Virus record (IMG/VR): IMGVR_UViG_3300037467_001397
Coordinates: 2,549 to 66,548 of that record
Strand: one strand, 5' to 3'
Length of the DNA stretch: 64,000 bases
Origin: a virus
The position numbers were made by a program, and so were the translations under genes. Each line of letters begins with the position of its first letter. Positions within the stretch are counted from its first letter, which is position 1. This document shows positions 1 to 64,000 of this stretch, in pieces. The notes under the pieces are model-generated. The model did not search any database. It was not told the DNA's origin and saw only the letters and a program-made list of their open reading frames with translations.

Positions 1-329
1 CAGCACTCGTGCTGGTAGAGCGGCAGGTTCGACGGCGCGAAGGCCGCGATGTCCGCGGGCTGGATCGTGAAGGTGACCTGCACAGTGCCCGCGCTGGGGA
101 CGCTGACGGCCAGGCCGCTCGTCTTGTGCGCGAACACGGTCGAGAGGGTCGTGGCCTGCGACGGCGCGAGGCCGGTCGGTGGCTTCGGGCCCGCCCGCCA
201 CTCCGCCGTGGCGGAGCCGGTGCTGTAGGCGCCGGTCGGGTCCGGGACCGTGACCGACACCGTCTTGGAGGCGCCTTGGTAGACCGTGAGCGCCTGGCCC
301 AGCATCGGGCCGGTGGTGTCGGCCGGCAT
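1..329 (-). CDS. Hypothetical virion-associated protein, runs off the window edge
   Basis: Not in the ORF track. Manual translation from ATG at 329 (MPADTTGPMLGQALTVYQGASKTVSVTVPD...LYQHEC) is open to position 1. Beta-strand-like composition; follows 340..777 on the same strand. Confidence 0.6.
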   Translation of the reverse strand, partial: MPADTTGPMLGQALTVYQGASKTVSVTVPDPTGAYSTGSATAEWRAGPKPPTGLAPSQATTLSTVFAHKTSGLAVSVPSAGTVQVTFTIQPADIAAFAPSNLPLYQHEC

Positions 330-339
330 GACCTAAGCC

Positions 340-777
340 CTACGCGTGCGAGATCGCAGCGGACGTAACCGACACCGTCTGGCCCGAGGAAATCGAGGCC
401 GAGGCCAGGATCACGTCGGTGGCGGAGGTGCCAGCGGTCAGGCCGCCGACAGTGATCGTGCCGGCGTTGTTGATGATCGCGGCGTTCGCGGCCGTGCCGG
501 AGCCGGTGGCCGAGGCCGACTGCGTCGAGGACACCAGCGTCAGCGTCGTGCCGGAGGCCGAAATGCCGCCGGTCGGCAGCGGGATGATCGCGAGCACGCC
601 GGTCGTGCCGGTCGTGATCGAGGCCGTGCCCGCCGTGTTGACGAACGAGGAGGTGCCGATCACGAGGCTCGGAGCGGTCGCAGAGCCGGTCGAGGCCGCG
701 TAGGTGAGGCCCTTGAGGGTGTCGGCCACGACCTGAAGCCGCTGCGTCTTCGCAGCGGCGATGTAATTCACAGACAT
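340..777 (-). CDS. Phage structural-type hypothetical protein
   Basis: 145 aa, Ala/Thr/Ser/Gly rich, nearly uncharged; AAGGA RBS upstream; tightly packed in a minus-strand operon. Confidence 0.75.
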   Translation of the reverse strand: MSVNYIAAAKTQRLQVVADTLKGLTYAASTGSATAPSLVIGTSSFVNTAGTASITTGTTGVLAIIPLPTGGISASGTTLTLVSSTQSASATGSGTAANAAIINNAGTITVGGLTAGTSATDVILASASISSGQTVSVTSAAISHA

Positions 778-786
778 GGAGGGTCC

Positions 787-1770
787 TTAGAGGGAGAGCC
801 GCCCTGTCAGGCTGGCCGACGTTGGAAGTCTCCCGGCGAGCAGCGCGGGGGTCGGAATGCGACCCGAGAGCCTGGCGCTCGGGATCGGATAGGTGAGCGT
901 CGAGGCCGTCGCTTGGTCAGCCGCCTCCGTCGCCGCGAGGGCCATGATGACGATGCCGGAGAAGCCGACGATGGCGGCCGCGTCCCGAGCCTCGCTCGAC
1001 GCCATGGCGGCGTTCGTGTTGATGCCGAGGCTGGCGGCCGCGGCATCCAATGCCTCGCTCGCCGCCAGGGTCGCTTGGGTCGCGAGCGTGACCGCGAGCG
1101 CGGCCTGATCGGCCGGCTCCGTGGCGGCAAACAACGCAGCCACGCTGATCGTGCCGGCCGCAGCCGCGGTGTCGGCCAGCTCCGAGGCGGTCAACGTCGC
1201 CGCGACCGTGGAGAGGCTGGAGATCGCCGCAGTATCGGAAGCTTCCGTCGCCGAGAAGCTCGCCGAGACGGCTGGCGCCACCGCGATCGAGGCCGCGTCC
1301 GTCGCTTCCGTCGCCGAGATCGAGGCGTTCGTCTTCGCCGAGACCGCCGTGGAGGCAGTGTCGGCCGTTTCCGTCGCCGCTAGGGTAGCGTTGACGCCAC
1401 CGCCGAGGTTGACGGAGGCCGTGTCGGCAGGCTCGGCGGCCGATAGGCTCGCCGAGGTCGTGACAGACGCCGAGACCGAAGCCGCGTCGGCGGATTCTGT
1501 CGCGCTGAGCGCCGCGTTGACGCCGCCGCCGAGGTTGATGGCGGCCGTGTCTGACGCCTCAGTCGCGGAGAGCGAGGCCGAGACCGAGCTGCCCGCGCCG
1601 ATCGATGCCGTGTCAGCCGCTTCCGTCGCGGACAGGCTGACGTTCGTCGAAACGTCAGCGCTGAGCGCCGCGGTATCGGCCGCTTCCGTCGCCGCCAGCG
1701 TCGCGGTCTGCGTGCTCGTGCTGGCCGAGCCCTGCGCGAGCGTGGTGGAAGGGGCTCTGACGCGGAGCAT
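787..1770 (-). CDS. Tandem-repeat protein (13 x ~21 aa, ATEAADTA core)
   Basis: Repeats are directly visible in the translation; C-terminal ARLSGR/LLAGR/LTGR tail. Confidence 0.85.
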   Translation of the reverse strand: MLRVRAPSTTLAQGSASTSTQTATLAATEAADTAALSADVSTNVSLSATEAADTASIGAGSSVSASLSATEASDTAAINLGGGVNAALSATESADAASVSASVTTSASLSAAEPADTASVNLGGGVNATLAATETADTASTAVSAKTNASISATEATDAASIAVAPAVSASFSATEASDTAAISSLSTVAATLTASELADTAAAAGTISVAALFAATEPADQAALAVTLATQATLAASEALDAAAASLGINTNAAMASSEARDAAAIVGFSGIVIMALAATEAADQATASTLTYPIPSARLSGRIPTPALLAGRLPTSASLTGRLSL

Positions 1771-1773
1771 CGT

Positions 1774-2541
1774 TTAGCCTCCGATCAGGGGCGGGCGGTT
1801 CTTGAAGGGGTGCGTGGCGTTCAGCACGTCAACCGAGCCCCATTTCCACGCGAGATAGCCTTCAAGGCGCTGCCGGTCGGTGTCGCTCAATTGGCTGGCC
1901 GAGACGACAATCTCGCCCATGTCTCCGTTTAAGTAATAGCTGTTATTGAACAACGCCCCGATACGGACTTGCGACGCGGCATAAGACGTGACCGTTGATG
2001 TGCTGACCGATCCAGCCGTTCCGTCAAACCAGATGCGACGGCGCGAGAGGGTTTCATCTCCGCACGCCGTGCGCCAACGATTGCCAGCAATCCCACTGGC
2101 GGCCACGGCATCGCCGCTTGTGCCACCGGCCCGCATTTTGATTGTGGACGCTTCGAAGAAGAACGATGCCGTTCTGTTGAGGACGCCGTTGTCTGAAAAT
2201 TCAGAAAAAACCCCGTTACCGCCAGAAACCCTGAAGGCCGAGGCGAATGTCATCCCGGCGTTGGTCGTGAACCCGCTCAGAGCGCTCGTGCGCGCGTAGA
2301 ACTGCGAATTGGCGCTGGCGAACCGAACGCAAGGCAACCCATTGATGCTGATGGCGAGCGCCGGCTGCGATCCTGCGGTTGCCTGCGAGACATCGTTCCC
2401 GAAGCCCGATGCATCGCGCCAGACGCCCGGCGTCGCGTTGACCGCATCCAGCCATAGCCCCAATTGCGATTGGATCTGTGCCGGCGTCCACAACCGCCCC
2501 TGAAGCCGCGCCTCGTCGAGAGCCGAGACACCGCGGGGCAT
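1774..2541 (-). CDS. LamG/ConA-like lectin-fold virion-associated protein
   Basis: LWTPAQ..LGLWLDA N-terminus, IGA..YYLNGDMGEIVV LamG-type motif, RQRLEGYLAWKWG..HPF C-terminus, all typical of phage LamG-like proteins. Confidence 0.7.
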   Translation of the reverse strand: MPRGVSALDEARLQGRLWTPAQIQSQLGLWLDAVNATPGVWRDASGFGNDVSQATAGSQPALAISINGLPCVRFASANSQFYARTSALSGFTTNAGMTFASAFRVSGGNGVFSEFSDNGVLNRTASFFFEASTIKMRAGGTSGDAVAASGIAGNRWRTACGDETLSRRRIWFDGTAGSVSTSTVTSYAASQVRIGALFNNSYYLNGDMGEIVVSASQLSDTDRQRLEGYLAWKWGSVDVLNATHPFKNRPPLIGG

Positions 2542-2969
2542 CAGCTTGCACTCTCGTCGAACGGCACGACGATGACGCTGTTGCCGCTCGCCGCCAGCGC
2601 GACGCCCGCGTTGTTGGTGATCGCGACGTAGATGTTGCCTGGGTAGAGCCGGATCATCGGCACCGTAACCACCTTGGCGCTCGCGCCCGTTGTCAAAGGC
2701 ACGGTGTACGCGTCACCGCCGCCCTGGGCTGCCGTGTTGTCCGGCGCCGTGCCGTTGACGGAGACGAACACCCGCACGGTGATCGAGCCGCCCGTCGTCG
2801 GGGTGATCGAGCCGAGGTTGATCAGCAGGCCGGCGTACAGGTCCAAATTGGTCCCGTTCGCGTAGCTCGTCAGGAAGGCGCTCGTTGAGCCGTTGGCGAG
2901 GCCGTCGAGCGCCGTGCCGGCCAGGTTGGCCGAGGCGGTGCCAGGGGTTGCCCATTTCGCTGTGGTCAC
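2541..2969 (-). CDS. Phage structural-type hypothetical protein
   Basis: 142 aa, beta-rich; overlaps both neighbours (translational coupling). Confidence 0.75.
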   Translation of the reverse strand: MTTAKWATPGTASANLAGTALDGLANGSTSAFLTSYANGTNLDLYAGLLINLGSITPTTGGSITVRVFVSVNGTAPDNTAAQGGGDAYTVPLTTGASAKVVTVPMIRLYPGNIYVAITNNAGVALAASGNSVIVVPFDESAS

Positions 2970-3427
2970 GCCTTAGCTCCCCGAGCGAGGCCGACCGCAC
3001 GCGCATCGACGGGCTGGCCGTTGTTGTTGATGTCGGCCCAGGAGGCCGGGAGGGTTCCGAGCGCCAGGAGCGCGTCGTGCGTCGGCTGGTCGATCAGCGT
3101 CGCGCCGAGCAGGCTATCGACCATGCCCTTGACCGCGGCGGCGGTCTGCGGGTCCGTCATGCGGAAGGTCGTCAGGTACTGATGCGCATCCCGAACCGTG
3201 ACGCACAGCGCGCGGATCTGCGCCGGCTTAGTCGTATCATCGGCGGTGAGGCAGATCGCGCCCCAGGCGCCCGAGGTCATCAGGATCGCGCGGGCGTCGC
3301 TGATCTGCGCGTCCACCGTCTTGGTGCCATTGGCGTCAGCGTCCGGCGCGTTGAGCGCGTCGGCGATCTGCCAATCGGGTTCGTCGGCAGCGAAGGTCGC
3401 GACCTTGTCGGCGAGGGTTTGGGCCAC
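2966..3427 (-). CDS. Hypothetical phage protein
   Basis: 153 aa, GTG start with GGAG upstream, 4-nt overlap with the next gene. Confidence 0.7.
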   Translation of the reverse strand: MAQTLADKVATFAADEPDWQIADALNAPDADANGTKTVDAQISDARAILMTSGAWGAICLTADDTTKPAQIRALCVTVRDAHQYLTTFRMTDPQTAAAVKGMVDSLLGATLIDQPTHDALLALGTLPASWADINNNGQPVDARAVGLARGAKA

Positions 3428-3666
3428 GGGGATCTCCGAAAAATGGCCGCTGGTGGCCGTCTCATGCCCCGGGGCACATATTCCCTGCCCGGACCGCTCG
3501 TCGCCGCCCTTGGCCCGTTTCTGTGGATTCTACGGCCTATCCGTGCGCGCGGGCGTCCATACGTGCGCAGATGCGCGCTCGGATCGCCAGAATTGGCCCG
3601 TGGCGGCGTTCGTGCGGTTTCAGGTGCCGTTGGACGGTTCTCGGGCGTCGGGCGCCTACGGGCTTC

Positions 3667-3864
3667 CTAATGGATTTCCGGCTCTTTGCGCTCGTGCGCC
3701 ACGCAACCGAAGTCGTCGAAGGTCGTCAGGGCGCCGTGCCCCGGGCCGACCGGGACGCGCTCGTCCAGGCTGCCGCACCGCCCGCGGGGATGCTTGGGCT
3801 CCTTCTCGCCCTCGATCGCGCGGTCCTCCGGGCGCCAGAACTTGCAGGTCGAGCAGGTCGGCAT
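3667..3864 (-). CDS. Small Cys-rich (CxxC...C...C) protein
   Basis: MPTCSTCKFW...GRCG...FGCVAH; ATG at 3864 directly follows a copy of the GCGTGACGGAG leader. Confidence 0.6.
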   Translation of the reverse strand: MPTCSTCKFWRPEDRAIEGEKEPKHPRGRCGSLDERVPVGPGHGALTTFDDFGCVAHERKEPEIH

Positions 3865-3904
3865 CAGGGGCTCCGTCACGCGATGGGTCTGGTATTTTTT
3901 CGGG

Positions 3905-4126
3905 TCAGGCAAACAGCGAAGGCCGCCACCCCGGCGACCGGCTGTTGAACTCGCTCGCCGGCTGAACGCGCGGCAAAGGCGCCTCCACCTTGCGGATCGT
4001 GCGCATCACGTAGCTCGTCACCGCCGCCAGGTCGCCCGCGTACAGGACCGCCTTGTCCCGGCCGACGACCGTGTAGCCGCCGTCACGCGCCGCCTCGATG
4101 GTCAGGCGGTCAGGAGTGTCGGACAT
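3905..4126 (-). CDS. Hypothetical protein
   Basis: 73 aa; start preceded by the shared leader/RBS. Confidence 0.65.
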   Translation of the reverse strand: MSDTPDRLTIEAARDGGYTVVGRDKAVLYAGDLAAVTSYVMRTIRKVEAPLPRVQPASEFNSRSPGWRPSLFA

Positions 4127-4310
4127 CAGAGGGCTCCGTCACGCGCGTAGGGTGGTTTTTTGGGGCGCGGGCACCGGGTCGAACGGTCAACCAGGGCTAA
4201 GGAGGCCGATCGCTCCCCCATACAGCCGGCGGTCAGCCTCTCCAGTGAGGCCGCCCTCGCGCTTTGCGCAGACGGATTTCGGGCCTCGTCACGCGCGATG
4301 TGTGGATTTT

Positions 4311-4577
4311 TCAGACCTTCCGACGCACAATCGCAGCTATGGCCTGCTCGGCTGTCGGTGCTGGGGTGATCTTGGCGGTCTCGGCATCCAGGCTGCCGTT
4401 GCGGCGCGGATCGAGCCAATCAGCCTTTGGCGTACAGGCGAACGCTTCCAGCATACGAGCGGCCAAGTCTGGGCACATCTCCATCGCGTGTCCGTAAGAC
4501 ACCCCGAAGTACATGAGCGCCACGACGACGTCTGGAGCGTAGTGGCTCCCGATGGTCTCTTTCGAATCCTCGGCCAT
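4311..4577 (-). CDS. Hypothetical protein
   Basis: ATG at 4577 (MAEDSKETIG) follows the shared leader/RBS GGAGG. Confidence 0.55.
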   Translation of the reverse strand: MAEDSKETIGSHYAPDVVVALMYFGVSYGHAMEMCPDLAARMLEAFACTPKADWLDPRRNGSLDAETAKITPAPTAEQAIAAIVRRKV

Positions 4578-4978
4578 CAGGACCTCCGTCACGCGCGATG
4601 TGGTAATTTTTTCCTAGCCGTCACACACGAGGTGTGCTGTGCGGGGTGGGGTGCGGGCCCAGGCGCGCTCGACCCACACCATGGGGGGGGTGGTCGCCGG
4701 CCTCCCCTGCCTGCCGACGGCAGCCGGCGCCCGCTGTGCCACTAGGCTCAAGACCATGAGGCACGACCGTGCCAAAAGCCCCGATCCGACCCGTGTGGCA
4801 CGGTGCGAGGGCATGCGGCAGGCCGTGCCACTAGAGCCTGCCTATTGGCGCAGTGATTCCGACAGAGGGGCCTGCGCTGCATTGCAGCAATGTGAAGCAG
4901 AACGATGAAAAATATTGGCTTGAAAGCAGTGATCGATGCCGTAATAGAGGCACATATCATCATGCTTGTGGGAACAGA

Positions 4979-5365
4979 ATGTCTAAATCCCGTGATCCGA
5001 TGGTTGCTGCCGAAGCAAGGCGGCTCACCCCATACTGCAAGCGGTGCGGCACACCCAGGGCGCTACACGCGCACCATGTGGTGCCAATGGCAGACGGTGG
5101 CGCCGATGCTGTCGAAAACATCGACGTGCTATGCGAGCGGTGCCACAATGAATGGCACTACCTGCTCGAGGGAGTTGTGCCGTACGATCGCTTCTTCGAA
5201 ACCATTCCCGCGCACATTCTGCAAGCGATGCTGCTGTCAGACGAGGGGCGGCAGCTCTCGCTTGAGCACATTCACGGCGCTTGGGTGGAGTACAGCGTTG
5301 GGCGCGTCGGATTCTATGTGAGCGACGCGCTTCGGGAGGCGTTCAGCACCGGCGCCGCCAAGTAG
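4979..5365 (+). CDS. HNH endonuclease
   Basis: CKRCG..LHAHHVVPMADGGADAVENIDVLCERCHNEWH, a canonical zinc-binding HNH; adjacent to terS. Confidence 0.85.
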   Translation: MSKSRDPMVAAEARRLTPYCKRCGTPRALHAHHVVPMADGGADAVENIDVLCERCHNEWHYLLEGVVPYDRFFETIPAHILQAMLLSDEGRQLSLEHIHGAWVEYSVGRVGFYVSDALREAFSTGAAK

Positions 5366-5373
5366 AGCACAGG

Positions 5374-5985
5374 TCACAGCACAGGCTTGTCGGGGCCAGG
5401 CTCATCCGGGGCGATGACGGTCGCATCCTGCTTGATCGTCGACGCCGCGTCGGTGTGGTCGCCCGTGAGCTTGGTAGCGTCCACCGAGAACGCCTTGGGA
5501 AGGAAGCGTTCCATAAGCCATTTCCGGACTTCGACCCGTGCCTTCGAGCGCTCGACCGCCTCCCTATTGAGACGGGTCTCGGTCGCACCGCCGAACGTGC
5601 GCTTTTCCTCCCAATCGTTCGAGCTGTCGTCAATGATCCGCACGATGATGTCGGCTTGCGCGGTCGCCCAGGACGCCCTTGCGCGCGTTAGGTCCGACGA
5701 AAAAGACTCGTCGCGCTGCGCCCACTTCATCACCGTCGTGCGCTCCGGCATGTGCGGGCTGTCGCACACATCCATGAGCGTCTCGCCCGCACCGATGCGC
5801 TGTAGCAGCTCTGCGCGGACCTCTGGCGTCATCACCGACGGCCGACCGCCCGTGCTGGGCAGTGTCGCGGCGACGGCCCCCGTCGCTTCGGCATGCCGCG
5901 CCGCCTTGCTCTTGGTGGTCCGCTTCGCCTTGGGCGCGTCGCTGGCAACAGCCGGCGCCGTCGCCGGCCTCTTGGTGCCAGCCAT
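5374..5985 (-). CDS. terS: Terminase small subunit (Sf6 gp1-like)
   Basis: HTH (ELLQRIGAGETLMDVC..MPERTTVMKW), F..ARA..ADII.IID.S.ND, and AVERSKARVEVRKWLMER..PK, typical of this TerS family. Confidence 0.8.
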   Translation of the reverse strand: MAGTKRPATAPAVASDAPKAKRTTKSKAARHAEATGAVAATLPSTGGRPSVMTPEVRAELLQRIGAGETLMDVCDSPHMPERTTVMKWAQRDESFSSDLTRARASWATAQADIIVRIIDDSSNDWEEKRTFGGATETRLNREAVERSKARVEVRKWLMERFLPKAFSVDATKLTGDHTDAASTIKQDATVIAPDEPGPDKPVL

Positions 5986-6043
5986 CCGCTCATCTCGCTT
6001 GTGTGGTTGCGCGGCTCGAGCCGCATCGAGCGGCGTCGCCGCT

Positions 6044-6583
6044 TTCTGAGAATTCTAAGAGATTTCTAAGAAAATTCTGAACGTTCGTTCAGAAACAGGC
6101 CATTTACGGCAGCTACGGCAGTTCGTACGGCAGTTCGTTTTAGCCTGGTGCCGTACTGCCGACCCCTTGATCTTAAAGGGAAACGTGCCGCGAAACTCGG
6201 GACCAAAACCGGTACGGCACTTAGAACGCCTATTACCGCTCTACACGGGGAATAAATGCGGGCCCGCGCAACCGCGGCGTGCAGGCGCGCCCCTTTCCTA
6301 TTTTTCTCTCACCCGTGGAGTAAGAGAAAAACTGCCGTACTGCCGGAACCCCCGAGGGCGGGGCGGTGAACTCCTTGCGGATCAACGACTTGGCGGAACG
6401 GCACTAGCTCCGGACCAACTGCCGTACGAACTGCCGTAATGCAAAACGGTGCCGTAATCGCTTTTCCGTTGCGGTTCGCCGCACCACGCTCTTGACGGTG
6501 GAAAACCGCAACACCATTCTCTGTTGCGCAGCCTAGCTCGGCCCAACTGCCGCCGCTCGGCTTCCTAAGAGATTTCTAAGAAA
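6044..6583. repeat. Repeat-rich intergenic region (candidate packaging site or origin)
   Basis: Perfect 22-bp inverted repeat 6114-6135/6417-6438; nine copies of (C/G)TGCCGTA or its complement; 19-bp direct repeat CTAAGAGATTTCTAAGAAA at 6055-6073 and 6565-6583. Confidence 0.85.
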
Positions 6584-6596
6584 CCGGAGCGCGACC

Positions 6597-7136
6597 ATGG
6601 TAGCGACACGCCCGCCGACGATGCAGGAGCTTTTGGACTCGAAGGGCCACGACACGGTGTCCCGCGTCATCGGGTTCCGGCGGGACAGTCCGACGATGTC
6701 GGCAACGGCCATTGCCATGTGGCTCAACATTTCGCCGGCTCGCGTCTCAAAGATCCTTCGCGATGCTGGGATGCCGAAACAGTCCATGGCCGAGAAGCGC
6801 CGTCTACGGCGCGATGCAAAGGCCGGCGTTCGGGTCACGCGCTCGACCGCGCTAGAGTCCGGACATGAGTTCGCCTGCATCGTGCGAGAGTTGGGCCTCT
6901 CGATTGAGGAGGCTGCACGCTTGTTCGGGCGCGATGCCGCGACCATCCGCAGCTACTGCACCGGCAAGCGGGTTCCGCCGTACATGGCGCGGTTCGCCTA
7001 TCTCGCACTGGCCCTTGGCACCGACAGGGCGCGGGAACTCATGCGCCAGGGGCGCACGATGGCGCAGGGCGCGGTCGCCAAGAAAAAAGCAAAAACGCTC
7101 TCGACCCCTGTTGACACCAGAGAATCATCTCGCTAA
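6597..7136 (+). CDS. Tandem double-HTH DNA-binding protein (paralogue of 11176..11616)
   Basis: HTH1 SATAIAMWLNISPARVSKIL; XRE-like HTH2 LGLSIEEAARLFGRDAATIRSYCTG. Confidence 0.75.
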   Translation: MVATRPPTMQELLDSKGHDTVSRVIGFRRDSPTMSATAIAMWLNISPARVSKILRDAGMPKQSMAEKRRLRRDAKAGVRVTRSTALESGHEFACIVRELGLSIEEAARLFGRDAATIRSYCTGKRVPPYMARFAYLALALGTDRARELMRQGRTMAQGAVAKKKAKTLSTPVDTRESSR

Positions 7137-7139
7137 GTT
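7111..7139 (+). promoter_or_regulatory. Sigma70-type promoter P1
   Basis: TTGACA-N17-TAAGTT with upstream A-tracts. Confidence 0.85.
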
Positions 7140-7182
7140 AGCTTCATCGCCACCGGGCAGCAGCCCAACGGGAGACACGGAA

Positions 7183-7338
7183 ATGACCAAGATGATCACC
7201 AAGCTCTTCGCTGACCGGGTCGAGGTCCAGAAGCGACGCTTTATGAACGGCTACACCGTGATGCGGATCACCACTACCTGGAGCGGCAAGGTCCGCTCAG
7301 TCGAGGTCCTCGAGAAGAAGATCCTCTGGACACTCTGA
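7183..7338 (+). CDS. Small basic hypothetical protein
   Basis: 51 aa after P1, leader and GGAG RBS. Confidence 0.7.
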   Translation: MTKMITKLFADRVEVQKRRFMNGYTVMRITTTWSGKVRSVEVLEKKILWTL

Positions 7339-7384
7339 GGGGCTCCGGCCCCTCCCCTTCCCTCATCTCGCACGGAGCAGACCA

Positions 7385-7501
7385 ATGACCTTCTACCGCT
7401 TCATTCTCCCCGCCGGCGGTGTCCTGGATCTCGACTTCCGCACCGGTGAGCAGGCCGCGGCGCATGCCGACTACCTGCGGGCTCGTTTCTTCAAGCTGTG
7501 A
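7385..7501 (+). CDS. Small hypothetical protein (38 aa)
   Basis: Manual translation MTFYRFILPAGG...FFKL; GGAG RBS. Confidence 0.5.
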   Translation: MTFYRFILPAGGVLDLDFRTGEQAAAHADYLRARFFKL

Positions 7502-7526
7502 CCCGAAAAAACTTCACTCGGCCTAG

Positions 7527-7555
7527 TTGACACCACCAAACCAATCGGCTAACTT
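7527..7555 (+). promoter_or_regulatory. Sigma70-type promoter P2
   Basis: TTGACA-N17-TAACTT with upstream A-tract. Confidence 0.85.
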
Positions 7556-7596
7556 ACACCCATCGCAACCGGGCAGCAGCCCAAGGAGATACGGAA

Positions 7597-7899
7597 ATGG
7601 CCAACGTCGACGACCCGCACATGATCTCGGATGAGGCTCTGGACGCGCTCTATAGTGACGAGGACACGCTGGCCCGCGCCTTCGCCTGCGAGCATACCGG
7701 CGAGATGACGCGCGAGACCTGGGAGCGCATCCAGGCGGACAAACCCGCTCAGGCGCGGCCCTTCCTGCTCGCCATGAAGCGCGGGCGCTACCGTGAGACC
7801 GGCGCGTACACGCAGGCCGTCCTGGGGGCTCGCATGGCCAACAAGCGGCGGCCAAAGCCGCGCCTGATGGCTGGCCCATGGTGCGGGTGGCGCTCCTAA
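7597..7899 (+). CDS. Hypothetical protein
   Basis: 100 aa; AAGGAG RBS after the leader. Confidence 0.75.
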   Translation: MANVDDPHMISDEALDALYSDEDTLARAFACEHTGEMTRETWERIQADKPAQARPFLLAMKRGRYRETGAYTQAVLGARMANKRRPKPRLMAGPWCGWRS

Positions 7900-8006
7900 C
7901 CAAGACCGAAACCTAGGGAGGGCCAACCCTCCCGACGGTCGCACCGTGACGCGGTGCCTGATGAGGTCACGCAACCGGGCAGCAGCCCACAATCGGAGAC
8001 ACGACA

Positions 8007-8183
8007 ATGCGCGCTCGCGACTACTGCGCCCATGTGGCGGCCTACTATGACCAGGACGCCCAACGCCTCGCATTCAGCTCAGATCAAGCGGCTTACGATC
8101 GCGCTTGGGCGAAGGCTTGGGCTTGGCATCGCCGGGCGGAGAAGGGGATCTTGATCGGAGCATGGCTCGGCCGGGCGGCATAG
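8007..8183 (+). CDS. Small hypothetical protein (58 aa)
   Basis: Manual translation MRARDYCAHV...WLGRAA; leader copy plus GGAG RBS. Confidence 0.6.
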   Translation: MRARDYCAHVAAYYDQDAQRLAFSSDQAAYDRAWAKAWAWHRRAEKGILIGAWLGRAA

Positions 8184-8214
8184 CCTGTCATCGAAAAAAC
8201 TTCGCTTGGCCTAG

Positions 8215-8243
8215 TTGACACCAAGCGATCACTTCGCTAAGTT
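8215..8243 (+). promoter_or_regulatory. Sigma70-type promoter P3
   Basis: TTGACA-N17-TAAGTT with upstream A-tract. Confidence 0.85.
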
Positions 8244-8284
8244 AGATCTATCGCAACCGGGCAGACGCCCTAGGAGATACGAAG

Positions 8285-8524
8285 ATGGCCAAGCACCCCA
8301 CCATCAAGCTCACCGTCCTGGCCGGCGAGGGCTACATTGTCGAGAACGGCGGCGATGTCGGCAACAAGGTCTTTCACTTCCTGATGGGGATGAGCCGCAA
8401 GGGTTGGCTCGGCCGCGTCGCCTCAATGAAGGGTCACGGCCTGTACCTGGCCGGGATCGATCGGCTGGCCGGCTTCAAGGCGTACTGCGAGGCGCAAGGC
8501 TTCGTCGTGGTCACCTCTGCCTAG
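8285..8524 (+). CDS. Hypothetical protein
   Basis: 79 aa; AGGAG RBS after the leader. Confidence 0.75.
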   Translation: MAKHPTIKLTVLAGEGYIVENGGDVGNKVFHFLMGMSRKGWLGRVASMKGHGLYLAGIDRLAGFKAYCEAQGFVVVTSA

Positions 8525-8618
8525 ACCCATCGCCTCGAGGCCGTGCGCACAACGCGGCCTCGCACGATGTGCCTAGCTCACATCACACCGCAACCGGGCA
8601 GACGCCCCAGGAACGATC

Positions 8619-8723
8619 ATGACAGCCATTATAGCAATCGCGCTCGCATGCGCGGCGACCGCCACCGGTGCCCTCTGGGCGGCGGGTCATACCTACCTCA
8701 ATCTGAAGCAGGGGGACCGCTAA
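8619..8723 (+). CDS. Small membrane peptide (34 aa)
   Basis: MTAIIAIALACAATATGALWAAG hydrophobic stretch; leader copy plus AGGA. Confidence 0.55.
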   Translation: MTAIIAIALACAATATGALWAAGHTYLNLKQGDR

Positions 8724-8724
8724 C

Positions 8725-9057
8725 ATGCGCGCCATCCTGCTAGCCGGCATCGCCGGCCTGATGACAGCTGGCGCGGTCGCGGTCGCACAGCCGCAGGTCG
8801 GCCCGTACTGGGAACCCACCGAAACCTACATGCAACGCCAGTTGCACGGCTACCCTCGCGCCTACTTCATGAACCAATGGGGCGGCCTGAACGATTGCCG
8901 ACGCGCCGCGACCGACACAGAGGTGGAATGGTGCGCCGGCGAGTTGCCGGCCTCATCCTCCGCCAACCCCGCGCGGTTCGATTGCCGTAAGGCTGAGGTG
9001 GATGCGGAATACCGCTACTGCCGCAAGCCGTTCCCGCATCGCGTTCCGGCCCGGTGA
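8725..9057 (+). CDS. Secreted Cys-containing hypothetical protein
   Basis: Signal-peptide-like N-terminus ending AVA; four Cys. Confidence 0.7.
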   Translation: MRAILLAGIAGLMTAGAVAVAQPQVGPYWEPTETYMQRQLHGYPRAYFMNQWGGLNDCRRAATDTEVEWCAGELPASSSANPARFDCRKAEVDAEYRYCRKPFPHRVPAR

Positions 9058-9061
9058 CGCC

Positions 9062-9178
9062 ATGCACGCGCAAACGACGATTGAGATCCTGTCCTATAGC
9101 TCTGGCGTGCTCACGACGTGCGCCATGCTGTTCCTGGCATCGGCCGCGCTCGCATGGCGCATGCGGTACGATCCCTAG
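9062..9178 (+). CDS. Small membrane peptide (38 aa)
   Basis: Manual translation with one hydrophobic helix (VLTTCAMLFLASAALAW). Confidence 0.4.
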   Translation: MHAQTTIEILSYSSGVLTTCAMLFLASAALAWRMRYDP

Positions 9179-9224
9179 GCCGGAAAAAAACGACGGGCCC
9201 CGCAACTTTTTTGTCGGGGCCTAG

Positions 9225-9253
9225 TTGACACTATGAAACCAATGAGCTAAGTT
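9225..9253 (+). promoter_or_regulatory. Sigma70-type promoter P4 (ardA)
   Basis: TTGACA-N17-TAAGTT. Confidence 0.85.
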
Positions 9254-9298
9254 ACATCCATCGCAACCGGGCAGCCGCCCAACGAAGGAACCGCCCCG

Positions 9299-9871
9299 AT
9301 GACCGCTCCCCGCTTCTACGCCGCCTGCCTCGCCAGCTACAACAACGGTGTCCTGCACGGCACCTGGATCGATGCCAGCACGGACACGGATGAGATGGCG
9401 GCCGCTATCGCCGAGATGCTCCGCGCCTCGAAGTTCCCGAACGTGACCGTCGAGCATCCCGAGACCGGCGAGATGGTGCCCAGCGCCGAGGAATACGCGA
9501 TCCACGATTATGACGGCCTGCCGTCATCGTTCGGCGAGTACCCCGGCCTCGACAAGATCGCCGAGTATGTCGAGCTGCTCGAGGCGGCCGAGGATCGCGG
9601 CATGCCGGCCGAGATGGTCGCGAAGGTGGTCGACAACTTCGGCGGCGACATCGGCGAGGCGAAGGAAGCGATTGAGGACAAGTTCTGCGGCGTTCACGAC
9701 AGCCTTGAAGCCTACGCCGAGGACTACATTGAGTCGACTGGCATGCTCGACGGCGTCAACGACACGATCGCCCGGTACTTCGATTTCCAGGCGTTCGCCC
9801 GGGACCTCGAGCTAGGCGGCGATATCTGGACCATCCGGCACGAGGGCGATTTGTACGTCTTCAGCGCCTGA
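9299..9871 (+). CDS. ardA: ArdA-family antirestriction protein (DNA mimic)
   Basis: YAACLASYNNGVLHGTWID, EEYAIHDYD and RYFDFQAFARDL..GD motifs; very acidic. Confidence 0.92.
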   Translation: MTAPRFYAACLASYNNGVLHGTWIDASTDTDEMAAAIAEMLRASKFPNVTVEHPETGEMVPSAEEYAIHDYDGLPSSFGEYPGLDKIAEYVELLEAAEDRGMPAEMVAKVVDNFGGDIGEAKEAIEDKFCGVHDSLEAYAEDYIESTGMLDGVNDTIARYFDFQAFARDLELGGDIWTIRHEGDLYVFSA

Positions 9872-9875
9872 CACG

Positions 9876-9906
9876 AAAAAAACGAGCGGGGCCTCAAAAC
9901 CCCGCT
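9876..9906 (-). terminator. Intrinsic terminator facing the minus strand, overlapping P5
   Basis: Stem AGCGGGG/CCCCGCT (9885-9891/9900-9906) followed on the minus strand by a T-run; a similar hairpin lies at about 9184-9221. Confidence 0.5.
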
Positions 9907-9934
9907 TGACACCACAAAATCAATCGGCTAATAT
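9906..9934 (+). promoter_or_regulatory. Sigma70-type promoter P5
   Basis: TTGACA-N17-TAATAT. Confidence 0.85.
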
Positions 9935-9980
9935 CCAAACATCGCAACAGGGCAGCAGCCCAACGGAAGGAACCCGATCG

Positions 9981-10397
9981 ATGCCCGCTCAGACCGCCAC
10001 CGCCGTCAACCCCGCCACCCTCGCCAGCATGCTGGGCGGCTACATCCGCTGCGCCCTGTGGTCCTCGACGGACAACAGCGATCCGGAGACCGGCGGCGAC
10101 CCGATGGATCAGAACTACAGCCGCGAGGACCTGGCCCCGCGCACCCTGGATCGGCTAGAGCGCGACTGCGCCGCTTTCCTTGCCAAATTCCGGGACATGC
10201 TGGCCGAGCAGCCCGGCGACGCTGAGCAAGCCGGACATGATCTGTGGCTCACTAGGAACGGCCACGGCACCGGCTTTTGGGATCGCGGTGACGATGTGTG
10301 GACGGCGGAAGCCCGCAAGGCATTCAACGCCTACGCTAACCGCCTCGCCCCGCGTGATCTGTACGTTGGTGATGACGGCATGATCTACGTAATGTGA
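9981..10397 (+). CDS. Conserved-looking phage hypothetical protein
   Basis: ATG at 9981 after the leader and AAGGAA; YIRCALWSS..DC.AF..QAGHDLWLTRNGHGTGFWDR motif. Confidence 0.75.
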   Translation: MPAQTATAVNPATLASMLGGYIRCALWSSTDNSDPETGGDPMDQNYSREDLAPRTLDRLERDCAAFLAKFRDMLAEQPGDAEQAGHDLWLTRNGHGTGFWDRGDDVWTAEARKAFNAYANRLAPRDLYVGDDGMIYVM

Positions 10398-10496
10398 TCG
10401 GCCGCCTAACCCGCCACAACGCACCGTTCTCCCCATCGCCCCAGATGGGGAGCGCCGTGCGCTGAAGGTCGGGGCACGAAACCGGAGGATAGGACG

Positions 10497-10775
10497 ATGT
10501 TCTACATCTACAACGAGACTTTCGGCTCTGTCGCTCGCCGCGAAGAACTGACGGGCAAGATCGCGAACCGCTGTTGGATCGATGTCGGTCCAACCTGGAA
10601 CAACCAAGCGCCGCCCCGCGCCTACGCCTCGGACGACATCAAGGATTTCTACGCGCAGGTGAGCAAGTACGGGTGCCAGTGGGCCGGGAAGATTGCTCAC
10701 GCCCTGGAAGAGAAGGGGCTGATCGGGACGTTCACGACCGACGACGAGGGCGATCTGGTCGAGATCAACGCCTAA
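10497..10775 (+). CDS. Hypothetical protein
   Basis: 92 aa; GGAGG/AGGA RBS. Confidence 0.7.
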   Translation: MFYIYNETFGSVARREELTGKIANRCWIDVGPTWNNQAPPRAYASDDIKDFYAQVSKYGCQWAGKIAHALEEKGLIGTFTTDDEGDLVEINA

Positions 10776-10800
10776 CCATCAGCAAACAGGAGACACGACA

Positions 10801-11163
10801 ATGCCGCTCAATCTCTCAGATCTCGAACAGCATGGCCTAGGCTACGTTGCCGAATTGGTCCGCGGCGGCCGCTACGTTCCCGACAGCGTTCTAGTTCCGG
10901 CCGGCGAGGGCCGCTACCAAGAGGCGCTTATGGCATACCACGACTGGTGCTTGACGGACGCATGCCGCGAGTTCGCCAACGATGTGCTCGACAACGTTGC
11001 AGAGTATGGCGGCTGGAAAGACCCGACCGATCGGGCCGAGGTTCGTGAGTACCTCGATTCCGCCTGGGCGGATCATGAGAACTGGCGCGAGATGAGCGAG
11101 GACGAGCGCCGCTCAGCAGCTCGCATCACTGCGCGCATGGTCCGCGACCGGCTAGCTAACTAA
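10801..11163 (+). CDS. Hypothetical acidic protein
   Basis: 120 aa; RBS context GGAGACACGACAATG is identical to that at 7995-8009. Confidence 0.75.
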   Translation: MPLNLSDLEQHGLGYVAELVRGGRYVPDSVLVPAGEGRYQEALMAYHDWCLTDACREFANDVLDNVAEYGGWKDPTDRAEVREYLDSAWADHENWREMSEDERRSAARITARMVRDRLAN

Positions 11164-11175
11164 GGAACCCCACCC

Positions 11176-11616
11176 ATGTCCACAGCAGACCAGATCATCG
11201 CCCTGGCCAAAGTCGCCAAGGGCAAGAACACATCCGCCATCGCGGACGATCTTGGCATATCGCGCGAGCGCGTGCGCCAGGTCCTGAAGGCCAACGGCCT
11301 GAAGTCGGATTTCCGCGGCGAGATCCCGGCGCGGCGTCGGCCGGGCCCGGTGAAGCGGTTCGAGGAACGCGCGCCCTTCGGACAGGTGCTCGACCTGCTC
11401 GGCCTCACCAATGAGCAGGCGGCCGATCTGGTCGGCGCGCATCCGGTCACCGTGGCCAAGTATGCCAACGGCACGTCAACCGCACCGGAGGCCATGCAGC
11501 TCTATCTGCTGGCCTGCCTCGGGCTGGGCGTCGACACCGTGCAAGCGGCTGTGGATGCCGGCCAGCGCAAGCTCAAGTCAGCAGTTGACACGGCCAAACA
11601 AGGCGCTAAGATCTAA
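11176..11616 (+). CDS. Tandem double-HTH DNA-binding protein (paralogue of 6597..7136)
   Basis: HTH1 NTSAIADDLGISRERVRQVL; HTH2 LGLTNEQAADLVGAHPVTVAKYANG. Confidence 0.8.
   Translation: MSTADQIIALAKVAKGKNTSAIADDLGISRERVRQVLKANGLKSDFRGEIPARRRPGPVKRFEERAPFGQVLDLLGLTNEQAADLVGAHPVTVAKYANGTSTAPEAMQLYLLACLGLGVDTVQAAVDAGQRKLKSAVDTAKQGAKI
11585..11612 (+). promoter_or_regulatory. Sigma70-type promoter P6 (recombinase)
   Basis: TTGACA-N16-TAAGAT inside the 3' end of the upstream gene. Confidence 0.75.
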
Positions 11617-11654
11617 CCATCGCAACCGGGCAGACGCCCAGAGGATACCAGACC

Positions 11655-12203
11655 ATGCTGATCGGCTACGCCCGCACCTCCACCGCCGAGCAAGTCGCCG
11701 GCTTCGAGGCACAGATCAGAGACCTGAAAGCGCTCGGCTGCGAGAAGATCTTTCAGGAACAGGTGTCATCGGTCGCGTCGCGCGCACAGCTCGAGGCGGC
11801 GCTGGACTTCGCCCGGGAAGGTGATGCGCTTGTGGTGACCAAGCTCGACCGCCTTGCGCGATCGATGCGCGATCTGCTCGACATCGTGGCCCGGCTCGAG
11901 CGCAAGGGCGTTGCCCTGCGGATCCTGGCCATGAACCTCGACACGGCCACACCTACGGGCAAGCTGATGCTGAACGTGCTCGGCAGCGTCGCCCAGTTCG
12001 AGCGGGAAATGATGCTCGAGCGCCAGCGCGAAGGCGTCGACAAGGCCAAAGCCGCGGGCAAGTACAAGGGCCGTGCGCCGACCGCGCTCGCCAAGTCCGC
12101 CGCGGTCCTGGCGCTCAAGGCCGAAGGTCTAGGCGCGGCAGAGATCGCGCGGCGCGCCGGCATTTCCCGGCGGAGCGCATACCGGATTTTGGAGGCGCAG
12201 TGA
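11655..12203 (+). CDS. Small serine recombinase (resolvase/invertase family)
   Basis: GYARTST catalytic Ser, VVTKLDRLARS, EREMMLERQREG, C-terminal HTH; 182 aa, no large-serine-integrase domain. Confidence 0.95.
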   Translation: MLIGYARTSTAEQVAGFEAQIRDLKALGCEKIFQEQVSSVASRAQLEAALDFAREGDALVVTKLDRLARSMRDLLDIVARLERKGVALRILAMNLDTATPTGKLMLNVLGSVAQFEREMMLERQREGVDKAKAAGKYKGRAPTALAKSAAVLALKAEGLGAAEIARRAGISRRSAYRILEAQ

Positions 12204-12424
12204 TGGCGAAGCGAAAGCCCGAACCCGCCGCGCCACCCGCCCACTATCCGAGCGATGCCGCGGACAGGATACAGCTCCGCCTTCCCGGCGAGCTGCGCGA
12301 TCTGATCCACAAAGTCGCGAAACAGAACTACCGATCGGCGAACAATGAAATCGTCTATCGCCTGATCAAGAGCCTCGAGGCAGACGGCTTTCGTCTGCCA
12401 GAGGCTGAAGAGGATGCCGCGTGA
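12200..12424 (+). CDS. Arc-like ribbon-helix-helix repressor
   Basis: DRIQLRLPGELRDLIHKVAKQNYRSANNEIVYRL. Confidence 0.85.
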   Translation: MMAKRKPEPAAPPAHYPSDAADRIQLRLPGELRDLIHKVAKQNYRSANNEIVYRLIKSLEADGFRLPEAEEDAA

Positions 12425-12753
12425 CCACACCCGAAAAGAACAAGGCCGAGCTGTGCCAGGAATTCCGGGCAGGGCTCGCGCTCCTGAACATGAGCCTGTC
12501 CGAGTTCTCGAACCTGACCGGCTTGCGGTACGACACGGCCAAGAACTTCTACCAGGGCGACAGTATCCCGTCATCGATGGCGCTGTTCTGTCTGCGCCTG
12601 ATGGTGTGCTGGAATATTGATTGGCTGGCCGCGGGTGCGATCAACTCCCCCCGCGGCGTCGACCTGCGAGAGATCGCGAAGCGGCGCCTCGATCCGGAGG
12701 TGTATGACGAGGAGGTGTTGTTTCGTCCTCGGCCAGCATCTCCAGGAAGGTAA
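12421..12753 (+). CDS. XRE-like HTH protein
   Basis: FRAGLALLNMSLSEFSNLTGLRYDTAKNFYQG. Confidence 0.6.
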   Translation: MTTPEKNKAELCQEFRAGLALLNMSLSEFSNLTGLRYDTAKNFYQGDSIPSSMALFCLRLMVCWNIDWLAAGAINSPRGVDLREIAKRRLDPEVYDEEVLFRPRPASPGR

Positions 12754-12782
12754 GAGGCACTCTGCGGGGCGCCTCGACCACC

Positions 12783-13034
12783 TCACGAACTGAGCTTGAC
12801 GCCGCGGTATTTCTTGGCGAGTCGCTGGCAATACTTGAGGAACACTTCGCTGTCGGGCTTTTGGCCCGCAACGAGGCACGCTGCGAACGATAGGGCGGCA
12901 GAAACCGCTTCCGCACTATGGCCATCCTCCAGCGCATCGGACGACGCGGCGATGAACGCCGGGATCAAGTGCGAGATCTCATCCGAGAACGGCGAGCCGT
13001 CGACCGGGATGCTGATCGTCACGGGCTGGTGCAT
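12783..13034 (-). CDS. Hypothetical protein
   Basis: 83 aa, plausible composition. Confidence 0.5.
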   Translation of the reverse strand: MHQPVTISIPVDGSPFSDEISHLIPAFIAASSDALEDGHSAEAVSAALSFAACLVAGQKPDSEVFLKYCQRLAKKYRGVKLSS

Positions 13035-13045
13035 CCCGGTATCCC

Positions 13046-13456
13046 TTACCGTGCAGCGGCGAGAACCTTGCGCGCATAGGCGGATGAGCGGCGGCGGGTT
13101 CCGAGCCCGGCGTTGTAGGCGGTTGCGGCCGCGCTCCAGTTGCCATGCGAATGCGCGAGAGCGGCGCGCAGGTAGAGCACGCCGGCGGTCGCACCGGTGC
13201 GGCAGTCCCGGAGGTTGCCATGAACCCCGACGCTGCGGGCCGTGGCCGGCTTGACCTGCATCAGGCCAAGCTCGCCGGCCCGGCCGACCGCGCGGCAGTT
13301 AAACCGCGTCTCGACATGAGCGACGCCCAGCGCCAGCGGCGCCGGCACGCCGAAGCGGTGCGCGATCTCGCTGACCATTGCCCGAAGATCGAGCGCATGC
13401 GCGGGGGATGCGGCGCACAGAGCGAGCGCCGCAGCGACGAGGCTGCGTTTGAGCAT
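13046..13456 (-). CDS. Lytic transglycosylase (SLT domain) with signal peptide
   Basis: VAHVETRFN catalytic Glu, GELGLMQVKPATAR, AYNAG; N-terminal signal ending AHA. Confidence 0.9.
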   Translation of the reverse strand: MLKRSLVAAALALCAASPAHALDLRAMVSEIAHRFGVPAPLALGVAHVETRFNCRAVGRAGELGLMQVKPATARSVGVHGNLRDCRTGATAGVLYLRAALAHSHGNWSAAATAYNAGLGTRRRSSAYARKVLAAAR

Positions 13457-13844
13457 CGGGGATCCTGATCAGCGGGCGCGCTGGCAACGTGGCGCGGGAT
13501 GGCTCCGAACGGGGAGGCGTTGAAGGGGGTGGTGGTTTCGGTGGGGCACCCAATGCGGTGTGCCTGATGAAGCGCTGAACGCTCCGAAGCGGGCGAGCCG
13601 AGGGCGCCGTGCTCTTCCCAAAAGGCCGCGTTACCGTGACCTGCCACCGAACTTGTGAGCCCGAGACCCCAGACCAGCGGCTAGGCTGGCCCGGGGCTTC
13701 GCGCTGATGCGAACCCGCAAAGCGGGGGCGACACCGGAGAGTGCTGTCCGATGCCGCCCGCGCTCAGCGGCGCTTGCCGGTCTCGGTGTCGATGACGACC
13801 GTCTGACCGGTGAGCGGATTAAGGATCGAGATGAGCGCCATCGG

Positions 13845-14042
13845 TCAGATCCCTTGCATGGGCTGAGCGTAGGCGCGCAGCGGGGCTTGGAATTGTTGCA
13901 GGGCGCGCGAGTCCACCGGCGGCGGATTAAACGCGCCTGCCCTGGCGAGTCTCAGGTACTCGCGGGCCGGGATGTACCCGGTCTCGACCAGGTACCGAAC
14001 CGTCTGCCGACAGAGCGGCGGACATCTCTCTGAGGACAGCAT
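13845..14042 (-). CDS. Hypothetical protein
   Basis: 65 aa ORF only. Confidence 0.35.
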   Translation of the reverse strand: MLSSERCPPLCRQTVRYLVETGYIPAREYLRLARAGAFNPPPVDSRALQQFQAPLRAYAQPMQGI

Positions 14043-14132
14043 CGGGCACCCATGTCAGAGAGAGGGCGTACATTTCCGCCATGGAGATCCAGAGCGAAAC
14101 GAGCTGATCGAGGGTCACATCCTGGCGGGGCA

Positions 14133-14294
14133 TCAATCGGTCCGCACGCGGATGGCTTTCAGCAGCTCGGCGGCGGTGCCGCGCTCGATCGCGTTCGTGC
14201 CGGCATGCGCGACGGCCTCGAGCAGCCGCTTCAGACTGCGGAGCTGTGCGGGCGTGACGCTGAGCAGGATCGCGCGGGCGATATGGTCGAGCAT
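14133..14294 (-). CDS. Small hypothetical protein
   Basis: MLDHIARAILL...; start overlaps the stop of the upstream ORF. Confidence 0.5.
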   Translation of the reverse strand: MLDHIARAILLSVTPAQLRSLKRLLEAVAHAGTNAIERGTAAELLKAIRVRTD

Positions 14295-14389
14295 CACCGC
14301 CCCTGGCGGCGTGCGACGCCCAGAATGATCGCGAAGGTGCCGGCGAGCATGATCGAGGCGAGCATGAACATGGACAGGGCCTCGATCAT
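14294..14389 (-). CDS. Small membrane peptide (31 aa)
   Basis: MIEALSMFMLASIMLAGTFAIILGVARRQGR. Confidence 0.45.
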   Translation of the reverse strand: MIEALSMFMLASIMLAGTFAIILGVARRQGR

Positions 14390-14400
14390 GCCGGATGCCT

Positions 14401-14601
14401 CTAGGATGGCTTACGGTGCTCGCACAGCGTCTTGGCGTAGGTGTCGGGTGCCAGACCATCGCGGGCCGGGATTGCCTGCCCTGCGGCCATACAGGCGTAA
14501 GGCGTGGGCACCGGCTGCGTCTGGACGTCGAGCGCGGTCTGGCGCGTGCAGGCGTCCGGCGACAGGCTCGAGGCGCAGATCAGGATGACGGCGAGCAGCA
14601 T
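14401..14601 (-). CDS. Small secreted Cys-rich protein
   Basis: MLLAVILICASSLSPDAC...PYAC...LC; GGAGG RBS. Confidence 0.6.
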   Translation of the reverse strand: MLLAVILICASSLSPDACTRQTALDVQTQPVPTPYACMAAGQAIPARDGLAPDTYAKTLCEHRKPS

Positions 14602-14927
14602 CACGCCTCCTTCAGTCCGGAGACCGCGACGCACCTGGCGCCGACCTTCAGGTACGGGCGCGGACCCTTGAACGCTTGGGCGCGCAGGAACGCGGCGGCC
14701 TCGTCCTGGATGATCTCGGCGCGACCGTCGCAGGCATACTTGCCGCCCCAGAGATTGGCGGGCGTGCGGATCTGCCGGCAAACCTTCTCGCCGCAGACCT
14801 CGAGGCGGATCCGGTAGCCGATCGTGGCGGCGTGGGCGCGCTCGATCGTGAAGACGAGCAGCTCGCCGGCCGCCAGGACCAGCAACACCATGGCGAAGCG
14901 GACGAGCAGCTCGCGATAAAGCATCAC
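14601..14927 (-). CDS. Membrane-anchored or secreted hypothetical protein
   Basis: N-terminal hydrophobic helix; four Cys. Confidence 0.55.
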   Translation of the reverse strand: MMLYRELLVRFAMVLLVLAAGELLVFTIERAHAATIGYRIRLEVCGEKVCRQIRTPANLWGGKYACDGRAEIIQDEAAAFLRAQAFKGPRPYLKVGARCVAVSGLKEA

Positions 14928-14947
14928 GCACCTCGCGCGCTCGGGCG

Positions 14948-15049
14948 TCAGAAGCGGGTCGAGCAGGTCCAGGCGATGAGCGCGAATACGATGGCCACGC
15001 CAACGACCGCGGCGCCGATGAAGGCGAGGAAGGCGGTGACGAGCGCCAT
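14948..15049 (-). CDS. Small membrane peptide (33 aa)
   Basis: MALVTAFLAFIGAAVVGVAIVFALIAWTCSTRF. Confidence 0.45.
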   Translation of the reverse strand: MALVTAFLAFIGAAVVGVAIVFALIAWTCSTRF

Positions 15050-15052
15050 GGG

Positions 15053-15244
15053 CTAGCCCCGCAGCTTCACGACGTTGTTGACGACGACGGTCAGTTCCGG
15101 GCGGCCGTGCAGCCCCTTGATCAGCTCGTCGAGCAACTGAAACTGGGGCTTGTCGCGCAGGTCGGCATCGTCTGCCATCTGCGTCGTCAGCGTGGCCCAG
15201 AGCCGTTGCAGGTTGTGGATGCGTTCGGTCTGGGTCATCGGCAT
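15053..15244 (-). CDS. Hypothetical protein
   Basis: 63 aa; GGAGG RBS. Confidence 0.65.
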   Translation of the reverse strand: MPMTQTERIHNLQRLWATLTTQMADDADLRDKPQFQLLDELIKGLHGRPELTVVVNNVVKLRG

Positions 15245-15254
15245 CAGCCTCCGA

Positions 15255-15500
15255 TCAAAAGTGACGACGCACCCGCACCAGGCTCTGGTTGAGATTGGCG
15301 AGGGCGTAATCCCAGGCCGCCTCGCGGGTCGGCCAGCGCTTGGCGCGCGCCTTCTCGACGCTCCAGGGATTGGGCCGGGCCCAGTCCGCGTAGAAGAGCG
15401 GATCGGAGATGTCGGAGGCGGCGTGCTCGATCAGCCAGAAGGCGCGCGGCTTGTGCGCGTCGGCCCAGGCATCCGCGGCCGCGGCCGTGACCTTCGCCAT
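15255..15500 (-). CDS. Hypothetical protein
   Basis: MAKVTAAAAD start overlaps the upstream stop; Trp-rich. Confidence 0.6.
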   Translation of the reverse strand: MAKVTAAAADAWADAHKPRAFWLIEHAASDISDPLFYADWARPNPWSVEKARAKRWPTREAAWDYALANLNQSLVRVRRHF

Positions 15501-15613
15501 CAGCCGATGCTCAGCGCGTGCGTGATGTAGGCGTCGAGGTAGGCGTGCAGGCCGAACAGGCCGCAGAAGACCGCAGACGAGGCCGCCGCGGCGTAGAAGG
15601 CGAGCTTGCGCAT
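15500..15613 (-). CDS. Small membrane peptide (37 aa)
   Basis: MRKLAFYAAAASSAVFCGLFGLHAYLDAYITHALSIG. Confidence 0.5.
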   Translation of the reverse strand: MRKLAFYAAAASSAVFCGLFGLHAYLDAYITHALSIG

Positions 15614-15619
15614 GACGGT

Positions 15620-16098
15620 CTCGGGAGATGGGGCAGAGAACCGGGACCATTATCCCGGCCTTACATCAGGGCGACGCCCCCTCGCGGAAGCCGCACTCTG
15701 CATGCCGATGCGGGATCGCCGGGCGCCGGATACCAGCAGGGTACGGCCGCATCGAATAAGGTCGGTCAGAGGCGCGGACTCTTACTGTCCGGCGGATGTT
15801 GTTCCGGCGTGACCGATAGGATTGACGCTGGCCGGCGCTAAACTCGGCTTCTCCCCCGCCGGACAACACAGCAGGGGCGACGGGGGCATTCCGTCCTCAG
15901 CGACAAGAGATTGATGCCAGCTTTCAACGGGTCAATCGGGCAAGACCCCCGCATCGCGCCGGCATCAAACTTGGAATTTCATGGGATCGCGAAGGCATAG
16001 CTTCGCACTTGCGGTCGAGGCGCGCTCCGATCGGGCTGCGCAACGACGGTTCTGTGGGCACTTCGAGGCGTAAGCCTTCTGGCCGCTACGAACTCACA
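15620..16098 (-). ncRNA. Candidate structured leader or ncRNA (about 480 nt)
   Basis: No convincing minus-strand CDS between the promoter at 16105-16132 and the first ORF; inverted repeats TTGATGCC/GGCATCAA (15911-15968) and GTCCGGCGG/CCGCCGGAC (about 15786/15856). Confidence 0.4.
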
Positions 16099-16104
16099 CC
16101 AGCA

Positions 16105-16132
16105 AGTATATGTACGTCGCCGAGCCTGTCAA
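16105..16132 (-). promoter_or_regulatory. Strong sigma70-type promoter
   Basis: Minus strand TTGACA-N16-TATACT, with an AT-rich block upstream (16144-16200). Confidence 0.75.
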
Positions 16133-16339
16133 GCCTGTTGTCGTTAAGAAATTCTTCTCATAAAGTTGAAACTGTTAAATAAAACTAAGTGTATATACAC
16201 GTATTCGGACGCGACAATGCTTGCACGATAGCCGCATCGGGCCGGCGCGCAAGCGGCTATGCGTACAGGAAGGTGGAGGCGTAGACGATCAGAGCGACCG
16301 TGACGTAGCCGGCGGTGGTGCGGACGACGTCGAAGGCGT

Positions 16340-16498
16340 TCACGGTTTAACCGCCTTTAGTTCGGCGAGCTGTTTGCGCACCCACGCCATATCGCTACGG
16401 GCGAGGCGGATGGTGTCCTCCAGTCGCTTGAGCCGGAGGAGGAGCTGCAAGCGGCGCCAGTTGCGCTCCTGCCTGGCCGCAAGCTCCTCGGGGCTCAC
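16340..16498 (-). CDS. Small coiled-coil protein
   Basis: Manual translation MSPEELAARQERNWRRLQLLLRL...; GTG overlaps the stop of the NusG-like gene. Confidence 0.5.
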   Translation of the reverse strand: MSPEELAARQERNWRRLQLLLRLKRLEDTIRLARSDMAWVRKQLAELKAVKP

Positions 16499-17217
16499 GC
16501 CGTCGCCTCGGGCTGCGGCATCGGCCGAAGCATGCTCACCGGCACGCGCATGATGCCGGCCGACTTGAAGTGCCGCAGGACCACGCCGGCCTCGTCGTTC
16601 AGGATCTTGACGACGTCGACCTCGGCGCCCGGCAGGAACGTGCCCTCGCCGAACTGCGCGACGTCGCCGAGCTTGATCCCCGTGGCTGTGACCACTACGG
16701 GCTCGGGCTCGACCGCGGGCTTCGGCAGGTCTTCTTTGCCGCCCTTGAACCCGCCGAAACGCTCGCGGTCGGCCAGCTTGCGCAGGTCATCGGCAGGGAT
16801 AGCCAGCGGCTTGCCGTAGTTCGACAGCACGCCCGAGATGTCATCGTTGAACCGGATCGCGACCCAGTTCGTGCGCTCATCGGTGCCGATGAACAGGATC
16901 GAGCCGAACAGCGGGCGCTGCGCCTCCTCCTTGACGTTCGAGCGGGCGCGGAATGCCCAGCGCGTCTCGACCGGGCAGTAGGTGGTGATCCTGGCGCGCT
17001 TCATGGCGGCCAGCACCCGGCGATGCGTGCCGGGCTTCACCACCATGGCGTACCACGTCAGGTCGTTGGTGATGGCGGGCGGCGAGATCCGTTCATCCTC
17101 GTCGAGCGGCACGTAGCGCACCTGCGCGGCGACATAGGGCGCCTCGATGCGGGAGTTGTGCTGCGGGGTCGCCTTGGCCTCAAGCTTCTTGCGGATCTGG
17201 TTCAGCTTGTTCGCCAC
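16495..17217 (-). CDS. NusG/RfaH-family antitermination factor (NGN plus KOW-like)
   Basis: WYAMVVKPG...TYCP...RPLFGSILFI NGN motifs; C-terminal IKLGDVAQFGEGTF KOW-like segment. Confidence 0.8.
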   Translation of the reverse strand: MANKLNQIRKKLEAKATPQHNSRIEAPYVAAQVRYVPLDEDERISPPAITNDLTWYAMVVKPGTHRRVLAAMKRARITTYCPVETRWAFRARSNVKEEAQRPLFGSILFIGTDERTNWVAIRFNDDISGVLSNYGKPLAIPADDLRKLADRERFGGFKGGKEDLPKPAVEPEPVVVTATGIKLGDVAQFGEGTFLPGAEVDVVKILNDEAGVVLRHFKSAGIMRVPVSMLRPMPQPEATA

Positions 17218-17218
17218 G

Positions 17219-17452
17219 TCACGCCACCACGCGAAAGAGGGCACGGTGCGCGGCCTTCAGGCGGGCGCGCATTTCGTTGACGGTCTCAAGATTGGCCGGA
17301 TGCGGGAACTCGGCGCAGATCTGCTCGGCGTAACCGAGGGCGGCGCGACGGACGAGGAAGGAGCGGACCGAGATGGACCGCATGGCCTCGTCTAGGAAGC
17401 TCTGCTCGACTGCCTCGAGGGTGACCGCATGCAACACGAAACACCCCCGCAT
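17219..17452 (-). CDS. Hypothetical protein
   Basis: 77 aa ORF in the operon run. Confidence 0.45.
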   Translation of the reverse strand: MRGCFVLHAVTLEAVEQSFLDEAMRSISVRSFLVRRAALGYAEQICAEFPHPANLETVNEMRARLKAAHRALFRVVA

Positions 17453-17550
17453 CTCTGATATGGCGAGAACTAAAATCCCATCGTGGCGCTGTCAATCTTA
17501 TTCCAAGAAGCTGAGCATTTTTTTTCAGGATCCTGATACGAGGCCAGCCC

Positions 17551-17844
17551 TCACAGCTCGGCTGGCTCGAGGGCGCACCCCTCGAAATCGTCCTCGTCGA
17601 AGATGTATTCGACGACCCCGTAGGGCGGTCCGTCGAACCAGCCCAACCGATCCGCTTCCGCGCCGGACACGATGCGCGACACGCTCTTCCTGGCCGCGAA
17701 ATCGTGCTCGCTGATCACCGCGCTATCGACGCGGATCGCCACGACGACGCGCGTGCCGACGTCGGTGCAGCGCCACTTTCGGGTCTGGCCGCCGGCGGTC
17801 CGGGTGTAGAAATGCTCGCCGATCTTGAAGTCTGCGTGCTGCAT
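17551..17844 (-). CDS. Hypothetical phage protein
   Basis: MQHADFKIGEHFY..WRCTDVGTRVVVAI..FDEDDFEGC. Confidence 0.7.
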   Translation of the reverse strand: MQHADFKIGEHFYTRTAGGQTRKWRCTDVGTRVVVAIRVDSAVISEHDFAARKSVSRIVSGAEADRLGWFDGPPYGVVEYIFDEDDFEGCALEPAEL

Positions 17845-17849
17845 GAGAA

Positions 17850-18326
17850 CTAAACCGCCTTCACATTCGCGATCGACGACCCACGGAAGGCGCGCTTGAC
17901 CTCGAGCATCAACTTCGCGGCGCGCGACTCCGCGAACAGGGCCGCGATTTCGTCCGGCGTGAACCAAGCGCAGCCCTCGGCCTCGCCGCCGAGCTGCGCC
18001 TGGGCGGGATTGTGCCCGATTACGATCCGCCAGCCGGTCGCGGGGTCCTGGCCGACGAGGTAGTTGTCCTCGGGCTCGCGCTCCTCCTCCATCACTTGGA
18101 CGGCCTTGCGGTAGCCGCGGATGAGCGCCTCGCCCTGGTCGCGCAGCTCGGAGATCGAGCCGCTCGCCTTGGCGGCGTTATAGAGGTCGCGCTGGCGGTC
18201 GAGCTTCTCGGCGATCACCGGGCTGACGCGGTGCAGCGCCAGCCAGGACCAGCGCACCTCATAGGCCGAGGCGGCGCGGGCGATCTCGGCGTTGAGCTGG
18301 TCGAGCGTCTTGTTGAAGGGATCCAT
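17850..18326 (-). CDS. Hypothetical protein downstream of primase
   Basis: ATG at 18326 (MDPFNKT) directly after the primase stop. Confidence 0.7.
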   Translation of the reverse strand: MDPFNKTLDQLNAEIARAASAYEVRWSWLALHRVSPVIAEKLDRQRDLYNAAKASGSISELRDQGEALIRGYRKAVQVMEEEREPEDNYLVGQDPATGWRIVIGHNPAQAQLGGEAEGCAWFTPDEIAALFAESRAAKLMLEVKRAFRGSSIANVKAV

Positions 18327-18328
18327 GG

Positions 18329-21103
18329 TCAGAACTCCGTCTTCGGCTCGCTGGTGCGCCGCGCATCGCAAGCGCGGTTGATCTCATCTTTGCTCGTGGA
18401 CGAGCCCTCGCAGCCCGAGTTGAGCGGCTTGGCCTTGTGGTCCTCCCAGAGCCGCTTACCGTCGTCGTTCAGCTTCAGGCCCATCACCATGCGGATGCCG
18501 CGGCCGTCCTTCTTGCCCTCGACATCGATGCCCAGGTACGCGAAGGCTTCGAGCGCCTTGAGGAAGTGCGCGCCGCCCATCGCCCTGGCGCCGTCACCCT
18601 CCTCCTCCTTCACGTAGCCGTGGAAGGCGCAGCGAAGGTCGGCGCGGGAGACCATGTACTCGGGATCAACCTCGACGCAGGCGTTGAACCACTCCTGCAC
18701 CGGGTTGTTGCTGGCCTTGAACTTCTCAATGGTCTGCTTGACCGACTTCGGCATGTCGTACCGACCGCGCTCGCGCAGCCGGTCGAGGCCGTCGAGGGCC
18801 CAGTTCAGGATGCCCGACGCCTCGTGCTCGGCGATGTACTCTGCGACGCCGGCCTCGGCCGGGATCCCGAGGGCAAGCTTGGCCTCAAGGGATTTCTCCT
18901 CGTCGACCACCGAGCGCATGTCGAGGACGATGCAGCGGTTGTAGAGCGCGTCGGACGAGTCTTTGGCCTTGGGCAGGACGTTGGTCGTGAGCAGGATCGG
19001 GATGTTGCAGGAGTAGGTCAGCGGCGCTTGGTTCTTGCGGTTGATTTCCAGACCTTCGCCGGTCACCAGCACCTTGAAGCGGGCCGGATCGATCCGGTCG
19101 CCCTCGGACACCGCGTCGTCGCGCACCCAAGCGTTGGCGGCGGCGAGCAATTGAAGGCCGAAATCCTTGCCGATGTCGGCGATCGACGGCGAGGCGATGC
19201 GCGAGCCGATGAGCAGGCGCGCGATGGAGCTGAGCACGGTCTTGCCCGAGCGGGACGGGCCGAACAGCAGGAGCGCCTTGCGCTGCTCGCGGTGGAGCGT
19301 CGAGACCGCCAGCATGGAGCCGAAATACTCCTGGAGCAGCACGATGATCTTGGCCCGCTCGTCGGGCTCGCGGTCGGCGAAGGCGCTCTCCAGGAACTTC
19401 AGGAAGATCGGGCAGGTCGCGCGCGGCTCGTAGGGCGTCTTGATCTTCATGCGGCACCACGCCTTTGAGGAGAACGAGCCGAACCGGCGGGTGCGCAGCT
19501 CGAGCATGCCGTTGCCGAGCGCGACGCTGTCGCCCGTGTTCCATGGCACGACCGGCACGTAGAGGGCGGGGCTTTCCAGGAGCAACTTGAGGGCGCCGTT
19601 GGCCGCGCGGGCGTCGCCCTTGTGGCCGAGCGCCTCGCAGCCGCGCTGCACGACGACCTTCAGGAGCTGATGCTCGGCCGGGCCGGCGCCGCACCAGACG
19701 CCCTCGCCGTAGAGGAAGGTGTCGCCCTCGGTGTGGATCATGTCGCGGCCGTCCTGCCGCAGCGCCTCAATGACGCCGTCCGAGATCAGGGCGGCGACCT
19801 CCGAGGGCTTCGGCCCGCCGGACCCTTCGGGGCGGCCGCGCTTCTTCTCGGTCTTGGGCTGGAACGCGACGACGTTCGCCCCGTTGGCGACCGCCTCGAC
19901 GGTCTCGGCCGCGCCGACGACAGTCTCGTCCTTCTGGGTCGTGCGCGCCTGGGCCGCGGATAGCTGGACGACGTTGGTGGTCTCTTCGGTATAGACCTCG
20001 GCGAGCACGTCCCGATGGGAGCCGACTTCGCCAGCGTCGAACTGGCCGGTCGGTAGCTCAATGCGCGGGATGTTTAGGCCGAGCGCCACGTCGATTGAGA
20101 CACCAGTCTTGCATGGGAAGTTGCGGCGCGCGGAGCGGCACTGCCCGCGGATCCGGCGCTCGTCTCCGCGCGCCTGGCGCTCGGTGTACTGACCATCATG
20201 GGCTCGGTTCGCGCGCTCCACATGGGGCATCAGGTATCCGACGATCTCTTCCTCATTGACGCCCTTTTGGGAGAGGGCCAGGGCGAGGCTGCATGTCGTG
20301 CGGTTGATCGCGCCGCGCGCGAGGCTCTCGGCCACTGCCCGGACGTCGATCGGTGGCGTGTAGCCGTTCTCTGCCGCCACTCGCAGGAACGGGTTGTCCG
20401 CCGCTGCGGGGCCGCCGTCGGCGCGCGGCGCGGGCGGCTTGCGCTTCACGACCGGCGACAGCATCGCGACCATTTCCTCGAGGTCGTCGATCTCGTGGCG
20501 CGGTTCGAACTTGGCCTCGACGATCTCGACGGGCTTCCACGCGCCCTTCTTGGTGTTGTGGGTGAAGGGCACGCGCAGCAGGCGGGTCGCGTCCTGCACG
20601 TCGTCGCCGCCGACCAGTTCGCCGAGCTGCTCGTTCAAGCGCTCCAGGCGGTAGATGCTCTCGGAGTCCGCCGGCAGGTTCTCGGACAGGAGCCAGTACA
20701 GGTGCAGGCCGTTGCCGGAGCGGATCGTGATCGACGGCGGGTGCGGCAGGTTCCAGACCGCCTCGATCACCTCGTCGAGCGAGCACAGGATCTCCTTGGC
20801 GTCGACCTCGGCGTGGGCCGTGACCAACTCGGCGAGGTTCTCCTTGTTGCGCCGCGATCCGCCGGGGCGGTTCGGCATGGCGCCTTCCTTGATCGTGCCG
20901 ACGCAGAAGTAGAGGCCGCGCCCCTTGCGGTCCCAGCGCTGGACGAAACCGTCGATGGTCGCGGGGTCGCGCGATAGGACTTCCTTGGGCCCGGCCTGGC
21001 CCTCGCGCTCATCGGTGTTCGGTAGGGAGACGAGGAAGACCGGCGCATCGGAGTACGCCCCGAAGAAGGCGCGCAGGAATTGGGATGGAGTTTCAATCGA
21101 CAT
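18329..21103 (-). CDS. Primase-helicase (RepB-like primase N-terminus, D5/P4-type SF3 helicase C-terminus)
   Basis: AHAEVD..PPSITIRSGNGLHLYW primase motifs; Walker A GPSRSGKT and LLTTNVLP motif C. Confidence 0.9.
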   Translation of the reverse strand: MSIETPSQFLRAFFGAYSDAPVFLVSLPNTDEREGQAGPKEVLSRDPATIDGFVQRWDRKGRGLYFCVGTIKEGAMPNRPGGSRRNKENLAELVTAHAEVDAKEILCSLDEVIEAVWNLPHPPSITIRSGNGLHLYWLLSENLPADSESIYRLERLNEQLGELVGGDDVQDATRLLRVPFTHNTKKGAWKPVEIVEAKFEPRHEIDDLEEMVAMLSPVVKRKPPAPRADGGPAAADNPFLRVAAENGYTPPIDVRAVAESLARGAINRTTCSLALALSQKGVNEEEIVGYLMPHVERANRAHDGQYTERQARGDERRIRGQCRSARRNFPCKTGVSIDVALGLNIPRIELPTGQFDAGEVGSHRDVLAEVYTEETTNVVQLSAAQARTTQKDETVVGAAETVEAVANGANVVAFQPKTEKKRGRPEGSGGPKPSEVAALISDGVIEALRQDGRDMIHTEGDTFLYGEGVWCGAGPAEHQLLKVVVQRGCEALGHKGDARAANGALKLLLESPALYVPVVPWNTGDSVALGNGMLELRTRRFGSFSSKAWCRMKIKTPYEPRATCPIFLKFLESAFADREPDERAKIIVLLQEYFGSMLAVSTLHREQRKALLLFGPSRSGKTVLSSIARLLIGSRIASPSIADIGKDFGLQLLAAANAWVRDDAVSEGDRIDPARFKVLVTGEGLEINRKNQAPLTYSCNIPILLTTNVLPKAKDSSDALYNRCIVLDMRSVVDEEKSLEAKLALGIPAEAGVAEYIAEHEASGILNWALDGLDRLRERGRYDMPKSVKQTIEKFKASNNPVQEWFNACVEVDPEYMVSRADLRCAFHGYVKEEEGDGARAMGGAHFLKALEAFAYLGIDVEGKKDGRGIRMVMGLKLNDDGKRLWEDHKAKPLNSGCEGSSTSKDEINRACDARRTSEPKTEF

Positions 21104-21174
21104 GCGCGCGCCTGGGTGGTTCTTAGGCGCGTCGACCTGGGGGTAGGAGCCCAGGCCGACGCTGGTTGGGTTGA

Positions 21175-21903
21175 TCAGAACTCGGCCGAAACGGGCTTGC
21201 GGGCCCGGCCCGTCGCGCTCACAGGCGCGGCGGGCGCTTCGTCAAAAGGGAGATCATCGTTCTCCGCGGCGGCCTCCTCGGCTGCCATGGCGTCCTGGAA
21301 GCCGGAGTTGGCCGTCCACCCGACCACCTTGAACACCGGGAACTTGATCCGCCCGCGGGTCTTGTCGGGGTGGTTGTAGCTGTCGACCTCGAGCGCCACG
21401 ATCGGCAGGTCGTTCGGATGCGAGCGGACCCGCTTGCCGTATTCTCCGCACAGCTTCGCAATCGCGCCAAGCTGACCCTTCGAGGATCCGGAGAAGGTGT
21501 AGAGCTGGTCGCCCTTCTCGGCCTTGAAGATCAGGGTGTTGGTGAACTGCCACGGGTCGCGAGGCTTCCCGTCGTTGTCCAGGTCCCACTCGCCCTCGTC
21601 GGTATCGCCAAGCGCACCTCGGGCCGGCGGAACGAAGGCATCAGCGACGCGACCCATGCGCGTGTCGGTCGGCTTGCCACCAGACCAGCGAACCCAGCCG
21701 TGCCGAAGGTCAGCGACGTTGGCGACGAGGCGCGTGCCACGGGGCATCTCCTCGCCATTCCGGCCCGACAAATAATCACCTTTGGCAAACTTCAACAGAT
21801 CGCCAATAATTCTGTTGCCGTTTGCAGCATCGGCCAACTGCTCGAACGGGTTTAGCGCAGCAACTGCCAGAGCCCCTGAGGTGTGTACTGTCATATCGTT
21901 CAT
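21175..21903 (-). CDS. Phage single-stranded DNA-binding/annealing-type protein
   Basis: [14 protein letters not shown] and DPWQ motifs; acidic C-terminal DDLPF; lies between exonuclease and primase. Confidence 0.7.
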
Positions 21904-22484
21904 TTGTCTTCTCGTTTCTCTGCTGCTTGCGAGGCGTCCCGATCACGGGGCGCCCATCTCCCATCGGGGAGTCGGGTGCGGGCGGTGTGACCCGGACGCT
22001 TGTTCCGGGCCTGCTCGCTATGGGTTGCCCACCGACAGTTCTCAGGCGCGTACGGCCCATCATTGTCGATGCGGTCAATGGAATGCTTCAGGCTGGGTCG
22101 CTCGCCCATGTCGGCCTCGAAGGCGGCGAAGTCATCGCGCCAGCGGTCGCACATAAAAATTCCGCGCGCGCCGTAGTTCGCGAAGCCCTTGGTGTTTTTG
22201 TTGTAGCACCGCGTCTTAATGCCCATCCAGATACGGTAAAGGTCTTTCTTGGCGCCTCTTTTGCTGCCGCCGTGCTTGGTGCAAGCCTCAATGGTTCGCT
22301 CAACTTGCAAGCACCCGCAGGATTGCACATAACCGGAGGTCAGTGAAAACTTGCGGCGGGTTGTGAGCGAGCCGCAATCGCATCGGCACAGCCAAAAGTG
22401 CTGATTGCTAGGCGACAAGTGGCTGAACTGGATCGCCGTAAGCCGTCCGAACTTCTCGCCCGTGATGTCACGCGCGGTCTTCAT
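21900..22484 (-). CDS. Phage HNH homing endonuclease
   Basis: [19 protein letters not shown]; [18 protein letters not shown]; [20 protein letters not shown]. Confidence 0.9.
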
Positions 22485-23545
22485 TTCCGCACCTCAGTGA
22501 TGACGAGCTGATCGCCCTCCGCACCCCGCGTCTCGAATTGCTTGAGGTCGATGCCGGCGGCGCCCGCGGCCTCGCGCAGGGCGGCGTTGTTGAAGCCCGC
22601 CCTCCCCTTCGTCGAACTCCAGCGCACCTTGACGCCTTCGCCCTCGACCCGGCGCGTGCCGGCTTCGGAGAGCATGTCGCGCAAGATGGACTTGGCCTCG
22701 CGCGCCGCGGCCGCAGCGTCCTCGGACGATGCCTCAAGCGCGCTCACCAGCTTGGCCTGGTTCGCGATCTTGTCCGTCGTGGCCGGATCGAGCGGCTTCT
22801 CATCGCGCGGCACGTAGGCGGCGCGCGCCGACCCGCAGGCGCGGGTGAACGCGCAGTAGTCGCAATCCTTGCCGCCAGCGATGAAGCCTTCCGGCTTCAG
22901 GGCCTGCGCACTCTGCGCCAGCATGATGTCGCGGGCGCGCAGCTTGGCGGTTTCAAGGACGGCGGGGTCGAAGCGGATGGGGAATTCGTAGGTCGTGTCC
23001 CACCATCCGGCCGACGTGTAGGAGATCAGGATCCACTGCGGGCGGTGCTTCGTCAGCGCGTGGAACAGACCGGCCTGGACGTGACCTTGAAAGACGTTCT
23101 CGAACTTCGGAAGATTTTCAGAATTGAAGCGATCATCGAGGCTCTTGCACTCGACCACCAGTTCCGAGCAGCCGATATCCTCGATGCCGAGATGCTTCAG
23201 GCAGTCGCGCGGCTGATTGATCAGCAGCCCGTCCGGCGTCGCCGAGAGCAGGTCGAGGACCATCGTCTTCTGGCTCTCACCCGCATAGAGCAGGTTGTCG
23301 CCGTGGACGTGCCGCAGCGCCGGCACCCACCAGTGATCCTCGATCACGGTGCCGCGGACCTTGGCGCCGTAGCGATCCGTGTACTCGGGATCCGGCTTCG
23401 CGGCCTCGGGGTCGTCGGCGTTCTTCTCGAACCAAGTCTTCCGCGCGCAGGCCCCGACCGACGAAGCGCCGATCGTATGGCCGCGGTCGAGGACCCACTC
23501 CTTGTTGAAGACCGCCGCGTAGGCGTCGTAGGCGAACTTGATCAT
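22481..23545 (-). CDS. PD-(D/E)XK exonuclease (RecB/Cas4-like)
   Basis: [25 protein letters not shown] and CDYC..C motifs. Confidence 0.85.
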
Positions 23546-23994
23546 TTGCCGTCGAGCCCCATCAGTGACTTCAGAACATGAAATGCTTTTGGCGCCTGAT
23601 CCCAAAGAGCATCGTCCAGCGCTGGAAGTCCTGACCTCACCCGCAAATTGACGATCGCCGTATTCAGCACGCGCAGCAGAATGAACTTGTCGTCGACCGA
23701 CATGGTCTTGATCCATTCGGCGCGGGCGACGCGCTCGATCAGCTCGGGGGCGGACTGGAGCGTCATGGTCCGGGCGAAGGACAGCAGCGCCTTGACCTCG
23801 GCGCCGAACGGGCCGGCGAGCAGGCCCTCGCGCTCCTCACGGCGGTGCGCGAGGAACTGCGACAGGAGGATTTTGTCCTCCTCTTCCTGCTTGTTGTTGG
23901 CGCGGGTCTCTGCCGCCTTGCGGGCAGCCTGCTGGCGCGCTTTCACCGGGCGCGGCGTCTGGGCTTCGGCCAATGCCTCGAAGGGGTTGGTCAC
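23542..23994 (-). CDS. Hypothetical protein
   Basis: GTG start (MTNPFEALAE) overlapping neighbours. Confidence 0.65.
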   Translation of the reverse strand: MTNPFEALAEAQTPRPVKARQQAARKAAETRANNKQEEEDKILLSQFLAHRREEREGLLAGPFGAEVKALLSFARTMTLQSAPELIERVARAEWIKTMSVDDKFILLRVLNTAIVNLRVRSGLPALDDALWDQAPKAFHVLKSLMGLDGK

Positions 23995-24215
23995 GCGCCC
24001 ACCCCCGCATCGCGGATTTGACGGCGCACCTGACCCCGGGTGTTCAGCGGCCCGCGTTTGTCGCTGCCGGAGACGGGCACGACCTGGCAGCACGCGCGGC
24101 CGCCGACCGTGTAGCGCAGCTTGATATGCTTGCCGCCGTACTCGACCATGTAGGTGAGCCCGTGCTCCAGGAGCACCGTGATCGCGGCGTCGAGGCAGTC
24201 GTTGCGGCGGCTCAT
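23991..24215 (-). CDS. Small protein with HicA-like GGKH motif
   Basis: VEYGGKHIKLRY..VVPVSGSD.R...N. Confidence 0.55.
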   Translation of the reverse strand: MSRRNDCLDAAITVLLEHGLTYMVEYGGKHIKLRYTVGGRACCQVVPVSGSDKRGPLNTRGQVRRQIRDAGVGA

Positions 24216-24466
24216 GCGACGCCCCATTCGGCATAGACCTGCTCGACGGGGCGCTTGCTCTCGCGCGCCTCATCGCGCGCCAGGCGGCGCAGGTAGCCCC
24301 GGCGGGTTTGCTCGCGGACACGTTCGGGCGTCCGCCGGGCGCGCTCGCGCGCGTTGACCGCCGTCCTGCCGCCTGCCGGCGCAATGAAGCGGGTGCCGCA
24401 GGGCAGGCAGAGCCGCATTCCGCCCGCCGGGATCCAGAGGCCGGAAGAGCATTCGGGGCAGCTCAT
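24212..24466 (-). CDS. Zinc-finger protein
   Basis: MSCPEC...CLPCG. Confidence 0.6.
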   Translation of the reverse strand: MSCPECSSGLWIPAGGMRLCLPCGTRFIAPAGGRTAVNARERARRTPERVREQTRRGYLRRLARDEARESKRPVEQVYAEWGVA

Positions 24467-24555
24467 ATCCGCCCCCGCCACTTCGCCAGCGCGAACGCGC
24501 CGATCACGAACAGGATGTCGAAGCCGACGATGAAGCCGGCGATGTAGGCGATCAT
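24463..24555 (-). CDS. Small membrane peptide (30 aa)
   Basis: MIAYIAGFIVGFDILFVIGAFALAKWRGRI; coupled to both neighbours. Confidence 0.5.
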   Translation of the reverse strand: MIAYIAGFIVGFDILFVIGAFALAKWRGRI

Positions 24556-24785
24556 CTCAGAACCCCGTAGGTTTGAGCGGTGCCATCTCCGAGCAGGTCG
24601 CCGGAGATCGGGGTGACGAGGCCGAGATCGATGGCCTTGCGGGCGCTGGTTGAGCCGCAGGCGATGCCCGACGGCTCGAACCACCACGTCTCGGGGCGTT
24701 GACCGCGGCAGAGCACCTGCCCGCGCTCGCAGCGATCCAAGATGCGCTGGACGCGCTTGCCTGGTTTGGGAGCTTCGTCGATCAT
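24552..24785 (-). CDS. Hypothetical protein
   Basis: MIDEAPKPGKR..., starts 2 nt after the VRR-NUC stop. Confidence 0.6.
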   Translation of the reverse strand: MIDEAPKPGKRVQRILDRCERGQVLCRGQRPETWWFEPSGIACGSTSARKAIDLGLVTPISGDLLGDGTAQTYGVLR

Positions 24786-24787
24786 CT

Positions 24788-25210
24788 CTAAAACCCCGTC
24801 GCGAGGCGCACGGGCGCCACGATCTTGAGCTTGGGGCCGAGGCCGAAGTCGCGGGCGGCCGCGATGGCCTCCTCGACGTTGTCGACGACGGCGACCCGGA
24901 AGCCGCGATCCCGCAGCTCGGGGATGGCGACCTTCTGCGAGGCGGACAGCGACCAGAAGCGGTCGAACGGCGACACCGAGCGCTCGCGCGCCTGGATCTT
25001 GGCCTTGCACTCGATGAAGAACATCCGCTCGAGCCGGCCGAAGACCGACAGATCGGGATAGCCCGCCCAGGTACCGAGATCGGCGAGCGCATACGCCTCG
25101 GTGCGGGTGCGGTAGCCGCCATTGTTGTTGGAGGCGACGCGGCAATCGTACAGCGCGTGCAGTGCCTTCACGATCGGGGTCTGGACCGCGTGTTCGGGAC
25201 CGCGGGCCAT
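24788..25210 (-). CDS. VRR-NUC domain nuclease (Holliday junction resolvase-like)
   Basis: E..VQ, GYPDL, FFIECKA, LS.SQK...LRDRGF.VAVV. Confidence 0.85.
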   Translation of the reverse strand: MARGPEHAVQTPIVKALHALYDCRVASNNNGGYRTRTEAYALADLGTWAGYPDLSVFGRLERMFFIECKAKIQARERSVSPFDRFWSLSASQKVAIPELRDRGFRVAVVDNVEEAIAAARDFGLGPKLKIVAPVRLATGF

Positions 25211-25647
25211 TAGGCGGCCTCACACACGATCGCGCGGTACTCGACGCCGGCTTCCGCGAACATCTCGCGGGCGGCCTCGAACTCCTCGGCGGGCATGCTG
25301 GTTGCGCCGGGGCCGAAGAACACCTTGCGGATACCGGCCTGGATCAGCGTGCGGCTGCACGCGGAGCACGGAAAATGGGTCACGTAGACGTGGCATCCGT
25401 CGGTGCGGATACCGTGCCGCGCCGCGAAGGAGATGAGGTTCTGCTCGGCGTGGCTGGCGAACATGTATTTCCGCGGCCGCTCAAAGCGCTCGGGAAGATC
25501 CTTGACGCCGATCGGAGGCCCGTTGAACGCCGGCAGCAAGCAGGTCTTGCCGTCCGGAGCGATCAGGGCCGCGCCGACCTTGGTCGAGTCCTTCGATTTC
25601 TTGGCCGCTTGCGTGGCGAACCCGTAGAGGTGCTCGACCCATTCCAT
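25210..25647 (-). CDS. dCMP (deoxycytidylate) deaminase
   Basis: SKDSTKVGA, FNGPP, HAEQN and THFPCSAC zinc motifs. Confidence 0.9.
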   Translation of the reverse strand: MEWVEHLYGFATQAAKKSKDSTKVGAALIAPDGKTCLLPAFNGPPIGVKDLPERFERPRKYMFASHAEQNLISFAARHGIRTDGCHVYVTHFPCSACSRTLIQAGIRKVFFGPGATSMPAEEFEAAREMFAEAGVEYRAIVCEAA

Positions 25648-25760
25648 CCCTAAACTGCCGATTTCGGAGGAAAGAGGCCCGGAGCCGAAGCTCCGGGCAG
25701 TCAAGGGAGGAAACGCTCCATAGGGAGCCGCCCCGAGGGGCCTCGTGAGCCGTCAAAACC

Positions 25761-26000
25761 TTAGATTTTGACGCCAATCTCCAGAAATTCGGAAGGCACC
25801 GCCTCCCAAATCAATAAATCCGGCTTGTAACCAGCCTCAATTAATGCTGGATACATGGTATGGAACGTATGGGCCGGCAAACGGTTACGCTTGCGGCGGT
25901 TGGAGACCCAGGGCTTCGACCGCCCAACGATCTTGGCGGCGGCATCGGTGCCGCCAAGGGCGTCGAACGCCTCGCTGGGGGTGGAGATCTGTTTCAACAT
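25761..26000 (-). CDS. Cro-like HTH protein
   Basis: AFDALGGTDAAAKIVGRSKPWVSNRRKRNRLP; divergent from the repressor. Confidence 0.7.
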   Translation of the reverse strand: MLKQISTPSEAFDALGGTDAAAKIVGRSKPWVSNRRKRNRLPAHTFHTMYPALIEAGYKPDLLIWEAVPSEFLEIGVKI

Positions 26001-26143
26001 CCTGAAACGGATATCAGGAAGTTTATATCGAGGCAAGGGGCCTTGGAGGCGATACGGCTATGGTTTACGTTTCTGAAACTGGTGGGGTGTGTCATACATC
26101 TGCGGCCCTCGCGATTCGGGGGCCAGCGGCATATGTTTTGGGC

Positions 26144-26530
26144 ATGCCAAAGAAAGAGGCTCTGGTGATCGACACGGATTTCCCGCCCTCGTCCAGGGAG
26201 GCAACCGCGGCTCGGCTTGGCATCCTGCGCGAAGCCCTCGGGTACACGGTGCAGCAGGATTGGTGCGCGGTCGTCGGGATCAAGCAGCCGGCCTGGTCGC
26301 AGTACGAGCGGGACGTCCACAAGATCACGTCCGACGCCGCCATCGCGATCTGTGACCGATTCCCCGGCCTCACGACCGATTGGATCTATCGCGGCCTCGA
26401 CGGGACCATTCTTCCCTCCTACCGGGAGCGGATCCAGGAGATCCGTCATGCCCGCCGGCGGAAGCGCGACATGATGGGCGGCGGCCCGGTTGCGCCGAAG
26501 CGGTCCAACTCTCTGGCGAGCGCGCGCTAG
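26144..26530 (+). CDS. CI-like XRE repressor (no peptidase domain)
   Basis: RLGILREALGYTVQQDWCAVVGIKQPAWSQYE..TDWIYRG. Confidence 0.8.
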   Translation: MPKKEALVIDTDFPPSSREATAARLGILREALGYTVQQDWCAVVGIKQPAWSQYERDVHKITSDAAIAICDRFPGLTTDWIYRGLDGTILPSYRERIQEIRHARRRKRDMMGGGPVAPKRSNSLASAR

Positions 26531-26913
26531 GCTGCGCCGCCCTCGATCACGCGCAGCAGCTCGCGGATCGGGCCGCGGCCGATCTGGCTCCAGTGCTTCT
26601 GGACGTCAGAGATAAAATACCGGACGACGTGCTCCATGATCACGCGCGTCTCGATGTAGTCCTCCCGCGGTAGCCGGGTGACGATCTCCAGGGCGGCGTC
26701 GACGATGCCGTGGTCGATCTCGTCCGTCGCGAAGGCGTCCAGCACCTTCGTGTCCACGCCCGTTTTGGCCCCCCAAACCTCGGCATAATTGTTATCGAGG
26801 ATCCGGATCACCCTGCGCAGCACGGCTGCGGCCCGGGGGAAATTGTCGATCGGGAGAGAGCCGACGATCTGGTACGCCGCACGGACCCGGATCATTTCCT
26901 CTCTCTCCGACAT
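26527..26913 (-). CDS. Hypothetical protein (internal duplication)
   Basis: Two similar halves (AAYQIVGSLP / AALEIVTRLP). Confidence 0.6.
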   Translation of the reverse strand: MSEREEMIRVRAAYQIVGSLPIDNFPRAAAVLRRVIRILDNNYAEVWGAKTGVDTKVLDAFATDEIDHGIVDAALEIVTRLPREDYIETRVIMEHVVRYFISDVQKHWSQIGRGPIRELLRVIEGGAA

Positions 26914-27238
26914 TGTTTTCTCATGGTAGGAACAAACAGAGAACAAGCCAAGGGTTGGACGGTCGCCTGTGGATGACTTTCTTCGCGCGACCGGGGATTA
27001 AGCGGCGGGGGCTGTACGTGCGCCTCTTTTTATACGCCCACAAGGCGATGCCGCCGCGGGTGGCTACGTATCAGGAGTAGCGAGCGCTATATGTCACACT
27101 CAACCTTCGCTGTGGAGGGGCGGTGGGGCCACATCCCGATATTTTTTTTCACTTCCTGAAACAGCCCTTGCGCTGTTTCACGATCCTGATCTAGGATCAA
27201 GTTGTTGATGGCGCCATCGCCGCCCCGAGACCAATCCC

Positions 27239-27523
27239 ATGCACACGTCCCCGAAGGAGCGTCGGATCTCCGACGCCCACGACCGCTTGTTGGACGCCTC
27301 CACGGCATTGACTGCCCTCCTCCTCTGTCAGGACCGCCGGGACGTCACGTCGACGCTGAGAGGCATCGACGCGGCCCTCGTGAGCCTCAACCAGGCCAGA
27401 AACCTGTACTGGCTGGCCCGTAGAAACGACGAACTCCGCATTTTGGTCTCAGATACCCTGCGCGCGCCAGATCGATGCGACCCCAATGATGAACATCGTC
27501 TGATGAAAGCCGATGTGATTTGA
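27239..27523 (+). CDS. Hypothetical protein
   Basis: 94 aa, helical. Confidence 0.55.
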   Translation: MHTSPKERRISDAHDRLLDASTALTALLLCQDRRDVTSTLRGIDAALVSLNQARNLYWLARRNDELRILVSDTLRAPDRCDPNDEHRLMKADVI

Positions 27524-27628
27524 GCAGTCGCCATAGCCCCTGCGCATAGCCGCGCGCAATGCGCACGAATGCAGGCGAGAGTTCGGCGATCTACTGAACA
27601 GAAACATACAGAAACGCAGGAGGAGATT

Positions 27629-27880
27629 ATGAACTCGAGTTTAGTCGGGGACCGATACGTTTCGAGCATCGTTCGATGCCCAAAAAGCATCGGTGTCTCG
27701 TCCGAGGTCTGGGAAGCGCTCTGCGAGGCGCGGGACGCCTTCGGCGCCATCACCCTGACCAGCAAAGCGATCAGCGGCGCGAGCCTATCCGACGAGGCGC
27801 AGAAGCGCGTCCGGCGCGCCAGGATCGCGATCGAGCGGGCGCTCAACATCGCCATCCCGGAGGGCGACGATGCCCGGTGA
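27629..27880 (+). CDS. Hypothetical protein
   Basis: AGGAGG RBS before ATG 27629. Confidence 0.65.
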   Translation: MNSSLVGDRYVSSIVRCPKSIGVSSEVWEALCEARDAFGAITLTSKAISGASLSDEAQKRVRRARIAIERALNIAIPEGDDAR

Positions 27881-28199
27881 CGTCCGCATGCCGCTGATCA
27901 TCTGGGCGACCCGCGCTGAGTACGGCGAGCTGATCTCCGCCCTCGGTGCCGACGACAGCTTTCATGATGTCCTGCGCCGGGTCGTGCTGGCGCATCAGGA
28001 CCGCCTCGCCACGGTGACGTTCACGCTCACCCAGGACGACGCCGAGCGGATCACCGAGTCCCTCGACATCACCGACTTCGCCGAGATCACCGACCTCATC
28101 GAGCAGATGCGCGAGCAGCTCGAGTGGCTGCGGCGCAACCGGACCATCACCGCCACCCGCTTCGCGCTGCCGAATGTCGGCACGTTCTTCGGAGATTGA
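27870..28199 (+). CDS. Hypothetical protein
   Basis: 109 aa; GGAGG RBS; overlaps the upstream gene. Confidence 0.7.
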   Translation: MPGDVRMPLIIWATRAEYGELISALGADDSFHDVLRRVVLAHQDRLATVTFTLTQDDAERITESLDITDFAEITDLIEQMREQLEWLRRNRTITATRFALPNVGTFFGD

Positions 28200-28200
28200 G

Positions 28201-30366
28201 ATGGGAGCGCCGGCTATTCAGACGGCTGCGGCCGACGATCCTTGGGCCTTTCAGACTGACCTCGTTCATCAGATCGAGGCCGCCCTTGGCAACCATGCTT
28301 CTGTCCTCCTCCAGCTCCCCACGGGCGGCGGCAAGACCCACGTCGCCGCCGCGGTGATCAGGCGCTGGAATGCACGCAAGAAGCGGGTCTGGTTCGTCTG
28401 CCACACTCGCGAGCTGATCCAGCAGACCTGCGGCAAACTGAATGCGCTCCGCGTCTCTCACGGGGTCGTGTCGCCGGAGTATCTGCCAGCCTACGAGCGT
28501 CGCGTGCAGGTCTGCTCGGTAGACACCCTGCGCAGCCGGATCGGCAAGCTCGGCGACCTTCTGCAAGATCCCGATCTGATCGTGTGGGACGAGTGCCAGC
28601 ACGTCGCTGCGCCCTCTTGGGCCGCGATCAAGGAGCGATACGCCAAGGCCAGGCACCTGGGCCTCACCGCAACGCCAGAGCGCCTTGACGGCACGGGCCT
28701 CGGGCAGTGGTTCGACCATATGATCTGCGGGCCGACGACCCGCGATCTCATCGCGCGCGGTCGCCTGTCTCGCTACCGCCTCTTCGCGCCCACAATCCCG
28801 GATCTCCGGGGCGTGAAGACCCTGGCCGGCGATTACGCCGCAGCCGACCTGGATGAGCGGATGGGCGGCCCCGTGCTCGTCGGCGATGTGGTCGAGCACT
28901 ACCGCAAGCTGGCGCCCGGCGCGCGAGCGATCGTGTTCGCAGTCAGCGTGAAGCACTCCCAGGCCGTCGTGGAGCGGTTCCGGGGGGCCGGGATCCCGGC
29001 GGCCCATGTCGACGGAAGAACCTCAAAGGATGACCGTGACGCCGCGGTAGCGCGGCTCGCGTCCGGCGAGATCCGGATCTTGTCGAACGTGCGGGTGTTC
29101 ACGGAGGGGTTCGACCTTCCTGCGATCGATGCCGTGATCGTCCTGCGCCCCACGAAATCGCGGGCGCTGTTCCTTCAGATGATCGGCCGGGGCTTGCGCG
29201 GGGCGGAGGGTAAGGCTGCCACGATCGTCCTGGACCATGCGGGTGTGGTGTACGAGCACGGCCTGCCGGACGATGCCTATGAGTGGACGCTGGACGGACA
29301 GGCGGACCGCGGAGGCAGGCGGAATAAGCCGCTCGGCAGCCGCCTGCGGCGCTGCCCGGAGTGCAACGCGGTTCACGAACGGGCGGCAGAGTGCGTCGAG
29401 TGCGGACACGTCTATGCGCCCGGCGAACGGACGATCGACGAGGTCTATGGGGAACTGAGGGAAATCTGGGGACAGATACCGGACGGCTACGTGAATATGT
29501 CAGACTTCGAGAAGATGGTTGGCATTTCTGACAGGTCGTCTTACGGGCTCATTAAGCGTGGATTGCCCGCCGTAAAATGCTCCGGCATCACTATGATCGA
29601 TGTGTCGGAAGGAGTAAAATGGTTTTACAGCTACGCAGAAGACAGCCAGAGGCTGGCGGGACTTAGAAAGCGCCCAGGAGATCATATCGACTACCTCACT
29701 TCATTTGAGTTAGCGCAGCGGCTTGGCATTCCCGCCACCACGACCGCGCAATGGGTCCGCCGCGGCCTGCCGATCGGGGCAAACGGTTACATCCATTTCG
29801 ATAAAGCAAAGCAATGGATTGCTGAGAATACTAGGTTTTCGACGCACCTTGAGTGCGAAGGACTTGAGAAAATATCAGATTTTGCGAAACGAATACGCCG
29901 AACCGTAAGCGCGGTCTATCAATATGCCAAATCGGGCATGCCAACGTTGGACAATAGTTGGGTGCAAGTGGAAGAAGCACTTGATTGGTGCCGAGAAAGG
30001 GGATTGGGGCATACGCCGGACCTGCTCAGCATCACAGCATTTGCAGAGCACATTGGATGTTGTCAACAAACAGTAACAAAGTGGATGGGCGTGGGTCTGC
30101 CCTTCAAAGGCAACAAAAGAATACCGCTGGATGAGGCCCTCGCCTGGGTCTACTCGGACCCCGAGGCTAGACGCCTGGTGCCCCCGCGCGGCAGCGCCGC
30201 CGGGGGATACGAAAAGCAATATGCCTTCGCGAAGCGGGTCGGCAGTCCAGCCTCGACCGTGGCCCACTGGGTTTCGAAGGGTCTACCCGTTGCCGATAAC
30301 GGCTGGGTCCACGTCGAGAGAGGTCTCGCTTGGTACAAAGACTACAAATCCAAGCAGCGCAAGTAG
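28201..30366 (+). CDS. SF2 (DEAD/DEAH-like) helicase with Zn finger and five C-terminal winged-HTH repeats
   Basis: LPTGGGKT, IVWDECQH, GLTATP, VFTEGFDLP, QMIGRGLR; CPEC..CVECG; five K/R-G-L/M-P-centred repeats from about 29488. Confidence 0.9.
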   Translation: MGAPAIQTAAADDPWAFQTDLVHQIEAALGNHASVLLQLPTGGGKTHVAAAVIRRWNARKKRVWFVCHTRELIQQTCGKLNALRVSHGVVSPEYLPAYERRVQVCSVDTLRSRIGKLGDLLQDPDLIVWDECQHVAAPSWAAIKERYAKARHLGLTATPERLDGTGLGQWFDHMICGPTTRDLIARGRLSRYRLFAPTIPDLRGVKTLAGDYAAADLDERMGGPVLVGDVVEHYRKLAPGARAIVFAVSVKHSQAVVERFRGAGIPAAHVDGRTSKDDRDAAVARLASGEIRILSNVRVFTEGFDLPAIDAVIVLRPTKSRALFLQMIGRGLRGAEGKAATIVLDHAGVVYEHGLPDDAYEWTLDGQADRGGRRNKPLGSRLRRCPECNAVHERAAECVECGHVYAPGERTIDEVYGELREIWGQIPDGYVNMSDFEKMVGISDRSSYGLIKRGLPAVKCSGITMIDVSEGVKWFYSYAEDSQRLAGLRKRPGDHIDYLTSFELAQRLGIPATTTAQWVRRGLPIGANGYIHFDKAKQWIAENTRFSTHLECEGLEKISDFAKRIRRTVSAVYQYAKSGMPTLDNSWVQVEEALDWCRERGLGHTPDLLSITAFAEHIGCCQQTVTKWMGVGLPFKGNKRIPLDEALAWVYSDPEARRLVPPRGSAAGGYEKQYAFAKRVGSPASTVAHWVSKGLPVADNGWVHVERGLAWYKDYKSKQRK

Positions 30367-30412
30367 CGCGCCACAAGCCAATAAGCTGCCGTCCTCATTG
30401 GGAGATCACCTA

Positions 30413-31366
30413 GTGCCCCGCCATGTCTGGAAATCGACTGAGGTTGCGTGGCTGCGCGAGAACTACCTCAAGCTCGGCGCCAAGGCGTGCGCGGAGCACA
30501 TCGGCAACACGACCGCCGAGGCAGTGATCAAGACGGCGCGCCGCTACGGGATCGCGCAGCGCGCCGCCGACATCCAGGACCCCTCGTCCGAGTGGGCCGA
30601 TGCCGTGATCCGGCGGGCGCACGAGAGCGGCAGCCACAACCCGTGGCTTGACGCCTCACGCACCCTTGGCCGGACACGGCGATGGGTGCGGCGGCGCGCG
30701 AATAAGTTGGGGCTGCGGGCGCGGAGCGTCGCTCGGCGCCCCTGGTCGGCCGCCGAGGAGGCGTTCGTCGCACAGCGCCTGCACTGGCCGGCTCATCGCC
30801 TCGCCTCCGCGATGCGGGAGAATGGCTGGCAGCGGACGCAGTTCGCTGTCGAGCACCACCTCAAGCGCCGCGCACTGTCCGGGACCGACACAAGCTACAT
30901 GAGCGGCCTGGGCGCGGCAGCCGCGCTCGGCGTGAGCCTCACGACGATCCGGCGCTGGATCCACACCGGCCTGCTGATCGCCGAGCCGCGCGACCCAGAC
31001 TCCGCCTCGGCCGCCCAGACGGGGGCAGCCAAGGCGGTCTGCATCGCCGAGGAAGATCTCGCCGCCTTCATCCTGCTCAATCCCGAGAAGGTCAATTTCA
31101 CGAAGATCGAGGTGGCACAGACGAAGACTTGGTTCCTCGACCTAGTCAGTCGCTTTCCCAAGCCGCCGTCGCGGTCGGATTTGTACCAGCAGCGGCAGAT
31201 CGAGTCCCTGCACACATTCGAGCCCGACTTCGACGTCGAACGCATCGCGGCTGTGCTGAACACCGAGGAGTCGACCGTGCGCAGTGCTTTGGGCGAGCAG
31301 CGACGGCGGGACCGGGCTCGGGCACGCGAGCGCGCGATCCGTGCCGCTGGGCGGGAGGCGGCCTGA
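30413..31366 (+). CDS. Multi-HTH DNA-binding protein (Myb/AsnC-like repeats plus excisionase-like HTH)
   Basis: GTG after GGAG; W..TEVAWLRENY, WSAAEEAFV, AAAALGVSLTTIRRWIHTG. Confidence 0.7.
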   Translation: MPRHVWKSTEVAWLRENYLKLGAKACAEHIGNTTAEAVIKTARRYGIAQRAADIQDPSSEWADAVIRRAHESGSHNPWLDASRTLGRTRRWVRRRANKLGLRARSVARRPWSAAEEAFVAQRLHWPAHRLASAMRENGWQRTQFAVEHHLKRRALSGTDTSYMSGLGAAAALGVSLTTIRRWIHTGLLIAEPRDPDSASAAQTGAAKAVCIAEEDLAAFILLNPEKVNFTKIEVAQTKTWFLDLVSRFPKPPSRSDLYQQRQIESLHTFEPDFDVERIAAVLNTEESTVRSALGEQRRRDRARARERAIRAAGREAA

Positions 31367-31953
31367 TGCGGAACCGTCAGTTCACGAACCGCGACCTCGA
31401 GCGCATGGAGGCCATGGCGCTGCGCGGGTGCAACGCTCCGACGATCGCAGCAGCGATCGGCTGCAATCGGGAGTCCGTCCGCAAGTACGTCGGCGACATC
31501 ATGCGGAGGGTCCGGCAGCCCCGGACACGCTTCAATCGAGACCATATCCGCCGGCTCGCGCGCGAGCGCCACTCGACCAGGGAGATCGCGGCCAAGGTCG
31601 GGTGCAGCCCGGACACTGCCTACCGCATTGCCGGCGACATCATCCGGCGGAACGCGCAGGACAATCCCATGCGGGAGCAGATCCGCAAGCTGGCGCGGGA
31701 GGGGCGGTCGCGCGAGTACATCGCCACGGCGCTCGGGATCGCTAAGTCGACCGCCCACCGGCACGCGCGCGACATCTTCGACGCCAAGAAGGCGGCCCAG
31801 GAAGCGCGCAGGCTGCACGCCTACGAGCAGGCCGACGCCGACGGCAAGCGCGAACTCGCGGCCGCCTTTGGCTACGCGAACGTGCGGTCGATGTGGGTCA
31901 GCATGCACTTCTTGAGGCGACGGCTGAGCGCCGAGACCAAGCTCGCCGCCTGA
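31366..31953 (+). CDS. Tandem-HTH protein (3-4 HTH units)
   Basis: TIAAAIGCNRESVRKY; EIAAKVGCSPDTAYR; YIATALGIAKSTAHRH; ELAAAFGY. Confidence 0.8.
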   Translation: MRNRQFTNRDLERMEAMALRGCNAPTIAAAIGCNRESVRKYVGDIMRRVRQPRTRFNRDHIRRLARERHSTREIAAKVGCSPDTAYRIAGDIIRRNAQDNPMREQIRKLAREGRSREYIATALGIAKSTAHRHARDIFDAKKAAQEARRLHAYEQADADGKRELAAAFGYANVRSMWVSMHFLRRRLSAETKLAA

Positions 31954-31977
31954 TCCTGCTCCCTCGAAAGGTTACGC

Positions 31978-32340
31978 ATGAGCGTACGGTATAATTGGGG
32001 TCGAACGCCGCTCTCTCCGGAGGAGCGCGCCAGGGCGCGGCTCCTGTGCGGCGCGCGCGGGATGACGACGTACGAAGCCGCCGACGAACTCGGTCGCAGC
32101 CAAGCGGCGGTTGCCAATGCAGTGCGCGGCATTCGCAAACGCGCCGGGCGCGCGCCTGACTACGAGCGGGCCCGGCGGATCGTTGCCGCCTACGAGGCCG
32201 CGGTCTCTGGGCGCGGCGGCACTGTCGCAGGCTTGGTCGAGCGATGGGGCTACCGGAACGCCAGGAGCCTGTCCGGGTCGATCCCGCACTATCGGCGGAT
32301 GCTCGCGGCGCAGGCCGCCCAGACGCGGGAGGCCGCGTGA
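31978..32340 (+). CDS. HTH protein
   Basis: GMTTYEAADELGRSQAAVANAV. Confidence 0.7.
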   Translation: MSVRYNWGRTPLSPEERARARLLCGARGMTTYEAADELGRSQAAVANAVRGIRKRAGRAPDYERARRIVAAYEAAVSGRGGTVAGLVERWGYRNARSLSGSIPHYRRMLAAQAAQTREAA

Positions 32341-32541
32341 CCTTGTCCGTAGTGGCCTCGGCCTGGATCGTCTTGCACCTCGCCTGCACCGCTTTCGTCC
32401 TCGTCCTGATGGTCCTGTCGGACCGCGACTTCGAGAGGGAGCAGGGCATGAACGCCTCCCCGGCGGATGCGACGGGGGCGATCAGCGAGGAGTTCCTAGA
32501 ACGGTTCAGCCGCAGCACTACGAAATCACAACGTCGTGAAA

Positions 32542-32850
32542 CTATGGTTTTTCAGCGTTGGCGATCACCCGGGCGATTGAGCCGTATGCGCGCTTCTTCA
32601 GGACGTGATTCAGTCCTTCCACGAACAGGTCGTGCTCCTTACACCGCTCATGGTAGGCGATGTCGCGCAGCACCTCCTTCACCGCAGGGTGGATGTAGAA
32701 CGGTGTCGGCTTGGGCTTCGCGGTCGTCTTGGGCGGCCGTCCGACTTTGCGGACCGGCAGATCTGTCGGTTCCTCCGCCGGCGCGGCAGGTTTCAGATCC
32801 TCGACGCTCATGCTCTCCGGGTCAAAGATCGAGGGGGCGCGACGGCTCAT
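32542..32850 (-). CDS. Ribbon-helix-helix partition partner (ParG/CopG-like)
   Basis: Flexible N-terminus, then PTPFYIHPAVKEVLRDIAY...HDLFVEGLNHVL; ATGA overlap with parA. Confidence 0.7.
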   Translation of the reverse strand: MSRRAPSIFDPESMSVEDLKPAAPAEEPTDLPVRKVGRPPKTTAKPKPTPFYIHPAVKEVLRDIAYHERCKEHDLFVEGLNHVLKKRAYGSIARVIANAEKP

Positions 32851-33524
32851 GGCTTGCTCTCCGATTGCACGTTGACCCACTGCCAAAGCCTGCGCAACTC
32901 GGCGGCGGCCTTGCCGTCCGGGGCGTACTCGGTCACCCCCTGCCCTGCCGCAAAGGCATCCTGGTAGTCGTTGCGCAGCAGGATCAGCGGCTCGGCCATG
33001 AAGCCGATCGAGGCGAGGCCGATCGCGGTGTCGTTCGCGCGGCTGTTGCGCGGGATCGTCGAGCACTGGTTGAGCACGAACGCGAACGGCTTGCCGCTGT
33101 GCATGATGGCTTGGACGGTCGCGCGCACGGCCAGGAGATCCAGGCGCGTCGGCCGGATCGGAACCAGGCAATAGGTCGAGGCATCCATCGCGGCGCGCGT
33201 CGTCGGGTTGTCGGCGCCGGCCGTGTCGAGGATCGCGAGCGTCACGCCCTTCCCTTCCAAGCCGTCGAGCATCTTCCCCATCTGCCCGATCCGGTCGGCC
33301 GGGAAGCGCTCCACCACGGGGAGGTGGGGCTCGGGCACGGCAGTCGCGTCGGCCTTCCGGCGCATCCGGCCCCATTCGACGAGCGACCCCTGCGGGTCGA
33401 GATCGAAGGCCGCGACGGTCTCTCCGGCCTGCTGGGCCGCGATGGCGAGCGAGGTGGCCAGGGTTGTTTTCCCTGCCCCGCCCTTCTGAGTAACGAGTGT
33501 GATCGTGCGCATGGGCAATGCCAT
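32847..33524 (-). CDS. parA: ParA-family Walker ATPase (short type Ib)
   Basis: QKGGAGKTT, DLDPQGS, ILDTAG; no N-terminal HTH. Confidence 0.92.
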   Translation of the reverse strand: MALPMRTITLVTQKGGAGKTTLATSLAIAAQQAGETVAAFDLDPQGSLVEWGRMRRKADATAVPEPHLPVVERFPADRIGQMGKMLDGLEGKGVTLAILDTAGADNPTTRAAMDASTYCLVPIRPTRLDLLAVRATVQAIMHSGKPFAFVLNQCSTIPRNSRANDTAIGLASIGFMAEPLILLRNDYQDAFAAGQGVTEYAPDGKAAAELRRLWQWVNVQSESKP

Positions 33525-33600
33525 GATGCCGAAACGTTACCGCTTCGTAAAGTTGCGACGCCGTGAATGCATGGTGTCAAAATTTCTCAAAGCCCTGCCC

Positions 33601-33646
33601 TTGCGATATCGCAATTTCACAGTATCATGAAATTGCGATATCGCGA
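33601..33646. promoter_or_regulatory. Palindromic operator or centromere-like site upstream of parA
   Basis: Perfect 17-bp inverted repeat (33603-33619/33628-33644); each arm contains the palindrome GCGATATCGC. Confidence 0.6.
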
Positions 33647-33702
33647 AGTGGTCGGATGATGCTTTCGGGAACGGCACTTATCGAAACTTCGGAGGGAGCG
33701 CG

Positions 33703-33978
33703 ATGAGCGAGATGGTTGAGCGCGTGGCCCGAGCGCTGTGCCGCCGGCAAGTCATGAACAACCTCGGGGCGGAGCAATGGCCAGAGGAGAGGATCCGGGC
33801 CGCAGTCGGCTGTTCGTGGCAGTCGTGGACGTTCGCTGCCCAGGCCGCCATCAAGGCCATGAGCGAGCCAACTGACGCGATGATCGAGGCGGGCGAAGAG
33901 GAAATCCTGTGCCGCCGGCAGGCGGGGGCGGGCGTGTTCGCCGCAGACATCTACGCCGCGATGATGAAGGCCGAGTGA
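33703..33978 (+). CDS. Small phage protein, MSEMVERVA family
   Basis: GGAGGGAG RBS; paralogue of 35097 and 37258. Confidence 0.75.
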   Translation: MSEMVERVARALCRRQVMNNLGAEQWPEERIRAAVGCSWQSWTFAAQAAIKAMSEPTDAMIEAGEEEILCRRQAGAGVFAADIYAAMMKAE

Positions 33979-34272
33979 GACGGGCGGGAGCGCAGAGGAT
34001 GACCGCTTGTGGATCAGCGTTGACAACTCGCCGCAGCCCGGCCGACATGAGCGGCTACGCATCGGGAGATCAACGCCGCGAGATAGCCCACAAAAGCCAA
34101 CAGCCCCGTCCCGGCAAGGACGAGGCTGCTGAAAACCTGATGGTTTGTAGGAGACCACGTGAGACCTCCTACAAGCCATACGGCGCCCCTGGCGTCAAGC
34201 CGGAATGGCAATTCCGGCAACAGGAGAGGCTTGCCTGGACCCTGGACCGCGGCCCGACAGGGACCGTGAAGG

Positions 34273-34821
34273 ATGACCTACGAATTGCCGCGCGCCGTGC
34301 AGGTGCGCTTGCTGACCGCTGCCCGCGGCCTGCGGAACGCCGACGCCGTGATGGCGCTGGCGACCTTCCTGGCGCGCTGGCACACGGGGCCAAAGGTGAT
34401 CGGCCGACCGTTCACGGTGGATCGGATCGCGCTCTCCGCGCACCTCGATCTGGATTTGTCGGCATCGCAGATCCGCGGGGCTCTGGCCGCGCTGGATCGG
34501 ATCGGCCTGCTGGAGCGGCATGTGATGCCGGGATCACCGTATCGCAGGACGGAACACGGCCTGCGGCGGAAGCCGGTGCTCTGGCGGGTCGCGGCGGACT
34601 TCCTCGCCATGTTCGAGAAGGCCAACGCGGCGGCGACCGCCAAGCGCGCCTCGGTAGCCCGTCGAGCCCTTCCGCCGGTCGCGCCATTGGTCGCCAAAAA
34701 GGAAGGCTTCCGCCTGAGTTTGCTTTCTGGCGATCAGCCGAAGCCGAAGCCGGCGCCGCCGCAGTCGGATTCGGGGCTGGAAGCCTCAATCAGTCAGTGG
34801 AAGCGACTTGGCGGGTTCTAG
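34273..34821 (+). CDS. Winged-helix-like hypothetical protein
   Basis: LSASQIRGALAALDRIGLLER helix-wing pattern; AAGGA RBS. Confidence 0.6.
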   Translation: MTYELPRAVQVRLLTAARGLRNADAVMALATFLARWHTGPKVIGRPFTVDRIALSAHLDLDLSASQIRGALAALDRIGLLERHVMPGSPYRRTEHGLRRKPVLWRVAADFLAMFEKANAAATAKRASVARRALPPVAPLVAKKEGFRLSLLSGDQPKPKPAPPQSDSGLEASISQWKRLGGF

Positions 34822-35096
34822 CGATGCCCTGCGAAACGAAAACGGACCCCGCAGGGTCCGCTTCTGGCTCTCGCCGCACCGGGACAACTTGCGCCTCCAC
34901 AGGAGGACCGGCTTGCGCCGGCTTGGTGGCCGTATCGCCCGAAGGCTCACCAGCCCTAGGCCACGGCAGGGATATAGCACGCGCGGCACGGCGCGAAAAT
35001 GGGAGGCGCCAGCGTCTCCCGGTCGTTCGATGGCGGCGCCGTAGCGTCCGGTCAAACGAGCGTTCAACCGGATGAAACACCCCGCAGGAGGGAACG

Positions 35097-35372
35097 ATGA
35101 GCGAGATGGTCGAGCGCGTAGCCGAGGCGATAGCACCCGGCCTGCGGCACTATGAGAACTGCACGGGCAACCCGGCTGAGTTGCGACGCGCCGCCGCCCT
35201 GAAGCTCGCTCGCGCCGCCATCGAGGCCATGGGCGTGCCGACCGATGCTGCTCTCTGGACTGCCGCGGAGCACATCCGGCGAGAAGGCGGCCAAGTCGTT
35301 CTGACCGAGAACGGGCAGCCGGCTTTTCAGATCACGGTCGTCGCCCTCACCCCCACCACCCCGCAGGACTGA
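35097..35372 (+). CDS. Small phage protein, MSEMVERVA family
   Basis: AGGAGG RBS; N-terminus near-identical to 33703. Confidence 0.7.
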   Translation: MSEMVERVAEAIAPGLRHYENCTGNPAELRRAAALKLARAAIEAMGVPTDAALWTAAEHIRREGGQVVLTENGQPAFQITVVALTPTTPQD

Positions 35373-35617
35373 GAGGACGAGATGAGCGAGACCCTGATTG
35401 AACGCCTACGGCAGTGGCCGTCATGCCCGGCCGGCGCGGACCCGATGTCATCGGTCTATGTCGGGGACCTGATGAAAGAGGCCGCCGACGAGATCGAGCG
35501 GCTACGCGAGGCGCTGCACCAGATCGACGCCAGGACGTACAACTCCGCTTTCAAACGGGTTGCCCGCGCCGCCCTCGCCCCCACCACCCCGCAGGACTGA
35601 GAGGACGAGATGAGCGA
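35343..35617 (+). repeat. 47-bp direct repeat spanning stop-RBS-start junctions
   Basis: 35343-35389 and 35571-35617, one mismatch. Confidence 0.9.
35382..35600 (+). CDS. Small phage protein (AADEIERLR motif)
   Basis: 72 aa, bounded by the 47-bp repeats. Confidence 0.7.
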   Translation: MSETLIERLRQWPSCPAGADPMSSVYVGDLMKEAADEIERLREALHQIDARTYNSAFKRVARAALAPTTPQD

Positions 35618-35942
35618 CGTTTTCGAACACCCCGACACCGCCAATGCCGAGTACCTGCGCGGTCTCAATCGCGGCCTGAATGGCTTGCTTGATGCGAAGA
35701 TCGATCAGGTTGCCGACCTGACGGCCCAGAACGCCCGGCTGGCCGCCTTCGCCCGCGAGATCATCGAGCCCGCTTTTGACGGGCAAGACGTGGACGGCGG
35801 CACGATCCAGCGCTTGGCGCTCCACTACGGGCTGCTGACCGAGGGCAAGTACGACCCTGAGAAGCACGGGCCGTCATTCGCTGAGCCGGGCGATCAGTGG
35901 TTCACCTACGCGGGACCGCTCGCCCCGCCGAACGCAAGCTAA
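35610..35942 (+). CDS. Hypothetical protein
   Basis: 110 aa, coiled-coil N-terminus. Confidence 0.7.
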   Translation: MSDVFEHPDTANAEYLRGLNRGLNGLLDAKIDQVADLTAQNARLAAFAREIIEPAFDGQDVDGGTIQRLALHYGLLTEGKYDPEKHGPSFAEPGDQWFTYAGPLAPPNAS

Positions 35943-35984
35943 TGCGCCTTAGCTTGCGTCCAGAACGACCCCGAGGAGGATGAG

Positions 35985-36431
35985 ATGGGCGACGATTACG
36001 TGCTGATGAAGCGGGGGCTCTACTACCGCCCGAAGTCACAGGGGTACACTGGCATTCTCGCCGAGGCTGGCCGGTACACCGAGGAGGAGGCGCGGGCGCG
36101 CGTTGAAGGGGCTGGCGGCGATGTCACGATGCTGCCTGCGCACGACGCCTATCCGTTCTCGCCTGCCTGCTGGCCGGAAACGAAGATCGCGGCGCTTGAG
36201 GCCGAGATCGAGCGACTGCGTAAAGGGCGGGAAGGTTGGGCTTGCGTCCCGCTGCCCGGCACTCTGGTCTCGTCCACGCACCCGCAGACGGTCCTAAACC
36301 CCGACAAGGTGTTCGAGGTGCTGGAGGTGAAGTCGGACGGCGACCGCTTCTTTGTCCGGGGCGAGCGAACCTGCTGGTTCGGGCTTGGGATGATCCGCCC
36401 CGCCGCCAGCGCCCATTCCTCCGACGCATAG
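35985..36431 (+). CDS. Hypothetical phage protein (two-module)
   Basis: YVLMKRGLYYRP.SQGYT..AEAGRYT module, EAEIERLR linker, second module. Confidence 0.7.
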   Translation: MGDDYVLMKRGLYYRPKSQGYTGILAEAGRYTEEEARARVEGAGGDVTMLPAHDAYPFSPACWPETKIAALEAEIERLRKGREGWACVPLPGTLVSSTHPQTVLNPDKVFEVLEVKSDGDRFFVRGERTCWFGLGMIRPAASAHSSDA

Positions 36432-36512
36432 GGCCGGATTGTCGGGCAAACGGTCGGATTGCCGACAGCCAGGGCAACCGAAACTTTTTAGGCCCTAATG
36501 GCCTATTCTCGC

Positions 36513-36541
36513 TTGACTGCTAGGAACTGAGGGCCTACAAA
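36513..36541 (+). promoter_or_regulatory. Sigma70-type promoter
   Basis: TTGACT-N17-TACAAA, followed by CATCG..GGAG and the ATG at 36569. Confidence 0.55.
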
Positions 36542-36568
36542 GGGTCATCGAACGACGGAGACGCACCG

Positions 36569-36763
36569 ATGACCGCCCAGGCCGCCCAGCAGAAGATCAA
36601 CGCCCGCGTCGCCAGCCTCTCGGTTGCTACGCTCAAGGACATGGCCGGCAAGCTGATGAACGACCAGCGCGCCGGCACCGAGATCGTGCTCTCGGCGGTG
36701 ATGGACGCGCTGATGGCCCGCATGCCCGAGGCCGAGTTCGTCAGCTTCTGCGAGGTGCTGTGA
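36569..36763 (+). CDS. Hypothetical protein
   Basis: 64 aa; GGAG RBS. Confidence 0.7.
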   Translation: MTAQAAQQKINARVASLSVATLKDMAGKLMNDQRAGTEIVLSAVMDALMARMPEAEFVSFCEVL

Positions 36764-36990
36764 TGGCGCCCCGCGACGAGTGGCGCGGCCACTTCGAGCG
36801 CCTGAAGGCCGAGGCGGATAAGTTCGCCGCCTACGCCAAGGCGCAACGGGAAATCGCCCTCGCGTGCAAGCGGCGCCGGGACCATCTCGGCGCTCTGATC
36901 GCGGGCAGCAAGGCCAGCGAGTTTCGACGCTCACGGGACGAGCGGAAGGCCGAGGCCGCGAAGATCAAACAGCAGTGGGGCTTCCGTTGA
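36760..36990 (+). CDS. Basic hypothetical protein
   Basis: 76 aa; overlaps both neighbours. Confidence 0.6.
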   Translation: MMAPRDEWRGHFERLKAEADKFAAYAKAQREIALACKRRRDHLGALIAGSKASEFRRSRDERKAEAAKIKQQWGFR

Positions 36991-37220
36991 CTGCCGCCGA
37001 ACTCCGCACCCTGCTGAACTCTCTCGGGCTGTCGCAAGTCGGCGCAGCCCGCCTGATCGGCAAGAACCCTCGCACCGTGCGCAAGTGGGTTCTCGATGAG
37101 GCGCCGGTCGATGAGACCGCCGCCCGCTTCCTTCAATACATCTTGGCGAAGGGCGACAGCGCCGAGGAGGCGTTGCGGGTGCTGGAGCCGTTCCTTCGCC
37201 AACCCCGAAGCCCGGAATAA
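36987..37220 (+). CDS. XRE-like HTH protein
   Basis: TTG start overlapping the upstream stop; ELRTLLNSLGLSQVGAARLIGKNPRTVRKW. Confidence 0.75.
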   Translation: MTAAELRTLLNSLGLSQVGAARLIGKNPRTVRKWVLDEAPVDETAARFLQYILAKGDSAEEALRVLEPFLRQPRSPE

Positions 37221-37538
37221 CGGCCGTTTTCCCGTCATCAGAAATGGAGGCCAAGCTATGAGCGCAATGATCGAGCGCGTCGCGAGAGCGGTCGCCGACG
37301 CCTTCATGGAAGATTACGACGAGGCGCCGAACCTCTACGACGCGATGGCCGAGGCCGCCATTGCTGCCATGCGCGAGTTTAAGATGGTCGTTCGCCATGA
37401 CGGCGAAGTCGTGCACGAGTTGCGCGGCGCCCCGGATGACATCTGGAAAGCAATGATCGACGCCGCCCTGGATAAGGCTGCGGCGTAGGGAAAGCGGTCG
37501 TTTTCACGACATTAGAAATGGAGGCCAAGCTATGAGCG
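37221..37538 (+). repeat. About 44-bp imperfect direct repeat of an intergenic/RBS region
   Basis: AGAAATGGAGGCCAAGCTATGAGCG identical at 37240-37264 and 37514-37538, with similar upstream sequence. Confidence 0.85.
37258..37488 (+). CDS. Small phage protein, MSEMVERVA family
   Basis: MSAMIERVARAVA...AIAAMRE...IWKAMIDAAL. Confidence 0.75.
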   Translation: MSAMIERVARAVADAFMEDYDEAPNLYDAMAEAAIAAMREFKMVVRHDGEVVHELRGAPDDIWKAMIDAALDKAAA

Positions 37539-37801
37539 GCGCAAAGATCATTGAAGGCATGCAAGAGGCGGTAGCGTTCGCTCGCGGCGAGGAGACGGGC
37601 GCCGTCTTGCACGACGTTGGCAGCCTGGAATGGTGGCGCAAGCGGGCGCAGTGGCTATCCGAGCGAGTGGATACGCTGAGCGCGGAGAACCGACTGCTGC
37701 ACAAGGCCCTAGCGGCGGCCGAGATCGAGAATACCGCGTTGAAAGCAGAGCGCCAGGGCATGGCCCAGCCGCCCGTTCGTTCTTCCGGTACGTCGGTTTA
37801 G
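37532..37801 (+). CDS. Coiled-coil hypothetical protein
   Basis: MSGAKIIEGMQEAVAFARGE N-terminus. Confidence 0.7.
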   Translation: MSGAKIIEGMQEAVAFARGEETGAVLHDVGSLEWWRKRAQWLSERVDTLSAENRLLHKALAAAEIENTALKAERQGMAQPPVRSSGTSV

Positions 37802-37903
37802 CGGTCGTTTTTCGGACACCCCGCCGGGGCGCCTTCCGAGCCGGTCAAACCAGCCTCGATCCTGTCGGGAAACCGTGTCGGCTATTCAAATGACGGAGAA
37901 ACG

Positions 37904-38161
37904 ATGATGGCGAGTAATCCCGACGCGATGACCGAGGACGAGAGATACCGCAAAGCTGTCGATGCCAAGTCGCGGCGCTTTATCATCGCGAACGCCAGGG
38001 CGATGCAGGCGAGCAAACAGCGCCGCGTGCCGAATTGGAGTTTTGTCGGGCAGCTGTTCGGCCTCGGGAGCGGCTTTTCGTGGCGCCTATGCGTCGAGGA
38101 GGGGATCGACCCGGATGGCTACACCGTCGCGCATTTCGCGCCGCGTGAAGCCGCCGAGTGA
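37904..38161 (+). CDS. Hypothetical phage protein
   Basis: PNWSFVGQLFGLGSG.S..LC.E.GIDPD; GGAG RBS. Confidence 0.7.
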   Translation: MMASNPDAMTEDERYRKAVDAKSRRFIIANARAMQASKQRRVPNWSFVGQLFGLGSGFSWRLCVEEGIDPDGYTVAHFAPREAAE

Positions 38162-38195
38162 GACGGAGACGGTAGGAAACGAACCGAGGGAGCGG

Positions 38196-38357
38196 ATGAT
38201 CAAGCGGTACAAGACGAAGCGCCGAAGCCTGCGCCCCTGGCACTACAGCCTCGCGACGCGGCTGTTGATGCGGGTCAAGCGGCCGACGCGGGACTACGAC
38301 CGCCGATACGAGGCCGCGCAGATGCGGCTCAACTGGCACTACAGCTTCCGCAGCTGA
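38196..38357 (+). CDS. Small basic protein (53 aa)
   Basis: GAGGGAG RBS; repeated WHYS. Confidence 0.5.
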   Translation: MIKRYKTKRRSLRPWHYSLATRLLMRVKRPTRDYDRRYEAAQMRLNWHYSFRS

Positions 38358-38411
38358 GTACGATTTCTGGGATTGCGGACCTTTTGGCAAGTATTCACTA
38401 GGTAGGCGAAG

Positions 38412-38801
38412 ATGACCGATCTTGTTGCCCAAATTCGAGCAAGTCTGCCGATAGGTTGGGAGAAGAATGCGTGGACCGAGCATGAGCTATTGCTTGCAGA
38501 CGCCATCGCCGAAATCGAGCGCCTGCGCGCCGCCGCTGATGGGGCCAGAGTTGGGGCCGGCTGGCAGCCGATTGAGACGGCTCCGAAGGATGGGACGCCG
38601 GTCCTTATTGCGTGGAGCGGCACGCGGTTCGAGGCTGCAAAGGCTCACTACGAGTATGGCAAATGGGGCGGTCTGAGCCCGACATTCGGGTTCGATCCAT
38701 TCGACCGCGCGCCGACCCACTGGATGCCGCTTCCCGATACCTCGTCGCTTGTTGGGGCCCGTGATGGGGCCGGCGAGCGTCAAGCAACGGCGCCGGCCTG
38801 A
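38412..38801 (+). CDS. DUF551-like domain protein (cassette 1, gene A)
   Basis: WQPIETAPKDG...PTHWMPLP. Confidence 0.8.
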   Translation: MTDLVAQIRASLPIGWEKNAWTEHELLLADAIAEIERLRAAADGARVGAGWQPIETAPKDGTPVLIAWSGTRFEAAKAHYEYGKWGGLSPTFGFDPFDRAPTHWMPLPDTSSLVGARDGAGERQATAPA

Positions 38802-38864
38802 TACTTCAAGGGCTTAACAAACATTCCGAAATTCTGGGATTTCCCCCATACCAGGGAGGACAGG

Positions 38865-39056
38865 ATGAGTGCGTCACCACCAAGTCGCGAGGAGATCGCC
38901 CGCATCGCTTACGAGGCGTGGCTGAGCGTCGGAGAGGGCAAGCCTGGATGGGTGAGTTGGGAGGATCTCCCGCTCATCTCGCCCGAAGATTACGCGGCCT
39001 GCCTCGCCATCGCCGACCGCGTTCTTGATCGCTTCAACGATGCTGCGGTCAGTTAG
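38865..39056 (+). CDS. Hypothetical protein (cassette 1, gene B)
   Basis: 63 aa; CAGGGAGGACAGGATG. Confidence 0.7.
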   Translation: MSASPPSREEIARIAYEAWLSVGEGKPGWVSWEDLPLISPEDYAACLAIADRVLDRFNDAAVS

Positions 39057-39107
39057 ACGGAAGCGATCACGGACATTTCGGAAAGTAATTCAGGAGGGCG
39101 GCAAGCA

Positions 39108-39473
39108 ATGGCAGACCTGTTAGAGCACTTGGTCGAGGTCCGGCACGTATTGAAGTCGTCGGGCTTCAGAGCGGCCGGGGATTGCATTACAGACGCCATC
39201 GCCGAAATTGAGCGCCTGCGCAAAGCCGCTGATGGGGTGAATGTTGGGGCGGAAATGGTGCTGGTTCCGCGGGAGCCGACGCCCTGGATGCGGGCTATGG
39301 GCAGCGATGCAAACCTTCAGGCCGATGACGAAGGGCGCATGGCCGCGATCTACCGAGCCATGATAGCCGCAGCACCTCAACCCGCGTCAGAAGTTGGGGT
39401 GAAAGTTGGGGTAAGCGCCTCAACCGAAACCGAAAAGCCCAAGACTTCAGACGCTTTGTGGCTACTTGGGTAA
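39108..39473 (+). CDS. Modular phage protein (cassette 2, gene A)
   Basis: DAIAEIERLR head, VLVPREPT..IYRAMIAAAP core. Confidence 0.75.
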   Translation: MADLLEHLVEVRHVLKSSGFRAAGDCITDAIAEIERLRKAADGVNVGAEMVLVPREPTPWMRAMGSDANLQADDEGRMAAIYRAMIAAAPQPASEVGVKVGVSASTETEKPKTSDALWLLG

Positions 39474-39503
39474 GAAGCGATCTCCGTCAACAGGGAGGAC
39501 AGC

Positions 39504-39710
39504 ATGAAGAAGCGTTTTAGGATCACCTACACCGACCCGGAGACAGGCGAGAGCAAGGTACACGTCGGCGATTATGAGGACACGCCAGGGCACGGGGTTA
39601 TGGCTGACGGGACAACATTCAATGCCGGCACCATCACAGCCCGCCAGTGGGCCGAGGATCACGCCTACGCCTTAGCCGATCAGGGGCCATACCGGGTCGA
39701 GGTCGCATAG
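39504..39710 (+). CDS. Hypothetical protein (cassette 2, gene B)
   Basis: 68 aa; CAGGGAGGACAGCATG. Confidence 0.7.
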   Translation: MKKRFRITYTDPETGESKVHVGDYEDTPGHGVMADGTTFNAGTITARQWAEDHAYALADQGPYRVEVA

Positions 39711-39765
39711 TTCGACGGACGGTACCACGGAAATTTCGGCAAGTAATTCGATGGAGTGCAAAGCA

Positions 39766-40128
39766 ATGGCCGCCGACATCAACGCGCTTGAGAGGTTGTT
39801 CGACAGACACGTTCGGCAAGATATGATGTCCGACGCCATGCATATCCGCCGGGCTATTGCCGAACTGTCCGCCAATCGCGAGGCAGGGGCTGGGGTAAAT
39901 GTTGGGGCGGGATGGCAGCCGATTGAGACGGCGCCGAAGGCCGGGGTGCGTATCCTTGCTTGGAGTTACAACGACGGCGATTTCATAGGCGCCTGCATCG
40001 ACGGCACTTGGCTTGATGACCACGACGCCCCCTGCGCGCCGACCCATTGGCAGCCGCTGCCCGATCTGCCGTCGAGTGTTGGGGTAAAAGTTGGGGTAAG
40101 CGCCCCGTCAGTAGAGCCCGCCGCCTGA
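39766..40128 (+). CDS. DUF551-like domain protein (cassette 3, gene A)
   Basis: WQPIETAPKAG...PTHWQPLP; GCAATGGC start context as in cassette 2. Confidence 0.8.
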   Translation: MAADINALERLFDRHVRQDMMSDAMHIRRAIAELSANREAGAGVNVGAGWQPIETAPKAGVRILAWSYNDGDFIGACIDGTWLDDHDAPCAPTHWQPLPDLPSSVGVKVGVSAPSVEPAA

Positions 40129-40189
40129 TACTTCAGGCACTTAACGAGCACTTTGAGACGGACGGGGCCTCCGAAATACCAGGGAAAGG

Positions 40190-40384
40190 GTGATGGAAAA
40201 CATGCCAGAACAAGCCACGGGCGAGCCTTCAACCGTGGATGAGCGGGAGGCGCTACGTCATCGCAGGCGCACAGAATTTCGGCCGCTCGCGCTATCGCCA
40301 CGCGAGGTCGAAGTGCTGGACGAGATGCTGAGCATGGCCGAGGCGGCGATTGCCGGCGCCGGGCTCAAGGATCTGCCGAAGTAG
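40190..40384 (+). CDS. Hypothetical protein (cassette 3, gene B)
   Basis: 64 aa after ATACCAGGGA. Confidence 0.55.
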   Translation: MMENMPEQATGEPSTVDEREALRHRRRTEFRPLALSPREVEVLDEMLSMAEAAIAGAGLKDLPK

Positions 40385-40440
40385 GGAAGCGGGGCCGCCA
40401 GTATGGCGGACAGGGGAGAACCCATCCCAGGGAGGGAACG

Positions 40441-40614
40441 ATGCAAACGGTTTGTGTGAACTGCAAACGCCCGATCCACGGGCGCCCATACAACAGCGAG
40501 AGCTTTGTCGGAGCTTGGTGCTCGGCTGAGTGCCAGGAGGCATTCGACGACATGCGGGAGGAGGCTTACGCCCTCAAGAAAGGCGACCTGCCGGCCGAGG
40601 ATGAGGCAGACTGA
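40441..40614 (+). CDS. Small zinc-finger-like protein
   Basis: Manual translation MQTVCVNC...WCSAEC; GGGAGG RBS. Confidence 0.6.
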   Translation: MQTVCVNCKRPIHGRPYNSESFVGAWCSAECQEAFDDMREEAYALKKGDLPAEDEAD

Positions 40615-40750
40615 AAATGGCGGACAGGGGTACCGCCATTGCCGATAACCAGGCCCCAAATCCGGAGCGGCATCCGTGCTGAGCCCGAACTGAAGTCAAA
40701 AAAAATCCCGCTGGCGATTAGGCCATGCGGGATTGGTGATGGAGAGATGG

Positions 40751-40912
40751 ATGAAGATAAGGCTCAAGACACAGCAGGGGCACTTCCCCGCCGGCAGCAT
40801 TCACGAGGTGATCGAGGTTATCCCGCATGGCGGGAACTACGACGATGCCTGCCAGTACCTCATCGCGGACGACATCTACGTGCGCGAGATTGCGGCCGAA
40901 ATCGTCGACTAA
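40751..40912 (+). CDS. Small hypothetical protein (53 aa)
   Basis: Manual translation MKIRLKTQQGHF...; GGAG upstream. Confidence 0.45.
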   Translation: MKIRLKTQQGHFPAGSIHEVIEVIPHGGNYDDACQYLIADDIYVREIAAEIVD

Positions 40913-41286
40913 CCGGACGTCTCGGCCTTCACAGCTTCGGCGAAGCCACCGGCGCGCGGCCGGTTGTCGTTGATCGTGGCGCTGGCTTGCGCGTCCAAGA
41001 TGATCGCGCAGCACGCCATGACGTGTCCGAGGTGGTGGACGCCGCTGTCTGCTGCGGATTCCTCTCCGTCGAACCAAGCCATCAGGTGTCGCATGGCGGC
41101 GTCGTAATAGACCGTCGAGGAGACGGTCTTGTCGCGCCAGTTGAAGGCCCCGTATTTCTGCGCGCCGTCCGCCATTGCCTTCATCAGGGGCACCAGCGCG
41201 GCCGGCGGCACGACGCTCATCGAAGGCTTCTGGACCCCGAATTTGGTCTTCGGGTTGTCGTCTGGGAGCGGGATCACGTCAGCCAT
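40909..41286 (-). CDS. dATP/dGTP diphosphohydrolase (DUF5664-like)
   Basis: NPK..FG..KP..VP, GAQKYGAFNWR, YYDAAMRHL.AW, DSGVHHLGHVMACCAIILDA. Confidence 0.85.
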   Translation of the reverse strand: MADVIPLPDDNPKTKFGVQKPSMSVVPPAALVPLMKAMADGAQKYGAFNWRDKTVSSTVYYDAAMRHLMAWFDGEESAADSGVHHLGHVMACCAIILDAQASATINDNRPRAGGFAEAVKAETSG

Positions 41287-42388
41287 ACGTCTCTTCAAGC
41301 TCCGACATATCCCAGAATTTCTCAGACAGTATCACACCTTTCGCAATACGCAAGATGTAGACACCGTAGCTCCAGCCCGTGACCGACAGTCTTGCGTAGT
41401 TGGCGATGTGCCCCATCGGCATGGCTGTGCCGAGATTTAAGCATGTGATCTGCTTATTTTCGCCGACCTTGCTTGCCGAGAACATGCCGCGGCGATGAGT
41501 GTGGCCCATCACGACGCTGCCAGTCGCGTGATTGGCGACGGAGCGCTCCAAGTGCATTCCGCCCATCTCCCGACCCATGATGTTCAAGGGGACATGGACG
41601 AACGAGCAGCCGCTGAGGGTCAGGAACTTCCCGAACTCGACGCTCTGCCACCGGTGGCGGGCGTAAGCCTGCTCGACGCGATCCGGGATGTCCGAGCAGC
41701 GCCGGGGGTCGAGATTGGCGGCGCGATGCGCCCTGTTCTCGTGGTTGCCCAGCGTGATCCACGTCGGGATCGAGCCGATGCCGAGATCCTTGTGGAATGC
41801 CTCAAGGCTCTCGTACAGGCTCTCCTCGTCCTGCGCGAAGGTCGTCATCGCGGCCTGACGCGCGGATCCGGGTGGCTCGTGCATCGACAAGCTACCGAGA
41901 TCCGCCCAGTCGCCGATGGAGACGATGGCGTCGGGGCGCCTGTCGGCGGCCAGACGACCCATCCAGGTGAAGCGATCTTTCGACAGGCCGGGCTTGTCGT
42001 GCGCGTCGCCGATCGCCAGCACGGTGAGCACGTCATCGGTGTTGGCGCGCGCCTTCAACGCCTCGCCGGGCTTGCGCCACTCCGACATCTTCGGCGCGGT
42101 CCAGCGCGGCGCCTCCGGGACGATGATCGGCTCGGGGGTGACGACCGTCCCCGCCTTGGCCGCCAGCGACCAGTCCGGCATGAGGCCGAAGCGCTGGAAG
42201 TGCCGCCCCGGAATATCCGGCGTGCCGACACGCTCGCGGAAGCCGTTGCGGTCAACGCCGAGCTGGCGCGCCGCGACACGGATGGCGGACGGCTTGGTCG
42301 AGCAGAACCCGAGCCCGCAGCCCTCCATCATGGCGGCATTGACCGCTGCGATCTCGCGCTCAGCCTGCGCGCGCGCCCCGTCCGTCAT
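41279..42388 (-). CDS. Calcineurin-like metallophosphoesterase with N-terminal HTH
   Basis: IGDAH, SIGDWAD, LGNHE, FVH and MGHTH motifs. Confidence 0.9.
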   Translation of the reverse strand: MTDGARAQAEREIAAVNAAMMEGCGLGFCSTKPSAIRVAARQLGVDRNGFRERVGTPDIPGRHFQRFGLMPDWSLAAKAGTVVTPEPIIVPEAPRWTAPKMSEWRKPGEALKARANTDDVLTVLAIGDAHDKPGLSKDRFTWMGRLAADRRPDAIVSIGDWADLGSLSMHEPPGSARQAAMTTFAQDEESLYESLEAFHKDLGIGSIPTWITLGNHENRAHRAANLDPRRCSDIPDRVEQAYARHRWQSVEFGKFLTLSGCSFVHVPLNIMGREMGGMHLERSVANHATGSVVMGHTHRRGMFSASKVGENKQITCLNLGTAMPMGHIANYARLSVTGWSYGVYILRIAKGVILSEKFWDMSELEETYG

Positions 42389-42804
42389 TACTCAGCCCAC
42401 CCCTTCAGGTGCAGGAAGTGCGTGGCGAGGAGCCCGAGGCCGCCGAGGAAGCCGCTGCCGAGTGCGCTCAGCACCCAGTTCCGCAGGCTCTTGGCGGTCT
42501 TGTGGATGTCGCCGAGCGAGTCCTCGACCACGGTCACGCGCGTCAGCACGGTCTCGCGGTTGGTGTCGCAGTGCTCCTTGGTGTCCTGCGCGAGTTCCTC
42601 GGCGTAGGCCCGGATCGCCTTGTGCTCGGCCTCGATCTCGCGTCGCGGCACGAAGGTCTCGATCGCCGCCATGACGTTGCGGTGGCGGTGATCCGCATTG
42701 ACCTGCGCCTGCGCGTCGGCCTGCTGTAGCGCCCGTGTCCGCTCGTCGATCGCAGAGATCTTCGAACTGATTTCGATGATGACGTTGGGATCGAGGTTGT
42801 TCAC
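42388..42804 (-). CDS. Coiled-coil protein with C-terminal transmembrane anchor
   Basis: Heptad-like body; C-terminal VLSALGSGFLGGLGLLATHFL. Confidence 0.7.
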   Translation of the reverse strand: MNNLDPNVIIEISSKISAIDERTRALQQADAQAQVNADHRHRNVMAAIETFVPRREIEAEHKAIRAYAEELAQDTKEHCDTNRETVLTRVTVVEDSLGDIHKTAKSLRNWVLSALGSGFLGGLGLLATHFLHLKGWAE

Positions 42805-42838
42805 GGGCGCGGTCCTTCGCCGGTTGAGGAGGTCGGCG

Positions 42839-43297
42839 TCAGCGTCCGGCGGGCTTGGTCGCGACGATCTTCTGGAGTGCGGGGGCGAGGCTGTTCTCCG
42901 CCGTCGCGTCAGCCGGGAGGTGCAGACCGGCCCAGATCTTCTTCGCCGCGCCCTCGGGGCCGCCGGCCGCTCTCAAGGCGTAGGCGGCGACCTTGTTGAC
43001 GTCGGCTCGGGCGATCATGTGGTTGACGCCCGTGGCGACGACCTCGGGGACGCCCTTGATCTGGATCGTCTGATGCTTGGCCGCGCCGGCGACCGCGTTG
43101 ATGCCGACGTTGCGCGCCTCGTCGAGCTGGGCCCGGACCATGGGCTCGGTGACGATCATGCCGGCGATCGGGCCGAAGCGCTTCGCGACGTAGGCCGGGA
43201 TCGCCACGACCGCGATGGTCTCGACGATCTTGAACAGCAGGTCGCAGGCTTGGACGATGATGTCCCCGTAGGGGATGACGATTTCAGCGGCCATCAT
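42839..43297 (-). CDS. Holin-like membrane protein (tentative)
   Basis: N-terminal hydrophobic segments; lies in the lysis cluster. Confidence 0.5.
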   Translation of the reverse strand: MMAAEIVIPYGDIIVQACDLLFKIVETIAVVAIPAYVAKRFGPIAGMIVTEPMVRAQLDEARNVGINAVAGAAKHQTIQIKGVPEVVATGVNHMIARADVNKVAAYALRAAGGPEGAAKKIWAGLHLPADATAENSLAPALQKIVATKPAGR

Positions 43298-43749
43298 TTC
43301 ACCTTCGTGCCGTCGACCTGGATCAGCTTGCCGTTGACCTCGATCAGCTTCTTCACGGGGTCGCCCGGCTTCGGCTCAGCGGCTTTGGGCTCGGATTTCT
43401 TGAGGGTCAGCGCGGCCGCGGTGACCTTCACGCCCGGCTGGCAGAAGGCGTCGGCGACAGCGGTCGCGGTCACGATCGCGGCCTCGGACGACGGCGCCAG
43501 GGCCGCGGCGATCTTGGCGACGGCCGACATCGACGGCTCGACCTTGCAGGCGGCGGCCGCATAGGCGCGGACCTTGGCGAGGAAGGCGGCCGAACCGGTC
43601 GCGGTCGCCACCGTGGTCGCCTCTGCGCCGGTCGCGGTCGACGGGTTGAGCGCGGCCGAGATCTGCGCGGAGGTCGCGGTCAGGTTGCAGGCAGCGATGA
43701 GCGGGGCGACGCAGGCAAGCGCCAGCGCCGCGCGAATGGCACGGGACAT
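43294..43749 (-). CDS. Lipoprotein in the lysis cassette
   Basis: Signal with lipobox-like LIAAC; directly after the endolysin. Confidence 0.65.
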   Translation of the reverse strand: MSRAIRAALALACVAPLIAACNLTATSAQISAALNPSTATGAEATTVATATGSAAFLAKVRAYAAAACKVEPSMSAVAKIAAALAPSSEAAIVTATAVADAFCQPGVKVTAAALTLKKSEPKAAEPKPGDPVKKLIEVNGKLIQVDGTKVK

Positions 43750-43772
43750 CGTGTTGCTCCGGAATTGAGGGA

Positions 43773-44261
43773 TTAGGCTTCGGAGACGCCCTTCGCGGCG
43801 CCAGCAATCGTGGTCGGCAGGTTCGGCTTAGCCGGGACAGGCACGCCCGCCGGCCAGCGGTAGGCGGTGATCTCGTTGCGCGGGATGCTCTCGATGGAGA
43901 CGCGATCGCCTTGATTGCCCCCGAGCAGGATCACCTCGTGGGCATTCGCGCCGATGACGAAGCCGACATGGCCGCCCCCGACACGCCGCTTCGTGGCGAC
44001 GCAGCCGAGGACCGGCGCCTTGAGGGCGACGCCCCAGTGCTCGTAGGAAAGAGCCAGGAGGCTGCCGGATGGCTTGATACCGGCGCGGTGGAGCATGGCG
44101 CCAACGAAGCCGGCGCACCACGGGACTGAATCGGCTTTGATGCCGGGGAAGCCCGCATCCGCGAAGTAGCGGACCACGCGCGGGTTGTTGGACGCGCCTG
44201 CGCCCTCATGGGTGCCCATCTCGGCGCGCGCCAAGACGAGCCACTTCGGCGAGATGGTCAT
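43773..44261 (-). CDS. Endolysin, TIGR02594/NlpC-P60-like peptidase
   Basis: W...AR.E.G.HE...NNPR, DSVPWCAGFV, GGGHVGFV, LGGNQ. Confidence 0.9.
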   Translation of the reverse strand: MTISPKWLVLARAEMGTHEGAGASNNPRVVRYFADAGFPGIKADSVPWCAGFVGAMLHRAGIKPSGSLLALSYEHWGVALKAPVLGCVATKRRVGGGHVGFVIGANAHEVILLGGNQGDRVSIESIPRNEITAYRWPAGVPVPAKPNLPTTIAGAAKGVSEA

Positions 44262-44269
44262 GGATTTCC

Positions 44270-45253
44270 CTACCAGGCGCTGAGCGCGGCGCGCCGCCAG
44301 CTATTCGGAGCGACGCAGCGGTATTCGTAGTTCTGATCCCAGGCGTGCTCGCCGGTCTCGCAGGGCGAGCTGGACGAGGCCGGGACGTGCGGGATCTGCT
44401 CGACGACGCGGCCGAGGTAGACGGCGCCATCGTCCGCGAGCCGGAAGACCGGCCCGAACGGGGTCATGATGATGACCTGACCGGCGTGGAAGCCGAGGAA
44501 GTGTCCGAAGCCGCCGTTGGCGTTGCCGTCGAGGCCGAGCCACTGCTCGGGCGCCATCAGGATCGCCGCGCCGCTGAACGAGGCGCCGGCGAGGTCGAGG
44601 CCGATGCCGAAGGAGGCGCCGACGTTGGCGGTGCTGAAAGCACGGTCGATGGTCACGCCCGGCGTCGGGGAGACGACGTATCCGTAGCCGATATGGCTGC
44701 CGGGCTGGCCGCTGCCGGCCGCATGGGCGATGACCCGCTGCCGGTTCGGGTCGGGACCGACCGCGCCGCCGACATCCAACTCCGCACCGATGCAGGCCGC
44801 CGTCGGCGGGCTCTCACCCGTGTTGTCGACGCAGTTGCCGTTCAGTCCCCACGAGGAGGATGTCGGGCTGCCGTCGTCGGTCTTGTCGCGCCACGCCGTA
44901 CCGTTGACGGCGACGTTCTGCGCGCCGGTCGAGGCGCGGGTCTGGTTGTGCAGCTCGCCAGTCAGCGTCCACTCATAGCCGGGGCTGGTGTAGCCGCTGA
45001 CGCCGAGCGCCCAGAGCGCCTTGTAGGTCTGGCCGGGATTGCCGGCCGGGACCGCAGAGGCGTCCCGGAAGGCCCAGATCGCGGGCTGCTGCGCGGCTTG
45101 CGCCGTCACCGGCTGCGTCCAGAACATCAGGGGCGCATTGCTGAGCCCCGGCGTGCCGGTGCCGGCGATGCTCGCCTGCCATGGCGGACTGTAGGTCTGC
45201 GCCTGCGCCGAAGCGCAGAGCAGCAGGCCGGCGAGGACAATCGCGACGCGCAT
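44270..45253 (-). CDS. Tail-fibre-like protein with apparent signal peptide
   Basis: MRVAIVLAGLLLCASAQA; C-terminal P.SSS.PC..GE..WD.NY.YRCVA.NSWRR.AL..W module. Confidence 0.6.
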   Translation of the reverse strand: MRVAIVLAGLLLCASAQAQTYSPPWQASIAGTGTPGLSNAPLMFWTQPVTAQAAQQPAIWAFRDASAVPAGNPGQTYKALWALGVSGYTSPGYEWTLTGELHNQTRASTGAQNVAVNGTAWRDKTDDGSPTSSSWGLNGNCVDNTGESPPTAACIGAELDVGGAVGPDPNRQRVIAHAAGSGQPGSHIGYGYVVSPTPGVTIDRAFSTANVGASFGIGLDLAGASFSGAAILMAPEQWLGLDGNANGGFGHFLGFHAGQVIIMTPFGPVFRLADDGAVYLGRVVEQIPHVPASSSSPCETGEHAWDQNYEYRCVAPNSWRRAALSAW

Positions 45254-45277
45254 GCTCGGTTCTCGTTGCTGGAGGGA

Positions 45278-46993
45278 TTAGTGGCCGAGAATGCGCCAGC
45301 CCTTGACCGCGACGCCGAGCGACGTGCCGACCGTGCGAAGCTGACCCTTGAGGGTCAAGCCAGAGGTCAGCCCGGTCAGGTCGACCTCGTTGGCTTCGAA
45401 GTGGCTGTAGCCGTCCGGCAGGGTCGCCGTCAGCGCCAGCGAGACATCGACGGAGTTGCCGCCGCCGATCGTCCCGTTGCGCGAGAGCGAGGCGATGAAG
45501 TTGGTGTTGGGCGTGATCGTGTTGGCCGTTGCCTTGGCGCGGATCCGGATCGAGCCCTTGGTCGGGATCGACTGGAGCGCGTAGCCGATCGACGGCAACG
45601 TGAGGGCTCCGGATGTCCCGTAATTGAACGCCGCTGCGGGAGGGGTGAATGCCGCCGTGTACCGCGCGATGTTCGAGAAGCGATATTCGTCAAAGTAACT
45701 TGCTAGTGCTGCGTTTCCAGCAAAGCTGTTACCGACGATAACTTGGTTGCCGCCAGCGGCTGTGAGATTGTTTGTGTCGGCGGCTGTACCGTTGAGCACG
45801 CCATTCACAAACAAGCGCGTTGTGCCAGACGCACGCGATACAGCGACATGATACCAAGTATTGGCAGCTAAAACTGTAGATCCTGTAATAATGACTGACC
45901 CATTGTTGTAGACATACACAGTTCCCGTTGACCCGCCGTAGTATGCTTGCGTGTAGTTAGAAGAGGTTCCAAACGAAAACAGAGACTGCGACGAAGCAAG
46001 CTGCGTTAGATATATCCAACCTTCGTGCGTGTAGTCGCCAGTGCCGACGTTGAAATCGGTCGAAGCCGCAGATGTAAGGGCGTCAGTCGTGTTCGTAATC
46101 GACAGCGCAGAGCCGCCGAACTTCGACTGCGTTGTAGAGATCTTTGCGGCGCCGGTAGGCGAGAATGTGTGCCCGGCCGCATCGGTAAACGTCGTGCTGT
46201 TGTTGGCCCCGTCGAAGTGCAGCAGCGCCTTGGCGTTCAGATCCGTGGCGATGTTGAGGACGGTCCCGCCCTGCACGTTCGCATTGACCGCGTTCGCTGT
46301 GTCGATGCCGGAGCTGTCGGCGAACCCGTCCGCGATGCCGTCGAGCAGGCCGAAGTAGGAACCCTTGCTGGTCGCGACTTGGATTTCCGTCATCCAGAAG
46401 TTGGTTGCGGACAGCGCGAGGTTGGCGAGCGCCTGCGCCTGCTGCCCAGCGGTGAGGGTCTGCGGCGTGATGCTGACCGCGTTGTTGGCGGTGCCGGCCG
46501 CCGCGATCTGCATCCACTTGGAGGCATCGAAGCTCGTGCTGGACGTGTGGCTCGTCGAGCAGACGTAGCAGCCGCCGTTATACGTGACGCAGGAGGCGGG
46601 CGGGGTCGCCGTGTAGACGGTCGAGGCGAGCCACGCGACGGGCGGAGACTGCCAGGGCTGCGGGCCGGTCGGGCCGCTCGATCCGGGGCTGCCCGCCGGG
46701 ATCGTCATGTTCAGGAACTGGTTGGGCGACGTGCCGCTGAGCGTGACGACGGCCTGCGTGCCGGGCGCGCTCGTCTGGATGGTGCCAACCACAAGGTTGT
46801 TGGCAGGCCCCGCCGGGCCGAGCGAGCCGGCCGAGCCGGCCGGGCCGACGAGGGAGGCGAGCCACTGCTGGACCGTCCCCGTGTAGCCATTGTCGACGGC
46901 CAGCGCGTAGGCGCTCTCGCCCGCCGGGCCGACAAGGGCAGCCAGGGCGGACTGGGCCGTCGGCCCGACGATGGTCGGTCCGGCTGTGATCAT
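45278..46993 (-). CDS. Tail fibre/receptor-binding protein with collagen-like repeats and LamG domain
   Basis: GPAG triplets; ALLHFDG..FTD..AKISTTQSKFGG; WYHVAVSR..RLFVNG; FDEYRFSNIARYT. Confidence 0.8.
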   Translation of the reverse strand: MITAGPTIVGPTAQSALAALVGPAGESAYALAVDNGYTGTVQQWLASLVGPAGSAGSLGPAGPANNLVVGTIQTSAPGTQAVVTLSGTSPNQFLNMTIPAGSPGSSGPTGPQPWQSPPVAWLASTVYTATPPASCVTYNGGCYVCSTSHTSSTSFDASKWMQIAAAGTANNAVSITPQTLTAGQQAQALANLALSATNFWMTEIQVATSKGSYFGLLDGIADGFADSSGIDTANAVNANVQGGTVLNIATDLNAKALLHFDGANNSTTFTDAAGHTFSPTGAAKISTTQSKFGGSALSITNTTDALTSAASTDFNVGTGDYTHEGWIYLTQLASSQSLFSFGTSSNYTQAYYGGSTGTVYVYNNGSVIITGSTVLAANTWYHVAVSRASGTTRLFVNGVLNGTAADTNNLTAAGGNQVIVGNSFAGNAALASYFDEYRFSNIARYTAAFTPPAAAFNYGTSGALTLPSIGYALQSIPTKGSIRIRAKATANTITPNTNFIASLSRNGTIGGGNSVDVSLALTATLPDGYSHFEANEVDLTGLTSGLTLKGQLRTVGTSLGVAVKGWRILGH

Positions 46994-47385
46994 CGCACGA
47001 TCCCCTGGTCGATAATGAGCGTGATTTCCGCGATGCGGCGCTGATAGCCATCGGCGATGGCCAAGACCTCGCCCGCGTAGGTGCCGGGCGGCATGCCGCC
47101 GATCACCGAGACTGGAATGTTGGGCACGACGATGTTGCCGCCCGCGCCGCCCCACGCGATCGTGCCGTTCTGCGCGACGCCATTGATGGCGCCGGAGACG
47201 TTCGAGGCGACGATCAGGGCGGCCGGGTCGCTCGCCGTCGTCCTGACCATGAACTGGAGCGTGATGCCGGCGCCCGAGATCGGGTTGTTTGAGCTATCGA
47301 CGTAGCCCCAGGCATCGGTCAGGGGCTCGTTCGTCCCGATCTCGATCGTGAGCGCGACGAGCGGCAGCTTGAGAATGTTCGACAT
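46990..47385 (-). CDS. Tail-fibre-associated Ig/BppU-like protein
   Basis: Beta-rich 131 aa with G.Y..EV motif, inside the fibre cluster. Confidence 0.55.
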   Translation of the reverse strand: MSNILKLPLVALTIEIGTNEPLTDAWGYVDSSNNPISGAGITLQFMVRTTASDPAALIVASNVSGAINGVAQNGTIAWGGAGGNIVVPNIPVSVIGGMPPGTYAGEVLAIADGYQRRIAEITLIIDQGIVR

Positions 47386-47428
47386 AGGCGCTCTGTTGGG
47401 GCGGGTCGGTCAAGGGCGCGGGGTCGCG

Positions 47429-48127
47429 TTAGGCGTTGATCCCCGCGATGCTGATCTCCGCCGGTGCCGCGATCGTCACGGTCAGGCCCGCGCCGTTGAG
47501 GGCGGCGACCAGGGCCGCGAGGCCGCTCGAGAATGTCTCGAGCGCGGCCTCCAGGGAGCTGACGGCGGCCTGGTAGGCGGCGGCGGCCTTGTCGGCGGTC
47601 GCGGCCGCGACGGATGCCGTCGCTTGGTGGGCGGCGGCCGAGACCGACGTCACCAGCGCAGACAGCGACGCCGACATGGCGCCGACCGAGACCGCGAGCG
47701 TGGCGAAGCCCTGGAGGTCCGCCCCGAACCCGTTGGCGGTCGCCAGGCTGGCGAACGCGGTCTTCCACGGCTCCACGGTCGGCAGCGTCGCGGCCGGGCC
47801 GACGATGGCCGCCACGTTGAGGTATGCCGTCAGGTGCGTGCTGTCCGGCACGACCTGCGCGGAGACCGCAGTGGCTGCGGCGGCGGCAGCGGCGACGAGA
47901 CGGGACGCGAGAGCCTCGATCGGCGTGGGCAGTCCGAGAGCGGTGTTGAGGTCGCTGTCCGACGGCTGGATCTTGCCGTTCAGGCGGGAACTGTCCCAGT
48001 GCGTGATGCTCAAGTGATGACCGTCTGCATCGCTTGAGATCTGGAAGGGCAGGTCCGCCATCCGGGACGCCTGAAACGTCTCGACCGGGATGCCCACGTA
48101 CTGGGCTATAAATTCGATGGGCTGCAT
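47429..48127 (-). CDS. Tail fibre assembly-type protein (XkdW-like N-terminus, helical C-terminus)
   Basis: SITHWD..QPSDSDL motif; follows the fibre gene. Confidence 0.5.
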   Translation of the reverse strand: MQPIEFIAQYVGIPVETFQASRMADLPFQISSDADGHHLSITHWDSSRLNGKIQPSDSDLNTALGLPTPIEALASRLVAAAAAAATAVSAQVVPDSTHLTAYLNVAAIVGPAATLPTVEPWKTAFASLATANGFGADLQGFATLAVSVGAMSASLSALVTSVSAAAHQATASVAAATADKAAAAYQAAVSSLEAALETFSSGLAALVAALNGAGLTVTIAAPAEISIAGINA

Positions 48128-48141
48128 GTCGGGTCTCCGGT

Positions 48142-49620
48142 CTACTTGACGACCATCATCTGCCACGTATTGGTCGACTGAAATCCGTTTGCAGCAGGTG
48201 CCGTCAGCGCATTCGGCACGTCGATATTGGAATAGCTCCAGTAGCGACCGTTCGTGTAGACCTGGATCTTGATCTGATCTCCGACCGCGAGGTCGGCAAC
48301 ATACCCATCGAACTGCGGCGTAAAGCTGCCGTAGGTGTTTGAGTCTGTCGTGTAATACTCCCCCATGGAGTACATGCACGAGAACGAGGCATCGCCTACG
48401 CGCTTGATCATGAGGAACACGGCCGCGTCCGCGAACCCGGAGGCGCTGGAGTAGATGCCGATGTTCAGGTTGGCGGTGACGAGAACGCGACGCGCCTGCG
48501 TCACGGTTAGGACGACGTTGCTCCCGTCGAACGTCGCCCAGCTTGGAGCCGTGTTGCCGGCCCAGGTCACGTCATAGAGCGTCGCACTGAAGGGCAGGCT
48601 CTGCTGGGCGGTCTTCTGGCCGCGCCAGAACTCCGTGTTGAGGCCGACCGCGACGGTGTTGCTCTGCGTCGCGCTGACCCCGCTCAAGCGGAAGTTCGTG
48701 CCGTCATAGATGAGCGTCCGGATGGTGCCACCCAGCCACTCTCCGCCCGTGAGCGCGCCCGCGGCCTCGGTCAGGACCTGGTAGGTCGTGCCGTTGACCT
48801 GAACGGTCAGCGCAGCGGTGTTGGCGCTGGCCGACTTCTTGACCCGGAGCGGCAGCCCCTTCGGCAGCGTCGCCGGCGTGTAGACCGGCAGCGTCACCGC
48901 CATCGCGTTCGCGCTGCCCGTGTCCTCGGCGTAGTTTCCGACCTGCGCCTGGATCGCCGCGCGCACCTGCGGCAGCTTCAGGTCGAGGAACGGCGCCGTC
49001 GGATAGAGGACGACGTTGGCCGAGGTGATCTGGGTCGCGCCGTTGGCGACGGTGATCAGGTAGAGGCCGACATAGCCCGGGTCGGGGCTCGGGGCGACCT
49101 GCGTGCCGGTCGTGGCTGCCGTGCCCGGCTTCAGGCCGACCACGCACTGGCCGGAGCGCAGTGTGAGGCTGGCGTTGCCGGAGTTGTTCGGGCCGTTATA
49201 CGGCACGGCCGGGTTGGAGGCGTTGTAGTATGGCAGGACGGTGAAGCTGTCCTGGTCCTGGTAGGCCGCCTGCACGAGGTAGACCTGGCTGTAGCCGGCG
49301 GTCGAGGGCGGGGTCAGCGTCAGCGGCTGGCCCGGCTCCTGGAGCAGGCCCTGCTTCATCGTGAAGTGGGTCGTATCGGTCCCGAGGTCGCCGAAGGCTG
49401 CGCTCGGATCGACCGCCGCGTAGGTCATGATCGAGCCGGGGCCGACCACGACGGAGAGCGAGGCCGGCGCGGTCGCCGACAGGGCGAGCCCGTCGACGAC
49501 AGTGCCGGTGCCGAGCGCGGCCTGAAGCGCGTAGCCGAGCCCGACGAGCTTGGCCTTCTCGCCGCCGAGTAGGGTGGCGTTCGGGATCAGCGCCCCAGTC
49601 TGTGTTACCTGACGATCCAT
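48142..49620 (-). CDS. Tail fibre protein
   Basis: MDRQ..GALIP baseplate-attachment-type N-terminus, YAEDTGSANA repeat, variable C-terminus; follows the gpI-like gene. Confidence 0.8.
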   Translation of the reverse strand: MDRQVTQTGALIPNATLLGGEKAKLVGLGYALQAALGTGTVVDGLALSATAPASLSVVVGPGSIMTYAAVDPSAAFGDLGTDTTHFTMKQGLLQEPGQPLTLTPPSTAGYSQVYLVQAAYQDQDSFTVLPYYNASNPAVPYNGPNNSGNASLTLRSGQCVVGLKPGTAATTGTQVAPSPDPGYVGLYLITVANGATQITSANVVLYPTAPFLDLKLPQVRAAIQAQVGNYAEDTGSANAMAVTLPVYTPATLPKGLPLRVKKSASANTAALTVQVNGTTYQVLTEAAGALTGGEWLGGTIRTLIYDGTNFRLSGVSATQSNTVAVGLNTEFWRGQKTAQQSLPFSATLYDVTWAGNTAPSWATFDGSNVVLTVTQARRVLVTANLNIGIYSSASGFADAAVFLMIKRVGDASFSCMYSMGEYYTTDSNTYGSFTPQFDGYVADLAVGDQIKIQVYTNGRYWSYSNIDVPNALTAPAANGFQSTNTWQMMVVK

Positions 49621-49703
49621 GAGGTCCTCACGCGCGCACGGCATCGCCGCGCGGGTCACGCACGGGGCTCAAGCGACGGGGTTGAAGGGGATTGGGCGGC
49701 TGG

Positions 49704-50351
49704 TCAGACGATCCGGGTCCAGGCGCGCACGCCGGCCGCGGTGTTGCGCACGATGGTCGCGTAGATCTCGGCGTTCGAGACGCCGCCGGAGCGGGTCGAC
49801 CCGATCGGGGTGAGCGCGCCGACGCCGACGCCGCCGCCGCCTGTCCCGATGCCGGCGACGTTCGGGACGCCGGAGTAGCCGGGCGTGTGGACGGTGACGA
49901 ACACCTGGTTCGGCAGGCTGAGCGATCCAACGGGGAAGCCGATGCCCGCCCCGAACGAGACGCCGACGGAGGCGCAGTCGCCGGTGTTCCACGGCTCGAT
50001 GAGCGTCGGCGCCGAGCCGGTCAGGTCGGTTAGCGCCTTCGCGATGCCGGCCCGGGTCACGCGGTCGCGTTGCAGCTCGGACTGGATCCGCGGCAGGTAG
50101 CTGTCGTCGGTCTCGCCCGCGCGGCGCGGCAGGTTCGCGCCGAAGAAATCCAGCGCGAACAAGTCCAGGAACGCGCCGACCGAGGTCGAGAGCCGCGCCT
50201 GGGCCGTGACGAAGCTGTAGAGGTTGTAAGCGAATGTGATCGGCGAGCCGAGGCCGGCGAGCAGCGCGTCGAGGACGGGGGTTGCGCCGGGCGGGAACCA
50301 CGAGGGCGGCAGAAGCCCCCGGATCCGCCCTGGCATATCGGGTGTGGCCAT
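49704..50351 (-). CDS. Baseplate wedge protein (P2 gpI-like)
   Basis: LLPPSWFP, ARL.TS.G.FLDLFALDFFG..LPRR.GETDDSY. Confidence 0.75.
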   Translation of the reverse strand: MATPDMPGRIRGLLPPSWFPPGATPVLDALLAGLGSPITFAYNLYSFVTAQARLSTSVGAFLDLFALDFFGANLPRRAGETDDSYLPRIQSELQRDRVTRAGIAKALTDLTGSAPTLIEPWNTGDCASVGVSFGAGIGFPVGSLSLPNQVFVTVHTPGYSGVPNVAGIGTGGGGVGVGALTPIGSTRSGGVSNAEIYATIVRNTAAGVRAWTRIV

Positions 50352-50358
50352 AGGCGCC

Positions 50359-51495
50359 TCAGCTTGTCGTCGAGATGAGGACGTTGTTGGTCTTGATCGT
50401 CTGGCCCTGCACCGGCACGAGGTCGGACGTTCCGCCATTCACGGTGATCGCCGAGACGTTGGTCACGCCGGGCGATGTGTCGTAGGCGATCTGCTCAAGC
50501 CGCGTGAACCGCAAAGGGGCGCCGAGGCCGAGGCCGTTGATGTAGTTGGTGATCGCCGCGACCACGGCAGCCTGGACGGCCGGTGCCGAGTAGGTGGCCG
50601 CGACCGTGACCGTCATCTGCACGTTGGCCTGGAGCAGGCTCGCCCCGAGGACGCCGACCCGGACGCCGAAGGCGCGGTAGCCGTCCACCGCGGCGGCGGC
50701 GGCCTGGACGGTGGCAGCCGGCGGAGCGCCCGATCCGTCATCGACGTAGATCAGGTTCATGCCCTGGTTGACCGCGCCGGTCGTGTCGGTGAACTCGTAG
50801 AAGCTGGACTGGAGATTGAGGCCGAGCGCCGAGATCGCGTAGCTCAGCGCATCGCGGGTGGCGCGGCGCAGCGAGGCGATGAACAGCGGGAAGCGGATCT
50901 TGACCGCCTGGTCGCTCTCCTGGCCGATGCCGTTCGTGAACCCCGCCGCGTTGACCACCGCGTCGATGCCGGCAACGTTCGACTTGAGCTTCGTGATCGT
51001 GCCGGCGCTGACGTTGCCACCGGTGCCGGCCGTGAGGGCCTGGACCTTGACGGGCACGGTGAGCGCGCCCGCCAGGAGCCGGTAGCCGTTGCTCGCGGCG
51101 CTGTAGGCCGCGTTGGTCGTGTCGGCGACGACCTGGAAGACCTGCGTGCCGTCGGTGGTGGCGACCTGCGTCCCGACCGGGATCGTGATCGTGCCGATCG
51201 CGCTGTAGCGGGTGAAGTTGACGAGCCCGGTCGCGGCGGCCGCAGCGAGCCGCGTCATCCCGAACGCCGAGACGAAACTGTCGACCCAGACGCCCTGGCT
51301 CGAGGTGAGCCGGGTGACGGAGAGCGCGAACAGGTACAGCTTCTGCAACCACGCCCCGAGACCGGCCGAAGCCTCAGCCAGCGCGAGGAAGACGGAGCCT
51401 TTGGTGAAGTCGAGCGTGGTCTGGCTGGCAGCCTGCGCGGCAGCGGAAAAGTCCGAGACCAGGGTCGCGAGCTTCTTGGTCTTCGGGGCTGCCAT
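50359..51495 (-). CDS. Baseplate J-like protein
   Basis: ATG.V.F, IPVGTQV, V.ALTAGTGGNV, NG...ESD..K.RF. Confidence 0.9.
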   Translation of the reverse strand: MAAPKTKKLATLVSDFSAAAQAASQTTLDFTKGSVFLALAEASAGLGAWLQKLYLFALSVTRLTSSQGVWVDSFVSAFGMTRLAAAAATGLVNFTRYSAIGTITIPVGTQVATTDGTQVFQVVADTTNAAYSAASNGYRLLAGALTVPVKVQALTAGTGGNVSAGTITKLKSNVAGIDAVVNAAGFTNGIGQESDQAVKIRFPLFIASLRRATRDALSYAISALGLNLQSSFYEFTDTTGAVNQGMNLIYVDDGSGAPPAATVQAAAAAVDGYRAFGVRVGVLGASLLQANVQMTVTVAATYSAPAVQAAVVAAITNYINGLGLGAPLRFTRLEQIAYDTSPGVTNVSAITVNGGTSDLVPVQGQTIKTNNVLISTTS

Positions 51496-51499
51496 GGGG

Positions 51500-51892
51500 C
51501 TACGCGCTCACATCGAAAGAGAGGGTTCGCGGGGTCTTGGACGGCGCGTCGGTGTACGAGATCGTCATCGTCAGCGTGCCGAGCTGGTCCTGGGTCGCCG
51601 TGACCGCCGGTGGCGGCGATTGCACGACCGCCTCCTCGTTCAGCATCTGCTCGCGCGACACGCCCTCGGCGCGCGCCGCGACGCCGGGCTGACCGACGTA
51701 GCGCGGCAGGCCAGCGCCGTAGTCCGGGTGGAACAGGTACTCGCCGACCTTCTGGCCGATCGCGTCCTGGCCGTTGGTGCAGAGGCGGCGGATGATCCGC
51801 TGCTCGCCCCGCATGGCGCCCGAGGCGGTCGCGAGGTCGCCGGTCGGGGACAGCGCAAGATCGCCGCCCCAGAAATGAAACAGGTCGGCCAC
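51500..51892 (-). CDS. Baseplate wedge protein (gpW/gp25-like)
   Basis: GDL, QRIIRRL.TN, YLFHPDYGAGL. Confidence 0.85.
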   Translation of the reverse strand: MADLFHFWGGDLALSPTGDLATASGAMRGEQRIIRRLCTNGQDAIGQKVGEYLFHPDYGAGLPRYVGQPGVAARAEGVSREQMLNEEAVVQSPPPAVTATQDQLGTLTMTISYTDAPSKTPRTLSFDVSA

Positions 51893-51901
51893 GCCGCCTC
51901 C

Positions 51902-52687
51902 TTATGGGGTGGTGAGGACCGACTTGCCGCCGGCGAGCATGCTGAGCGCCGAGATCTGGCTGGACGACGAGATGTTGCCCTGCGCCGAGATCGCGCCGTC
52001 GGCCGAGACCGCGCCCTGGAAGCTGTGGCTCGAGCCCTTGTAGGTGATCGAGCCGGAGCCGGCGTCGACCGTCACCGCCTGGTCTTTGGCCTTGATCGTC
52101 ACCGCGCCGTTCTTGTCGACGGTGATCGTCGTGCCGCCCTTATGGGCGAAGCTGAAGCTGCCGTCGGGCGAGACCGTGAAGGTCTGCTTGCCCTGCGGCT
52201 GCTGGTTCTGCTGGCTCGTGCCGTCCTTGCCGGTCGTGGCGTCCTTGCCCTGCCGGTTCGGGATCGAGCCCGCGCCGAGGATGCTGACGGTGCCGTCTTG
52301 CGCGAACTTGATCGCCGAGCCGGTCTCGTGGACGAACCAGTGCTCGCCCTCTTTCATGTTCTGCGGCGGCTGGTTCTGCTCGCTGCTGTGCCGCTGGACG
52401 ATCCGCCCGGTCTCGTGATCGCCCATGTCGAACGCCACCTCGACCGGCTGCCCGACCTTCGGCAGCGAGTAGATCCCGAACCCCTTGCCGTTCGCGACCG
52501 CCTGGATCGGGATCCAGCCGCCCTCGGCGTTGTCCTGGTCGTTCGGGTCGTGCGGCTCGTAGCGCACCTTGGCCGAGTAGGTGTCCGGGTCGACGCTGGT
52601 CACGACCGCGTTGCGGTTGTGCTTGCGCCGCGCCATGACGCGCTCGACCTCAAGGCGCACGAGGCCCTTGATCTGCTCCATGTGCAT
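51902..52687 (-). CDS. Baseplate spike (gpV/Gp5 OB-fold)
   Basis: VTSVDP..AKV, GWIP, PKVGQPVEV, HETGS, beta-helix-like C-terminus. Confidence 0.85.
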   Translation of the reverse strand: MHMEQIKGLVRLEVERVMARRKHNRNAVVTSVDPDTYSAKVRYEPHDPNDQDNAEGGWIPIQAVANGKGFGIYSLPKVGQPVEVAFDMGDHETGRIVQRHSSEQNQPPQNMKEGEHWFVHETGSAIKFAQDGTVSILGAGSIPNRQGKDATTGKDGTSQQNQQPQGKQTFTVSPDGSFSFAHKGGTTITVDKNGAVTIKAKDQAVTVDAGSGSITYKGSSHSFQGAVSADGAISAQGNISSSSQISALSMLAGGKSVLTTP

Positions 52688-52696
52688 GATGGCGCC

Positions 52697-53854
52697 TCAC
52701 AGGCCCTGCGGACGGGTCGGCGGCAGCGGCACGGCCTGCGGCGCGTTCGGCCCGGCTGTCTCGGGGATGCTGGCTGGGTCCGTCCCGCCCGCTCCGGTGT
52801 CCTCGCCGCCCTCGCCGCCCTTCTTGTTCTGCGCGGAGATCCGCATCACGTAGCCGTTGAACGCACTGAACGTGTGCGTGCAGGTGTTGCAGTGATACTG
52901 CTGGTCCCAAGCGGACCCCGTTCCGGACAGCGCGATCATCATCCGCGGGTCGAAGCTGACATCGCCCGGCATGATCACCTCGATCTGCATCTCGTGGCGC
53001 TGGCGCTCGATCTGCCGCTTGGTCGCGATCTTATCGGCCTGATCGTCGGTCAGCCCGGGGATGTGCTCAATGAACTCCAGCGGTTGACCGGAGGCGCCCT
53101 GCGCGTCCTTGGTCACGACGATGTTCTTTTCTTTGCGCGTGTGCCAGCTTCTGACCGTCTGCTTGACGCCCTTGTTCAGGTGGACGTTCTGCGTGAGCTG
53201 GATCGCGATGATATTGCCGTCCGCGATGCTGTCCTCGCTCGGCGGCACGAACCGGATCGGGTAGGTCCCACCGGAACTGTCGCTGCCCGGCAGCTTGAAA
53301 TAAATCGTGTCGTCCTTGAAGTACAAGAACGCGCCCTCGCGCTCGGCGAGCCGCGCGATCGTGTTCCAGGCCGTGTCGTTGTCGACGAGGTGGGCATTGT
53401 CCTGCGTATGGACCTTGCCGGCATCGTCGCCCGTGTCGTCGACCTCAGCCTGAAGCCCGTACTTCTGAGCAAGCTCCTGAACGATCTCGCTGGATTTCTT
53501 GTTCAGGTGCTTGGCCGTGACCTTGCTGTCGATCAGCTTGGCCGAGTTGTCCCGGCCGGAGAAATGGATCTTGGCGCCCTCGCGGGCATCGGCGCGGACC
53601 TCGACCGTGTCGAGGACGCCCTTCAGCAGCGTGACGTAGCCCTCGCCCTCGTCGTTGCAGGCTTGGACGATGCACTCGACCGGCCCGACGCTCGCCCAGT
53701 AGCCGAGGTCGCGCCCCGTCGCTTGCAGCGCGGTCGAGCCCTGGAACGTGTCCGCGCGCGCGTGCCGTGAGGTGTTGACGGTCAACTCGACCAAGGGGGT
53801 CGCCTGGCCGTCGATCAGGATCTGCGCGCGGGGGCTGCGGGCCTCGGATGGCAT
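52697..53854 (-). CDS. Baseplate hub (P2 gpD/Mu gp44-like)
   Basis: GRDNSAKLID, SSEIVQELAQKYGL, W..IARLAEREG. Confidence 0.85.
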   Translation of the reverse strand: MPSEARSPRAQILIDGQATPLVELTVNTSRHARADTFQGSTALQATGRDLGYWASVGPVECIVQACNDEGEGYVTLLKGVLDTVEVRADAREGAKIHFSGRDNSAKLIDSKVTAKHLNKKSSEIVQELAQKYGLQAEVDDTGDDAGKVHTQDNAHLVDNDTAWNTIARLAEREGAFLYFKDDTIYFKLPGSDSSGGTYPIRFVPPSEDSIADGNIIAIQLTQNVHLNKGVKQTVRSWHTRKEKNIVVTKDAQGASGQPLEFIEHIPGLTDDQADKIATKRQIERQRHEMQIEVIMPGDVSFDPRMMIALSGTGSAWDQQYHCNTCTHTFSAFNGYVMRISAQNKKGGEGGEDTGAGGTDPASIPETAGPNAPQAVPLPPTRPQGL

Positions 53855-54114
53855 CAGGTGGTCCCGAAGAGGATCTGCTCTGGCGCGACGCCGACGGTGC
53901 CGTCATCCGATCCGGCATTGGCGCGCGGCAGGATCAGGGTCGCGGGTCCAGTGAGGATGAAGTCCGGGGCGACGCCCGGGACGGAATTGATGTCGGCGAT
54001 CTGCCCCCAGGCGGTGGCGTCACCCAGTTCCTGCTCGGCGATCTGGAACAGGTTGGCGTTGACGACCGTGATCGTCCGCACCCCGCTCGGCGTGCGCGCC
54101 GGGACCGTGGTCAT
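53854..54114 (-). CDS. LysM-like tail protein (P2 gpX-like)
   Basis: NLFQIAEQELGDATAWGQIADIN..G...LILP. Confidence 0.8.
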   Translation of the reverse strand: MTTVPARTPSGVRTITVVNANLFQIAEQELGDATAWGQIADINSVPGVAPDFILTGPATLILPRANAGSDDGTVGVAPEQILFGTT

Positions 54115-54117
54115 GGA

Positions 54118-54870
54118 TCAGCCCCCGTAGAGCGCGACGTTGCCGGCGATCCGGCCGAGATAGCCCGCGGCGGTCGCGGCGTCGGACAGCGCGCCGGCGC
54201 CGACAGCGAGATTGAGGAGCGCCGCGCTCGCGTCCGCCGGCGACAGGCCGGACAGGACCGAGATGTCACCCTCCGGCAGCGCGGCGTCGGCAGCATCCCG
54301 CGCCGCGTAGAGGGTATTGGCCGCAGCCGAGACCGCGCCGGAGGCGTTGATCAGCGCGTAGACCGGCGCGTCGGCGAACTGGCCGGAGGCGGCAGCGGCT
54401 GCCGCGCCCGCGATGGCGTCCTGCGCTGTGCCGACGAGCGCCGCAGTGGCGTCGTCGAGCCCCATCCCGGCCAGGCTGGCGAAGTCGCCGGCGAGCAGGT
54501 CGCCGATCGAGCCGCCCGCCGCCGCCTGGGTGGGCACCACCTCGACGCAGATCGAGTAGCTGACGCGAAACTCAAAGTGGTAGCGCAGCTTCAGATGGCG
54601 GATGACGACCTGGCGGGCGAAGCTTCCCCAGGTGAGCAGGTACTGCCCGCCCTCCAGCTTCATCGCGTCAAGCTCACGGGCGCGGTCCGCAGCGTCGCCG
54701 CCCAGGAACACACCCGTCCACTCGATCGGATCGGGGTTGTCGCCCATGTCATCGAAGACACGGTCGCCACCGATCAGGTGATGCACCATCAGATGCTTGG
54801 GCCCGGAGAAAGGGACTTCCTCCGGGATTTCCATGAAGTTGAAGGCGAAGCCGCCCAATGTAACGGCCAT
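54118..54870 (-). CDS. Tail tube initiator (gpU/Mu DNA-circularisation N-terminal-like)
   Basis: VTLGGF.F..EIPE, H.LIGGDR..D.MG, I.W.G.F; lies after the tape measure gene. Confidence 0.75.
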   Translation of the reverse strand: MAVTLGGFAFNFMEIPEEVPFSGPKHLMVHHLIGGDRVFDDMGDNPDPIEWTGVFLGGDAADRARELDAMKLEGGQYLLTWGSFARQVVIRHLKLRYHFEFRVSYSICVEVVPTQAAAGGSIGDLLAGDFASLAGMGLDDATAALVGTAQDAIAGAAAAAASGQFADAPVYALINASGAVSAAANTLYAARDAADAALPEGDISVLSGLSPADASAALLNLAVGAGALSDAATAAGYLGRIAGNVALYGG

Positions 54871-54887
54871 GAACGACTTGCCTTTTG

Positions 54888-57599
54888 TTAGCCGACGACC
54901 GGATACAGCTCAGATGAATCGGCGATGTTGGCGCCCGTCGCCGGCCTGTTGCCGGTCTTGAACTGGTGCCGGGTCATGATCGACGCGAGCCTCTGGCCGT
55001 CGACGTGCAACTGCACGCTCTGCTCGCCGCGGGCAGGGGCGGGCGGAGGCGGTGGGACAGCAGGACCGTGATAGGTCTCGCCGCGCTGGAGCGCACCGCG
55101 GAGCCGCGGGTTGTAATCCGACCAGTTCCGGATGCCCTTACCGTTGTGCAGCAGGACCTGGGCAACACGGGCCTGATCCGCCAGACTCGCCGACATGGCG
55201 TTGGGCGCCGTGATCCCGAGCCGTGGCGCGATCTTGCGCCAGTTCGAGTTGGTGATCTGGTAGTAGCCCTGCGCCGTGTGCGTCCGGTCGCCGATGTAGT
55301 TCATCACGTTCCGGCCGCCGCTCTCGTACTTCGAGATCAGCCCGAGCAGGTTGGCGTCGCTGCCCGTGATGCCGGGAGGCACGATGCCATTGCCGCCGAT
55401 CCCGGAGCCGAGACCGCCGCCGCCGCCCGGGGTGAAGTTGGCCTTTTGGATGAGGCTGCCGCCCCCTCCCCCGCCGCCGAAGTTGATCTGACCGATCACG
55501 GCCCCGGAAGCATATGCCTTCCGCGCCATGTCCATCATGGCGTCGCCGAGCCGCTCCAGCCACGACTTGGCTTCAGGTGCCTTGTCGGAGATCTGCTTGG
55601 AGCCTTCGGCCACGCCCTTCTGGGCTTCTGCGGCCTTCTTGCCTTCGTTCTCGATCCCGCTGAGGCCCGGCAACAGGTCTCCGGGGTTGGAGGTCACGCC
55701 GGCCGGGCCCTTGCCGCCCAGCCCGATGCCCTCCTTCAGCCCGTTGAACTTCTTGACCAGTCCTTCCCAGTCGGTCGCTGCGACGTAGGTCGCAACGGCG
55801 ACGATGCCGGCGACGAGCACGGCAATCGGGCCGCCGACCGCGAACGCCGCCGCGGCAAGCGCGATGACGCCGAGGGTGGTCGCGCCGGCAGCCGCAGCCG
55901 CAACGCCGCCGAACACCTTGGTGGCGGAATCCGGGTCGCTGTGCAGGGTCTTGGCGAGGTTGGAGATCCCCGTATTCAGGGCATCCAAACCCGTCACGGC
56001 CTCACCGACCTTGGCGTCCGCCAAGACCGAGAGGAAGGTCTTGGTGCTCTGCGTCAACTGCTGGAGCTGGCCGCCCATCGTCTCGTTGATGAGACCATCG
56101 ATGCTGCCCTGCGCGTTGAAGCGCTTCAGGTTGGCGTCGATGTTCTTCTCGTTGGCGTGCATCTCGTGGAACATCTTCGCGTAGTTCTTCGCGAAGCTGA
56201 GATTATCAATCGCCTTGTCGATACCCTCGTCACTGGTGATGCCCTTCGAGGCCAGGGCGGTCTTAAAGTATTGCTTGTACCACTGATAGATGTCTTTCTT
56301 CAGAACATCCGCGCCGACGATGGATCCGGACTCGAAGTCCTTCTTTCCGCGCCGGTTGCTGTCCTTCTGGAGACCGAGGCTGACAAGCTCGTCGGACTCG
56401 GTCGTGTTCGACATCTGCCCCTTGAGCAGGTGCTTGGCGAACATGTAGATCGAGTCGCCCGACGCGCCGCCGTTCATCTGCTCGGTGAACATCGGCAGGA
56501 CGCCGCCGACGAACTCCGGAGACCAGCCGGTGGCCGTGCCGCCCGAGTGCTGGACAGCGTTGAACAACTGCTTGCCGTTGAAGATACCGCGCGTGCCGAC
56601 CACGCCGCGTGTCACGGCGTCGAAGTAGGCGTGCTGCTCGGCCTCAGACTTGGCCATCACGCCCATCTGGTCGAGACCGCGGGCGAGGAAACGCGACTGG
56701 CCCTTGTCGTTGACGCGCGCCTTCACCTCCTCGTCGCCGAGCAGGCTTGTGGCGAAGTTCATCTTGGCGATGGCGGGCAGCAGGGCTCGCGCCTCTGCGT
56801 AATCACCCTTGCCGAGATCGGCCAGGTCGGTGATCGTCTTCATGTTCTCCAGCGGCGTTGTGTACCGCTGCGAGAATGCCGTCGCGTAGGCGAGTTCCTT
56901 GTTGCGCGCGATCTCAGCCTCAAGCTGGGACCTGCCCATCGGGCGACCGCCCGACATGCCGCCCTGGAGGCGCTGGATCGCCGCGACTTGGTCAACGCCG
57001 CCCGCGAGCTTGAGCATCTCCTCGACGCCGTGGATGGCGCTTGTGGGGACGCCGGCCGAGCCGACCATGGTGGTCGCGCTGCGCGCCTCGTGGTTGTAGT
57101 AGTGGCCGTCATGCCAGCCGCCGCGCCGATGGCCGCCGCCAGATCCGCCGCCGCCCGTGACACGCACGGGTGACCCGCCGGGGGCGTGGCTACGGACGCC
57201 GGCCAGGGCGCGCTCCAAGCGCTCCGCCGCGCTGGCGGAGTTGCTCAGGCTCGTCGCCCAAGAGCTGAAGCTGCGTGAAGCGCCGCCGTTGCCCGTGCGG
57301 ACGCCCTTGAGCGCCTCCTGAATCTTCTTGACGTCGTCCAGAACGTGCTTCGCGTTGAACCCGAGCGCGAAAGAATGCGTAGCGTTCGAGCCGCCGTGCT
57401 TGCTCAGCCCGGCCATGGCGCGTGACAAAGAGCGCACTTCGCCAAGCACGCGCTGGATCGAGCCGCCCCACGAGTCGATATGGGTCTTGACGCTCTTGGC
57501 GTGGTTCTCGATCTTCTCGAAAGAACCGAGGATCGCCTTCAGTTCGCGCGTTACGTTGCCGGTGACATCGATGGACGTCGAAATTTTATAAACGTCCAT
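54888..57599 (-). CDS. Tape measure protein with C-terminal lysozyme-like domain
   Basis: 903 aa, helical Ala/Gly-rich; C-terminal ISKYESGG...AQGYYQIT..W. Confidence 0.85.
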   Translation of the reverse strand: MDVYKISTSIDVTGNVTRELKAILGSFEKIENHAKSVKTHIDSWGGSIQRVLGEVRSLSRAMAGLSKHGGSNATHSFALGFNAKHVLDDVKKIQEALKGVRTGNGGASRSFSSWATSLSNSASAAERLERALAGVRSHAPGGSPVRVTGGGGSGGGHRRGGWHDGHYYNHEARSATTMVGSAGVPTSAIHGVEEMLKLAGGVDQVAAIQRLQGGMSGGRPMGRSQLEAEIARNKELAYATAFSQRYTTPLENMKTITDLADLGKGDYAEARALLPAIAKMNFATSLLGDEEVKARVNDKGQSRFLARGLDQMGVMAKSEAEQHAYFDAVTRGVVGTRGIFNGKQLFNAVQHSGGTATGWSPEFVGGVLPMFTEQMNGGASGDSIYMFAKHLLKGQMSNTTESDELVSLGLQKDSNRRGKKDFESGSIVGADVLKKDIYQWYKQYFKTALASKGITSDEGIDKAIDNLSFAKNYAKMFHEMHANEKNIDANLKRFNAQGSIDGLINETMGGQLQQLTQSTKTFLSVLADAKVGEAVTGLDALNTGISNLAKTLHSDPDSATKVFGGVAAAAAGATTLGVIALAAAAFAVGGPIAVLVAGIVAVATYVAATDWEGLVKKFNGLKEGIGLGGKGPAGVTSNPGDLLPGLSGIENEGKKAAEAQKGVAEGSKQISDKAPEAKSWLERLGDAMMDMARKAYASGAVIGQINFGGGGGGGSLIQKANFTPGGGGGLGSGIGGNGIVPPGITGSDANLLGLISKYESGGRNVMNYIGDRTHTAQGYYQITNSNWRKIAPRLGITAPNAMSASLADQARVAQVLLHNGKGIRNWSDYNPRLRGALQRGETYHGPAVPPPPPAPARGEQSVQLHVDGQRLASIMTRHQFKTGNRPATGANIADSSELYPVVG

Positions 57600-57618
57600 G
57601 ATCTACTCTCGCTGCGCG

Positions 57619-58431
57619 TCAACTGTCTGGAACATCATTTAAGCACGCAAACTCGCCGCGATACATCACTGCGGCTTTGTTGTAGGCGCGCGCCGCGTCT
57701 TCCTTGGTTTCGAATGAACCAAGATAGACCATCTTCCTTCCGATGCTTATTTTCGCCTGGAATCTATCCGGCCCGAGAGCGTATACCCCCGTGTACCCGA
57801 ACTTGTTTAGGCGACCCTTGTGGACGTTTCGGTTGTTCTGAGCGCGAGTGGCGAGTCTCAAATTCTCGATCCTATTGTTGCTAGGATCGCGATCTATGTG
57901 GTCAATTTCATTTGGCGGCCATTCTCCATGGTGGAGATACCAAACGATATGGTGCGTATAGCAATAGAATCTGCTTATGCTGACAATTCTATACCCGAGA
58001 GAGTTTGTGCTTCCCGCCTCTTGCCCAACTTTGATCTTATTTGAGCGCGAAACTTTCCAAGATAGTTTGCCCGTTCCGGCGTCGTATTCGAGTAACTCCG
58101 GCAACTGCGGCAAGATATCTGATCGTTGCCCCTTCCTTGCGACCTTCGGTCTCGGTGGGCGCTTGCTGCTCAACAGCCGCTTTACTTCCTCCGCTCGGCG
58201 CTCGCCGTACCCGCGGCGCCGGATGACCGTCTCTATTGCGCCGTGACACTGCTGGCAGAGAGTTGTCAGATCGTCGACGGTCTCTTCTCCCGGCGTCTCC
58301 GCATATCTCCGATGGTGGACAACCAAGCTCGAAGTCGATCCGCATCCCCGGCACGCGCACGAGTCGCGCTCAAGAGCTTGCCGCCTGAGCTTCGCCCACG
58401 CTGGCGAGCAATAATACGGGCGAGCGTGCAT
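57619..58431 (-). CDS. Double-HNH endonuclease with C-terminal AP2 domain
   Basis: CRGCG..VHHRRY..LCQQCH; then EIDHIDRDPSNNRIENLRLAT; then YTGV..FQAKI..YLGSF...AARAYN. Confidence 0.85.
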   Translation of the reverse strand: MHARPYYCSPAWAKLRRQALERDSCACRGCGSTSSLVVHHRRYAETPGEETVDDLTTLCQQCHGAIETVIRRRGYGERRAEEVKRLLSSKRPPRPKVARKGQRSDILPQLPELLEYDAGTGKLSWKVSRSNKIKVGQEAGSTNSLGYRIVSISRFYCYTHHIVWYLHHGEWPPNEIDHIDRDPSNNRIENLRLATRAQNNRNVHKGRLNKFGYTGVYALGPDRFQAKISIGRKMVYLGSFETKEDAARAYNKAAVMYRGEFACLNDVPDS

Positions 58432-58481
58432 CACCTTGTCCCGGTACGTGCTTCGTGATAACACGATACCAAGTGATCGCG

Positions 58482-58676
58482 ATGCAGTCAATCGGTGTTA
58501 ACGTGAAAACACGAAAGCCGCGCGCGGCGCAGGCCGGCGAACTAATCGGCGTGCGCCTCCAGCCGGATCAACTCGCGGCGCTTGACCGTTACAGGGCCGC
58601 ACAGGAGGATGTGCCGACGAGGCCAGAAGCGCTTCGCCGCCTTGCGGCACAGGCGTTACGCGCCCTGGAGGGGTAG
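58482..58676 (+). CDS. Ribbon-helix-helix (CopG-like) protein
   Basis: IGVRLQPDQLAALDRYR..TRPEALRRL. Confidence 0.75.
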   Translation: MQSIGVNVKTRKPRAAQAGELIGVRLQPDQLAALDRYRAAQEDVPTRPEALRRLAAQALRALEG

Positions 58677-58677
58677 C

Positions 58678-58875
58678 ATGTTTGCCGGGATCATAGCGTG
58701 CGTTGTCGCAGTATTTTTCGTCGTATTCGTGATAAGAATACTTGGCATGCCGGTCTACGCACTTCAGGCATTTCGCGATGGACGCCCTTGGCTCGGTTGG
58801 AGCATGGCGATCGTGTCGCTCGCGATCCTCTGGGTCGTCTGGGACGTTGCGAGCAGCCTCATGCACATGCACTAA
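58678..58875 (+). CDS. Small two-TM membrane protein (moron)
   Basis: Two hydrophobic helices; GGAGG RBS. Confidence 0.7.
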   Translation: MFAGIIACVVAVFFVVFVIRILGMPVYALQAFRDGRPWLGWSMAIVSLAILWVVWDVASSLMHMH

Positions 58876-59312
58876 CCCCGCCCCGCCAGATGCGCGTGGA
58901 CGGCTTCGCCGATCAGATGCGCCGCCTCTTTGCCGTGCCGCGCGCCGGTCTCCCCTAAAAAGGAGCGCGGCGGGGCCTTGTCGGTCCCGAGTTCGTTCCA
59001 GACTGCCTTGTCATCGTCGGACCCGACCGCGGCGTGCGCGTGATCCACAACTTTGTGTTGGATCGACTCCCTCAGTCCGCCGGTCCGCAGCAAGGGATCG
59101 TTTGGAGAGAACCCTTTGTTGACGCGGTCAGCCTGGGTGCGATCAGCGAGCTGCGGCCAGCCATAATCATAGCCGCCGATGACCGCCTTGGCCTTTTCCT
59201 CAATGTGCGCCGCCGCCTTCTCCAGCCCGTGCTTCTGGGCTTCGGGGAGCGTTGCGATCCGTCCGTTCATGTAGGCAACGAAGGCGGAGATCGAGTTGAA
59301 CGTGCGCGCCAT
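58872..59312 (-). CDS. HK97 gp10-like/virion morphogenesis protein
   Basis: W.QLA..T, PLLRTGGLRESI, ELGT.KAPPRSFL. Confidence 0.8.
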   Translation of the reverse strand: MARTFNSISAFVAYMNGRIATLPEAQKHGLEKAAAHIEEKAKAVIGGYDYGWPQLADRTQADRVNKGFSPNDPLLRTGGLRESIQHKVVDHAHAAVGSDDDKAVWNELGTDKAPPRSFLGETGARHGKEAAHLIGEAVHAHLAGRG

Positions 59313-59501
59313 TCAACCCTCCCGCCTCGCGTCCCACGCCCACGATCCGAAATTGAACTTGGCCTCGCCCTTCAGCTCGACTGCGACGATGTACATCGCG
59401 GTGCGCATGCGATCGGAGAGGCTCTCGATGACGTTCCAGGGCACGCCGGCCGCCGCGAGTGTCAATGTCTCGACGAGGCCGGGTGCCTCGGTCAGTTTTT
59501 T
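59313..59501 (-). other. -1 frameshift extension of the tail assembly chaperone (gpGT-like)
   Basis: Slippery heptamer A AAA AAC (59495-59501) directly before the chaperone stop; the -1 frame is open to 59313 (LTEAPGLV...GVPWNVI..LSD.MR.A...KFNFGSWAW). Confidence 0.75.
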
Positions 59502-59857
59502 ATCGCGGCCCGCTCGTCCTCGTCATCGACGGGGTTCAGGCTGCGCAGACCATCGTTGACTGCGTCCCAGTCATCGCCGATCCGCTTCACGATCGCCATG
59601 ATCTGGTTCTTGGACGCGCGCGGCAGCGACTCGTCCTCGTCAATCGACTTCACCGAGAAGGCGACGAGGGCATAGGTCAAAAACGGAATGTTCTGGCTGG
59701 CTTCGGAGCCAATGGCCTCGAACACCAGCATTCGGTCGAAGGGGGTCAGGCGCTTGACCTTGTAGGTGCGCCCCGACGGGCCGACGACGCGGGCGGTGCC
59801 GGGCTCGGTGGACTTGACCTCAGCCGCATCGGCGGCGTGGACGGTGACCTTGGCCAT
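59492..59857 (-). CDS. Tail assembly chaperone (gpG-like)
   Basis: 121 aa between tube and tape measure region; ends at the slippery site. Confidence 0.8.
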   Translation of the reverse strand: MAKVTVHAADAAEVKSTEPGTARVVGPSGRTYKVKRLTPFDRMLVFEAIGSEASQNIPFLTYALVAFSVKSIDEDESLPRASKNQIMAIVKRIGDDWDAVNDGLRSLNPVDDEDERAAIKN

Positions 59858-59937
59858 CTGTTTCCTAGGGGTTTAAGCGCTTCAGCGCGGGAAAGCGCGG
59901 GGCCGCCGCGCCTCATGCTCGGCGGCCCCGGAAAGGA

Positions 59938-60366
59938 TTATTGGATCGGGATGCGGCGCGACGCTTCCCAATCGAGCTTCGGGGTGACGTTGCTGTCCTT
60001 GCGCCAGTTGCCGGCGTCGGAGCAGGAGAACACCACGTTGGTGAAGCGCCACTGGGAGATCGAGCCGTCGACCTCGAGGACCGTCTCGGTGATCGAGCCG
60101 TACACGAACGTGCTGCCCTGGTAGTAGGCGTTCTCGTACAGCGTGATCAGGTCATCGAGCGCGCGGTTGGCGCGGTCGAGCGCGACCGAGCCGCCCCAGC
60201 CGTCCGGGACGTTGAAGAAGCGGGTGACGCCGTCGATGGCCGACGACTTCAGCTTCGACACCATCTGGTGCGAGTTGAAGTCGGTGACGATGGACAGGTT
60301 GATGATGCCGTTCGGGCCGGCGATGTCGATCGATACGTCGCGGCCGGTATTAAAAGGACCAGGCAT
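59938..60366 (-). CDS. Tail tube protein
   Basis: 142 aa directly after the sheath; beta-rich. Confidence 0.8.
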   Translation of the reverse strand: MPGPFNTGRDVSIDIAGPNGIINLSIVTDFNSHQMVSKLKSSAIDGVTRFFNVPDGWGGSVALDRANRALDDLITLYENAYYQGSTFVYGSITETVLEVDGSISQWRFTNVVFSCSDAGNWRKDSNVTPKLDWEASRRIPIQ

Positions 60367-60412
60367 AGATGTGCCTCACAATGCAGGTTGAAGGATCGGT
60401 GAAGACGAGCGC

Positions 60413-61957
60413 TTAGCCGTTGAAGCTGACGCTGGTCGTCGTGCGGTCGATCGAGACAGTCTGGCCGCCCTGCATGTTGACGATGAAGTATTCGACCACG
60501 CTCTGGTACGTGACCTCGACGTCGGCCTGCTCGTAGCCGAGCGAGACCCTCGAAAACGGGTTGTTGTTCTTGTCGAGCTGGACCTTCCAAGCGTTCGGAC
60601 CGTTGACGTCGCCAATCAGGCCCTGGCTCTGGAGGTTGGCGAAGAACGAGTCGAGCGTGATCTTGGCCTTGCGCTGCTGACTCTCGGTCTGGAGCGTGCC
60701 GACATACTTGCCGACGCCCGACGCGATGGTAAAGGCAATGAAGTTCGTCATTCTGGTGTAGTTATCACCATGAATGGCAGCATTGCTCGAAGTATTGCGG
60801 CCGTTGCGGCAACCGAAGTAGCTGCCGCCGGGGACCGGGTTGCAGATCACGTCGATGCCGGCTTGGGCGAGCGCCTGAAGCTCGGCCGAGGTGTACGGGA
60901 CACCCGTCTGAGACTTCTGCGTGCCGACGATGCCGAAGATCTGCTTGTTGAGCGTGGACTGGTTGGGAGCGAGGTTGCCGAGCAGACCGGCGACGAACGC
61001 CTGCGGCGGCACGAGACGGGTCAGGCCGTTGGTGCTGTCGAAGAAGTACACCCAGTCGCCCAGCATGAGCTTCAGGGCGTAGCTGTCGATGCCGGCGGTG
61101 GTCTTCACGGTCGTGGCGTTGGTGATCGTGTCGCCCGACGGGCCGACCGCGATCATGTACATGCCCTCGCTGAGACCGAACGCGATTTGCGTCGCCCAGG
61201 TGGTCGAGTCCGTCAGGTCCGTCAGCATGGCGACCGAGCAGCCGGAGCCGCGCAGCGCGTACAGGCCGGTGCGCGGCAGGGTGTCGACGCCGACCATCAC
61301 CGAGGAGGTGATCGTAGCCACGCCGTCGGTGCCGCCGGTCAGCGTGTAACTGGCGGTGGCCGGAACGGTCGTGCCGGCGCCGGCGGTCGCGATCACGTAG
61401 TTCGACGGGCCGCGCAGGCCGGACTGGCCGTTGTTGATCGCCGAAGCGATGTTCACCCACAGGGCGTTGCCGGTGCCGGTGATGTTGTCGAACACCTCAC
61501 CGACCTGGCCGGGGCGGGCCACGACGACGCGGTAGGAGGAGGCGGCCGAGCCCGGTCCGATCGAGATCACGTCGCTGTTGGCGAGCGAGCCGGTGTACTT
61601 GGAGGTGACGGTCAGACAGGTGGTCTGGATCGAGACGGTGGCGGCGACGTCGGTGCCGTCGGTGACGCGCACGAACTTGACCGCCGGGACCGCGCCCTGC
61701 TGGTAGATGTTGAACACCGCCGTGGCGCCGTCGAAGGTCCGGGCCTTCATCGCGCCGTACTGCGCGGCGTGGCTCGGGTAGCTGCCGACGATGCCGGGGG
61801 CGCCGCCGACCGGGCCCCACTGCGCGGTGCCGACAACGCCGATGACGTTGGTCGCGACACCGTTGATCAGGAGCTGGGGCGGAACGACCTGGATGTATAG
61901 ATCGGCCACGCTCAGCGCAGCCGTATTGATCTGTCCCTGCTGGACGACCTGGGGCAT
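60413..61957 (-). CDS. Tail sheath protein
   Basis: GQIN..AL.VADLY.Q, GVVGTAQWGPV, LTGGTDG, GLYAL, PPQAFVAG. Confidence 0.9.
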   Translation of the reverse strand: MPQVVQQGQINTAALSVADLYIQVVPPQLLINGVATNVIGVVGTAQWGPVGGAPGIVGSYPSHAAQYGAMKARTFDGATAVFNIYQQGAVPAVKFVRVTDGTDVAATVSIQTTCLTVTSKYTGSLANSDVISIGPGSAASSYRVVVARPGQVGEVFDNITGTGNALWVNIASAINNGQSGLRGPSNYVIATAGAGTTVPATASYTLTGGTDGVATITSSVMVGVDTLPRTGLYALRGSGCSVAMLTDLTDSTTWATQIAFGLSEGMYMIAVGPSGDTITNATTVKTTAGIDSYALKLMLGDWVYFFDSTNGLTRLVPPQAFVAGLLGNLAPNQSTLNKQIFGIVGTQKSQTGVPYTSAELQALAQAGIDVICNPVPGGSYFGCRNGRNTSSNAAIHGDNYTRMTNFIAFTIASGVGKYVGTLQTESQQRKAKITLDSFFANLQSQGLIGDVNGPNAWKVQLDKNNNPFSRVSLGYEQADVEVTYQSVVEYFIVNMQGGQTVSIDRTTTSVSFNG

Positions 61958-62161
61958 GTTCAAATCCCTGCTTGTGCTTGGGGAATGCGCGCAGGCACCA
62001 CCCCAAGCCGGGATGAATACTTGCCAGCGCTAGGGGAGCAGACCGCGGTCTCGTGAGCACGAGCGGTCTCGCTCCGCCGCTGGCATCGGCCGCGGGGCAG
62101 AGGGCGAGAGGGGTCGCGGGTCTTGAGGAGGGCCGGCGGGCTCACCGCGCCGGAGAAAGGC

Positions 62162-62422
62162 TTAGTGCGACGCGATCCGGATCTCGACGGCGATCTCGCC
62201 GCGGCACAGGGCGTCGTGCGTGTTCTCGGGTAGGTCGACGTTGACCCGGTAGCCCTCGAAGGCGAACGGGGTCAGCGCGCCGGGCGCGACCCGCTCGATC
62301 AGGCCGGGCAGGCGCTCGCCGCGCAGGACGCCCTGTCCGGCGACCGCGTAGGCGATGGCCTGGTTGACCCGCAGGCGCACGTCCATCGGCACGCCGGGGT
62401 CGACGTGACCCACCGCGGGCAT
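62162..62422 (-). CDS. Hypothetical protein
   Basis: ATG at 62422 right after the upstream stop. Confidence 0.5.
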   Translation of the reverse strand: MPAVGHVDPGVPMDVRLRVNQAIAYAVAGQGVLRGERLPGLIERVAPGALTPFAFEGYRVNVDLPENTHDALCRGEIAVEIRIASH

Positions 62423-62423
62423 C

Positions 62424-62615
62424 TCAGTGCTCGTCAGCCGGGGCGGCCTCGGCGGCCGGGGCGGCGGCCGGAGCAGCGGCATGCACGCCGGCGGGCACCT
62501 TGACGACGTGGTGGGCGTGCTCGGAGGCCAGGATCTCCTTGATCTTGGCCGCGTCGGTGATGAAGTCGCCCTTCTGGTAGGACGCGAAGGGGACGCGAAC
62601 GGTCAGCTCAAACAT
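62424..62615 (-). CDS. Small virion-associated protein
   Basis: L.VRVPFASYQKGDFITD..I..IL, typical of small pre-sheath genes. Confidence 0.7.
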   Translation of the reverse strand: MFELTVRVPFASYQKGDFITDAAKIKEILASEHAHHVVKVPAGVHAAAPAAAPAAEAAPADEH

Positions 62616-62622
62616 GGGGTCC

Positions 62623-63465
62623 TCATGAATTCGTGGTCACGATCGGAGCCGCATGGGGGACTTGGCTTCCGGTGGAGTTGGCGATGACGTCGACGACCTC
62701 GTAGGCCGACTGGACCTGCGTCGTTGGGTATTCCACCCAATAAAACAGGTCGCGCCGCCACAGCAGTTCTTTCTGCGGGGCGTCGTCCGACGTTGTCCGC
62801 TCGTAGCGCACGAGGCCGGATGAGCCGTCGGGGAGCGCGATGAAGTTGATCGCCGCCAGCGCGGGGTCGATGACCTGCGCGACGGCGTCACGGTTGCCCG
62901 GCGACGAGCACCACAGAGTCACCTGGATGCTCTTGTTCTGCCGGCGGATCTCGCGGATCACCGCGCCGATGCCAGCCACGCGGGCGAAGGTGAAGCCGCC
63001 AGGCGCGGTCAGGACCGGTCCGGCGGCCGAGCACGCGACACCCTTGGCGCTCAATAGGGCCTGGATTGCGCTAGCGAGGCCGCTGAGCGTGTCCGTGGCT
63101 TGGACGGCATAGACCACCGTCGCGCCGCCTGGCGCCTGCACAGCGACGTTCTGCGGCGTCGAGATTGTACCGCCGAACGTGAGCGTCGTGCCGGAGACCG
63201 CGGTCGTGATCGTGTGGACCGGTGGTGCGATCTGTTGCCAATCCCACAGGTAGCGGGTCTTGACTTGCTCGACACCGTTGCGGGCGAAGATCGAGACGTG
63301 GCTCGTGCCGGCCGCGAGGTCGGCGTCGAGCTGCGCCGCGTTCGGCCAGCCGCGGTAGACCCGGCAGGGCATGCCGGCCGCCGAGGGCTGACCGGTGCCG
63401 TTCGGATAGAGCGCGCCGGCGATGACGCCGACCAGCGTGTCGAGAACCTGGGATTCGTCCGCCAT
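62623..63465 (-). CDS. Tail completion/neck protein
   Basis: MAD.S.V...LV..I..ALYP.G, VYRGWP...LDADL, RRQ..IQVTLWC..P..RD. Confidence 0.75.
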   Translation of the reverse strand: MADESQVLDTLVGVIAGALYPNGTGQPSAAGMPCRVYRGWPNAAQLDADLAAGTSHVSIFARNGVEQVKTRYLWDWQQIAPPVHTITTAVSGTTLTFGGTISTPQNVAVQAPGGATVVYAVQATDTLSGLASAIQALLSAKGVACSAAGPVLTAPGGFTFARVAGIGAVIREIRRQNKSIQVTLWCSSPGNRDAVAQVIDPALAAINFIALPDGSSGLVRYERTTSDDAPQKELLWRRDLFYWVEYPTTQVQSAYEVVDVIANSTGSQVPHAAPIVTTNS

Positions 63466-63468
63466 GGG

Positions 63469-64000
63469 CTAGGTCTCCGCCTGGCGGGTGACGCAGTTCC
63501 AGCCCTGGTCGGTCAACTCAGCCGACGACAGGATGAACCGGCGCCCGAGATCGTCGGTGACGATGTCGGAGGAGCGCAGGATCGCGCCCTCGAAGTACGG
63601 CATGTAGATCGTGTAGCCGGGCGTGCGGACGTCGCCCGGGAGGTTGACCTCCGAGCCCTCGCCGCGGGCCTTGACGCTCAAGACCGCCGCGGGCCAGCCG
63701 CCGGTCATCACGCCGACCTCGGTCGCCGGCACCGAGCCGCCGTAGGGCTGTGCGCCGTAGCCGGCCTGGCCACCCGGCCGCGTCACGCTGACGAGGTTGG
63801 TCGCGCGGATCGCGCGCGGCGGCAGCAGGGGGTCGAGCGCGATGATGAAGTAGGTGCCCCAATCGGCATGCACGAAGATGTCGGTCACCGCCAGGCCGGT
63901 CATGTCGGCCATGCAGTGGTAGTCCGGCACCTCGCGGTCGTTCGACCGATTGAAGTTAAAATCTTGAGTGGTCGCGCTCGTGAAGGTCGCGGGCAGCGCC
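63469..64000 (-). CDS. Head-closure/neck protein, 5' end outside the window
   Basis: Frame is open to position 64000; YFIIALDPLLPP, LRSSDIVTDDLGRRFILSSAELT..GW. Confidence 0.7.
   Translation of the reverse strand, partial: ALPATFTSATTQDFNFNRSNDREVPDYHCMADMTGLAVTDIFVHADWGTYFIIALDPLLPPRAIRATNLVSVTRPGGQAGYGAQPYGGSVPATEVGVMTGGWPAAVLSVKARGEGSEVNLPGDVRTPGYTIYMPYFEGAILRSSDIVTDDLGRRFILSSAELTDQGWNCVTRQAET

Follow-up and report, generated by a model that had tools for sequence, protein, structure and literature searches.

A soil phage gene array that probably reuses one promoter-leader module for expression and gene exchange

Organization of the array

The 64-kb stretch of DNA analyzed here (the window) is part of a 71,155-bp record with a 114-bp terminal repeat, derived from a soil metagenome, the only one in which DNA of this phage is present. 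Sheath, baseplate, primase, and helicase PHROGs identify a myovirus-like phage, and PHROG scans of its ORFs revealed no T4-type hallmark and, among the ORFs scanned, no integrase or partition gene. The host is probably an alphaproteobacterium, possibly close to Methylobacterium. The array described below comprises 17 ORFs, all of them backed by GC3 values of 0.71-0.89 and Shine-Dalgarno (SD) motifs. Its right end is marked in the GC3 strand map by convergent minus-strand genes from position 12783, and a NusG paralogue (NusG-domain protein, Pfam 1.5e-10) is encoded 5 kb away on the minus strand (16495-17244).

6597-7136, + strand: g0, double-HTH protein (Pfam HTH_31, HTH_3), with P1 inside its 3' end
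7111-7166, + strand: unit P1, by pattern and leader match (-35 at 7111, -10 ending at 7139, leader 7145-7166)
7183-7338 and 7385-7501, + strand: ORFs g1 and g2, cargo of P1
7527-7582, + strand: unit P2 (A6 tract 15 nt upstream, GGCCTAG, promoter, leader 7561-7582)
7597-7899, + strand: ORF g3, cargo of P2
7967-7988, + strand: promoterless leader with two GC hairpins on its 5' side; cargo g4 (8007-8183)
8215-8270, + strand: unit P3 (promoter, leader 8249-8270); cargo g5 (8285-8524)
8586-8607, + strand: promoterless leader after a hairpin (8536-8562); cargo g6, g7, and g8
8619-8723, + strand: g6, one TM helix
8725-9057, + strand: g7, signal peptide, Cys-rich
9062-9178, + strand: g8, TM
9184-9280, + strand: unit P4 (A7 run, GC hairpin 9196-9221, GGCCTAG, promoter 9225-9253, leader 9259-9280)
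9299-9871, + strand: ArdA anti-restriction protein (190 aa, pI 4.1, net charge -28)
9876-9961, + strand: unit P5 (A7 run, hairpin 9885-9906 overlapping the -35, promoter 9906-9934, leader 9940-9961)
9981-10397, 10497-10775, and 10801-11163, + strand: ORFs g10, g11, and g12, cargo of P5
10414-10499, + strand: conserved intergenic element (long hairpin, arms 10417-10437 and 10444-10464; SD before g11)
11176-11616, + strand: g13, double-HTH candidate regulator (Pfam: N-terminal part sigma-r4/HTH_23-like, C-terminal part XRE-like), with P6 in its 3' end
11585-11639, + strand: unit P6 (promoter 11585-11612, leader 11618-11639), directly upstream of the resolvase
11655-12203, + strand: small serine recombinase (resolvase; Pfam Resolvase, PF00239, 8.5e-42)
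12200-12424, + strand: Arc-like RHH protein (Pfam Arc, 5e-11)
12421-12753, + strand: g16, last gene of the rightward array

Promoters and upstream elements

Pattern searches with TTGACA-N16/17-TAANNT detected six matches in the window, all on the + strand and with their -35 boxes at 7111, 7527, 8215, 9225, 9906, and 11585, where shuffled sequences predict 0.01. These are the six shared promoters proposed by the initial annotation, and they are the sole such matches in the window. Relaxing the pattern across the whole 71-kb genome yielded just two further sites, each of them on the minus strand. The 22-nt leader, CGCAACCGGGCAGCAGCCC, was found with up to 3 mismatches in eight + strand copies between about 7148 and 11639 (0.11 expected), six of which begin exactly 5 nt past a -10 box, as had been proposed for all six promoters. 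The two remaining copies (7967-7988 and 8586-8607), absent from the initial annotation, are promoterless. Every promoter and leader copy of this phage falls within 7111-11639; they are far above chance, and their confinement to the array was likewise observed in our comparison set, two sister phages from IMG/VR (G001 and G002).

The sequences around the -35 box agree in part with what had been annotated. GGCCTAG was correctly reported 5' of the -35 in P2-P4, and A-tracts do occur upstream of P1-P5, but they are of two kinds rather than one. P1-P3 have an A5-6 run that stops 15 nt short of the -35, the position expected of an UP element; in P4 and P5, an A7 run sits 5' of a GC hairpin that adjoins the -35 (9196-9221 and 9885-9906, respectively) and has no U-tail on the + strand and T7 on the minus strand. 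The A7 run reads as the putative T-tail of a minus-strand terminator-like site, which at P5 spans 9906-9885 with 9 pairs followed by T7. No GC hairpin abuts the -35 of P1-P3 or P6. GC hairpins also separate many cassettes, and several units are followed by one. The GC initially placed at the end of the promoter spacer is indeed present, but it belongs to the -10 box, which fits the RpoD -10 consensus of Caulobacter, GCtANAWC (PMC8144410), suggesting promoters of the alphaproteobacterial type.

The 22-nt leader

The three phages together carry 20 leader copies, including 15 behind promoters, always at the same 5-nt distance from the -10 box, and five without a promoter. All 20 lie in sense orientation, with 6-20 nt separating their ends from a start codon. 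The GGGC/GCCC stem does not change across the three phages, and so shows no covariation, with loops that vary (AGCA, AGAC, AGCC, AGAT, AATC, AACC) and are homogenised within one genome. RNA folding predicted the hairpin in nearly every copy, leaving the SD unpaired, and shuffled sequence folded just as well as the leaders (z about 0). Covariance models revealed no Rfam match to the leader (E<=1, positions 3500-17500); a sub-threshold skipping-rope match occurs elsewhere within this interval. A distant lineage (L425, L426) has its hairpin at a different position, has the promoter spacer as its conserved part, and carries a palindrome, CTAGGCC..GGCCTAG, around the -35. Upstream of a g3 relative in Logan contigs, a leader-like element follows immediately on a stop codon; its stem is longer (CGGGGC/GCCCCG), and its loop is UUCG.

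Cargo exchange among sister phages

The same scaffold occurs in G001 and G002, with 5 and 7 leader copies, respectively, all inside the syntenic array, and it is associated with different genes, as the initial annotation had anticipated for exchanged cassettes. Nine of the 17 array genes (g0, g1, g3, g4, g5, ArdA, g10, g11, and g12) are missing anywhere in the G001 genome, where four other ORFs occupy their places. In G002, for which the screen for missing genes covered its 8.5-kb piece, ArdA is kept behind a P4-type unit with the P4 hairpin and promoter, five other ORFs are found elsewhere in the array, and the Arc-like gene is lacking from that piece. Both sisters have one extra small ORF between the P6 leader and the resolvase. 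Among the genes that are kept, g2 (95% aa in G001, 74% aa in G002) lies directly behind the first promoter-leader in both sisters, g7 and g8 occur in both, g6 in G001 and not in G002, and g13 in all relatives (90% aa in G001, 48% in G002, 59% in a Logan fragment). A distant paralogue of g13, g0 (26% match to the G002 g13 homologue), is absent from both sisters, with no tblastn match in G001, and g5 is an ORFan with no relative among 5.8 billion proteins.

Homology with the sisters breaks off either where leader and ATG meet or at stop codons. In G001, homology blocks end at 7600, 9308, and 11650, at most 10 nt from the start codon behind P2, P4, and P6, and further blocks start at stop codons (8523, 11162). 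Most homology does not stop at the leader but continues over the SD as far as the ATG. Unit P2 is 96% identical to its G001 counterpart despite different cargo, and the intergenic element (10414-10499) retains 95% identity in G001, with unrelated ORFs on either side there. Since several breakpoints fall at plain start or stop codons, away from repeats, illegitimate recombination with selection explains part of the pattern. Alignment with G001 covers only 55% of the genome as a whole and about 40% of the array (tally of alignment blocks); mosaicism as such is not special to the array.

At the place where G001 has no ArdA, its promoter unit combines the P4 and P5 units into a chimera whose crossover falls within the leader. 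Left of the leader, it matches P4 at 23 of 26 informative sites and, right of it, P5 at 10 of 16 (9 of 11 up to alignment column 159); the breakpoint was picked after viewing the data, making the Fisher p of 0.0013 a post hoc value. In G002, the units (the one in the g13 3' end aside) are 76-86% alike and 58-76% like those of this phage, and two of them are seemingly identical from the -10 box through the leader. They are thus nearer to each other than to their positional counterparts, a sequence pattern that indicates concerted evolution. Taken with the cargo differences and the breakpoints, the G001 chimera supports the proposal that the scaffold is both an expression unit and a recombination boundary; the relatives, whose cargo differs, do not have the identical gene content that would speak against it.

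Comparison with known systems

The architecture is known in kind, and what is new is the phage group that carries it. It most resembles the promoter-early stem-loop (PeSL) cassettes described in hyperplastic regions of T4-type phages (Arbiol 2010, PMC2839356; Comeau 2014, PMC4122927). In both, a small module bearing a strong sigma70-type promoter (here assigned by sequence) recurs many times beside small non-essential unknown ORFs, the modules border insertions, deletions, and replacements between close relatives, and recombination between nearby copies deletes the intervening gene; P4 and P5 also carry a GC stem-loop abutting the -35, one that lacks a U-tail on the + strand. In contrast to PeSLs, the present modules belong to an unrelated high-GC soil myovirus with unrelated sequences and an alphaproteobacterial promoter type, their conservation is highest in a transcribed leader of 22 nt containing a small hairpin rather than in a terminator stem-loop, and the leader also occurs alone, without promoter. 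With no T4-type hallmark in the PHROG scans, and with an array known from contigs of the source run, we regard it as a PeSL analogue rather than a homologue.

Two plasmid systems share the link to anti-restriction. In the CUP (conserved upstream) elements and ArdK regulon, located in the leading region of the IncN plasmid pKM101 (Delver and Belogurov 1997, cited in PMC6289460), a repeated conserved element likewise lies upstream of several small genes including ardA, all of which would come under shared control as DNA enters. CUP elements are ArdK repressor-binding sites on a plasmid and show no sequence likeness to the leader, whereas our array offers only candidate repressors. In Bacillus plasmid p576, where establishment genes are controlled by Reg576, several promoters of anti-restriction and neighbouring genes have a common motif, and an RHH repressor inside the regulon leads to a burst followed by shut-off (PMC6294495); an Arc-like RHH gene similarly ends our array. 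That motif, however, is a dual heptamer at the promoter, and the Arc-like gene is absent from G002.

Start-associated sequences (SAS/ESAS) of Cluster K mycobacteriophages are also short, asymmetric, one-orientation sequences just 5' of the start codons of many unrelated genes; they are partly linked to an inverted repeat, and their function is unknown (PMC3203893). They differ from the leader in sequence, host, genome-wide spread, and the lack of a tie to sigma70 promoters, and no role in gene exchange has been shown for them. The morons of lambdoid prophages, as reported by Juhala et al. in 2000, are extra genes inserted between conserved ones, each with its own promoter and a downstream hairpin; they are single and have individual regulatory sequences, whereas here one module is reused in tandem. 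Integrons likewise present a row of exchangeable small genes beside a recombinase. This assignment was rejected: the array encodes a serine resolvase (PF00239), every unit comes with a promoter, the joints do not share one fixed site, and neither an IntI tyrosine recombinase nor an attC or 3' repeat was found in the array.

Proposed mechanism and alternatives

The locus is probably a rightward accessory gene region built as a chain of short transcription units, in which a reused promoter-leader module would serve as the expression unit and exchange seam of a PeSL-like hyperplastic region. The module comprises an A-tract fixed 15 nt from the -35 (a UP-like position) or a GC hairpin instead, a near-consensus host RpoD promoter (TTGACA-N16/17-GCTAAnnT), the 22-nt leader starting at the predicted +1 with its GGGC-N4-GCCC hairpin, and an SD site 2-8 nt beyond. 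Host RNA polymerase would read the predicted promoters without any phage factor, so that ArdA and its neighbours could be produced upon DNA entry; the "immediate-early" timing is thus a suggestion of the host-type promoter consensus. The repeated 60-90 bp modules supply homology for recombination within the genome and between co-infecting relatives, by which genes behind leaders are deleted, inserted, or replaced, as the two-sister comparison shows. The leader itself most likely, if tentatively, acts in the mRNA, where its 5' hairpin and open ribosome site may ensure stable and efficient expression or provide a common handle for post-transcriptional shut-off.

Although an mRNA hairpin is favoured, a minor but serious possibility is that the leader is a DNA operator, at which an array-encoded repressor (g13, g16, or the Arc-like protein) would bind the GGGC-N4-GCCC sequence of every promoter, around +10 to +22, so that expression would start on entry and then be switched off by the array's own product. 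A 12-bp dyad whose centre varies forms the conserved core, and its spacing of 5 nt from the -10 is the same in 15 of 15 promoter units; g13, g16, and the Arc gene are served by the array promoters, an arrangement that would allow autoregulation, and g13 is kept in every relative. Loop homogenisation within a genome would fit co-evolution with a specific binding factor, both precedents (CUP/ArdK and Reg576) control anti-restriction genes, and the distant lineage has a clear -35 palindrome. An operator accounts less readily for the five promoterless copies, which are equally well kept and always just before an SD (one begins 2 nt after a stop codon), for the conserved CGCAAC flank outside the dyad, or for a G002 without the Arc-like gene. 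Operator and cassette exchange can be compatible. It seems unlikely that the units are instead prophage-expressed morons for host benefit or exclusion rather than lytic early genes: the ORFs scanned include no integrase or partition gene, ArdA is useful at DNA entry only, and strong unregulated promoters in a lysogen would require a repressor, for which there are candidates only. Such morons would nevertheless match the host-type promoter of each unit and the GC hairpin that then follows several, the conserved small membrane or secreted g6-g8 products, typical of exclusion functions, the presence of a resolvase, an Arc-like protein, and XRE-like regulators, and a g3 relative (84%) in a Methylobacterium prophage region.

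More specialized roles for the leader are less probable still. In each of the three phages the array closes with a resolvase-type recombinase, the G001 P4/P5 crossover maps inside the leader dyad, and cargo begins right behind the leader, all of which would suit an integron-like system in which the serine recombinase behind P6 cuts and joins at the dyad. Yet the dyad is just 12 bp, and its centre differs among copies of one genome, which would block serine-recombinase exchange between them; the joints are at no single fixed point, with homology mostly reaching the ATG, there is no tyrosine integrase, attC-like 3' site, or single common promoter, and plain homologous recombination explains the chimera, making this system highly improbable. 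We give as little credence to a loading site for the phage NusG paralogue, comparable to ops (RfaH) or the LoaP leader hairpin, through which transcription could pass the GC hairpins separating many cassettes. The NusG gene is 5 kb away, and the leader does place a small hairpin near the transcript start, but +10 to +22 is unusually near the promoter for ops/LoaP-class sites, short units with their own promoters hardly need antitermination, and no leader copy precedes a long operon in this phage, G001, or G002. More generally, homogenised loops, a crossover inside the dyad, and promoterless copies leave a little room for a dedicated cis-element read by a phage-encoded factor, beyond a good 5' UTR, which we consider very unlikely. 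Its strongest form, serine recombinase crossover at the dyad, would amount to a phage "integron" for counter-defence genes; in a milder form, one RNA- or DNA-binding protein would switch the whole array via the leader.

ArdA and the other cargo

The ArdA gene recognized in the initial annotation was confirmed by a match to PF07275 over nearly the whole profile (E 3.2e-39, positions 2-150 of 155), and this full-domain match and the very acidic protein place it by sequence in the ArdA family. It has 84% aa identity in G002 and is absent from G001. The wider claim of a "counter-defence array" was not supported, ArdA being the one ORF with a link to counter-defence. The ORFs other than ArdA that were judged for anti-defence had no Pfam or PDB match, several small ones having been searched in some databases only. 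The genes common to the three phages, which encode small membrane or secreted proteins (g6 in two only), the double-HTH regulator, and the resolvase, are not obvious anti-defence genes. Eleven ORFs, several searched only in part, are without a named-family match; among them, g10, whose AF2 model (pLDDT 87) had no fold match in the PDB, belongs to phrog_1915, a family of unknown function and the sole PHROGs match of these ORFs.

Organisation of the promoter-leader array

The initial annotation described an array in which sigma70-type promoters, each followed by a conserved leader, precede unrelated small genes, and this overall observation was confirmed. The pattern TTGACA-N16/17-TAANNT occurs six times in the 64 kb, always on the plus strand and at the places originally described (P1 to P6, with -35 boxes at 7111, 7527, 8215, 9225, 9906, and 11585), against 0.01 occurrences expected from shuffles, and a relaxed pattern yielded only two extra sites over the whole genome, both on the minus strand. 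The GC ending each spacer is present as reported but belongs to the alphaproteobacterial RpoD -10 box (Caulobacter consensus TTGaCgS / GCtANAWC; PMC8144410). Likewise, the A-tracts upstream of P1 to P5 exist but are of two kinds rather than one: P1 to P3 and their counterparts carry an A5-6 run ending 15 nt before the -35 box, which is the position of an UP element, and P4 and P5 carry an A7 run followed by a GC hairpin abutting the -35 box, an arrangement that, read on the minus strand, is the best terminator-like site of the region. We infer immediate-early expression of the array. The -35 box of P3 alone is flanked on both sides by a perfect inverted repeat of 8 bp, TCGCTTGG / CCAAGCGA (8202-8228).

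All array ORFs (17/17) have a GC3 of 0.71-0.89 and a Shine-Dalgarno (SD) motif. Two of them, g0 and g13 (6597-7136 and 11176-11616), both double-HTH, end inside a promoter, with the -35 TTGACA coding for Val-Asp-Thr and the stop codon lying in or just past the -10 box. By comparison with the sister phages G001 and G002, g0 was found, together with P1 and g1, in the window phage only, and this set has the look of a g13-P6 copy that arose by duplication or import.

The 19-mer core of the leader occurs eight times on the plus strand (7148-11639) versus 0.11 expected, and the claimed spacing held, with six copies starting exactly 5 nt past the -10 box. The other two, at 7970 and 8589, have no promoter and stand 18 and 11 nt ahead of the start codons of g4 and g6. 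Across the three phages, 20/20 leaders have the same orientation; the promoter-linked copies (n = 15) begin at the predicted +1, and the promoterless ones (n = 5) are conserved as well as the rest and also stand directly ahead of the SD, one in G002 beginning 2 nt after the preceding stop codon.

Genome setting and related phages

The window covers bases 2549-66548 of an IMG/VR virus record that comprises 71,155 bp with a 114-bp terminal repeat, and large ORFs match the tail sheath, baseplate, primase, and helicase phage families of PHROGs. The strand layout of the region was read from a GC3 map, with the following features.

5374-5985, minus strand: small terminase subunit gene (terS)
up to 5985: leftward genes, GC3 map
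between the leftward genes ending at 5985 and the rightward genes: 600-bp repeat region, GC3 map
6597-12753: rightward genes, array included, GC3 map
from 12783: convergent leftward genes, GC3 map
16495-17244, minus strand: NusG-like gene

This layout makes the array the rightward arm in a divergent pair adjoining terS. No integrase or partition gene occurred among about 30 ORFs scanned, representing part of the genome. A sub-threshold match to the skipping-rope RNA (RF02924) covers the full model length at 15823-15905 on the minus strand (33.2 bits versus a gathering score of 36.7; E 1.5e-4), in a gene-free stretch of about 480 nt downstream of a strong minus-strand promoter (16132-16105) and the NusG-like gene.

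Among the sequencing runs searched, DNA of the window was present solely in its source soil metagenome, and no RNA run turned up. A relative of g3, 84% identical, lies on the Methylobacterium komagatae chromosome (L501 10001-10291) within what looks like a prophage, where it adjoins P22 antirepressor-like and Arc-like genes and lacks the promoter-leader scaffold; it is the sole clue to the host. The comparison between phages rests on two full relatives, both from one metagenome. G001 (68,921 bp; five leader copies, none outside the syntenic array) came from an exact 15-mer leader scan of viral contigs, as one contig with four copies and the one real relative among 84 stretches, and G002 (70,369 bp; seven leader copies, in the array only) was found by an ArdA search, its ArdA being 84% identical. 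A Logan fragment carries a g13 homologue (59%) and the resolvase, with the promoter within the g13 3' end kept and a different leader. The leader pattern gave single scattered chance matches among those listed in genome and metagenome contig collections, with no further relatives and no host, and blastn found no related isolated phages.

Exchange of cargo between phages

Comparison of gene content supported the proposal that the scaffold is both expression unit and recombination seam, as relatives keep the scaffold, carry different cargo, and have homology blocks ending at the leader or ATG. G001 shares g2, g6, the C-terminal part of g7, g8, g13, the resolvase, the Arc-like gene, and g16; g0, g1, g3, g4, g5, ArdA, g10, g11, and g12 have no match anywhere in its genome, and four other ORFs are found where these nine genes are missing. 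G002, in which missing genes were sought in an 8.5-kb piece, keeps g2, g7, g8, ArdA, g13, the resolvase, and g16, and carries five other ORFs. Nucleotide homology between the window and G001 falls into blocks at 7382-7600, 8523-8738, 8846-9308, 10414-10499, 11162-11650, and 11640-12213. Those spanning P2, P4, and P6 stop within 10 nt of the start codon after the leader, and others start at a stop codon (8523, 11162). The resulting pattern is a series of conserved "anchor gene - promoter - leader" pieces with a variable slot opening at the ATG. In the window the resolvase follows P6 directly; in each sister phage one additional, unrelated small ORF intervenes between leader and resolvase. Mosaicism is high outside the array as well: whole-genome alignment with G001 reaches only 55%, and that of the array about 40% by a tally of homology blocks.

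The ArdA cassette, present in two phages and missing from the third exactly between two module copies, offers a clean natural example. At the ArdA-less place, a single promoter unit of G001 stands where the window has both P4 and P5. Alignment with both showed that this unit matches P4 at 23/26 informative sites left of the leader, including the P4-type hairpin with its T-run loop, and P5 at 10/16 sites from the leader loop on (9/11 up to alignment column 159), including the first five g10 codons; the Fisher p value (0.0013) serves as an indication only, the breakpoint having been picked after viewing the data. This places the putative crossover inside the leader, in a stretch of about 8 nt. 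If the P4 leader recombined with the P5 leader, ArdA and the P5 promoter would be lost, giving exactly the G001 state, and the opposite exchange would bring them in.

Units also resemble each other within genomes. Units at corresponding positions in the window and G001 share 86-96% identity, and G002 units (excluding the one embedded in the g13 3' end) are 76-86% alike among themselves versus 58-76% against window units, two of them appearing identical from the -10 box to the leader end. The leader loop is AATC in 6/7 G002 copies, and AGCA, AGAC, AGCC, or AGAT in the window and G001. Such within-genome homogenisation points to gene conversion among copies, co-evolution with a leader-reading factor, or both.

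Two further conserved junctions were observed. One, an 86-bp intergenic element (10414-10499), combines an SD with a long hairpin whose 21-nt arms are 81% complementary. G001 has this element at 95% identity, although the ORFs flanking it there are unrelated to those of the window, and it resembles a portable gene junction of a third kind. The other is a second, distinct leader family at 3860-4620 on the minus strand, in which an A-tract is followed by ACCAC-ATCGCGCGTGACGGAG and, after 5-7 nt, by the ATG; it has four copies by eye and three by pattern search, and no -35/-10 boxes. Both sister phages carry these leaders too, at the syntenic place, and have matching genes behind the first copy, where the window has a different one; thus, the leftward arm shows the pattern of kept leader and swapped cargo too.

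Function of the leader

All 20 copies have an identical GGGC/GCCC stem with loops that differ, and no covariation was found across the three phages. RNA folding predicted the 4-bp hairpin in nearly all copies, with the SD left open, and apart from this hairpin the UTRs folded no better than shuffles. On Logan contigs, a g3 relative has a leader-like element (a 3-mismatch match from one lineage) ahead of it, placed directly behind a stop codon. The stem of this element is longer (CGGGGC/GCCCCG) and its loop is UUCG, which would fit an RNA hairpin. The leader matches no Rfam family. Both-strand searches for a complementary sequence, as expected of an antisense RNA, returned nothing except a leader-like 19-mer (26476-26494, minus strand, two mismatches) lying 27 nt upstream of ORF 25994-26449. 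This is probably a chance match, because its loop A is missing and a G001 pattern search found no counterpart.

Since the leader is kept independently of the promoter, we favour a role at the RNA level, either as a common 5' UTR for stability or translation or as a shared shut-off. A DNA operator for an array-encoded repressor is a possible alternative: the leader core forms a dyad whose centre varies and whose distance from the -10 box is fixed, the regulators g13, Arc, and g16 are under the same promoters, and two plasmid systems governing anti-restriction genes offer precedents, namely CUP/ArdK, described as controlling such genes (PMC6289460), and Reg576 (PMC6294495). Operator-like sequences do occur in a more distant lineage, L425 and L426 (ArdA 51-53%, GC 57%), whose three promoters each have a conserved palindromic spacer around the -35 box (TTGACNGCCTAGGC..GCCTANAT; L425 963-2894 and L426 1691-3624), with the inverted repeat CTAGGCC / GGCCTAG embracing it; the GGCCTAG ahead of P2 to P4 looks like one half of this repeat. 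The leader of that lineage has its GC hairpin at a different place, so the general design is not confined to this leader sequence. Whether acting as RNA, as we favour, or as DNA, the leader is a defined small element, found also without a promoter and evolving in concert within a genome, whose role is open to simple reporter tests.

Comparison with known systems

The closest published system is the promoter-early stem-loop (PeSL) cassettes of T4-type phages, strong sigma70-type promoters with stem-loops that cluster in hyperplastic regions around small unknown ORFs and mediate modular shuffling (PMC2839356, PMC4122927). The array shares three of these features and perhaps, in part, the promoter-linked terminator; unlike PeSL carriers, the window phage is not T4-type, and the conserved part of the array is a transcribed leader that occurs alone as well. 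Because three features are shared, the terminator at most partly, and the phage is not T4-type, we class the array as a putative PeSL analogue with a variant design. It would extend the principle of reused regulatory modules as gene-shuffling seams to uncultivated high-GC soil phages. The nearest known promoter-independent, start-linked repeats are the SAS/ESAS of Cluster K mycobacteriophages (PMC3203893). An integron was rejected, the recombinase being a serine resolvase, each unit having its own promoter, and no 3' repeat being found.

Cargo of the array

The identification of ArdA was upheld (PF07275, E 3e-39), and the protein is highly acidic (pI 4.1). No function could be assigned to the other cargo, for which a counter-defence role is inferred. 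Among the cargo ORFs searched, the only match in Pfam and PHROGs was g10 to phrog_1915 (function unknown); PDB sequence searches with g3, g5, g10, g11, and g12 gave no match, and g5 had no relatives among 5.8 billion proteins. In the ESM Atlas, g10 hit only unnamed viral clusters, and g11 and g12 gave no usable result. For g10, a confident AF2 model (pLDDT 87) matched uncharacterised AFDB clusters only and no solved fold.

Two phage contigs, unrelated and each about 82 kb long (L456 245-2297, L475 2414-3067), have homologues of g10 and of the G001 ORF Gc at most 4 kb upstream of ArdA, and L456 has one of the G001 ORF Gb there too. These genes therefore recur in the neighbourhood of ArdA, a tie suggested by guilt by association only. 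The scaffold could serve as a tag, as an ORF behind promoter and leader in related metagenomic phages would be an exchangeable accessory gene with a host-type promoter. The 11 unknown ORFs here and nine in the sister phages are candidates for counter-defence or host takeover. Among the array ORFs, g6 to g8 are small membrane or secreted proteins (g7 and g8 in 3/3 phages, g6 in 2/3) and look more like exclusion or envelope functions.

Follow-up and report, generated by a model that had tools for sequence, protein, structure and literature searches.

In the T4-like phages, PeSLs are conserved cassettes of a promoter, a stem-loop and a Shine-Dalgarno sequence (SD) that lie at indel junctions and occur together with degraded half copies (PMC2839356, PMC4122927); excision of the DNA between two such cassettes as mini-circles is a further mark of the class. 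In the Aca1/Aca2 anti-CRISPR operons, inverted repeats of the promoter are combined with RNA hairpin motifs of the 5'UTR (PMC13551039, PMC6765145), and the binding of HTH regulators to the 5'UTR hairpins of anti-defence operons has been documented (PMC13551039).

The locus described here belongs to the window, i.e. the whole stretch of 64,000 nucleotides that was analysed, and carries eight copies of a short leader within 4.5 kb. The source record is that of a 71-kb myovirus-like IMG/VR phage from soil. Judged from its sequence and surroundings, the leader is best read as that part of a repeated, exchangeable cassette for early-gene expression which is transcribed. The preliminary description had overlooked that the motif forms the 3' part of a cassette, with breaks in homology to relatives at three leader/start-codon boundaries, and that the promoter-less copy at 8586 retains a decayed -10-like stretch.

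Leader copies, promoters and genes of the array

Eight matches to the 22-nt leader, the number claimed earlier, were recovered on the + strand between 7145 and 11639 by a pattern scan with 0-3 mismatches (starts at 7145, 7561, 7967, 8249, 8586, 9259, 9940 and 11618), against an expectation of 0.03 in shuffled sequence. The arms GGGC/GCCC are the same in 8/8 copies and the loop changes (AGCA in four, AGAC in three and AGCC in one), as had been reported. The consensus proposed at that time held for the arms and did not hold for the 5' part, which varies among the copies: CGCCAC (7145), TCACGC (7967), TATCGC (8249), CACCGC (8586) and CAACA (9940). The strict core is CGCAAC-N-GGGC-A-NNN-GCCC. Outside 7145-11639, no further good copy was found over the full length of the 71-kb record. 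A weak ninth match at 26476-26497 was excluded as a member (minus strand, three mismatches, inside a coding region), and a one-mismatch match to a looser pattern in the relative G001 has a broken stem (GGTC).

The cassette order is A-tract, near-consensus sigma-70 promoter, leader, SD and small gene. At the left edge of the array lies HTHa (6597..7136, +; 179 aa), a paralogue of the candidate regulator HTHb, and promoter 1 (7111..7139, +; TTGACA, 17-nt spacer, TAAGTT) is in the 3' end of its gene, followed by leader copy 1 (7145..7166, +; loop AGCA, an A-to-C change in the 5' part) and the ATG of a 51-aa gene at 7183. Promoter 2 (7527..7555, +), which has an A6 tract some 20 nt 5' of it, precedes copy 2 (7561..7582, +), a perfect match with the loop AGCA and an ATG at 7597. 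Copy 3 (7967..7988, +; ATG at 8007) is promoter-less and has two GC hairpins upstream. Promoter 3 (8215..8243, +), also with an A6 tract upstream, is followed by copy 4 (8249..8270, +; loop AGAC, ATG at 8285), and copy 5 (8586..8607, +; ATG at 8619), without a -35, is preceded by a hairpin and a decayed -10-like stretch. An A-tract and a GGCCCCG/CGGGGCC hairpin (9190-9224) lie upstream of promoter 4 (9225..9253, +), and copy 6 (9259..9280, +; loop AGCC) is located 5' of the anti-restriction gene ardA (9299-9871; Pfam ArdA, 3e-39). Promoter 5 (9906..9934, +) is preceded by a hairpin at 9885-9906 that has the form of an intrinsic terminator when the minus strand is read; none of the other four promoters has an upstream hairpin. 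Copy 7 (9940..9961, +; loop AGCA, an A before the stem) heads an operon of three small genes and HTHb (11176..11616, +; 146 aa), the last gene of this operon. Promoter 6 (11585..11612, +) is within the 3' end of HTHb, and copy 8 (11618..11639, +; loop AGAC) is placed 5' of a small serine recombinase gene (11655-12203).

In six of the eight copies, a promoter of the form TTGACAC-N15-GCTAAnnT ends exactly 5 nt 5' of the leader, and the A of CATCGC is then the 7th base past the -10 hexamer, in agreement with the +1 predicted earlier at the motif start. The 16-nt spacer and the 5-nt discriminator have diverged in sequence and are indel-free in 14/15 promoter-bearing copies; from this constancy we infer that the transcript start is placed exactly at the motif. 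The leader is the most conserved island of the cassette, with an information content greater than those of the -35 and the -10, and, apart from the promoter itself, no other strongly conserved block is shared by the six cassettes (GGCCTAG 5' of the -35 is present in only 3/6). No inverted repeat is shared by the -35/-10 spacers, the only repeat being GGGC-N4-GCCC at +11 to +22. The leader motif is missing from the phage's other consensus promoter, on the minus strand at 16132-16105.

In the window the hairpin ends 10-19 nt 5' of the start codon, and its distance from the SD is 1-6 nt; the ribosome-binding site follows as closely as had been described. In the copies at 7967 and 8586, named earlier as promoter-less, the 45 nt upstream contain no TTGAC, and an SD and then an ATG lie downstream; copy 8586 is probably a decayed promoter duplicate in which the leader was retained.

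Related arrays and the exchange of cassettes

Two related phages carry 5 and 7 leader copies, giving 20 in total with the eight of the window, and in all 20 the leader is on the coding strand, with the predicted +1 or the preceding gene on one side of it and the SD on the other. The promoter-less copy of the 8586 type, 5' of a small membrane-protein gene, is kept in 3/3 phages with diverged flanks, and an extra copy in L136/L410 (L410:5427) begins 2 nt past a stop codon and fills the intercistronic gap up to the next SD. Conservation of the leader independently of the promoter, as claimed in the preliminary description, is borne out by these copies. In L136, A replaces G at loop position 2, and G stands at position 10 in four copies.

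The genes between the cassettes differ among the window and its two relatives, and the blastn blocks of homology with L409/L410 stop at, or within a few nt of, three leader/start-codon boundaries (7600, 9308 and 11650). No difference exists between two of the L136 cassettes from the -10 to +25, a sign of recent conversion or duplication. It is nevertheless unlikely that the cassettes are only a recombination scaffold, i.e. PeSL-like homology patches homogenised by gene conversion in which the 22-mer has no regulatory role. The boundary breaks, the differing gene content and the identical L136 pair would be expected of such patches, but conversion would have homogenised the spacer and the 5-nt discriminator too, and both have diverged. 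The island-like conservation, together with the retention of promoter-less copies in three phages, points to selection on the leader itself. If the cassettes were only recombination patches, they would represent a second, independent case of PeSL-like cassette shuffling outside the T4 group.

Looser relatives were found through ArdA. In the L137/L138 and L155 arrays, a GC inverted repeat with an AATC-type loop lies between a TTGAC promoter and an SD, with arms GCGC/GCGC or with a 6-nt loop, and in L137/L138 the hairpin begins 7-8 nt past the -10. One L155 copy has GCGC arms as against GGGC/GCCC in four others (a G-C to C-G swap). Complementarity has thus been kept in these arrays while sequence and loop length changed; the cross-lineage swap would amount to at most two events, with the homology of those cassettes presumed. 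Three L155 hairpins have 10-12 bp followed by a T-rich tract and look more like terminators than leaders.

Action of the leader on the transcript or on DNA

A disordered linker connects the two HTH domains of HTHb, a protein that matches Pfam HTH_23 and HTH_3 and PHROG repressor families. Each of the three phages with the motif encodes it, at 90% identity in L012 and at 48-51% in L136. For HTHa, no orthologue was found in the two relatives, its sole match there being their HTHb orthologue (26-28% identity). The HTHb operon neighbours the ardA cassette, which places an HTH regulator gene beside a counter-defence gene. HTHb is the best candidate for a trans-acting regulator of the leader cassettes.

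Our tentative preference is that the leader acts mainly on the transcript, possibly bound by HTHb as in the Aca1/Aca2 systems. The cassette would drive ArdA and other small early genes, and each mRNA would have AUCGCAACC at its 5' end and next a 4-bp all-GC hairpin ending 1-6 nt before the SD. Every cassette gene would thus be given the same folded, context-independent 5' edge of the ribosome-binding site, as would the internal cistrons behind promoter-less copies, and HTHb could read the leader and silence all the cassettes at once when the first minutes of infection have passed. This reading is favoured by the position of the 20 copies just 5' of an SD, by the retention of promoter-less copies, by the island of conservation at the leader, by the complementarity preserved in the looser arrays, by the presence of HTHb in all three phages as the last gene of a leader-bearing operon, and by the documented HTH regulators of 5'UTR hairpins.

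The isolated hairpin was predicted at about -7.4 kcal/mol and is contained in the MFE fold of 16/20 leaders. The leader was rightly described as belonging to no named RNA family: no Rfam match reached the gathering thresholds over 64 kb, and only chance-level matches (E above 2) were found within 7000-11800. The constant stem with a variable loop is not evidence for RNA: a variable centre between fixed arms is equally typical of a DNA site, as in a spaced palindrome, and covariation of the stem is zero because 80/80 stem cells (four pairs, 20 copies, three phages) are identical. Both points count against action at the RNA level, as do the small number of arm swaps across lineages and the terminator-like hairpins of L155. 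Folding alone does not explain the invariance of the single-stranded CGCAAC; near-invariance of the sequence beyond the fold suggests that a sequence-specific factor reads the leader. The suggested role as a 5'-end stabiliser fits poorly. In ompA-type stabilisers the stem is needed within a few nt of the 5' end, and here it begins 10 nt past the predicted +1, which makes a classical 5'-terminal stabiliser unlikely.

Cluster A mycobacteriophage stoperators, P1 C1 operators and lacO1 are parallels for a DNA operator or roadblock. A phage repressor, with HTHb as the candidate, acting on the double-stranded 22-mer from +1 to +22 is a possible explanation, in which RNA polymerase would be blocked at the six strong promoters and read-through would be stopped at the promoter-less copies. 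HTHb would perhaps bind as a monomer, with its two linked HTH domains on CGCAAC and GGGCAG; a monomeric two-domain repressor on an asymmetric site is documented (PMC9283540). Such an operator is favoured by the asymmetry of the leader, by its constant co-orientation with transcription, by its occurrence at promoters as well as in short gaps between genes, by arms fixed around a variable centre of 2-3 nt, by its standing as the only conserved non-promoter block, and by the drop of HTHb to about 50% identity in L136, where loop position 2 and position 10 differ. The phage is a probable phage-plasmid with a ParA-like gene at 32847-33524, and six near-consensus A-tract promoters would need silencing in a plasmid prophage. 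Against the operator, the sites are limited to 4.5 kb and the promoter at 16132-16105 lacks the motif; every copy adjoins an SD, which a roadblock does not need; and steric repression does not require a fixed, indel-free distance of 5 nt from the -10. In the looser arrays, the change of the loop from 4 to 6 nt would alter the half-site spacing for a DNA-bound dimer, and the available sequence around the arrays of L137, L138 and L155 yielded no homologue of HTHb. A conserved hairpin there cannot be an HTHb site, which counts equally against HTHb as the reader of an RNA leader.

A broader proposal, which we regard as doubtful, is that any gene recombined in behind the leader inherits a strong early promoter and a common regulatory address, that HTHb would read this address in two forms, as DNA at +1 and as a hairpin of the 5'UTR, and that a shuffling anti-defence set would be switched as one unit. 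If it were true, Aca-like DNA/RNA control would extend to ArdA-type cassettes in phage-plasmids of GC-rich soil bacteria, and would be tied to a mechanism of cassette exchange.

Short leader elements that act in a strand-specific way serve to recruit specialised NusG paralogues (RfaH/ops, LoaP). A gene for a NusG-domain protein is present in this phage on the minus strand (16495-17244; Pfam 1.5e-10), and the protein is kept in both relatives (86% and 58% identity). That the strand-specific leader motif with its small hairpin is a loading site for this protein (an ops-like non-template-strand signal or a LoaP-like RNA hairpin rendering the array termination-resistant) is very unlikely, as short cassettes need no processive antitermination, +4 to +22 is very near the start for handing over an elongation factor, the motif does not resemble ops in sequence, and the NusG gene lies beside its own strong promoter and a leader of about 480 nt, a more obvious target. 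An integron-like system with the motif as serine recombinase site is scarcely credible: a resolvase-type gene follows the last copy in 3/3 phages, the gene cassettes are flanked by copies in direct repeat, and three leader boundaries coincide with breaks in homology to the relatives, but the motif has no 24-30 bp dyad such as res/hix-type sites usually have, its varying centre would block strand exchange, and no recombinase match was found near the L137, L138 and L155 arrays. A lambda-type nut site was rejected, as CGCAAC does not resemble the boxA consensus and the eight sites occur once per gene or gene pair.

New anti-defence proteins are being found in phage early regions rich in small unknown genes, and the leader may serve as an inexpensive sequence tag by which early counter-defence cassettes of related phages can be found. 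The cassette may also be used as a compact promoter and 5'UTR module for expression in GC-rich bacteria, and the leader as a small test case for HTH regulators reading one short sequence as DNA and RNA.

Comparison with known systems

With the lambda-type nut sites (boxA and boxB), the leader has in common a conserved linear stretch with a short GC hairpin behind it, close to where an early transcript starts. Unlike them, it has no boxA-like sequence and occurs once per gene instead of once per operon, no N-like arginine-rich protein was recognised, and no terminator-like site was found on the + strand between the cassettes.

Stoperators are likewise short, asymmetric, conserved sites co-oriented with transcription, located at promoters and in promoter-less gaps, and their repressor, like the candidate binder here, has two DNA-binding domains (PMC9283540, PMC6550527). 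They differ in being spread genome-wide in 20-30 copies, as against 8 in 4.5 kb here, all directly 5' of an SD, and the hosts and proteins are unrelated.

The PeSLs of T4-like phages resemble the present cassettes as repeated units of a hyperplastic early region with an AT-rich stretch, sigma-70-like -35 and -10, an SD and a start codon (PMC2839356, PMC4122927), and both lie at junctions of insertion, deletion or replacement between close relatives and have degraded half copies. The PeSL stem-loop is upstream of the promoter, whereas such a hairpin is present here in only two cassettes; the 22-nt conserved block downstream of the +1 is not described for PeSLs; and the present phage is of another lineage with a GC-rich host, its promoter-less copies keeping the leader and not the promoter.

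The Aca1/Aca2 operons differ from this locus in that no inverted repeat lies over the -35/-10 here, the cargo is ArdA and unknown genes with no known Acr, covariation is zero, and HTHb has two HTH domains and a weak fold likeness to Aca2 (E 0.6). Alike in both are strong early promoters driving counter-defence genes, an HTH regulator at the operon end, a conserved small 5'UTR hairpin (predicted here) beside the ribosome-binding site and the reach of the regulator into neighbouring operons, which for HTHb would be its candidate role.

Leader copies, promoters and start region

Eight plus-strand copies of the 22-nt leader were found between 7145 and 11639, against 0.03 expected by chance, and the repeated leader on which the preliminary description was built is real. 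The GGGC and GCCC arms were the same in every window copy, and the loop variants were counted as had been claimed (AGCA in four copies, AGAC in three and AGCC in one). The 5' part was slightly variable, and the strict core was CGCAAC-N-GGGC-A-NNN-GCCC. A search of Rfam returned no match at the gathering or E-value thresholds, in agreement with the earlier failure to recognise the element as a named family.

In six of the copies, TTGACAC-N15-GCTAAnnT precedes the leader at a distance of exactly 5 nt, which makes the A of CATCGC the seventh base after the -10 hexamer. These are near-consensus sigma-70 promoters of the GCTAnnnT type, and an A6-7 tract lies about 20 nt before their -35 box. The leader stood behind all six promoters of this cassette type in the 64-kb window, and the other consensus promoter (16132-16105, minus strand) carried no leader. 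The copies at 7967 and 8586, described as promoter-less, indeed had no -35 box, and each was followed by a Shine-Dalgarno sequence (SD) and an ATG; GC hairpins lie upstream of both, and the sequence upstream of 8586 still resembled a decayed -10 region. Across 15 promoter-bearing copies, information content was highest in the leader, where it exceeded that of the -35 and -10 boxes, and the spacer and the 5-nt discriminator were diverged, yet free of indels in 14 of them. The genes of the paralogous helix-turn-helix (HTH) proteins HTHa (6597-7136) and HTHb (11176-11616), both on the plus strand, each end with a promoter (7111-7118 and 11584-11591, respectively), whose -35 box (GTTGACAC) encodes Val-Asp-Thr, so the HTH coding sequence overlaps the promoter of the next cassette.

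The start region was also searched for by itself. A scan of viral sequences with GCTAAnnT-N6-ATCGCAAC gave 121 matches, 17 of them behind TTGAC at the right spacing and 11 of these 17 outside the leader family, and the reversed 8-mer used as a control gave 0 of 120. The full promoter with ATCGCAAC gave 21 matches in a metagenome scan, most with very short leaders, some upstream of ordinary-looking genes and 18 with C or T before the A; there were none among 401 sampled alphaproteobacterial genomes. No homologue of HTHa or HTHb was found near the other ATCGCAAC promoters. The 5' nine bases may be a favoured initiation context and not part of a phage-specific site, which is only suggestive with one control and promoter numbers unknown. 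Unrelated viral and metagenome contigs (L023, L060, L046, L061, L108, L117 and L411-L431) repeat YATCGCAAC in their TTGAC promoters at exactly 5 nt downstream of GCTAAnnT, or 6 nt when the Y is counted, usually with a very short leader, and several of these promoters had TTAGC-N3-5-GCTAA palindromes across the -10 box.

Relatives and surrounding genome

The IMG/VR searches brought up no more than two related phages. Apart from chance single matches, the core-motif scan returned L012 alone, the search with ArdA added L136, alignment of HTHb recovered the same two, and a scan with GGCCTAG-TTGAC-N16-GCTAA returned the same family together with four unrelated contigs without the leader. Representative bacterial genomes held 78 single motif matches, a chance number, none behind TTGAC and several upstream of ordinary host genes. 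In phage GenBank, blastn gave short unrelated matches only, and a literature search with the 9-mer gave only primers. For 7000-12300, no RNA runs and a single DNA run, probably the source sample, were listed. In the relative G001, a looser-pattern match had one mismatch and a broken stem.

The first relative (L012/L409) has five leader copies with the loops AGCC, AGCA and AGAT, and the second (L136/L410) has seven with the loop AAYC and, in four, G for C before the stem. Both relatives have the 8586-type copy that lacks a promoter. The copy at L410:5427, also promoter-less, begins 2 nt behind a stop codon and extends to the next SD; together these copies indicate that the leader is retained without a promoter. 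A GAGGCCG...CGGCCTC hairpin before the 8586-type copy is kept in the three phages with differing loops (window 8544-8569, L409 about 6530-6555, L410 about 3925-3950); in L410 the 5' arm is GGGGCCG, which turns A-U into G-U, a pair in RNA and not in DNA.

Looser relatives were reached through ArdA. The ArdA-bearing contig pair L137/L138 has its own array of TTGAC promoters (L137:2034, 2903 and 4186; L138:2743, 3633 and 4632) with a GGCCTAGGCC palindrome between the -35 and -10 boxes. A GCGC-AATCNN-GCGC hairpin begins 7-8 nt downstream of the -10 box and stops just short of an SD (CAAGGGG). L155 has five TTGACG promoters (4650, 5251, 5961, 7026 and 7483), one of them upstream of ardA, each followed by a GC hairpin (GGGCAATCCCGCCC in four, GCGCAATCCCGCGC in one) and then an SD. 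When the window's early-region proteins were compared with the L137, L138 and L155 loci, ArdA was the sole match.

The virus record of the window is 71,155 bp long with terminal repeats, and the window encodes a tail sheath, baseplate J, a gpD-like hub, a D5-type primase-helicase, a ParA-like ATPase and a NusG-domain protein. The array drives the two HTH proteins, one at each end, and its cargo comprises small genes of unknown function, ArdA (Pfam 3e-39), a phrog_1915 protein and a small serine recombinase. The ATPase, of the ParA/MinD type (32847-33524), the recombinase (11655-12203) and the fact that no integrase was recognised among the scanned window proteins fit a plasmid-prophage lifestyle. 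The NusG-domain gene (16495-17244, minus strand, Pfam 1.5e-10), kept in both relatives, is adjoined (16132-15620) by a TTGACA-N17-TATACT promoter and a gene-free stretch of about 480 nt, probably together a specialised antitermination module. Directly upstream of promoters 5 and 4, the hairpins 9885-9906 and 9190-9224, respectively, are read as minus-strand intrinsic terminators because the upstream A-tracts are T-tracts on that strand, and they might keep antisense transcription out of the array. A second leader family, kept in both relatives, has four minus-strand copies (3863-4614) with A5-6, about 6 nt, (C/T)ATCGCGCGTGACGGAGG, about 5 nt and ATG, without a -35 box; its A-tract, 6 nt before ATCGC, repeats the -10 to +1 geometry of the main family, and it may represent either promoters with a -10 box only or a leader between cistrons.

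Action as RNA or as DNA

The reading at the RNA level, in which the leader would act in the transcript, is slightly preferred to that of a DNA operator. It agrees with the strand and position of the copies and with their close coupling to the SD, the window hairpins ending 10-19 nt upstream of the start codon, and also with retention of the leader at intercistronic sites. The hairpin is present in the minimum free energy fold of 16 of the 20 leaders of the three phages, at about -7.4 kcal/mol in isolation. The four base pairs are identical across these 20 copies, and the nil covariation says nothing for or against structure: with four pairs, any single change nearly abolishes the hairpin, so invariance is also expected from selection on structure alone. 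The inverted repeat persists in L137, L138 and L155, as does the AATC part of the loop, which L136 shares, with one pair swapped and the loop length altered, changes more easily borne by a hairpin than by a dimeric DNA site; however, at most two swap events are involved, the homology between the cassettes is inferred, and three of the L155 hairpins (10-12 bp, then TTTGCTTTGG) look like terminators placed after the promoter.

An operator, the slightly less favoured reading, would account for invariant arms around a variable centre and for the asymmetry of the site, and it would meet the need to silence six strong promoters in what is probably a plasmid prophage. HTHb, the candidate regulator, has two HTH domains with a disordered linker between them and is kept in the three phages, most diverged where the motif differs, but as a universal partner it is opposed by the search of the sequence around the L137, L138 and L155 arrays, in which no homologue was found. 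A fold search with HTHb gave generic XRE-type regulators only, Aca2 among them, all at E > 0.1.

Antisense RNA was rejected, no reverse-strand copy being found except a weak ninth match (26476-26497, minus strand, three mismatches, loop CGCC) that lies antisense within an HTH_31 gene and is probably a coding-sequence coincidence, and SD sequestration through an extended helix was rejected as not conserved among the copies.

Comparison with known systems

By analogy, precedents exist for the RNA reading, the DNA reading and dual use: Aca1 and Aca2, HTH regulators of anti-CRISPR operons, act on 5'UTR hairpins (PMC13551039), and a monomeric two-domain stoperator repressor is documented (PMC9283540). 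As for the cassette itself, homology between the window and its relatives breaks off at three points where a leader meets a start codon (7600, 9308 and 11650), the genes lying between cassettes vary from one of the phages to another, and two L136 cassettes are identical from -10 to +25. The leader is best described as that of an early cassette like the promoter-early stem-loop (PeSL) cassettes published for T4-like phages, which are likewise accompanied by degraded half copies (PMC4122927) but from which the window cassettes differ in having their invariant block downstream of +1.

Follow-up and report, generated by a model that had tools for sequence, protein, structure and literature searches.

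The window, that is the whole stretch of 64,000 nucleotides that was analyzed, originates from a soil phage and harbors an optional gene encoding an SF2 helicase core, a zinc ribbon and five tandem winged helix-turn-helix (wHTH) repeats. In the ORF list the gene appears as a single ORF at 28174-30366 (plus strand) of 730 amino acids, with an in-frame ATG at 28174 upstream of 28201. The true start is probably the ATG at 28201, because it is located one base past the upstream stop and the same start is used in the sister contig L002. Residue numbers are nevertheless counted from the ATG at 28174. The locus comprises the following features:

28200..30412, plus strand: whole optional gene cassette, between g27870 (stop 28199) and an HTH-rich gene (GTG 30413)
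28201..30366, plus strand: helicase-wHTH array gene, 721 amino acids from ATG 28201
28237..29259, plus strand: SF2 ATPase/helicase core (residues 22-362), E. coli RadD being the nearest relative with a solved structure
29353..29403, plus strand: CxxC-x9-CxxC zinc ribbon (Cys 394, 397, 407, 410), aligned to the RadD zinc finger
29428..29463, plus strand: conserved beta-hairpin linker (ERTIDEVYGELRE), left breakpoint of the swapped array
29464..30299, plus strand: array cassette, without detectable DNA similarity to sister contig L002; GC3 0.61
29488..29634, plus strand: wHTH repeat 1, residues 439-487, with a 3-residue insertion in the wing
29692..29829, plus strand: wHTH repeat 2, residues 507-552, Pfam HTH_17 past its cut-off
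29866..29997, plus strand: wHTH repeat 3, residues 565-608, from a repeat-seeded HMM
30025..30156, plus strand: wHTH repeat 4, residues 618-661, from a repeat-seeded HMM
30208..30345, plus strand: wHTH repeat 5, residues 679-724, then a basic tail; modelled alone, pLDDT 94

The succession of helicase core, zinc finger and five repeats of 45-50 amino acids had been proposed in a sequence-only reading of this DNA and was confirmed within one open gene (28201-30366, plus strand). That reading had also considered that a sequencing frameshift might have joined two separate genes. The frame is open, however, and the fusion recurs in isolates, in phage RHph_X2_25 and in metagenomes, which rules out a frameshift or assembly artefact and indicates that the fusion is genuine and conserved.

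Helicase core and zinc ribbon

The core consists of two RecA-like domains with intact motifs I (PTGGGKT), II (DECQH, DExH type), III (TATP) and VI (QMIGRGLR), and thus belongs to the SF2 helicases/translocases. Pfam ResIII (4.7e-21) and Helicase_C (1.8e-16) matched past their cut-offs, and DEAD was also matched (residues 27-342). Residues K54, D139, E140, H143, T167, R339 and R342 are invariant among 45 homologues, C394, C397 and C410 of the zinc ribbon are invariant in the homologue alignment, and the core was modelled with a pLDDT above 90.

E. coli RadD (YejH, 6jde), an SF2 helicase of DNA repair and a recombination accessory protein, likewise has RecA-like domains 1 and 2 with the complete set of motifs and, behind them, a CxxC...CxxC zinc finger. 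A phmmer comparison with 6jde aligned residues 43-363 (E 1.2e-25), and the zinc finger was aligned as well. The protein is not a RadD orthologue, as the NCBIfam equivalog model for RadD, NF053632, reached 130 bits against a cut-off of 720 and only residues 40-362 align; NCBIfam naming gave generic helicase matches only. In contrast to RadD, the portion past the zinc finger is made up of five wHTH repeats, and the gene is carried by a phage and is optional. Core and zinc ribbon are shared with the PHROG 16 phage DNA helicases (E 7.8e-99), such as those of Xanthomonas FoX phages, Ralstonia phiRSP and Pseudomonas PPpW-3, with 38-42% identity over residues 26-431 in tblastn, but the match to these phage records stops around query residues 411-447. 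No wHTH repeat is present in homologues with a length of about 457 amino acids.

Sequence and fold of the wHTH repeats

The HMM located the repeat starts at 29488, 29692, 29866, 30025 and 30208, within 3 nt of those in the sequence-only reading. A profile built from 80 homologue repeats recovered the same five units in the phage genome (E 1.6e-23 to 4.5e-15), PHROG 57 (terminase small subunit, TerS) matched the protein in four stretches (E 1e-24), and HTH_17 scored 28-32 bits on repeat 2 against a cut-off of 27. The consensus has the form F-A-x-R-x-G ... W-x-x-x-G-L/M-P ... I/V ... A/G-L-x-W, and the consensus stated in the sequence-only reading agrees with the residue frequencies per column among 420 repeats, in which F reaches 93%, G 92%, P 93% and W 97%. 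The strong conservation of these scaffold residues in every repeat argues that the repeats are under selection. Only repeat 5 is well preserved in the sister protein P0007, where its identity is about 70%.

The AF2 model of repeat 5 alone (pLDDT 94) shows the topology beta1, helix 1, turn, recognition helix, beta-hairpin wing and helix 3. Together with the structural matches and HTH_17, this model assigns the repeats to the Nu1/MerR/Xis-type winged HTH fold. The earlier comparison with the winged HTH of gpNu1 and with MerR/Xis-like domains is therefore borne out by PHROG 57, the model and the structural matches, and the possibility that the repeats do not fold as winged HTH finds no support in the single-repeat model. 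The full-length model has a mean pLDDT of 86.5, with mostly 82-95 in the five repeat blocks and 53-77 in the linkers. The best structural matches were DNA-binding domains of TerS proteins (6hn7_A with Z 8.2 and an rmsd of 1.6 across 53 residues; 7lxs with Z 7.9), a VIA Z of about 8 being a level that a common arrangement may also reach. Further TerS matches were 7lw0 and 7lwr (TM 0.72) and gpNu1 (1j9i, TM 0.75), and next came Xis, SoxR, RdfS, TipAL, the MerR class and BldC, several of them solved on DNA. Foldseek E-values were weak (at least 0.06) due to the small size of the domain. A MerR-like fold can make protein contacts as well, and CbpM (3ucs) and DafA (9dvi) were also among the structural matches. 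Look-alikes of the array in the ESM Atlas were generic HTH_17 clusters only (scores 0.75, TM <0.5) and are regarded as leads only.

The arrays are basic, with a median pI of 9.86 and a pI above 8 in 99% of 93 arrays; repeat 3 of the present protein is acidic to neutral (pI 6.5). Conserved Arg/Lys residues occur in helix 1 as well as where the recognition helix ends. Based on the basic pI and these conserved residues, the array is predicted to bind dsDNA. Positions 19, 20, 23 and 24 of the recognition helix are highly variable, as are other surface positions.

Exchange of the array among homologues

One to six repeats were present in 103 of 122 homologues, and about nine in one (P0124). These homologues are annotated solely as "DEAD/DEAH helicase" or "RadD". 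The architecture is common in alphaproteobacterial (pro)phages and hence not unique. The sequence-only reading, to which no description of it was known, is consistent with the open-access literature searched, where neither a relevant paper on a helicase with tandem wHTH repeats nor an experiment on a member was found, although a prior description may exist.

P0001 and P0007 share about 90% identity up to residue 429 and only about 30% beyond. At the DNA level, homology to L002 ends at 29463, with the linker ERTIDEVYGELRE as the final segment shared with the sister phage, and restarts at 30300. Such an abrupt decrease at a fixed breakpoint, where DNA homology is also lost, points to replacement and not to drift. 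The missing DNA homology to the sister array and the low GC3 of the array of this phage (0.61, compared to 0.82 for its core) suggest that the array was acquired. In agreement with what had been noticed before, the GC content amounts to 48-56% across 29400-30150 compared to 63-71% in the helicase half. In 17 homologue pairs with cores at least 90% identical, the median identity of the arrays was 34.5%, which equals background, and repeat counts were unequal in most of these pairs. The array thus behaves as a swappable cassette on a near-constant motor, which was newly found here. Since relatives keep the motor almost unchanged and swap the tail wholesale, the site of action of the motor is probably determined by the tail. 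A search for TerS homologues in L001, L003-L005 and L008, which are further phages with such arrays, found none, indicating that these phages are unrelated outside the helicase.

Genomic context of the optional gene

Two complete sister phages with syntenic flanking genes lack the gene. In the complete sister phage G006 the slot is empty and the flanking genes, which are 95% and 92% identical, directly adjoin each other across a spacer of 4 nt, and another complete sister phage harbors different genes in the same slot. This absence is at odds with a core replicon gene, as which an iteron initiator helicase would be expected to occur. A D5-type primase/SF3 helicase is present in the window phage and in the compared sister phages, and the array helicase does not count among the core replication genes of the phage group.

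In the window phage the gene is located in the early DNA-metabolism region. Early-gene contexts were also observed for homologues, which adjoin genes for SSB, YqaJ or a RecD-like helicase or lie between repressor and integrase; a RecE-like exonuclease is also among the neighbours. The copy in a Mesorhizobium prophage is part of a recombination module beside SSB, and in RHph_X2_25 a small HNH gene overlaps the helicase stop codon.

Proposed function

With moderate confidence, the protein is interpreted as an accessory SF2 motor tethered by a retargetable multi-site DNA reader, in which the array represents the specificity module. The gene product would be an accessory, early-expressed phage DNA motor, composed of a RadD-type SF2 ATPase whose catalytic motifs are intact, of a zinc ribbon and, at the C-terminus, of a string of five independently folded Nu1/MerR/Xis-type winged-HTH domains. 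This array would act as a multi-site dsDNA reader that contacts about one DNA turn per domain, for which the single-domain relatives gpNu1 (at cosB), Xis, RdfS and BldC, arranged head-to-tail on direct repeats, may serve as model. With its repeat units covalently joined, the array would serve to load the motor at particular DNA sites or to tether it there. The homologue comparison shows that the array is replaced as a cassette and differs in copy number on a nearly constant motor.

The array is presumed to be sequence-specific, and the process that it might serve can be ranked only by plausibility. Loading at specific sites of the element's own DNA, in the service of replication or recombination, is tentatively placed first, at less than an even chance. 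Conflict between mobile elements and a non-specific DNA tether for a recombination/repair motor are less probable and equally so, and something else is the least likely of the four. A doubtful extension is that the repeats constitute a modular DNA-reading code, in which each repeat would correspond to a short sub-site and retargeting would occur by shuffling, duplicating or swapping repeats. Such a code would be comparable to TALE repeats or to the way in which type I restriction enzymes exchange their TRDs, and might help to discriminate between replicons or packaging sites or be used in warfare among related phages.

Alternatively, the TerS-like array could read sites such as packaging or regulatory repeats on the DNA of a competing phage, a satellite or the host, whereupon the motor would strip proteins, remodel DNA or pass the DNA to a nuclease, with an arms race diversifying the arrays. 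Hypervariable arrays on near-identical motors, a variable slot, vacant in one sister phage and occupied by other genes in another, the prophage position between repressor and integrase, where accessory genes gather, and packaging-site readers as nearest fold relatives are all in line with such a conflict module. The motor is also related to type I/IV restriction helicases (PADLOC mREase_IV 2e-33; 7clg 1.4e-21), but the defence-family matches are limited to generic helicase similarity: PADLOC gave helicase-domain matches only (mREase_IV, PbeA, type I REase), and no partner genes. The HNH gene overlapping the helicase stop in RHph_X2_25 also counts in favour of this reading, whereas the lack of a nuclease or effector domain in the protein or consistently among its neighbours, and the location of the Mesorhizobium copy in a recombination module, count against it. 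Overall, a conflict module is considered unlikely.

Another reading, also rather unlikely, is that the array anchors a RadD-like motor of recombination or fork remodelling to DNA without sequence specificity, or serves this motor as a tail for protein interactions, and thereby raises its local concentration or processivity. The variability of the arrays would then reflect weak constraint instead of retargeting, which is difficult to reconcile with the conserved scaffold residues, with the abrupt decrease in identity and loss of DNA homology at a fixed breakpoint, and with sequence-specific readers as closest fold relatives. The proposal draws its strength from the RadD-like motor, from SSB, YqaJ, a RecD-like helicase and a RecE-like exonuclease as neighbours, from the uniformly basic arrays and from a repeat number that varies freely from 1 to 9.

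Iterons in the window

The sequence-only reading had suggested that the helicase could load at a repeat array such as the one at 6105-6456, to which two features are relevant:

5374-5985: Sf6-type terS, encoding the phage's own TerS
6105-6456: TACGGCAG cluster, immediately upstream of terS

Eight exact copies of TACGGCAG are present in the window compared to 1.4 expected, six of them within 6105-6438, and degenerate copies spaced 9-12 bp also occur. The cluster is directly upstream of terS and 22 kb from the helicase. G006 harbors about 15 copies of the same motif, TACGGCA(C/G), upstream of its terS without helicase or array, and G005, which also lacks the helicase gene, carries a different iteron. 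As a helicase-less sister phage keeps the same iterons upstream of terS, loading of the helicase at 6105-6456 is unsupported; of the suggested acquired multi-site reader, the acquisition is supported whereas the link to these repeats is not. Repeat and k-mer cluster scans detected no iteron clusters in the region from 25.6 to 34.3 kb or in the array-coding DNA, and nothing shared or consistent in L001-L005 and L008; cognate repeats of the kind known from iteron-dependent initiators (P4 alpha, UL9, SaPI Rep type) were not found in these scans. The 63-bp periodic GCGACGGAAGC matches at 1241-1692 are coding repeats that are unrelated to the helicase gene.

An origin- or iteron-binding initiator helicase whose five wHTH domains load on the TACGGCAG array, by analogy to P4 alpha, herpesvirus UL9 and SaPI Rep, is very improbable: the cluster is real, the gene is located in the early region and a conserved motor with a variable DNA-binding end follows the pattern of SaPI Rep and lambda O, but the cluster adjoins terS far from the helicase, the sister phages have the same or another iteron without the gene, a D5-type primase/SF3 helicase is present in all these phages, and no iterons occur inside or beside the gene.

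Significance

It is usually DNA structure or a partner protein that brings a helicase to its substrate. If the interpretation as a retargetable reader is true, a motor equipped with a long array of sequence readers that can be exchanged rapidly would represent an unusual solution for sending a helicase to selected sites, and would constitute a specificity module in alphaproteobacterial phages that is hidden by the annotation "DEAD/DEAH box helicase". Should every repeat recognize a defined sub-site, the arrays, with 50-amino-acid units that are modelled as well folded and short linkers between them, would provide a compact natural scaffold for multi-site DNA recognition. The tempting link to the terS-proximal iterons has been removed and the gene has been shown to be an optional cassette, a status that leaves fewer experiments worth doing.

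Comparison with known systems

UL9, P4 alpha and SaPI Rep combine a helicase motor with a C-terminal site-specific DNA-binding part, and in SaPI Rep the motor is conserved while the end that confers specificity varies. They are essential initiators with iterons beside or inside the gene; the lambda ori is located inside gene O. The protein described here also possesses a motor and a C-terminal part, which is predicted to bind DNA. In contrast to these initiators, its gene is dispensable in the phage group, no cognate iterons were found in the scans, another replicative helicase-primase is present, and the C-terminal part is a repeat array instead of a single domain.

Lambda gpNu1 and the small terminases of cos phages (1j9i, 6hn7, 7lw0, 7lxs, 7lwr) share the beta-helix-turn-helix-wing-helix fold and the signature of the repeats, with TM 0.72-0.78, rmsd 1.3-1.6 and 20-26% identity. 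The solved small terminases of this type contain one N-terminal copy of the domain (residues 6-63 of the 132 residues of 6hn7_A were matched), followed by a non-HTH part with roles in oligomerisation and TerL binding, whereas here five tandem copies are located behind a helicase without other TerS parts. The protein does not resemble a functional TerS, as only positions 15-68 of PHROG 57, the DNA-binding domain, are matched, four times, the gene is located in the early region, and the phage's own Sf6-type TerS is unrelated to the repeats.

BldC, RdfS and Xis belong to the same fold class (6amk Z 6.0, 8dgl Z 6.1, 4j2n Z 7.1) and provide a mechanistic precedent for several such domains on successive sites of one DNA. 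Single MerR-like/wHTH domains of BldC form head-to-tail multimers on direct repeats (PMC5859096), and head-to-tail multimers on direct repeats are also formed by RdfS (PMC11963761). These proteins are separate small polypeptides that assemble cooperatively, whereas in the phage protein the domains are covalently joined by linkers of 10-20 residues and a motor is attached.

Domain structure of the helicase-array protein

The window covers 64 kb of a complete IMG/VR phage genome of 71,155 bp with direct terminal repeats. It encodes tail sheath, baseplate and tail genes, an Sf6-type small terminase (TerS), a D5-type primase/SF3 helicase, a RecE-like exonuclease, an HNH endonuclease, a dCMP deaminase, ArdA and a ParA-type partition gene. 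A perfect 17-bp inverted repeat with GCGATATCGC (33581-33644), probably a partition or operator site, lies upstream of the ParA/RHH pair. On the minus strand, ORF 787-1770 contains approximately eight copies of GCGACGGAAGC with a 63-bp period (1241-1692), which implies tandem 21-aa repeats in the encoded protein.

The helicase-array gene is a single ORF on the plus strand (28174-30366). Its start is probably ATG 28201, 1 base past the upstream stop codon; L002, a syntenic sister-phage contig, uses the same start. The product, P0001, is an SF2 helicase bearing a putative accessory DNA-binding module.

Features of P0001 (residues numbered from nt 28174)
Residues 22-362, plus strand: SF2 core with Pfam ResIII, Helicase_C and DEAD matches
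Cys 394, 397, 407 and 410, plus strand: zinc ribbon CxxC-x9-CxxC, aligning to the RadD zinc finger
Residues 419-430, plus strand: conserved beta-hairpin linker after the zinc ribbon
Residues 439-487, from nt 29488, plus strand: winged-HTH (wHTH) repeat 1
Residues 507-552, from nt 29692, plus strand: wHTH repeat 2
Residues 565-608, from nt 29866, plus strand: wHTH repeat 3
Residues 618-661, from nt 30025, plus strand: wHTH repeat 4
Residues 679-724, from nt 30208, plus strand: wHTH repeat 5

The core matched PHROG 16 "DNA helicase" (E 7.8e-99), and its motif residues are invariant in the 45 homologues compared. E. coli RadD (6jde) is the best solved relative (E 1.2e-25). The protein is not itself a RadD orthologue, as it scores 130 bits where the cut-off is 720.

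The five repeat starts proposed in the sequence-only reading agree with the mapped ones to within 3 nt. The repeat signal is far beyond chance, because a profile of 80 homologous repeats recovered all five units (E 1.6e-23 to 4.5e-15) and PHROG 57 (terminase small subunit) matched the protein four times (E 1e-24 overall). Repeat 5, modeled with the alignment of 80 repeats as input (pLDDT 94), shows the topology strand, helix, turn, helix, beta-hairpin, helix. In Foldseek, the small-terminase DNA-binding domains 7lw0, 7lxs and 7lwr occupied ranks 1-3 (TM 0.67-0.72; rmsd 1.3-1.5 for 7lw0 and 7lwr, 2.7 for 7lxs), followed by RacA on DNA, gpNu1 (1j9i, TM 0.75), the cos-phage TerS 6hn7/6hlk (TM 0.76-0.78) and MerR regulators, with E-values that are weak (at least 0.06), as expected at 56 residues. 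In an independent VIA search of 48,161 chains, 6hn7_A ranked first (Z 8.2, rmsd 1.6 over 53 residues at 23% identity) and was followed by 7lxs (Z 7.9) and then by Pukovnik Xis, SoxR, RdfS, TipAL and BldC. The full-length model (pLDDT 86.5, pTM 0.61) resembles beads on a string, with five confident domains and low-confidence linkers. Together, these models and matches show that the winged-HTH assignment made from the sequence holds.

Distribution of the fusion

The fusion is genuine and conserved. One to six repeats (mode 4-5) were present in 103 of the 122 homologues compared; homologues of ~457 aa have none, and P0124 (918 aa) has approximately nine. Named sources are Rhizobium phage RHph_X2_25, Methylobacterium, Mesorhizobium, Bosea, Ochrobactrum, Agrobacterium, Shinella, Rhizobium, Ahrensia and Rhodopila, to which a species-genome scan added a Magnetococcus MAG. 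All carriers are annotated only as helicase or RadD, and no description of the architecture was found in the open-access literature searched. The architecture is common yet unannotated in alphaproteobacterial (pro)phages. The array family itself is of modest size, as only 63 representatives matched at E <=0.001 in a library clustered at 50% identity.

Long wHTH arrays also exist as stand-alone proteins, as seen in P0140, a 1015-aa metagenomic protein from outside the window with many tandem MerR-like HTH repeats and no helicase, and in 500-640-aa ESM Atlas proteins built of HTH_17 arrays. Past the last repeat, many array-bearing homologues (P0004, P0123, P0124, P0127) share a conserved tail, W-V-R-D-N-T-x-I-E-I-P-P-x-A-W-P, which may be a partner-binding peptide. 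P0001 and P0007, its homologue encoded on L002, lack this tail and end in a basic K/R tail.

Exchange of the array

P0007 is ~90% identical to P0001 up to residue 429, then ~30%, and ~70% in the last repeat; it contains one repeat more. At the DNA level, 82% homology between L002 and the window stops at 29463 and restarts at 30300. In both phages GC3 falls from 0.82 (core) to 0.61 (array), which explains why the repeat segment had appeared less GC-rich, and a smaller drop occurs in four other lineages. This drop argues for import of the array. Across 17 homologue pairs whose cores share at least 90% identity, the median best-HSP identity of the arrays was 34.5% (29-36% in 14 pairs), and repeat number was unequal in most. 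These values are close to the repeat background (18-24% between repeats within P0001; 26% mean column identity across 80 repeats). Replacement of the array on a conserved core is a general pattern, and the cassette-like hypervariability of the array is an unexpected property. In certain arrays, for example in P0002, adjacent repeats are near-identical; arrays thus expand by tandem duplication as well.

Between 27660 and 29463, conservation relative to L002 is higher in the core (82% nt, ~89% aa) than in the flanking genes (~60-63% aa); the core, too, may have undergone recent exchange.

Gene neighborhood

Two complete sister phages were located via TerS, G005 (79% identity) and G006 (53%). Both lack helicase core and array, and synteny flanking the slot is intact. 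In G006, homologues of the gene directly upstream of the helicase (95%) and of the HTH-rich gene from 30413 (92%) lie 4 nt apart, and in G005 two unrelated genes fill the slot. As the slot is empty in G006, occupied by other genes in G005 and filled in L002 by the helicase with a different array, the helicase gene is optional and located in a variable slot among early genes. The D5-type primase-helicase is retained in all these phages. The two genes in the G005 slot (L096:7994-9680) encode 187 aa and 165 aa, and the slot also includes oddly repetitive stretches with recurrent ...ATQRNA.../...PPFGGGW... reading frames.

Three consecutive HTH-rich genes directly follow the helicase (30413-32340), the first with one weak repeat-profile match (E 7.5e-4). 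Genes 1 and 2 have homologues in G005, G006 and L002, and for gene 3 one was found in G006 only; the three genes are therefore not tied to the helicase cassette.

The helicase gene of a Mesorhizobium prophage comes after SSB, and its module also encodes a YqaJ exonuclease and a RecD-like helicase. An Ochrobactrum prophage and RHph_X2_25 carry the helicase gene in an operon, between repressor and integrase. The stop codon of the RHph_X2_25 helicase is overlapped by a small HNH gene, and the main replication module of this phage is elsewhere. Another viral contig encodes a Toprim/DnaB-type primase-helicase nearby. No conserved partner gene was found across the loci examined.

Proposed function of the array

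With a median pI of 9.86, and values above 8 in 99% of 93 arrays, the arrays are basic. Helix 1 and the end of the recognition helix carry conserved Arg/Lys residues, F, G, P and W of the scaffold are strongly conserved (92-97%), and recognition-helix positions are variable. This combination is consistent with DNA reading. In the best-supported reading, in which we place moderate confidence, the array would be an exchangeable reader of multiple DNA sites, by which an accessory RadD-type motor is tethered or loaded. It may serve replication or recombination, acting on the DNA of the element itself. Conflict between mobile elements is another candidate, which would fit the hypervariable array, the variable slot and the restriction-type similarity of the motor. 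The array could also be a non-specific tether.

It had been proposed that the array could load the helicase at TACGGCAG repeats. The cluster of this motif is real: the window contains eight exact copies (1.4 expected), six of which fall between 6105 and 6438, and degenerate copies as well. The cluster is arranged as two inverted sets and is located directly upstream of terS. Neither the helicase gene nor its surroundings, in the window or six related loci, yielded another set of iterons. G006 carries ~15 copies of the same motif, TACGGCA(C/G), upstream of terS (L088:2480-2930) without the helicase, which speaks directly against these repeats being the dedicated partner of the array. Iteron loading is improbable. 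The repeats reported in the sequence-only reading are confirmed and its interpretation is supported in part: the fold holds, and the proposed loading site is not supported.

The position of the cluster (window 6044-6583) is conserved in the sister phages; at this site G005 carries another repeat, CGTAACAGAAAAA / TTTCTGTTACG (L087:2600-2930). As the motif is kept in G006 and differs in G005, the type of iteron is not predicted by how similar the TerS proteins are overall. In the window the region is bracketed by a 19-bp CTAAGAGATTTCTAAGAAA element, of which G006 has a related version.

A multi-site reader has parallels in the single-domain relatives BldC (PMC5859096) and RdfS (PMC11963761), which line up head-to-tail on direct repeats. 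In the window protein, by contrast, the units are covalently joined, and the array would represent a pre-assembled counterpart of this line-up.
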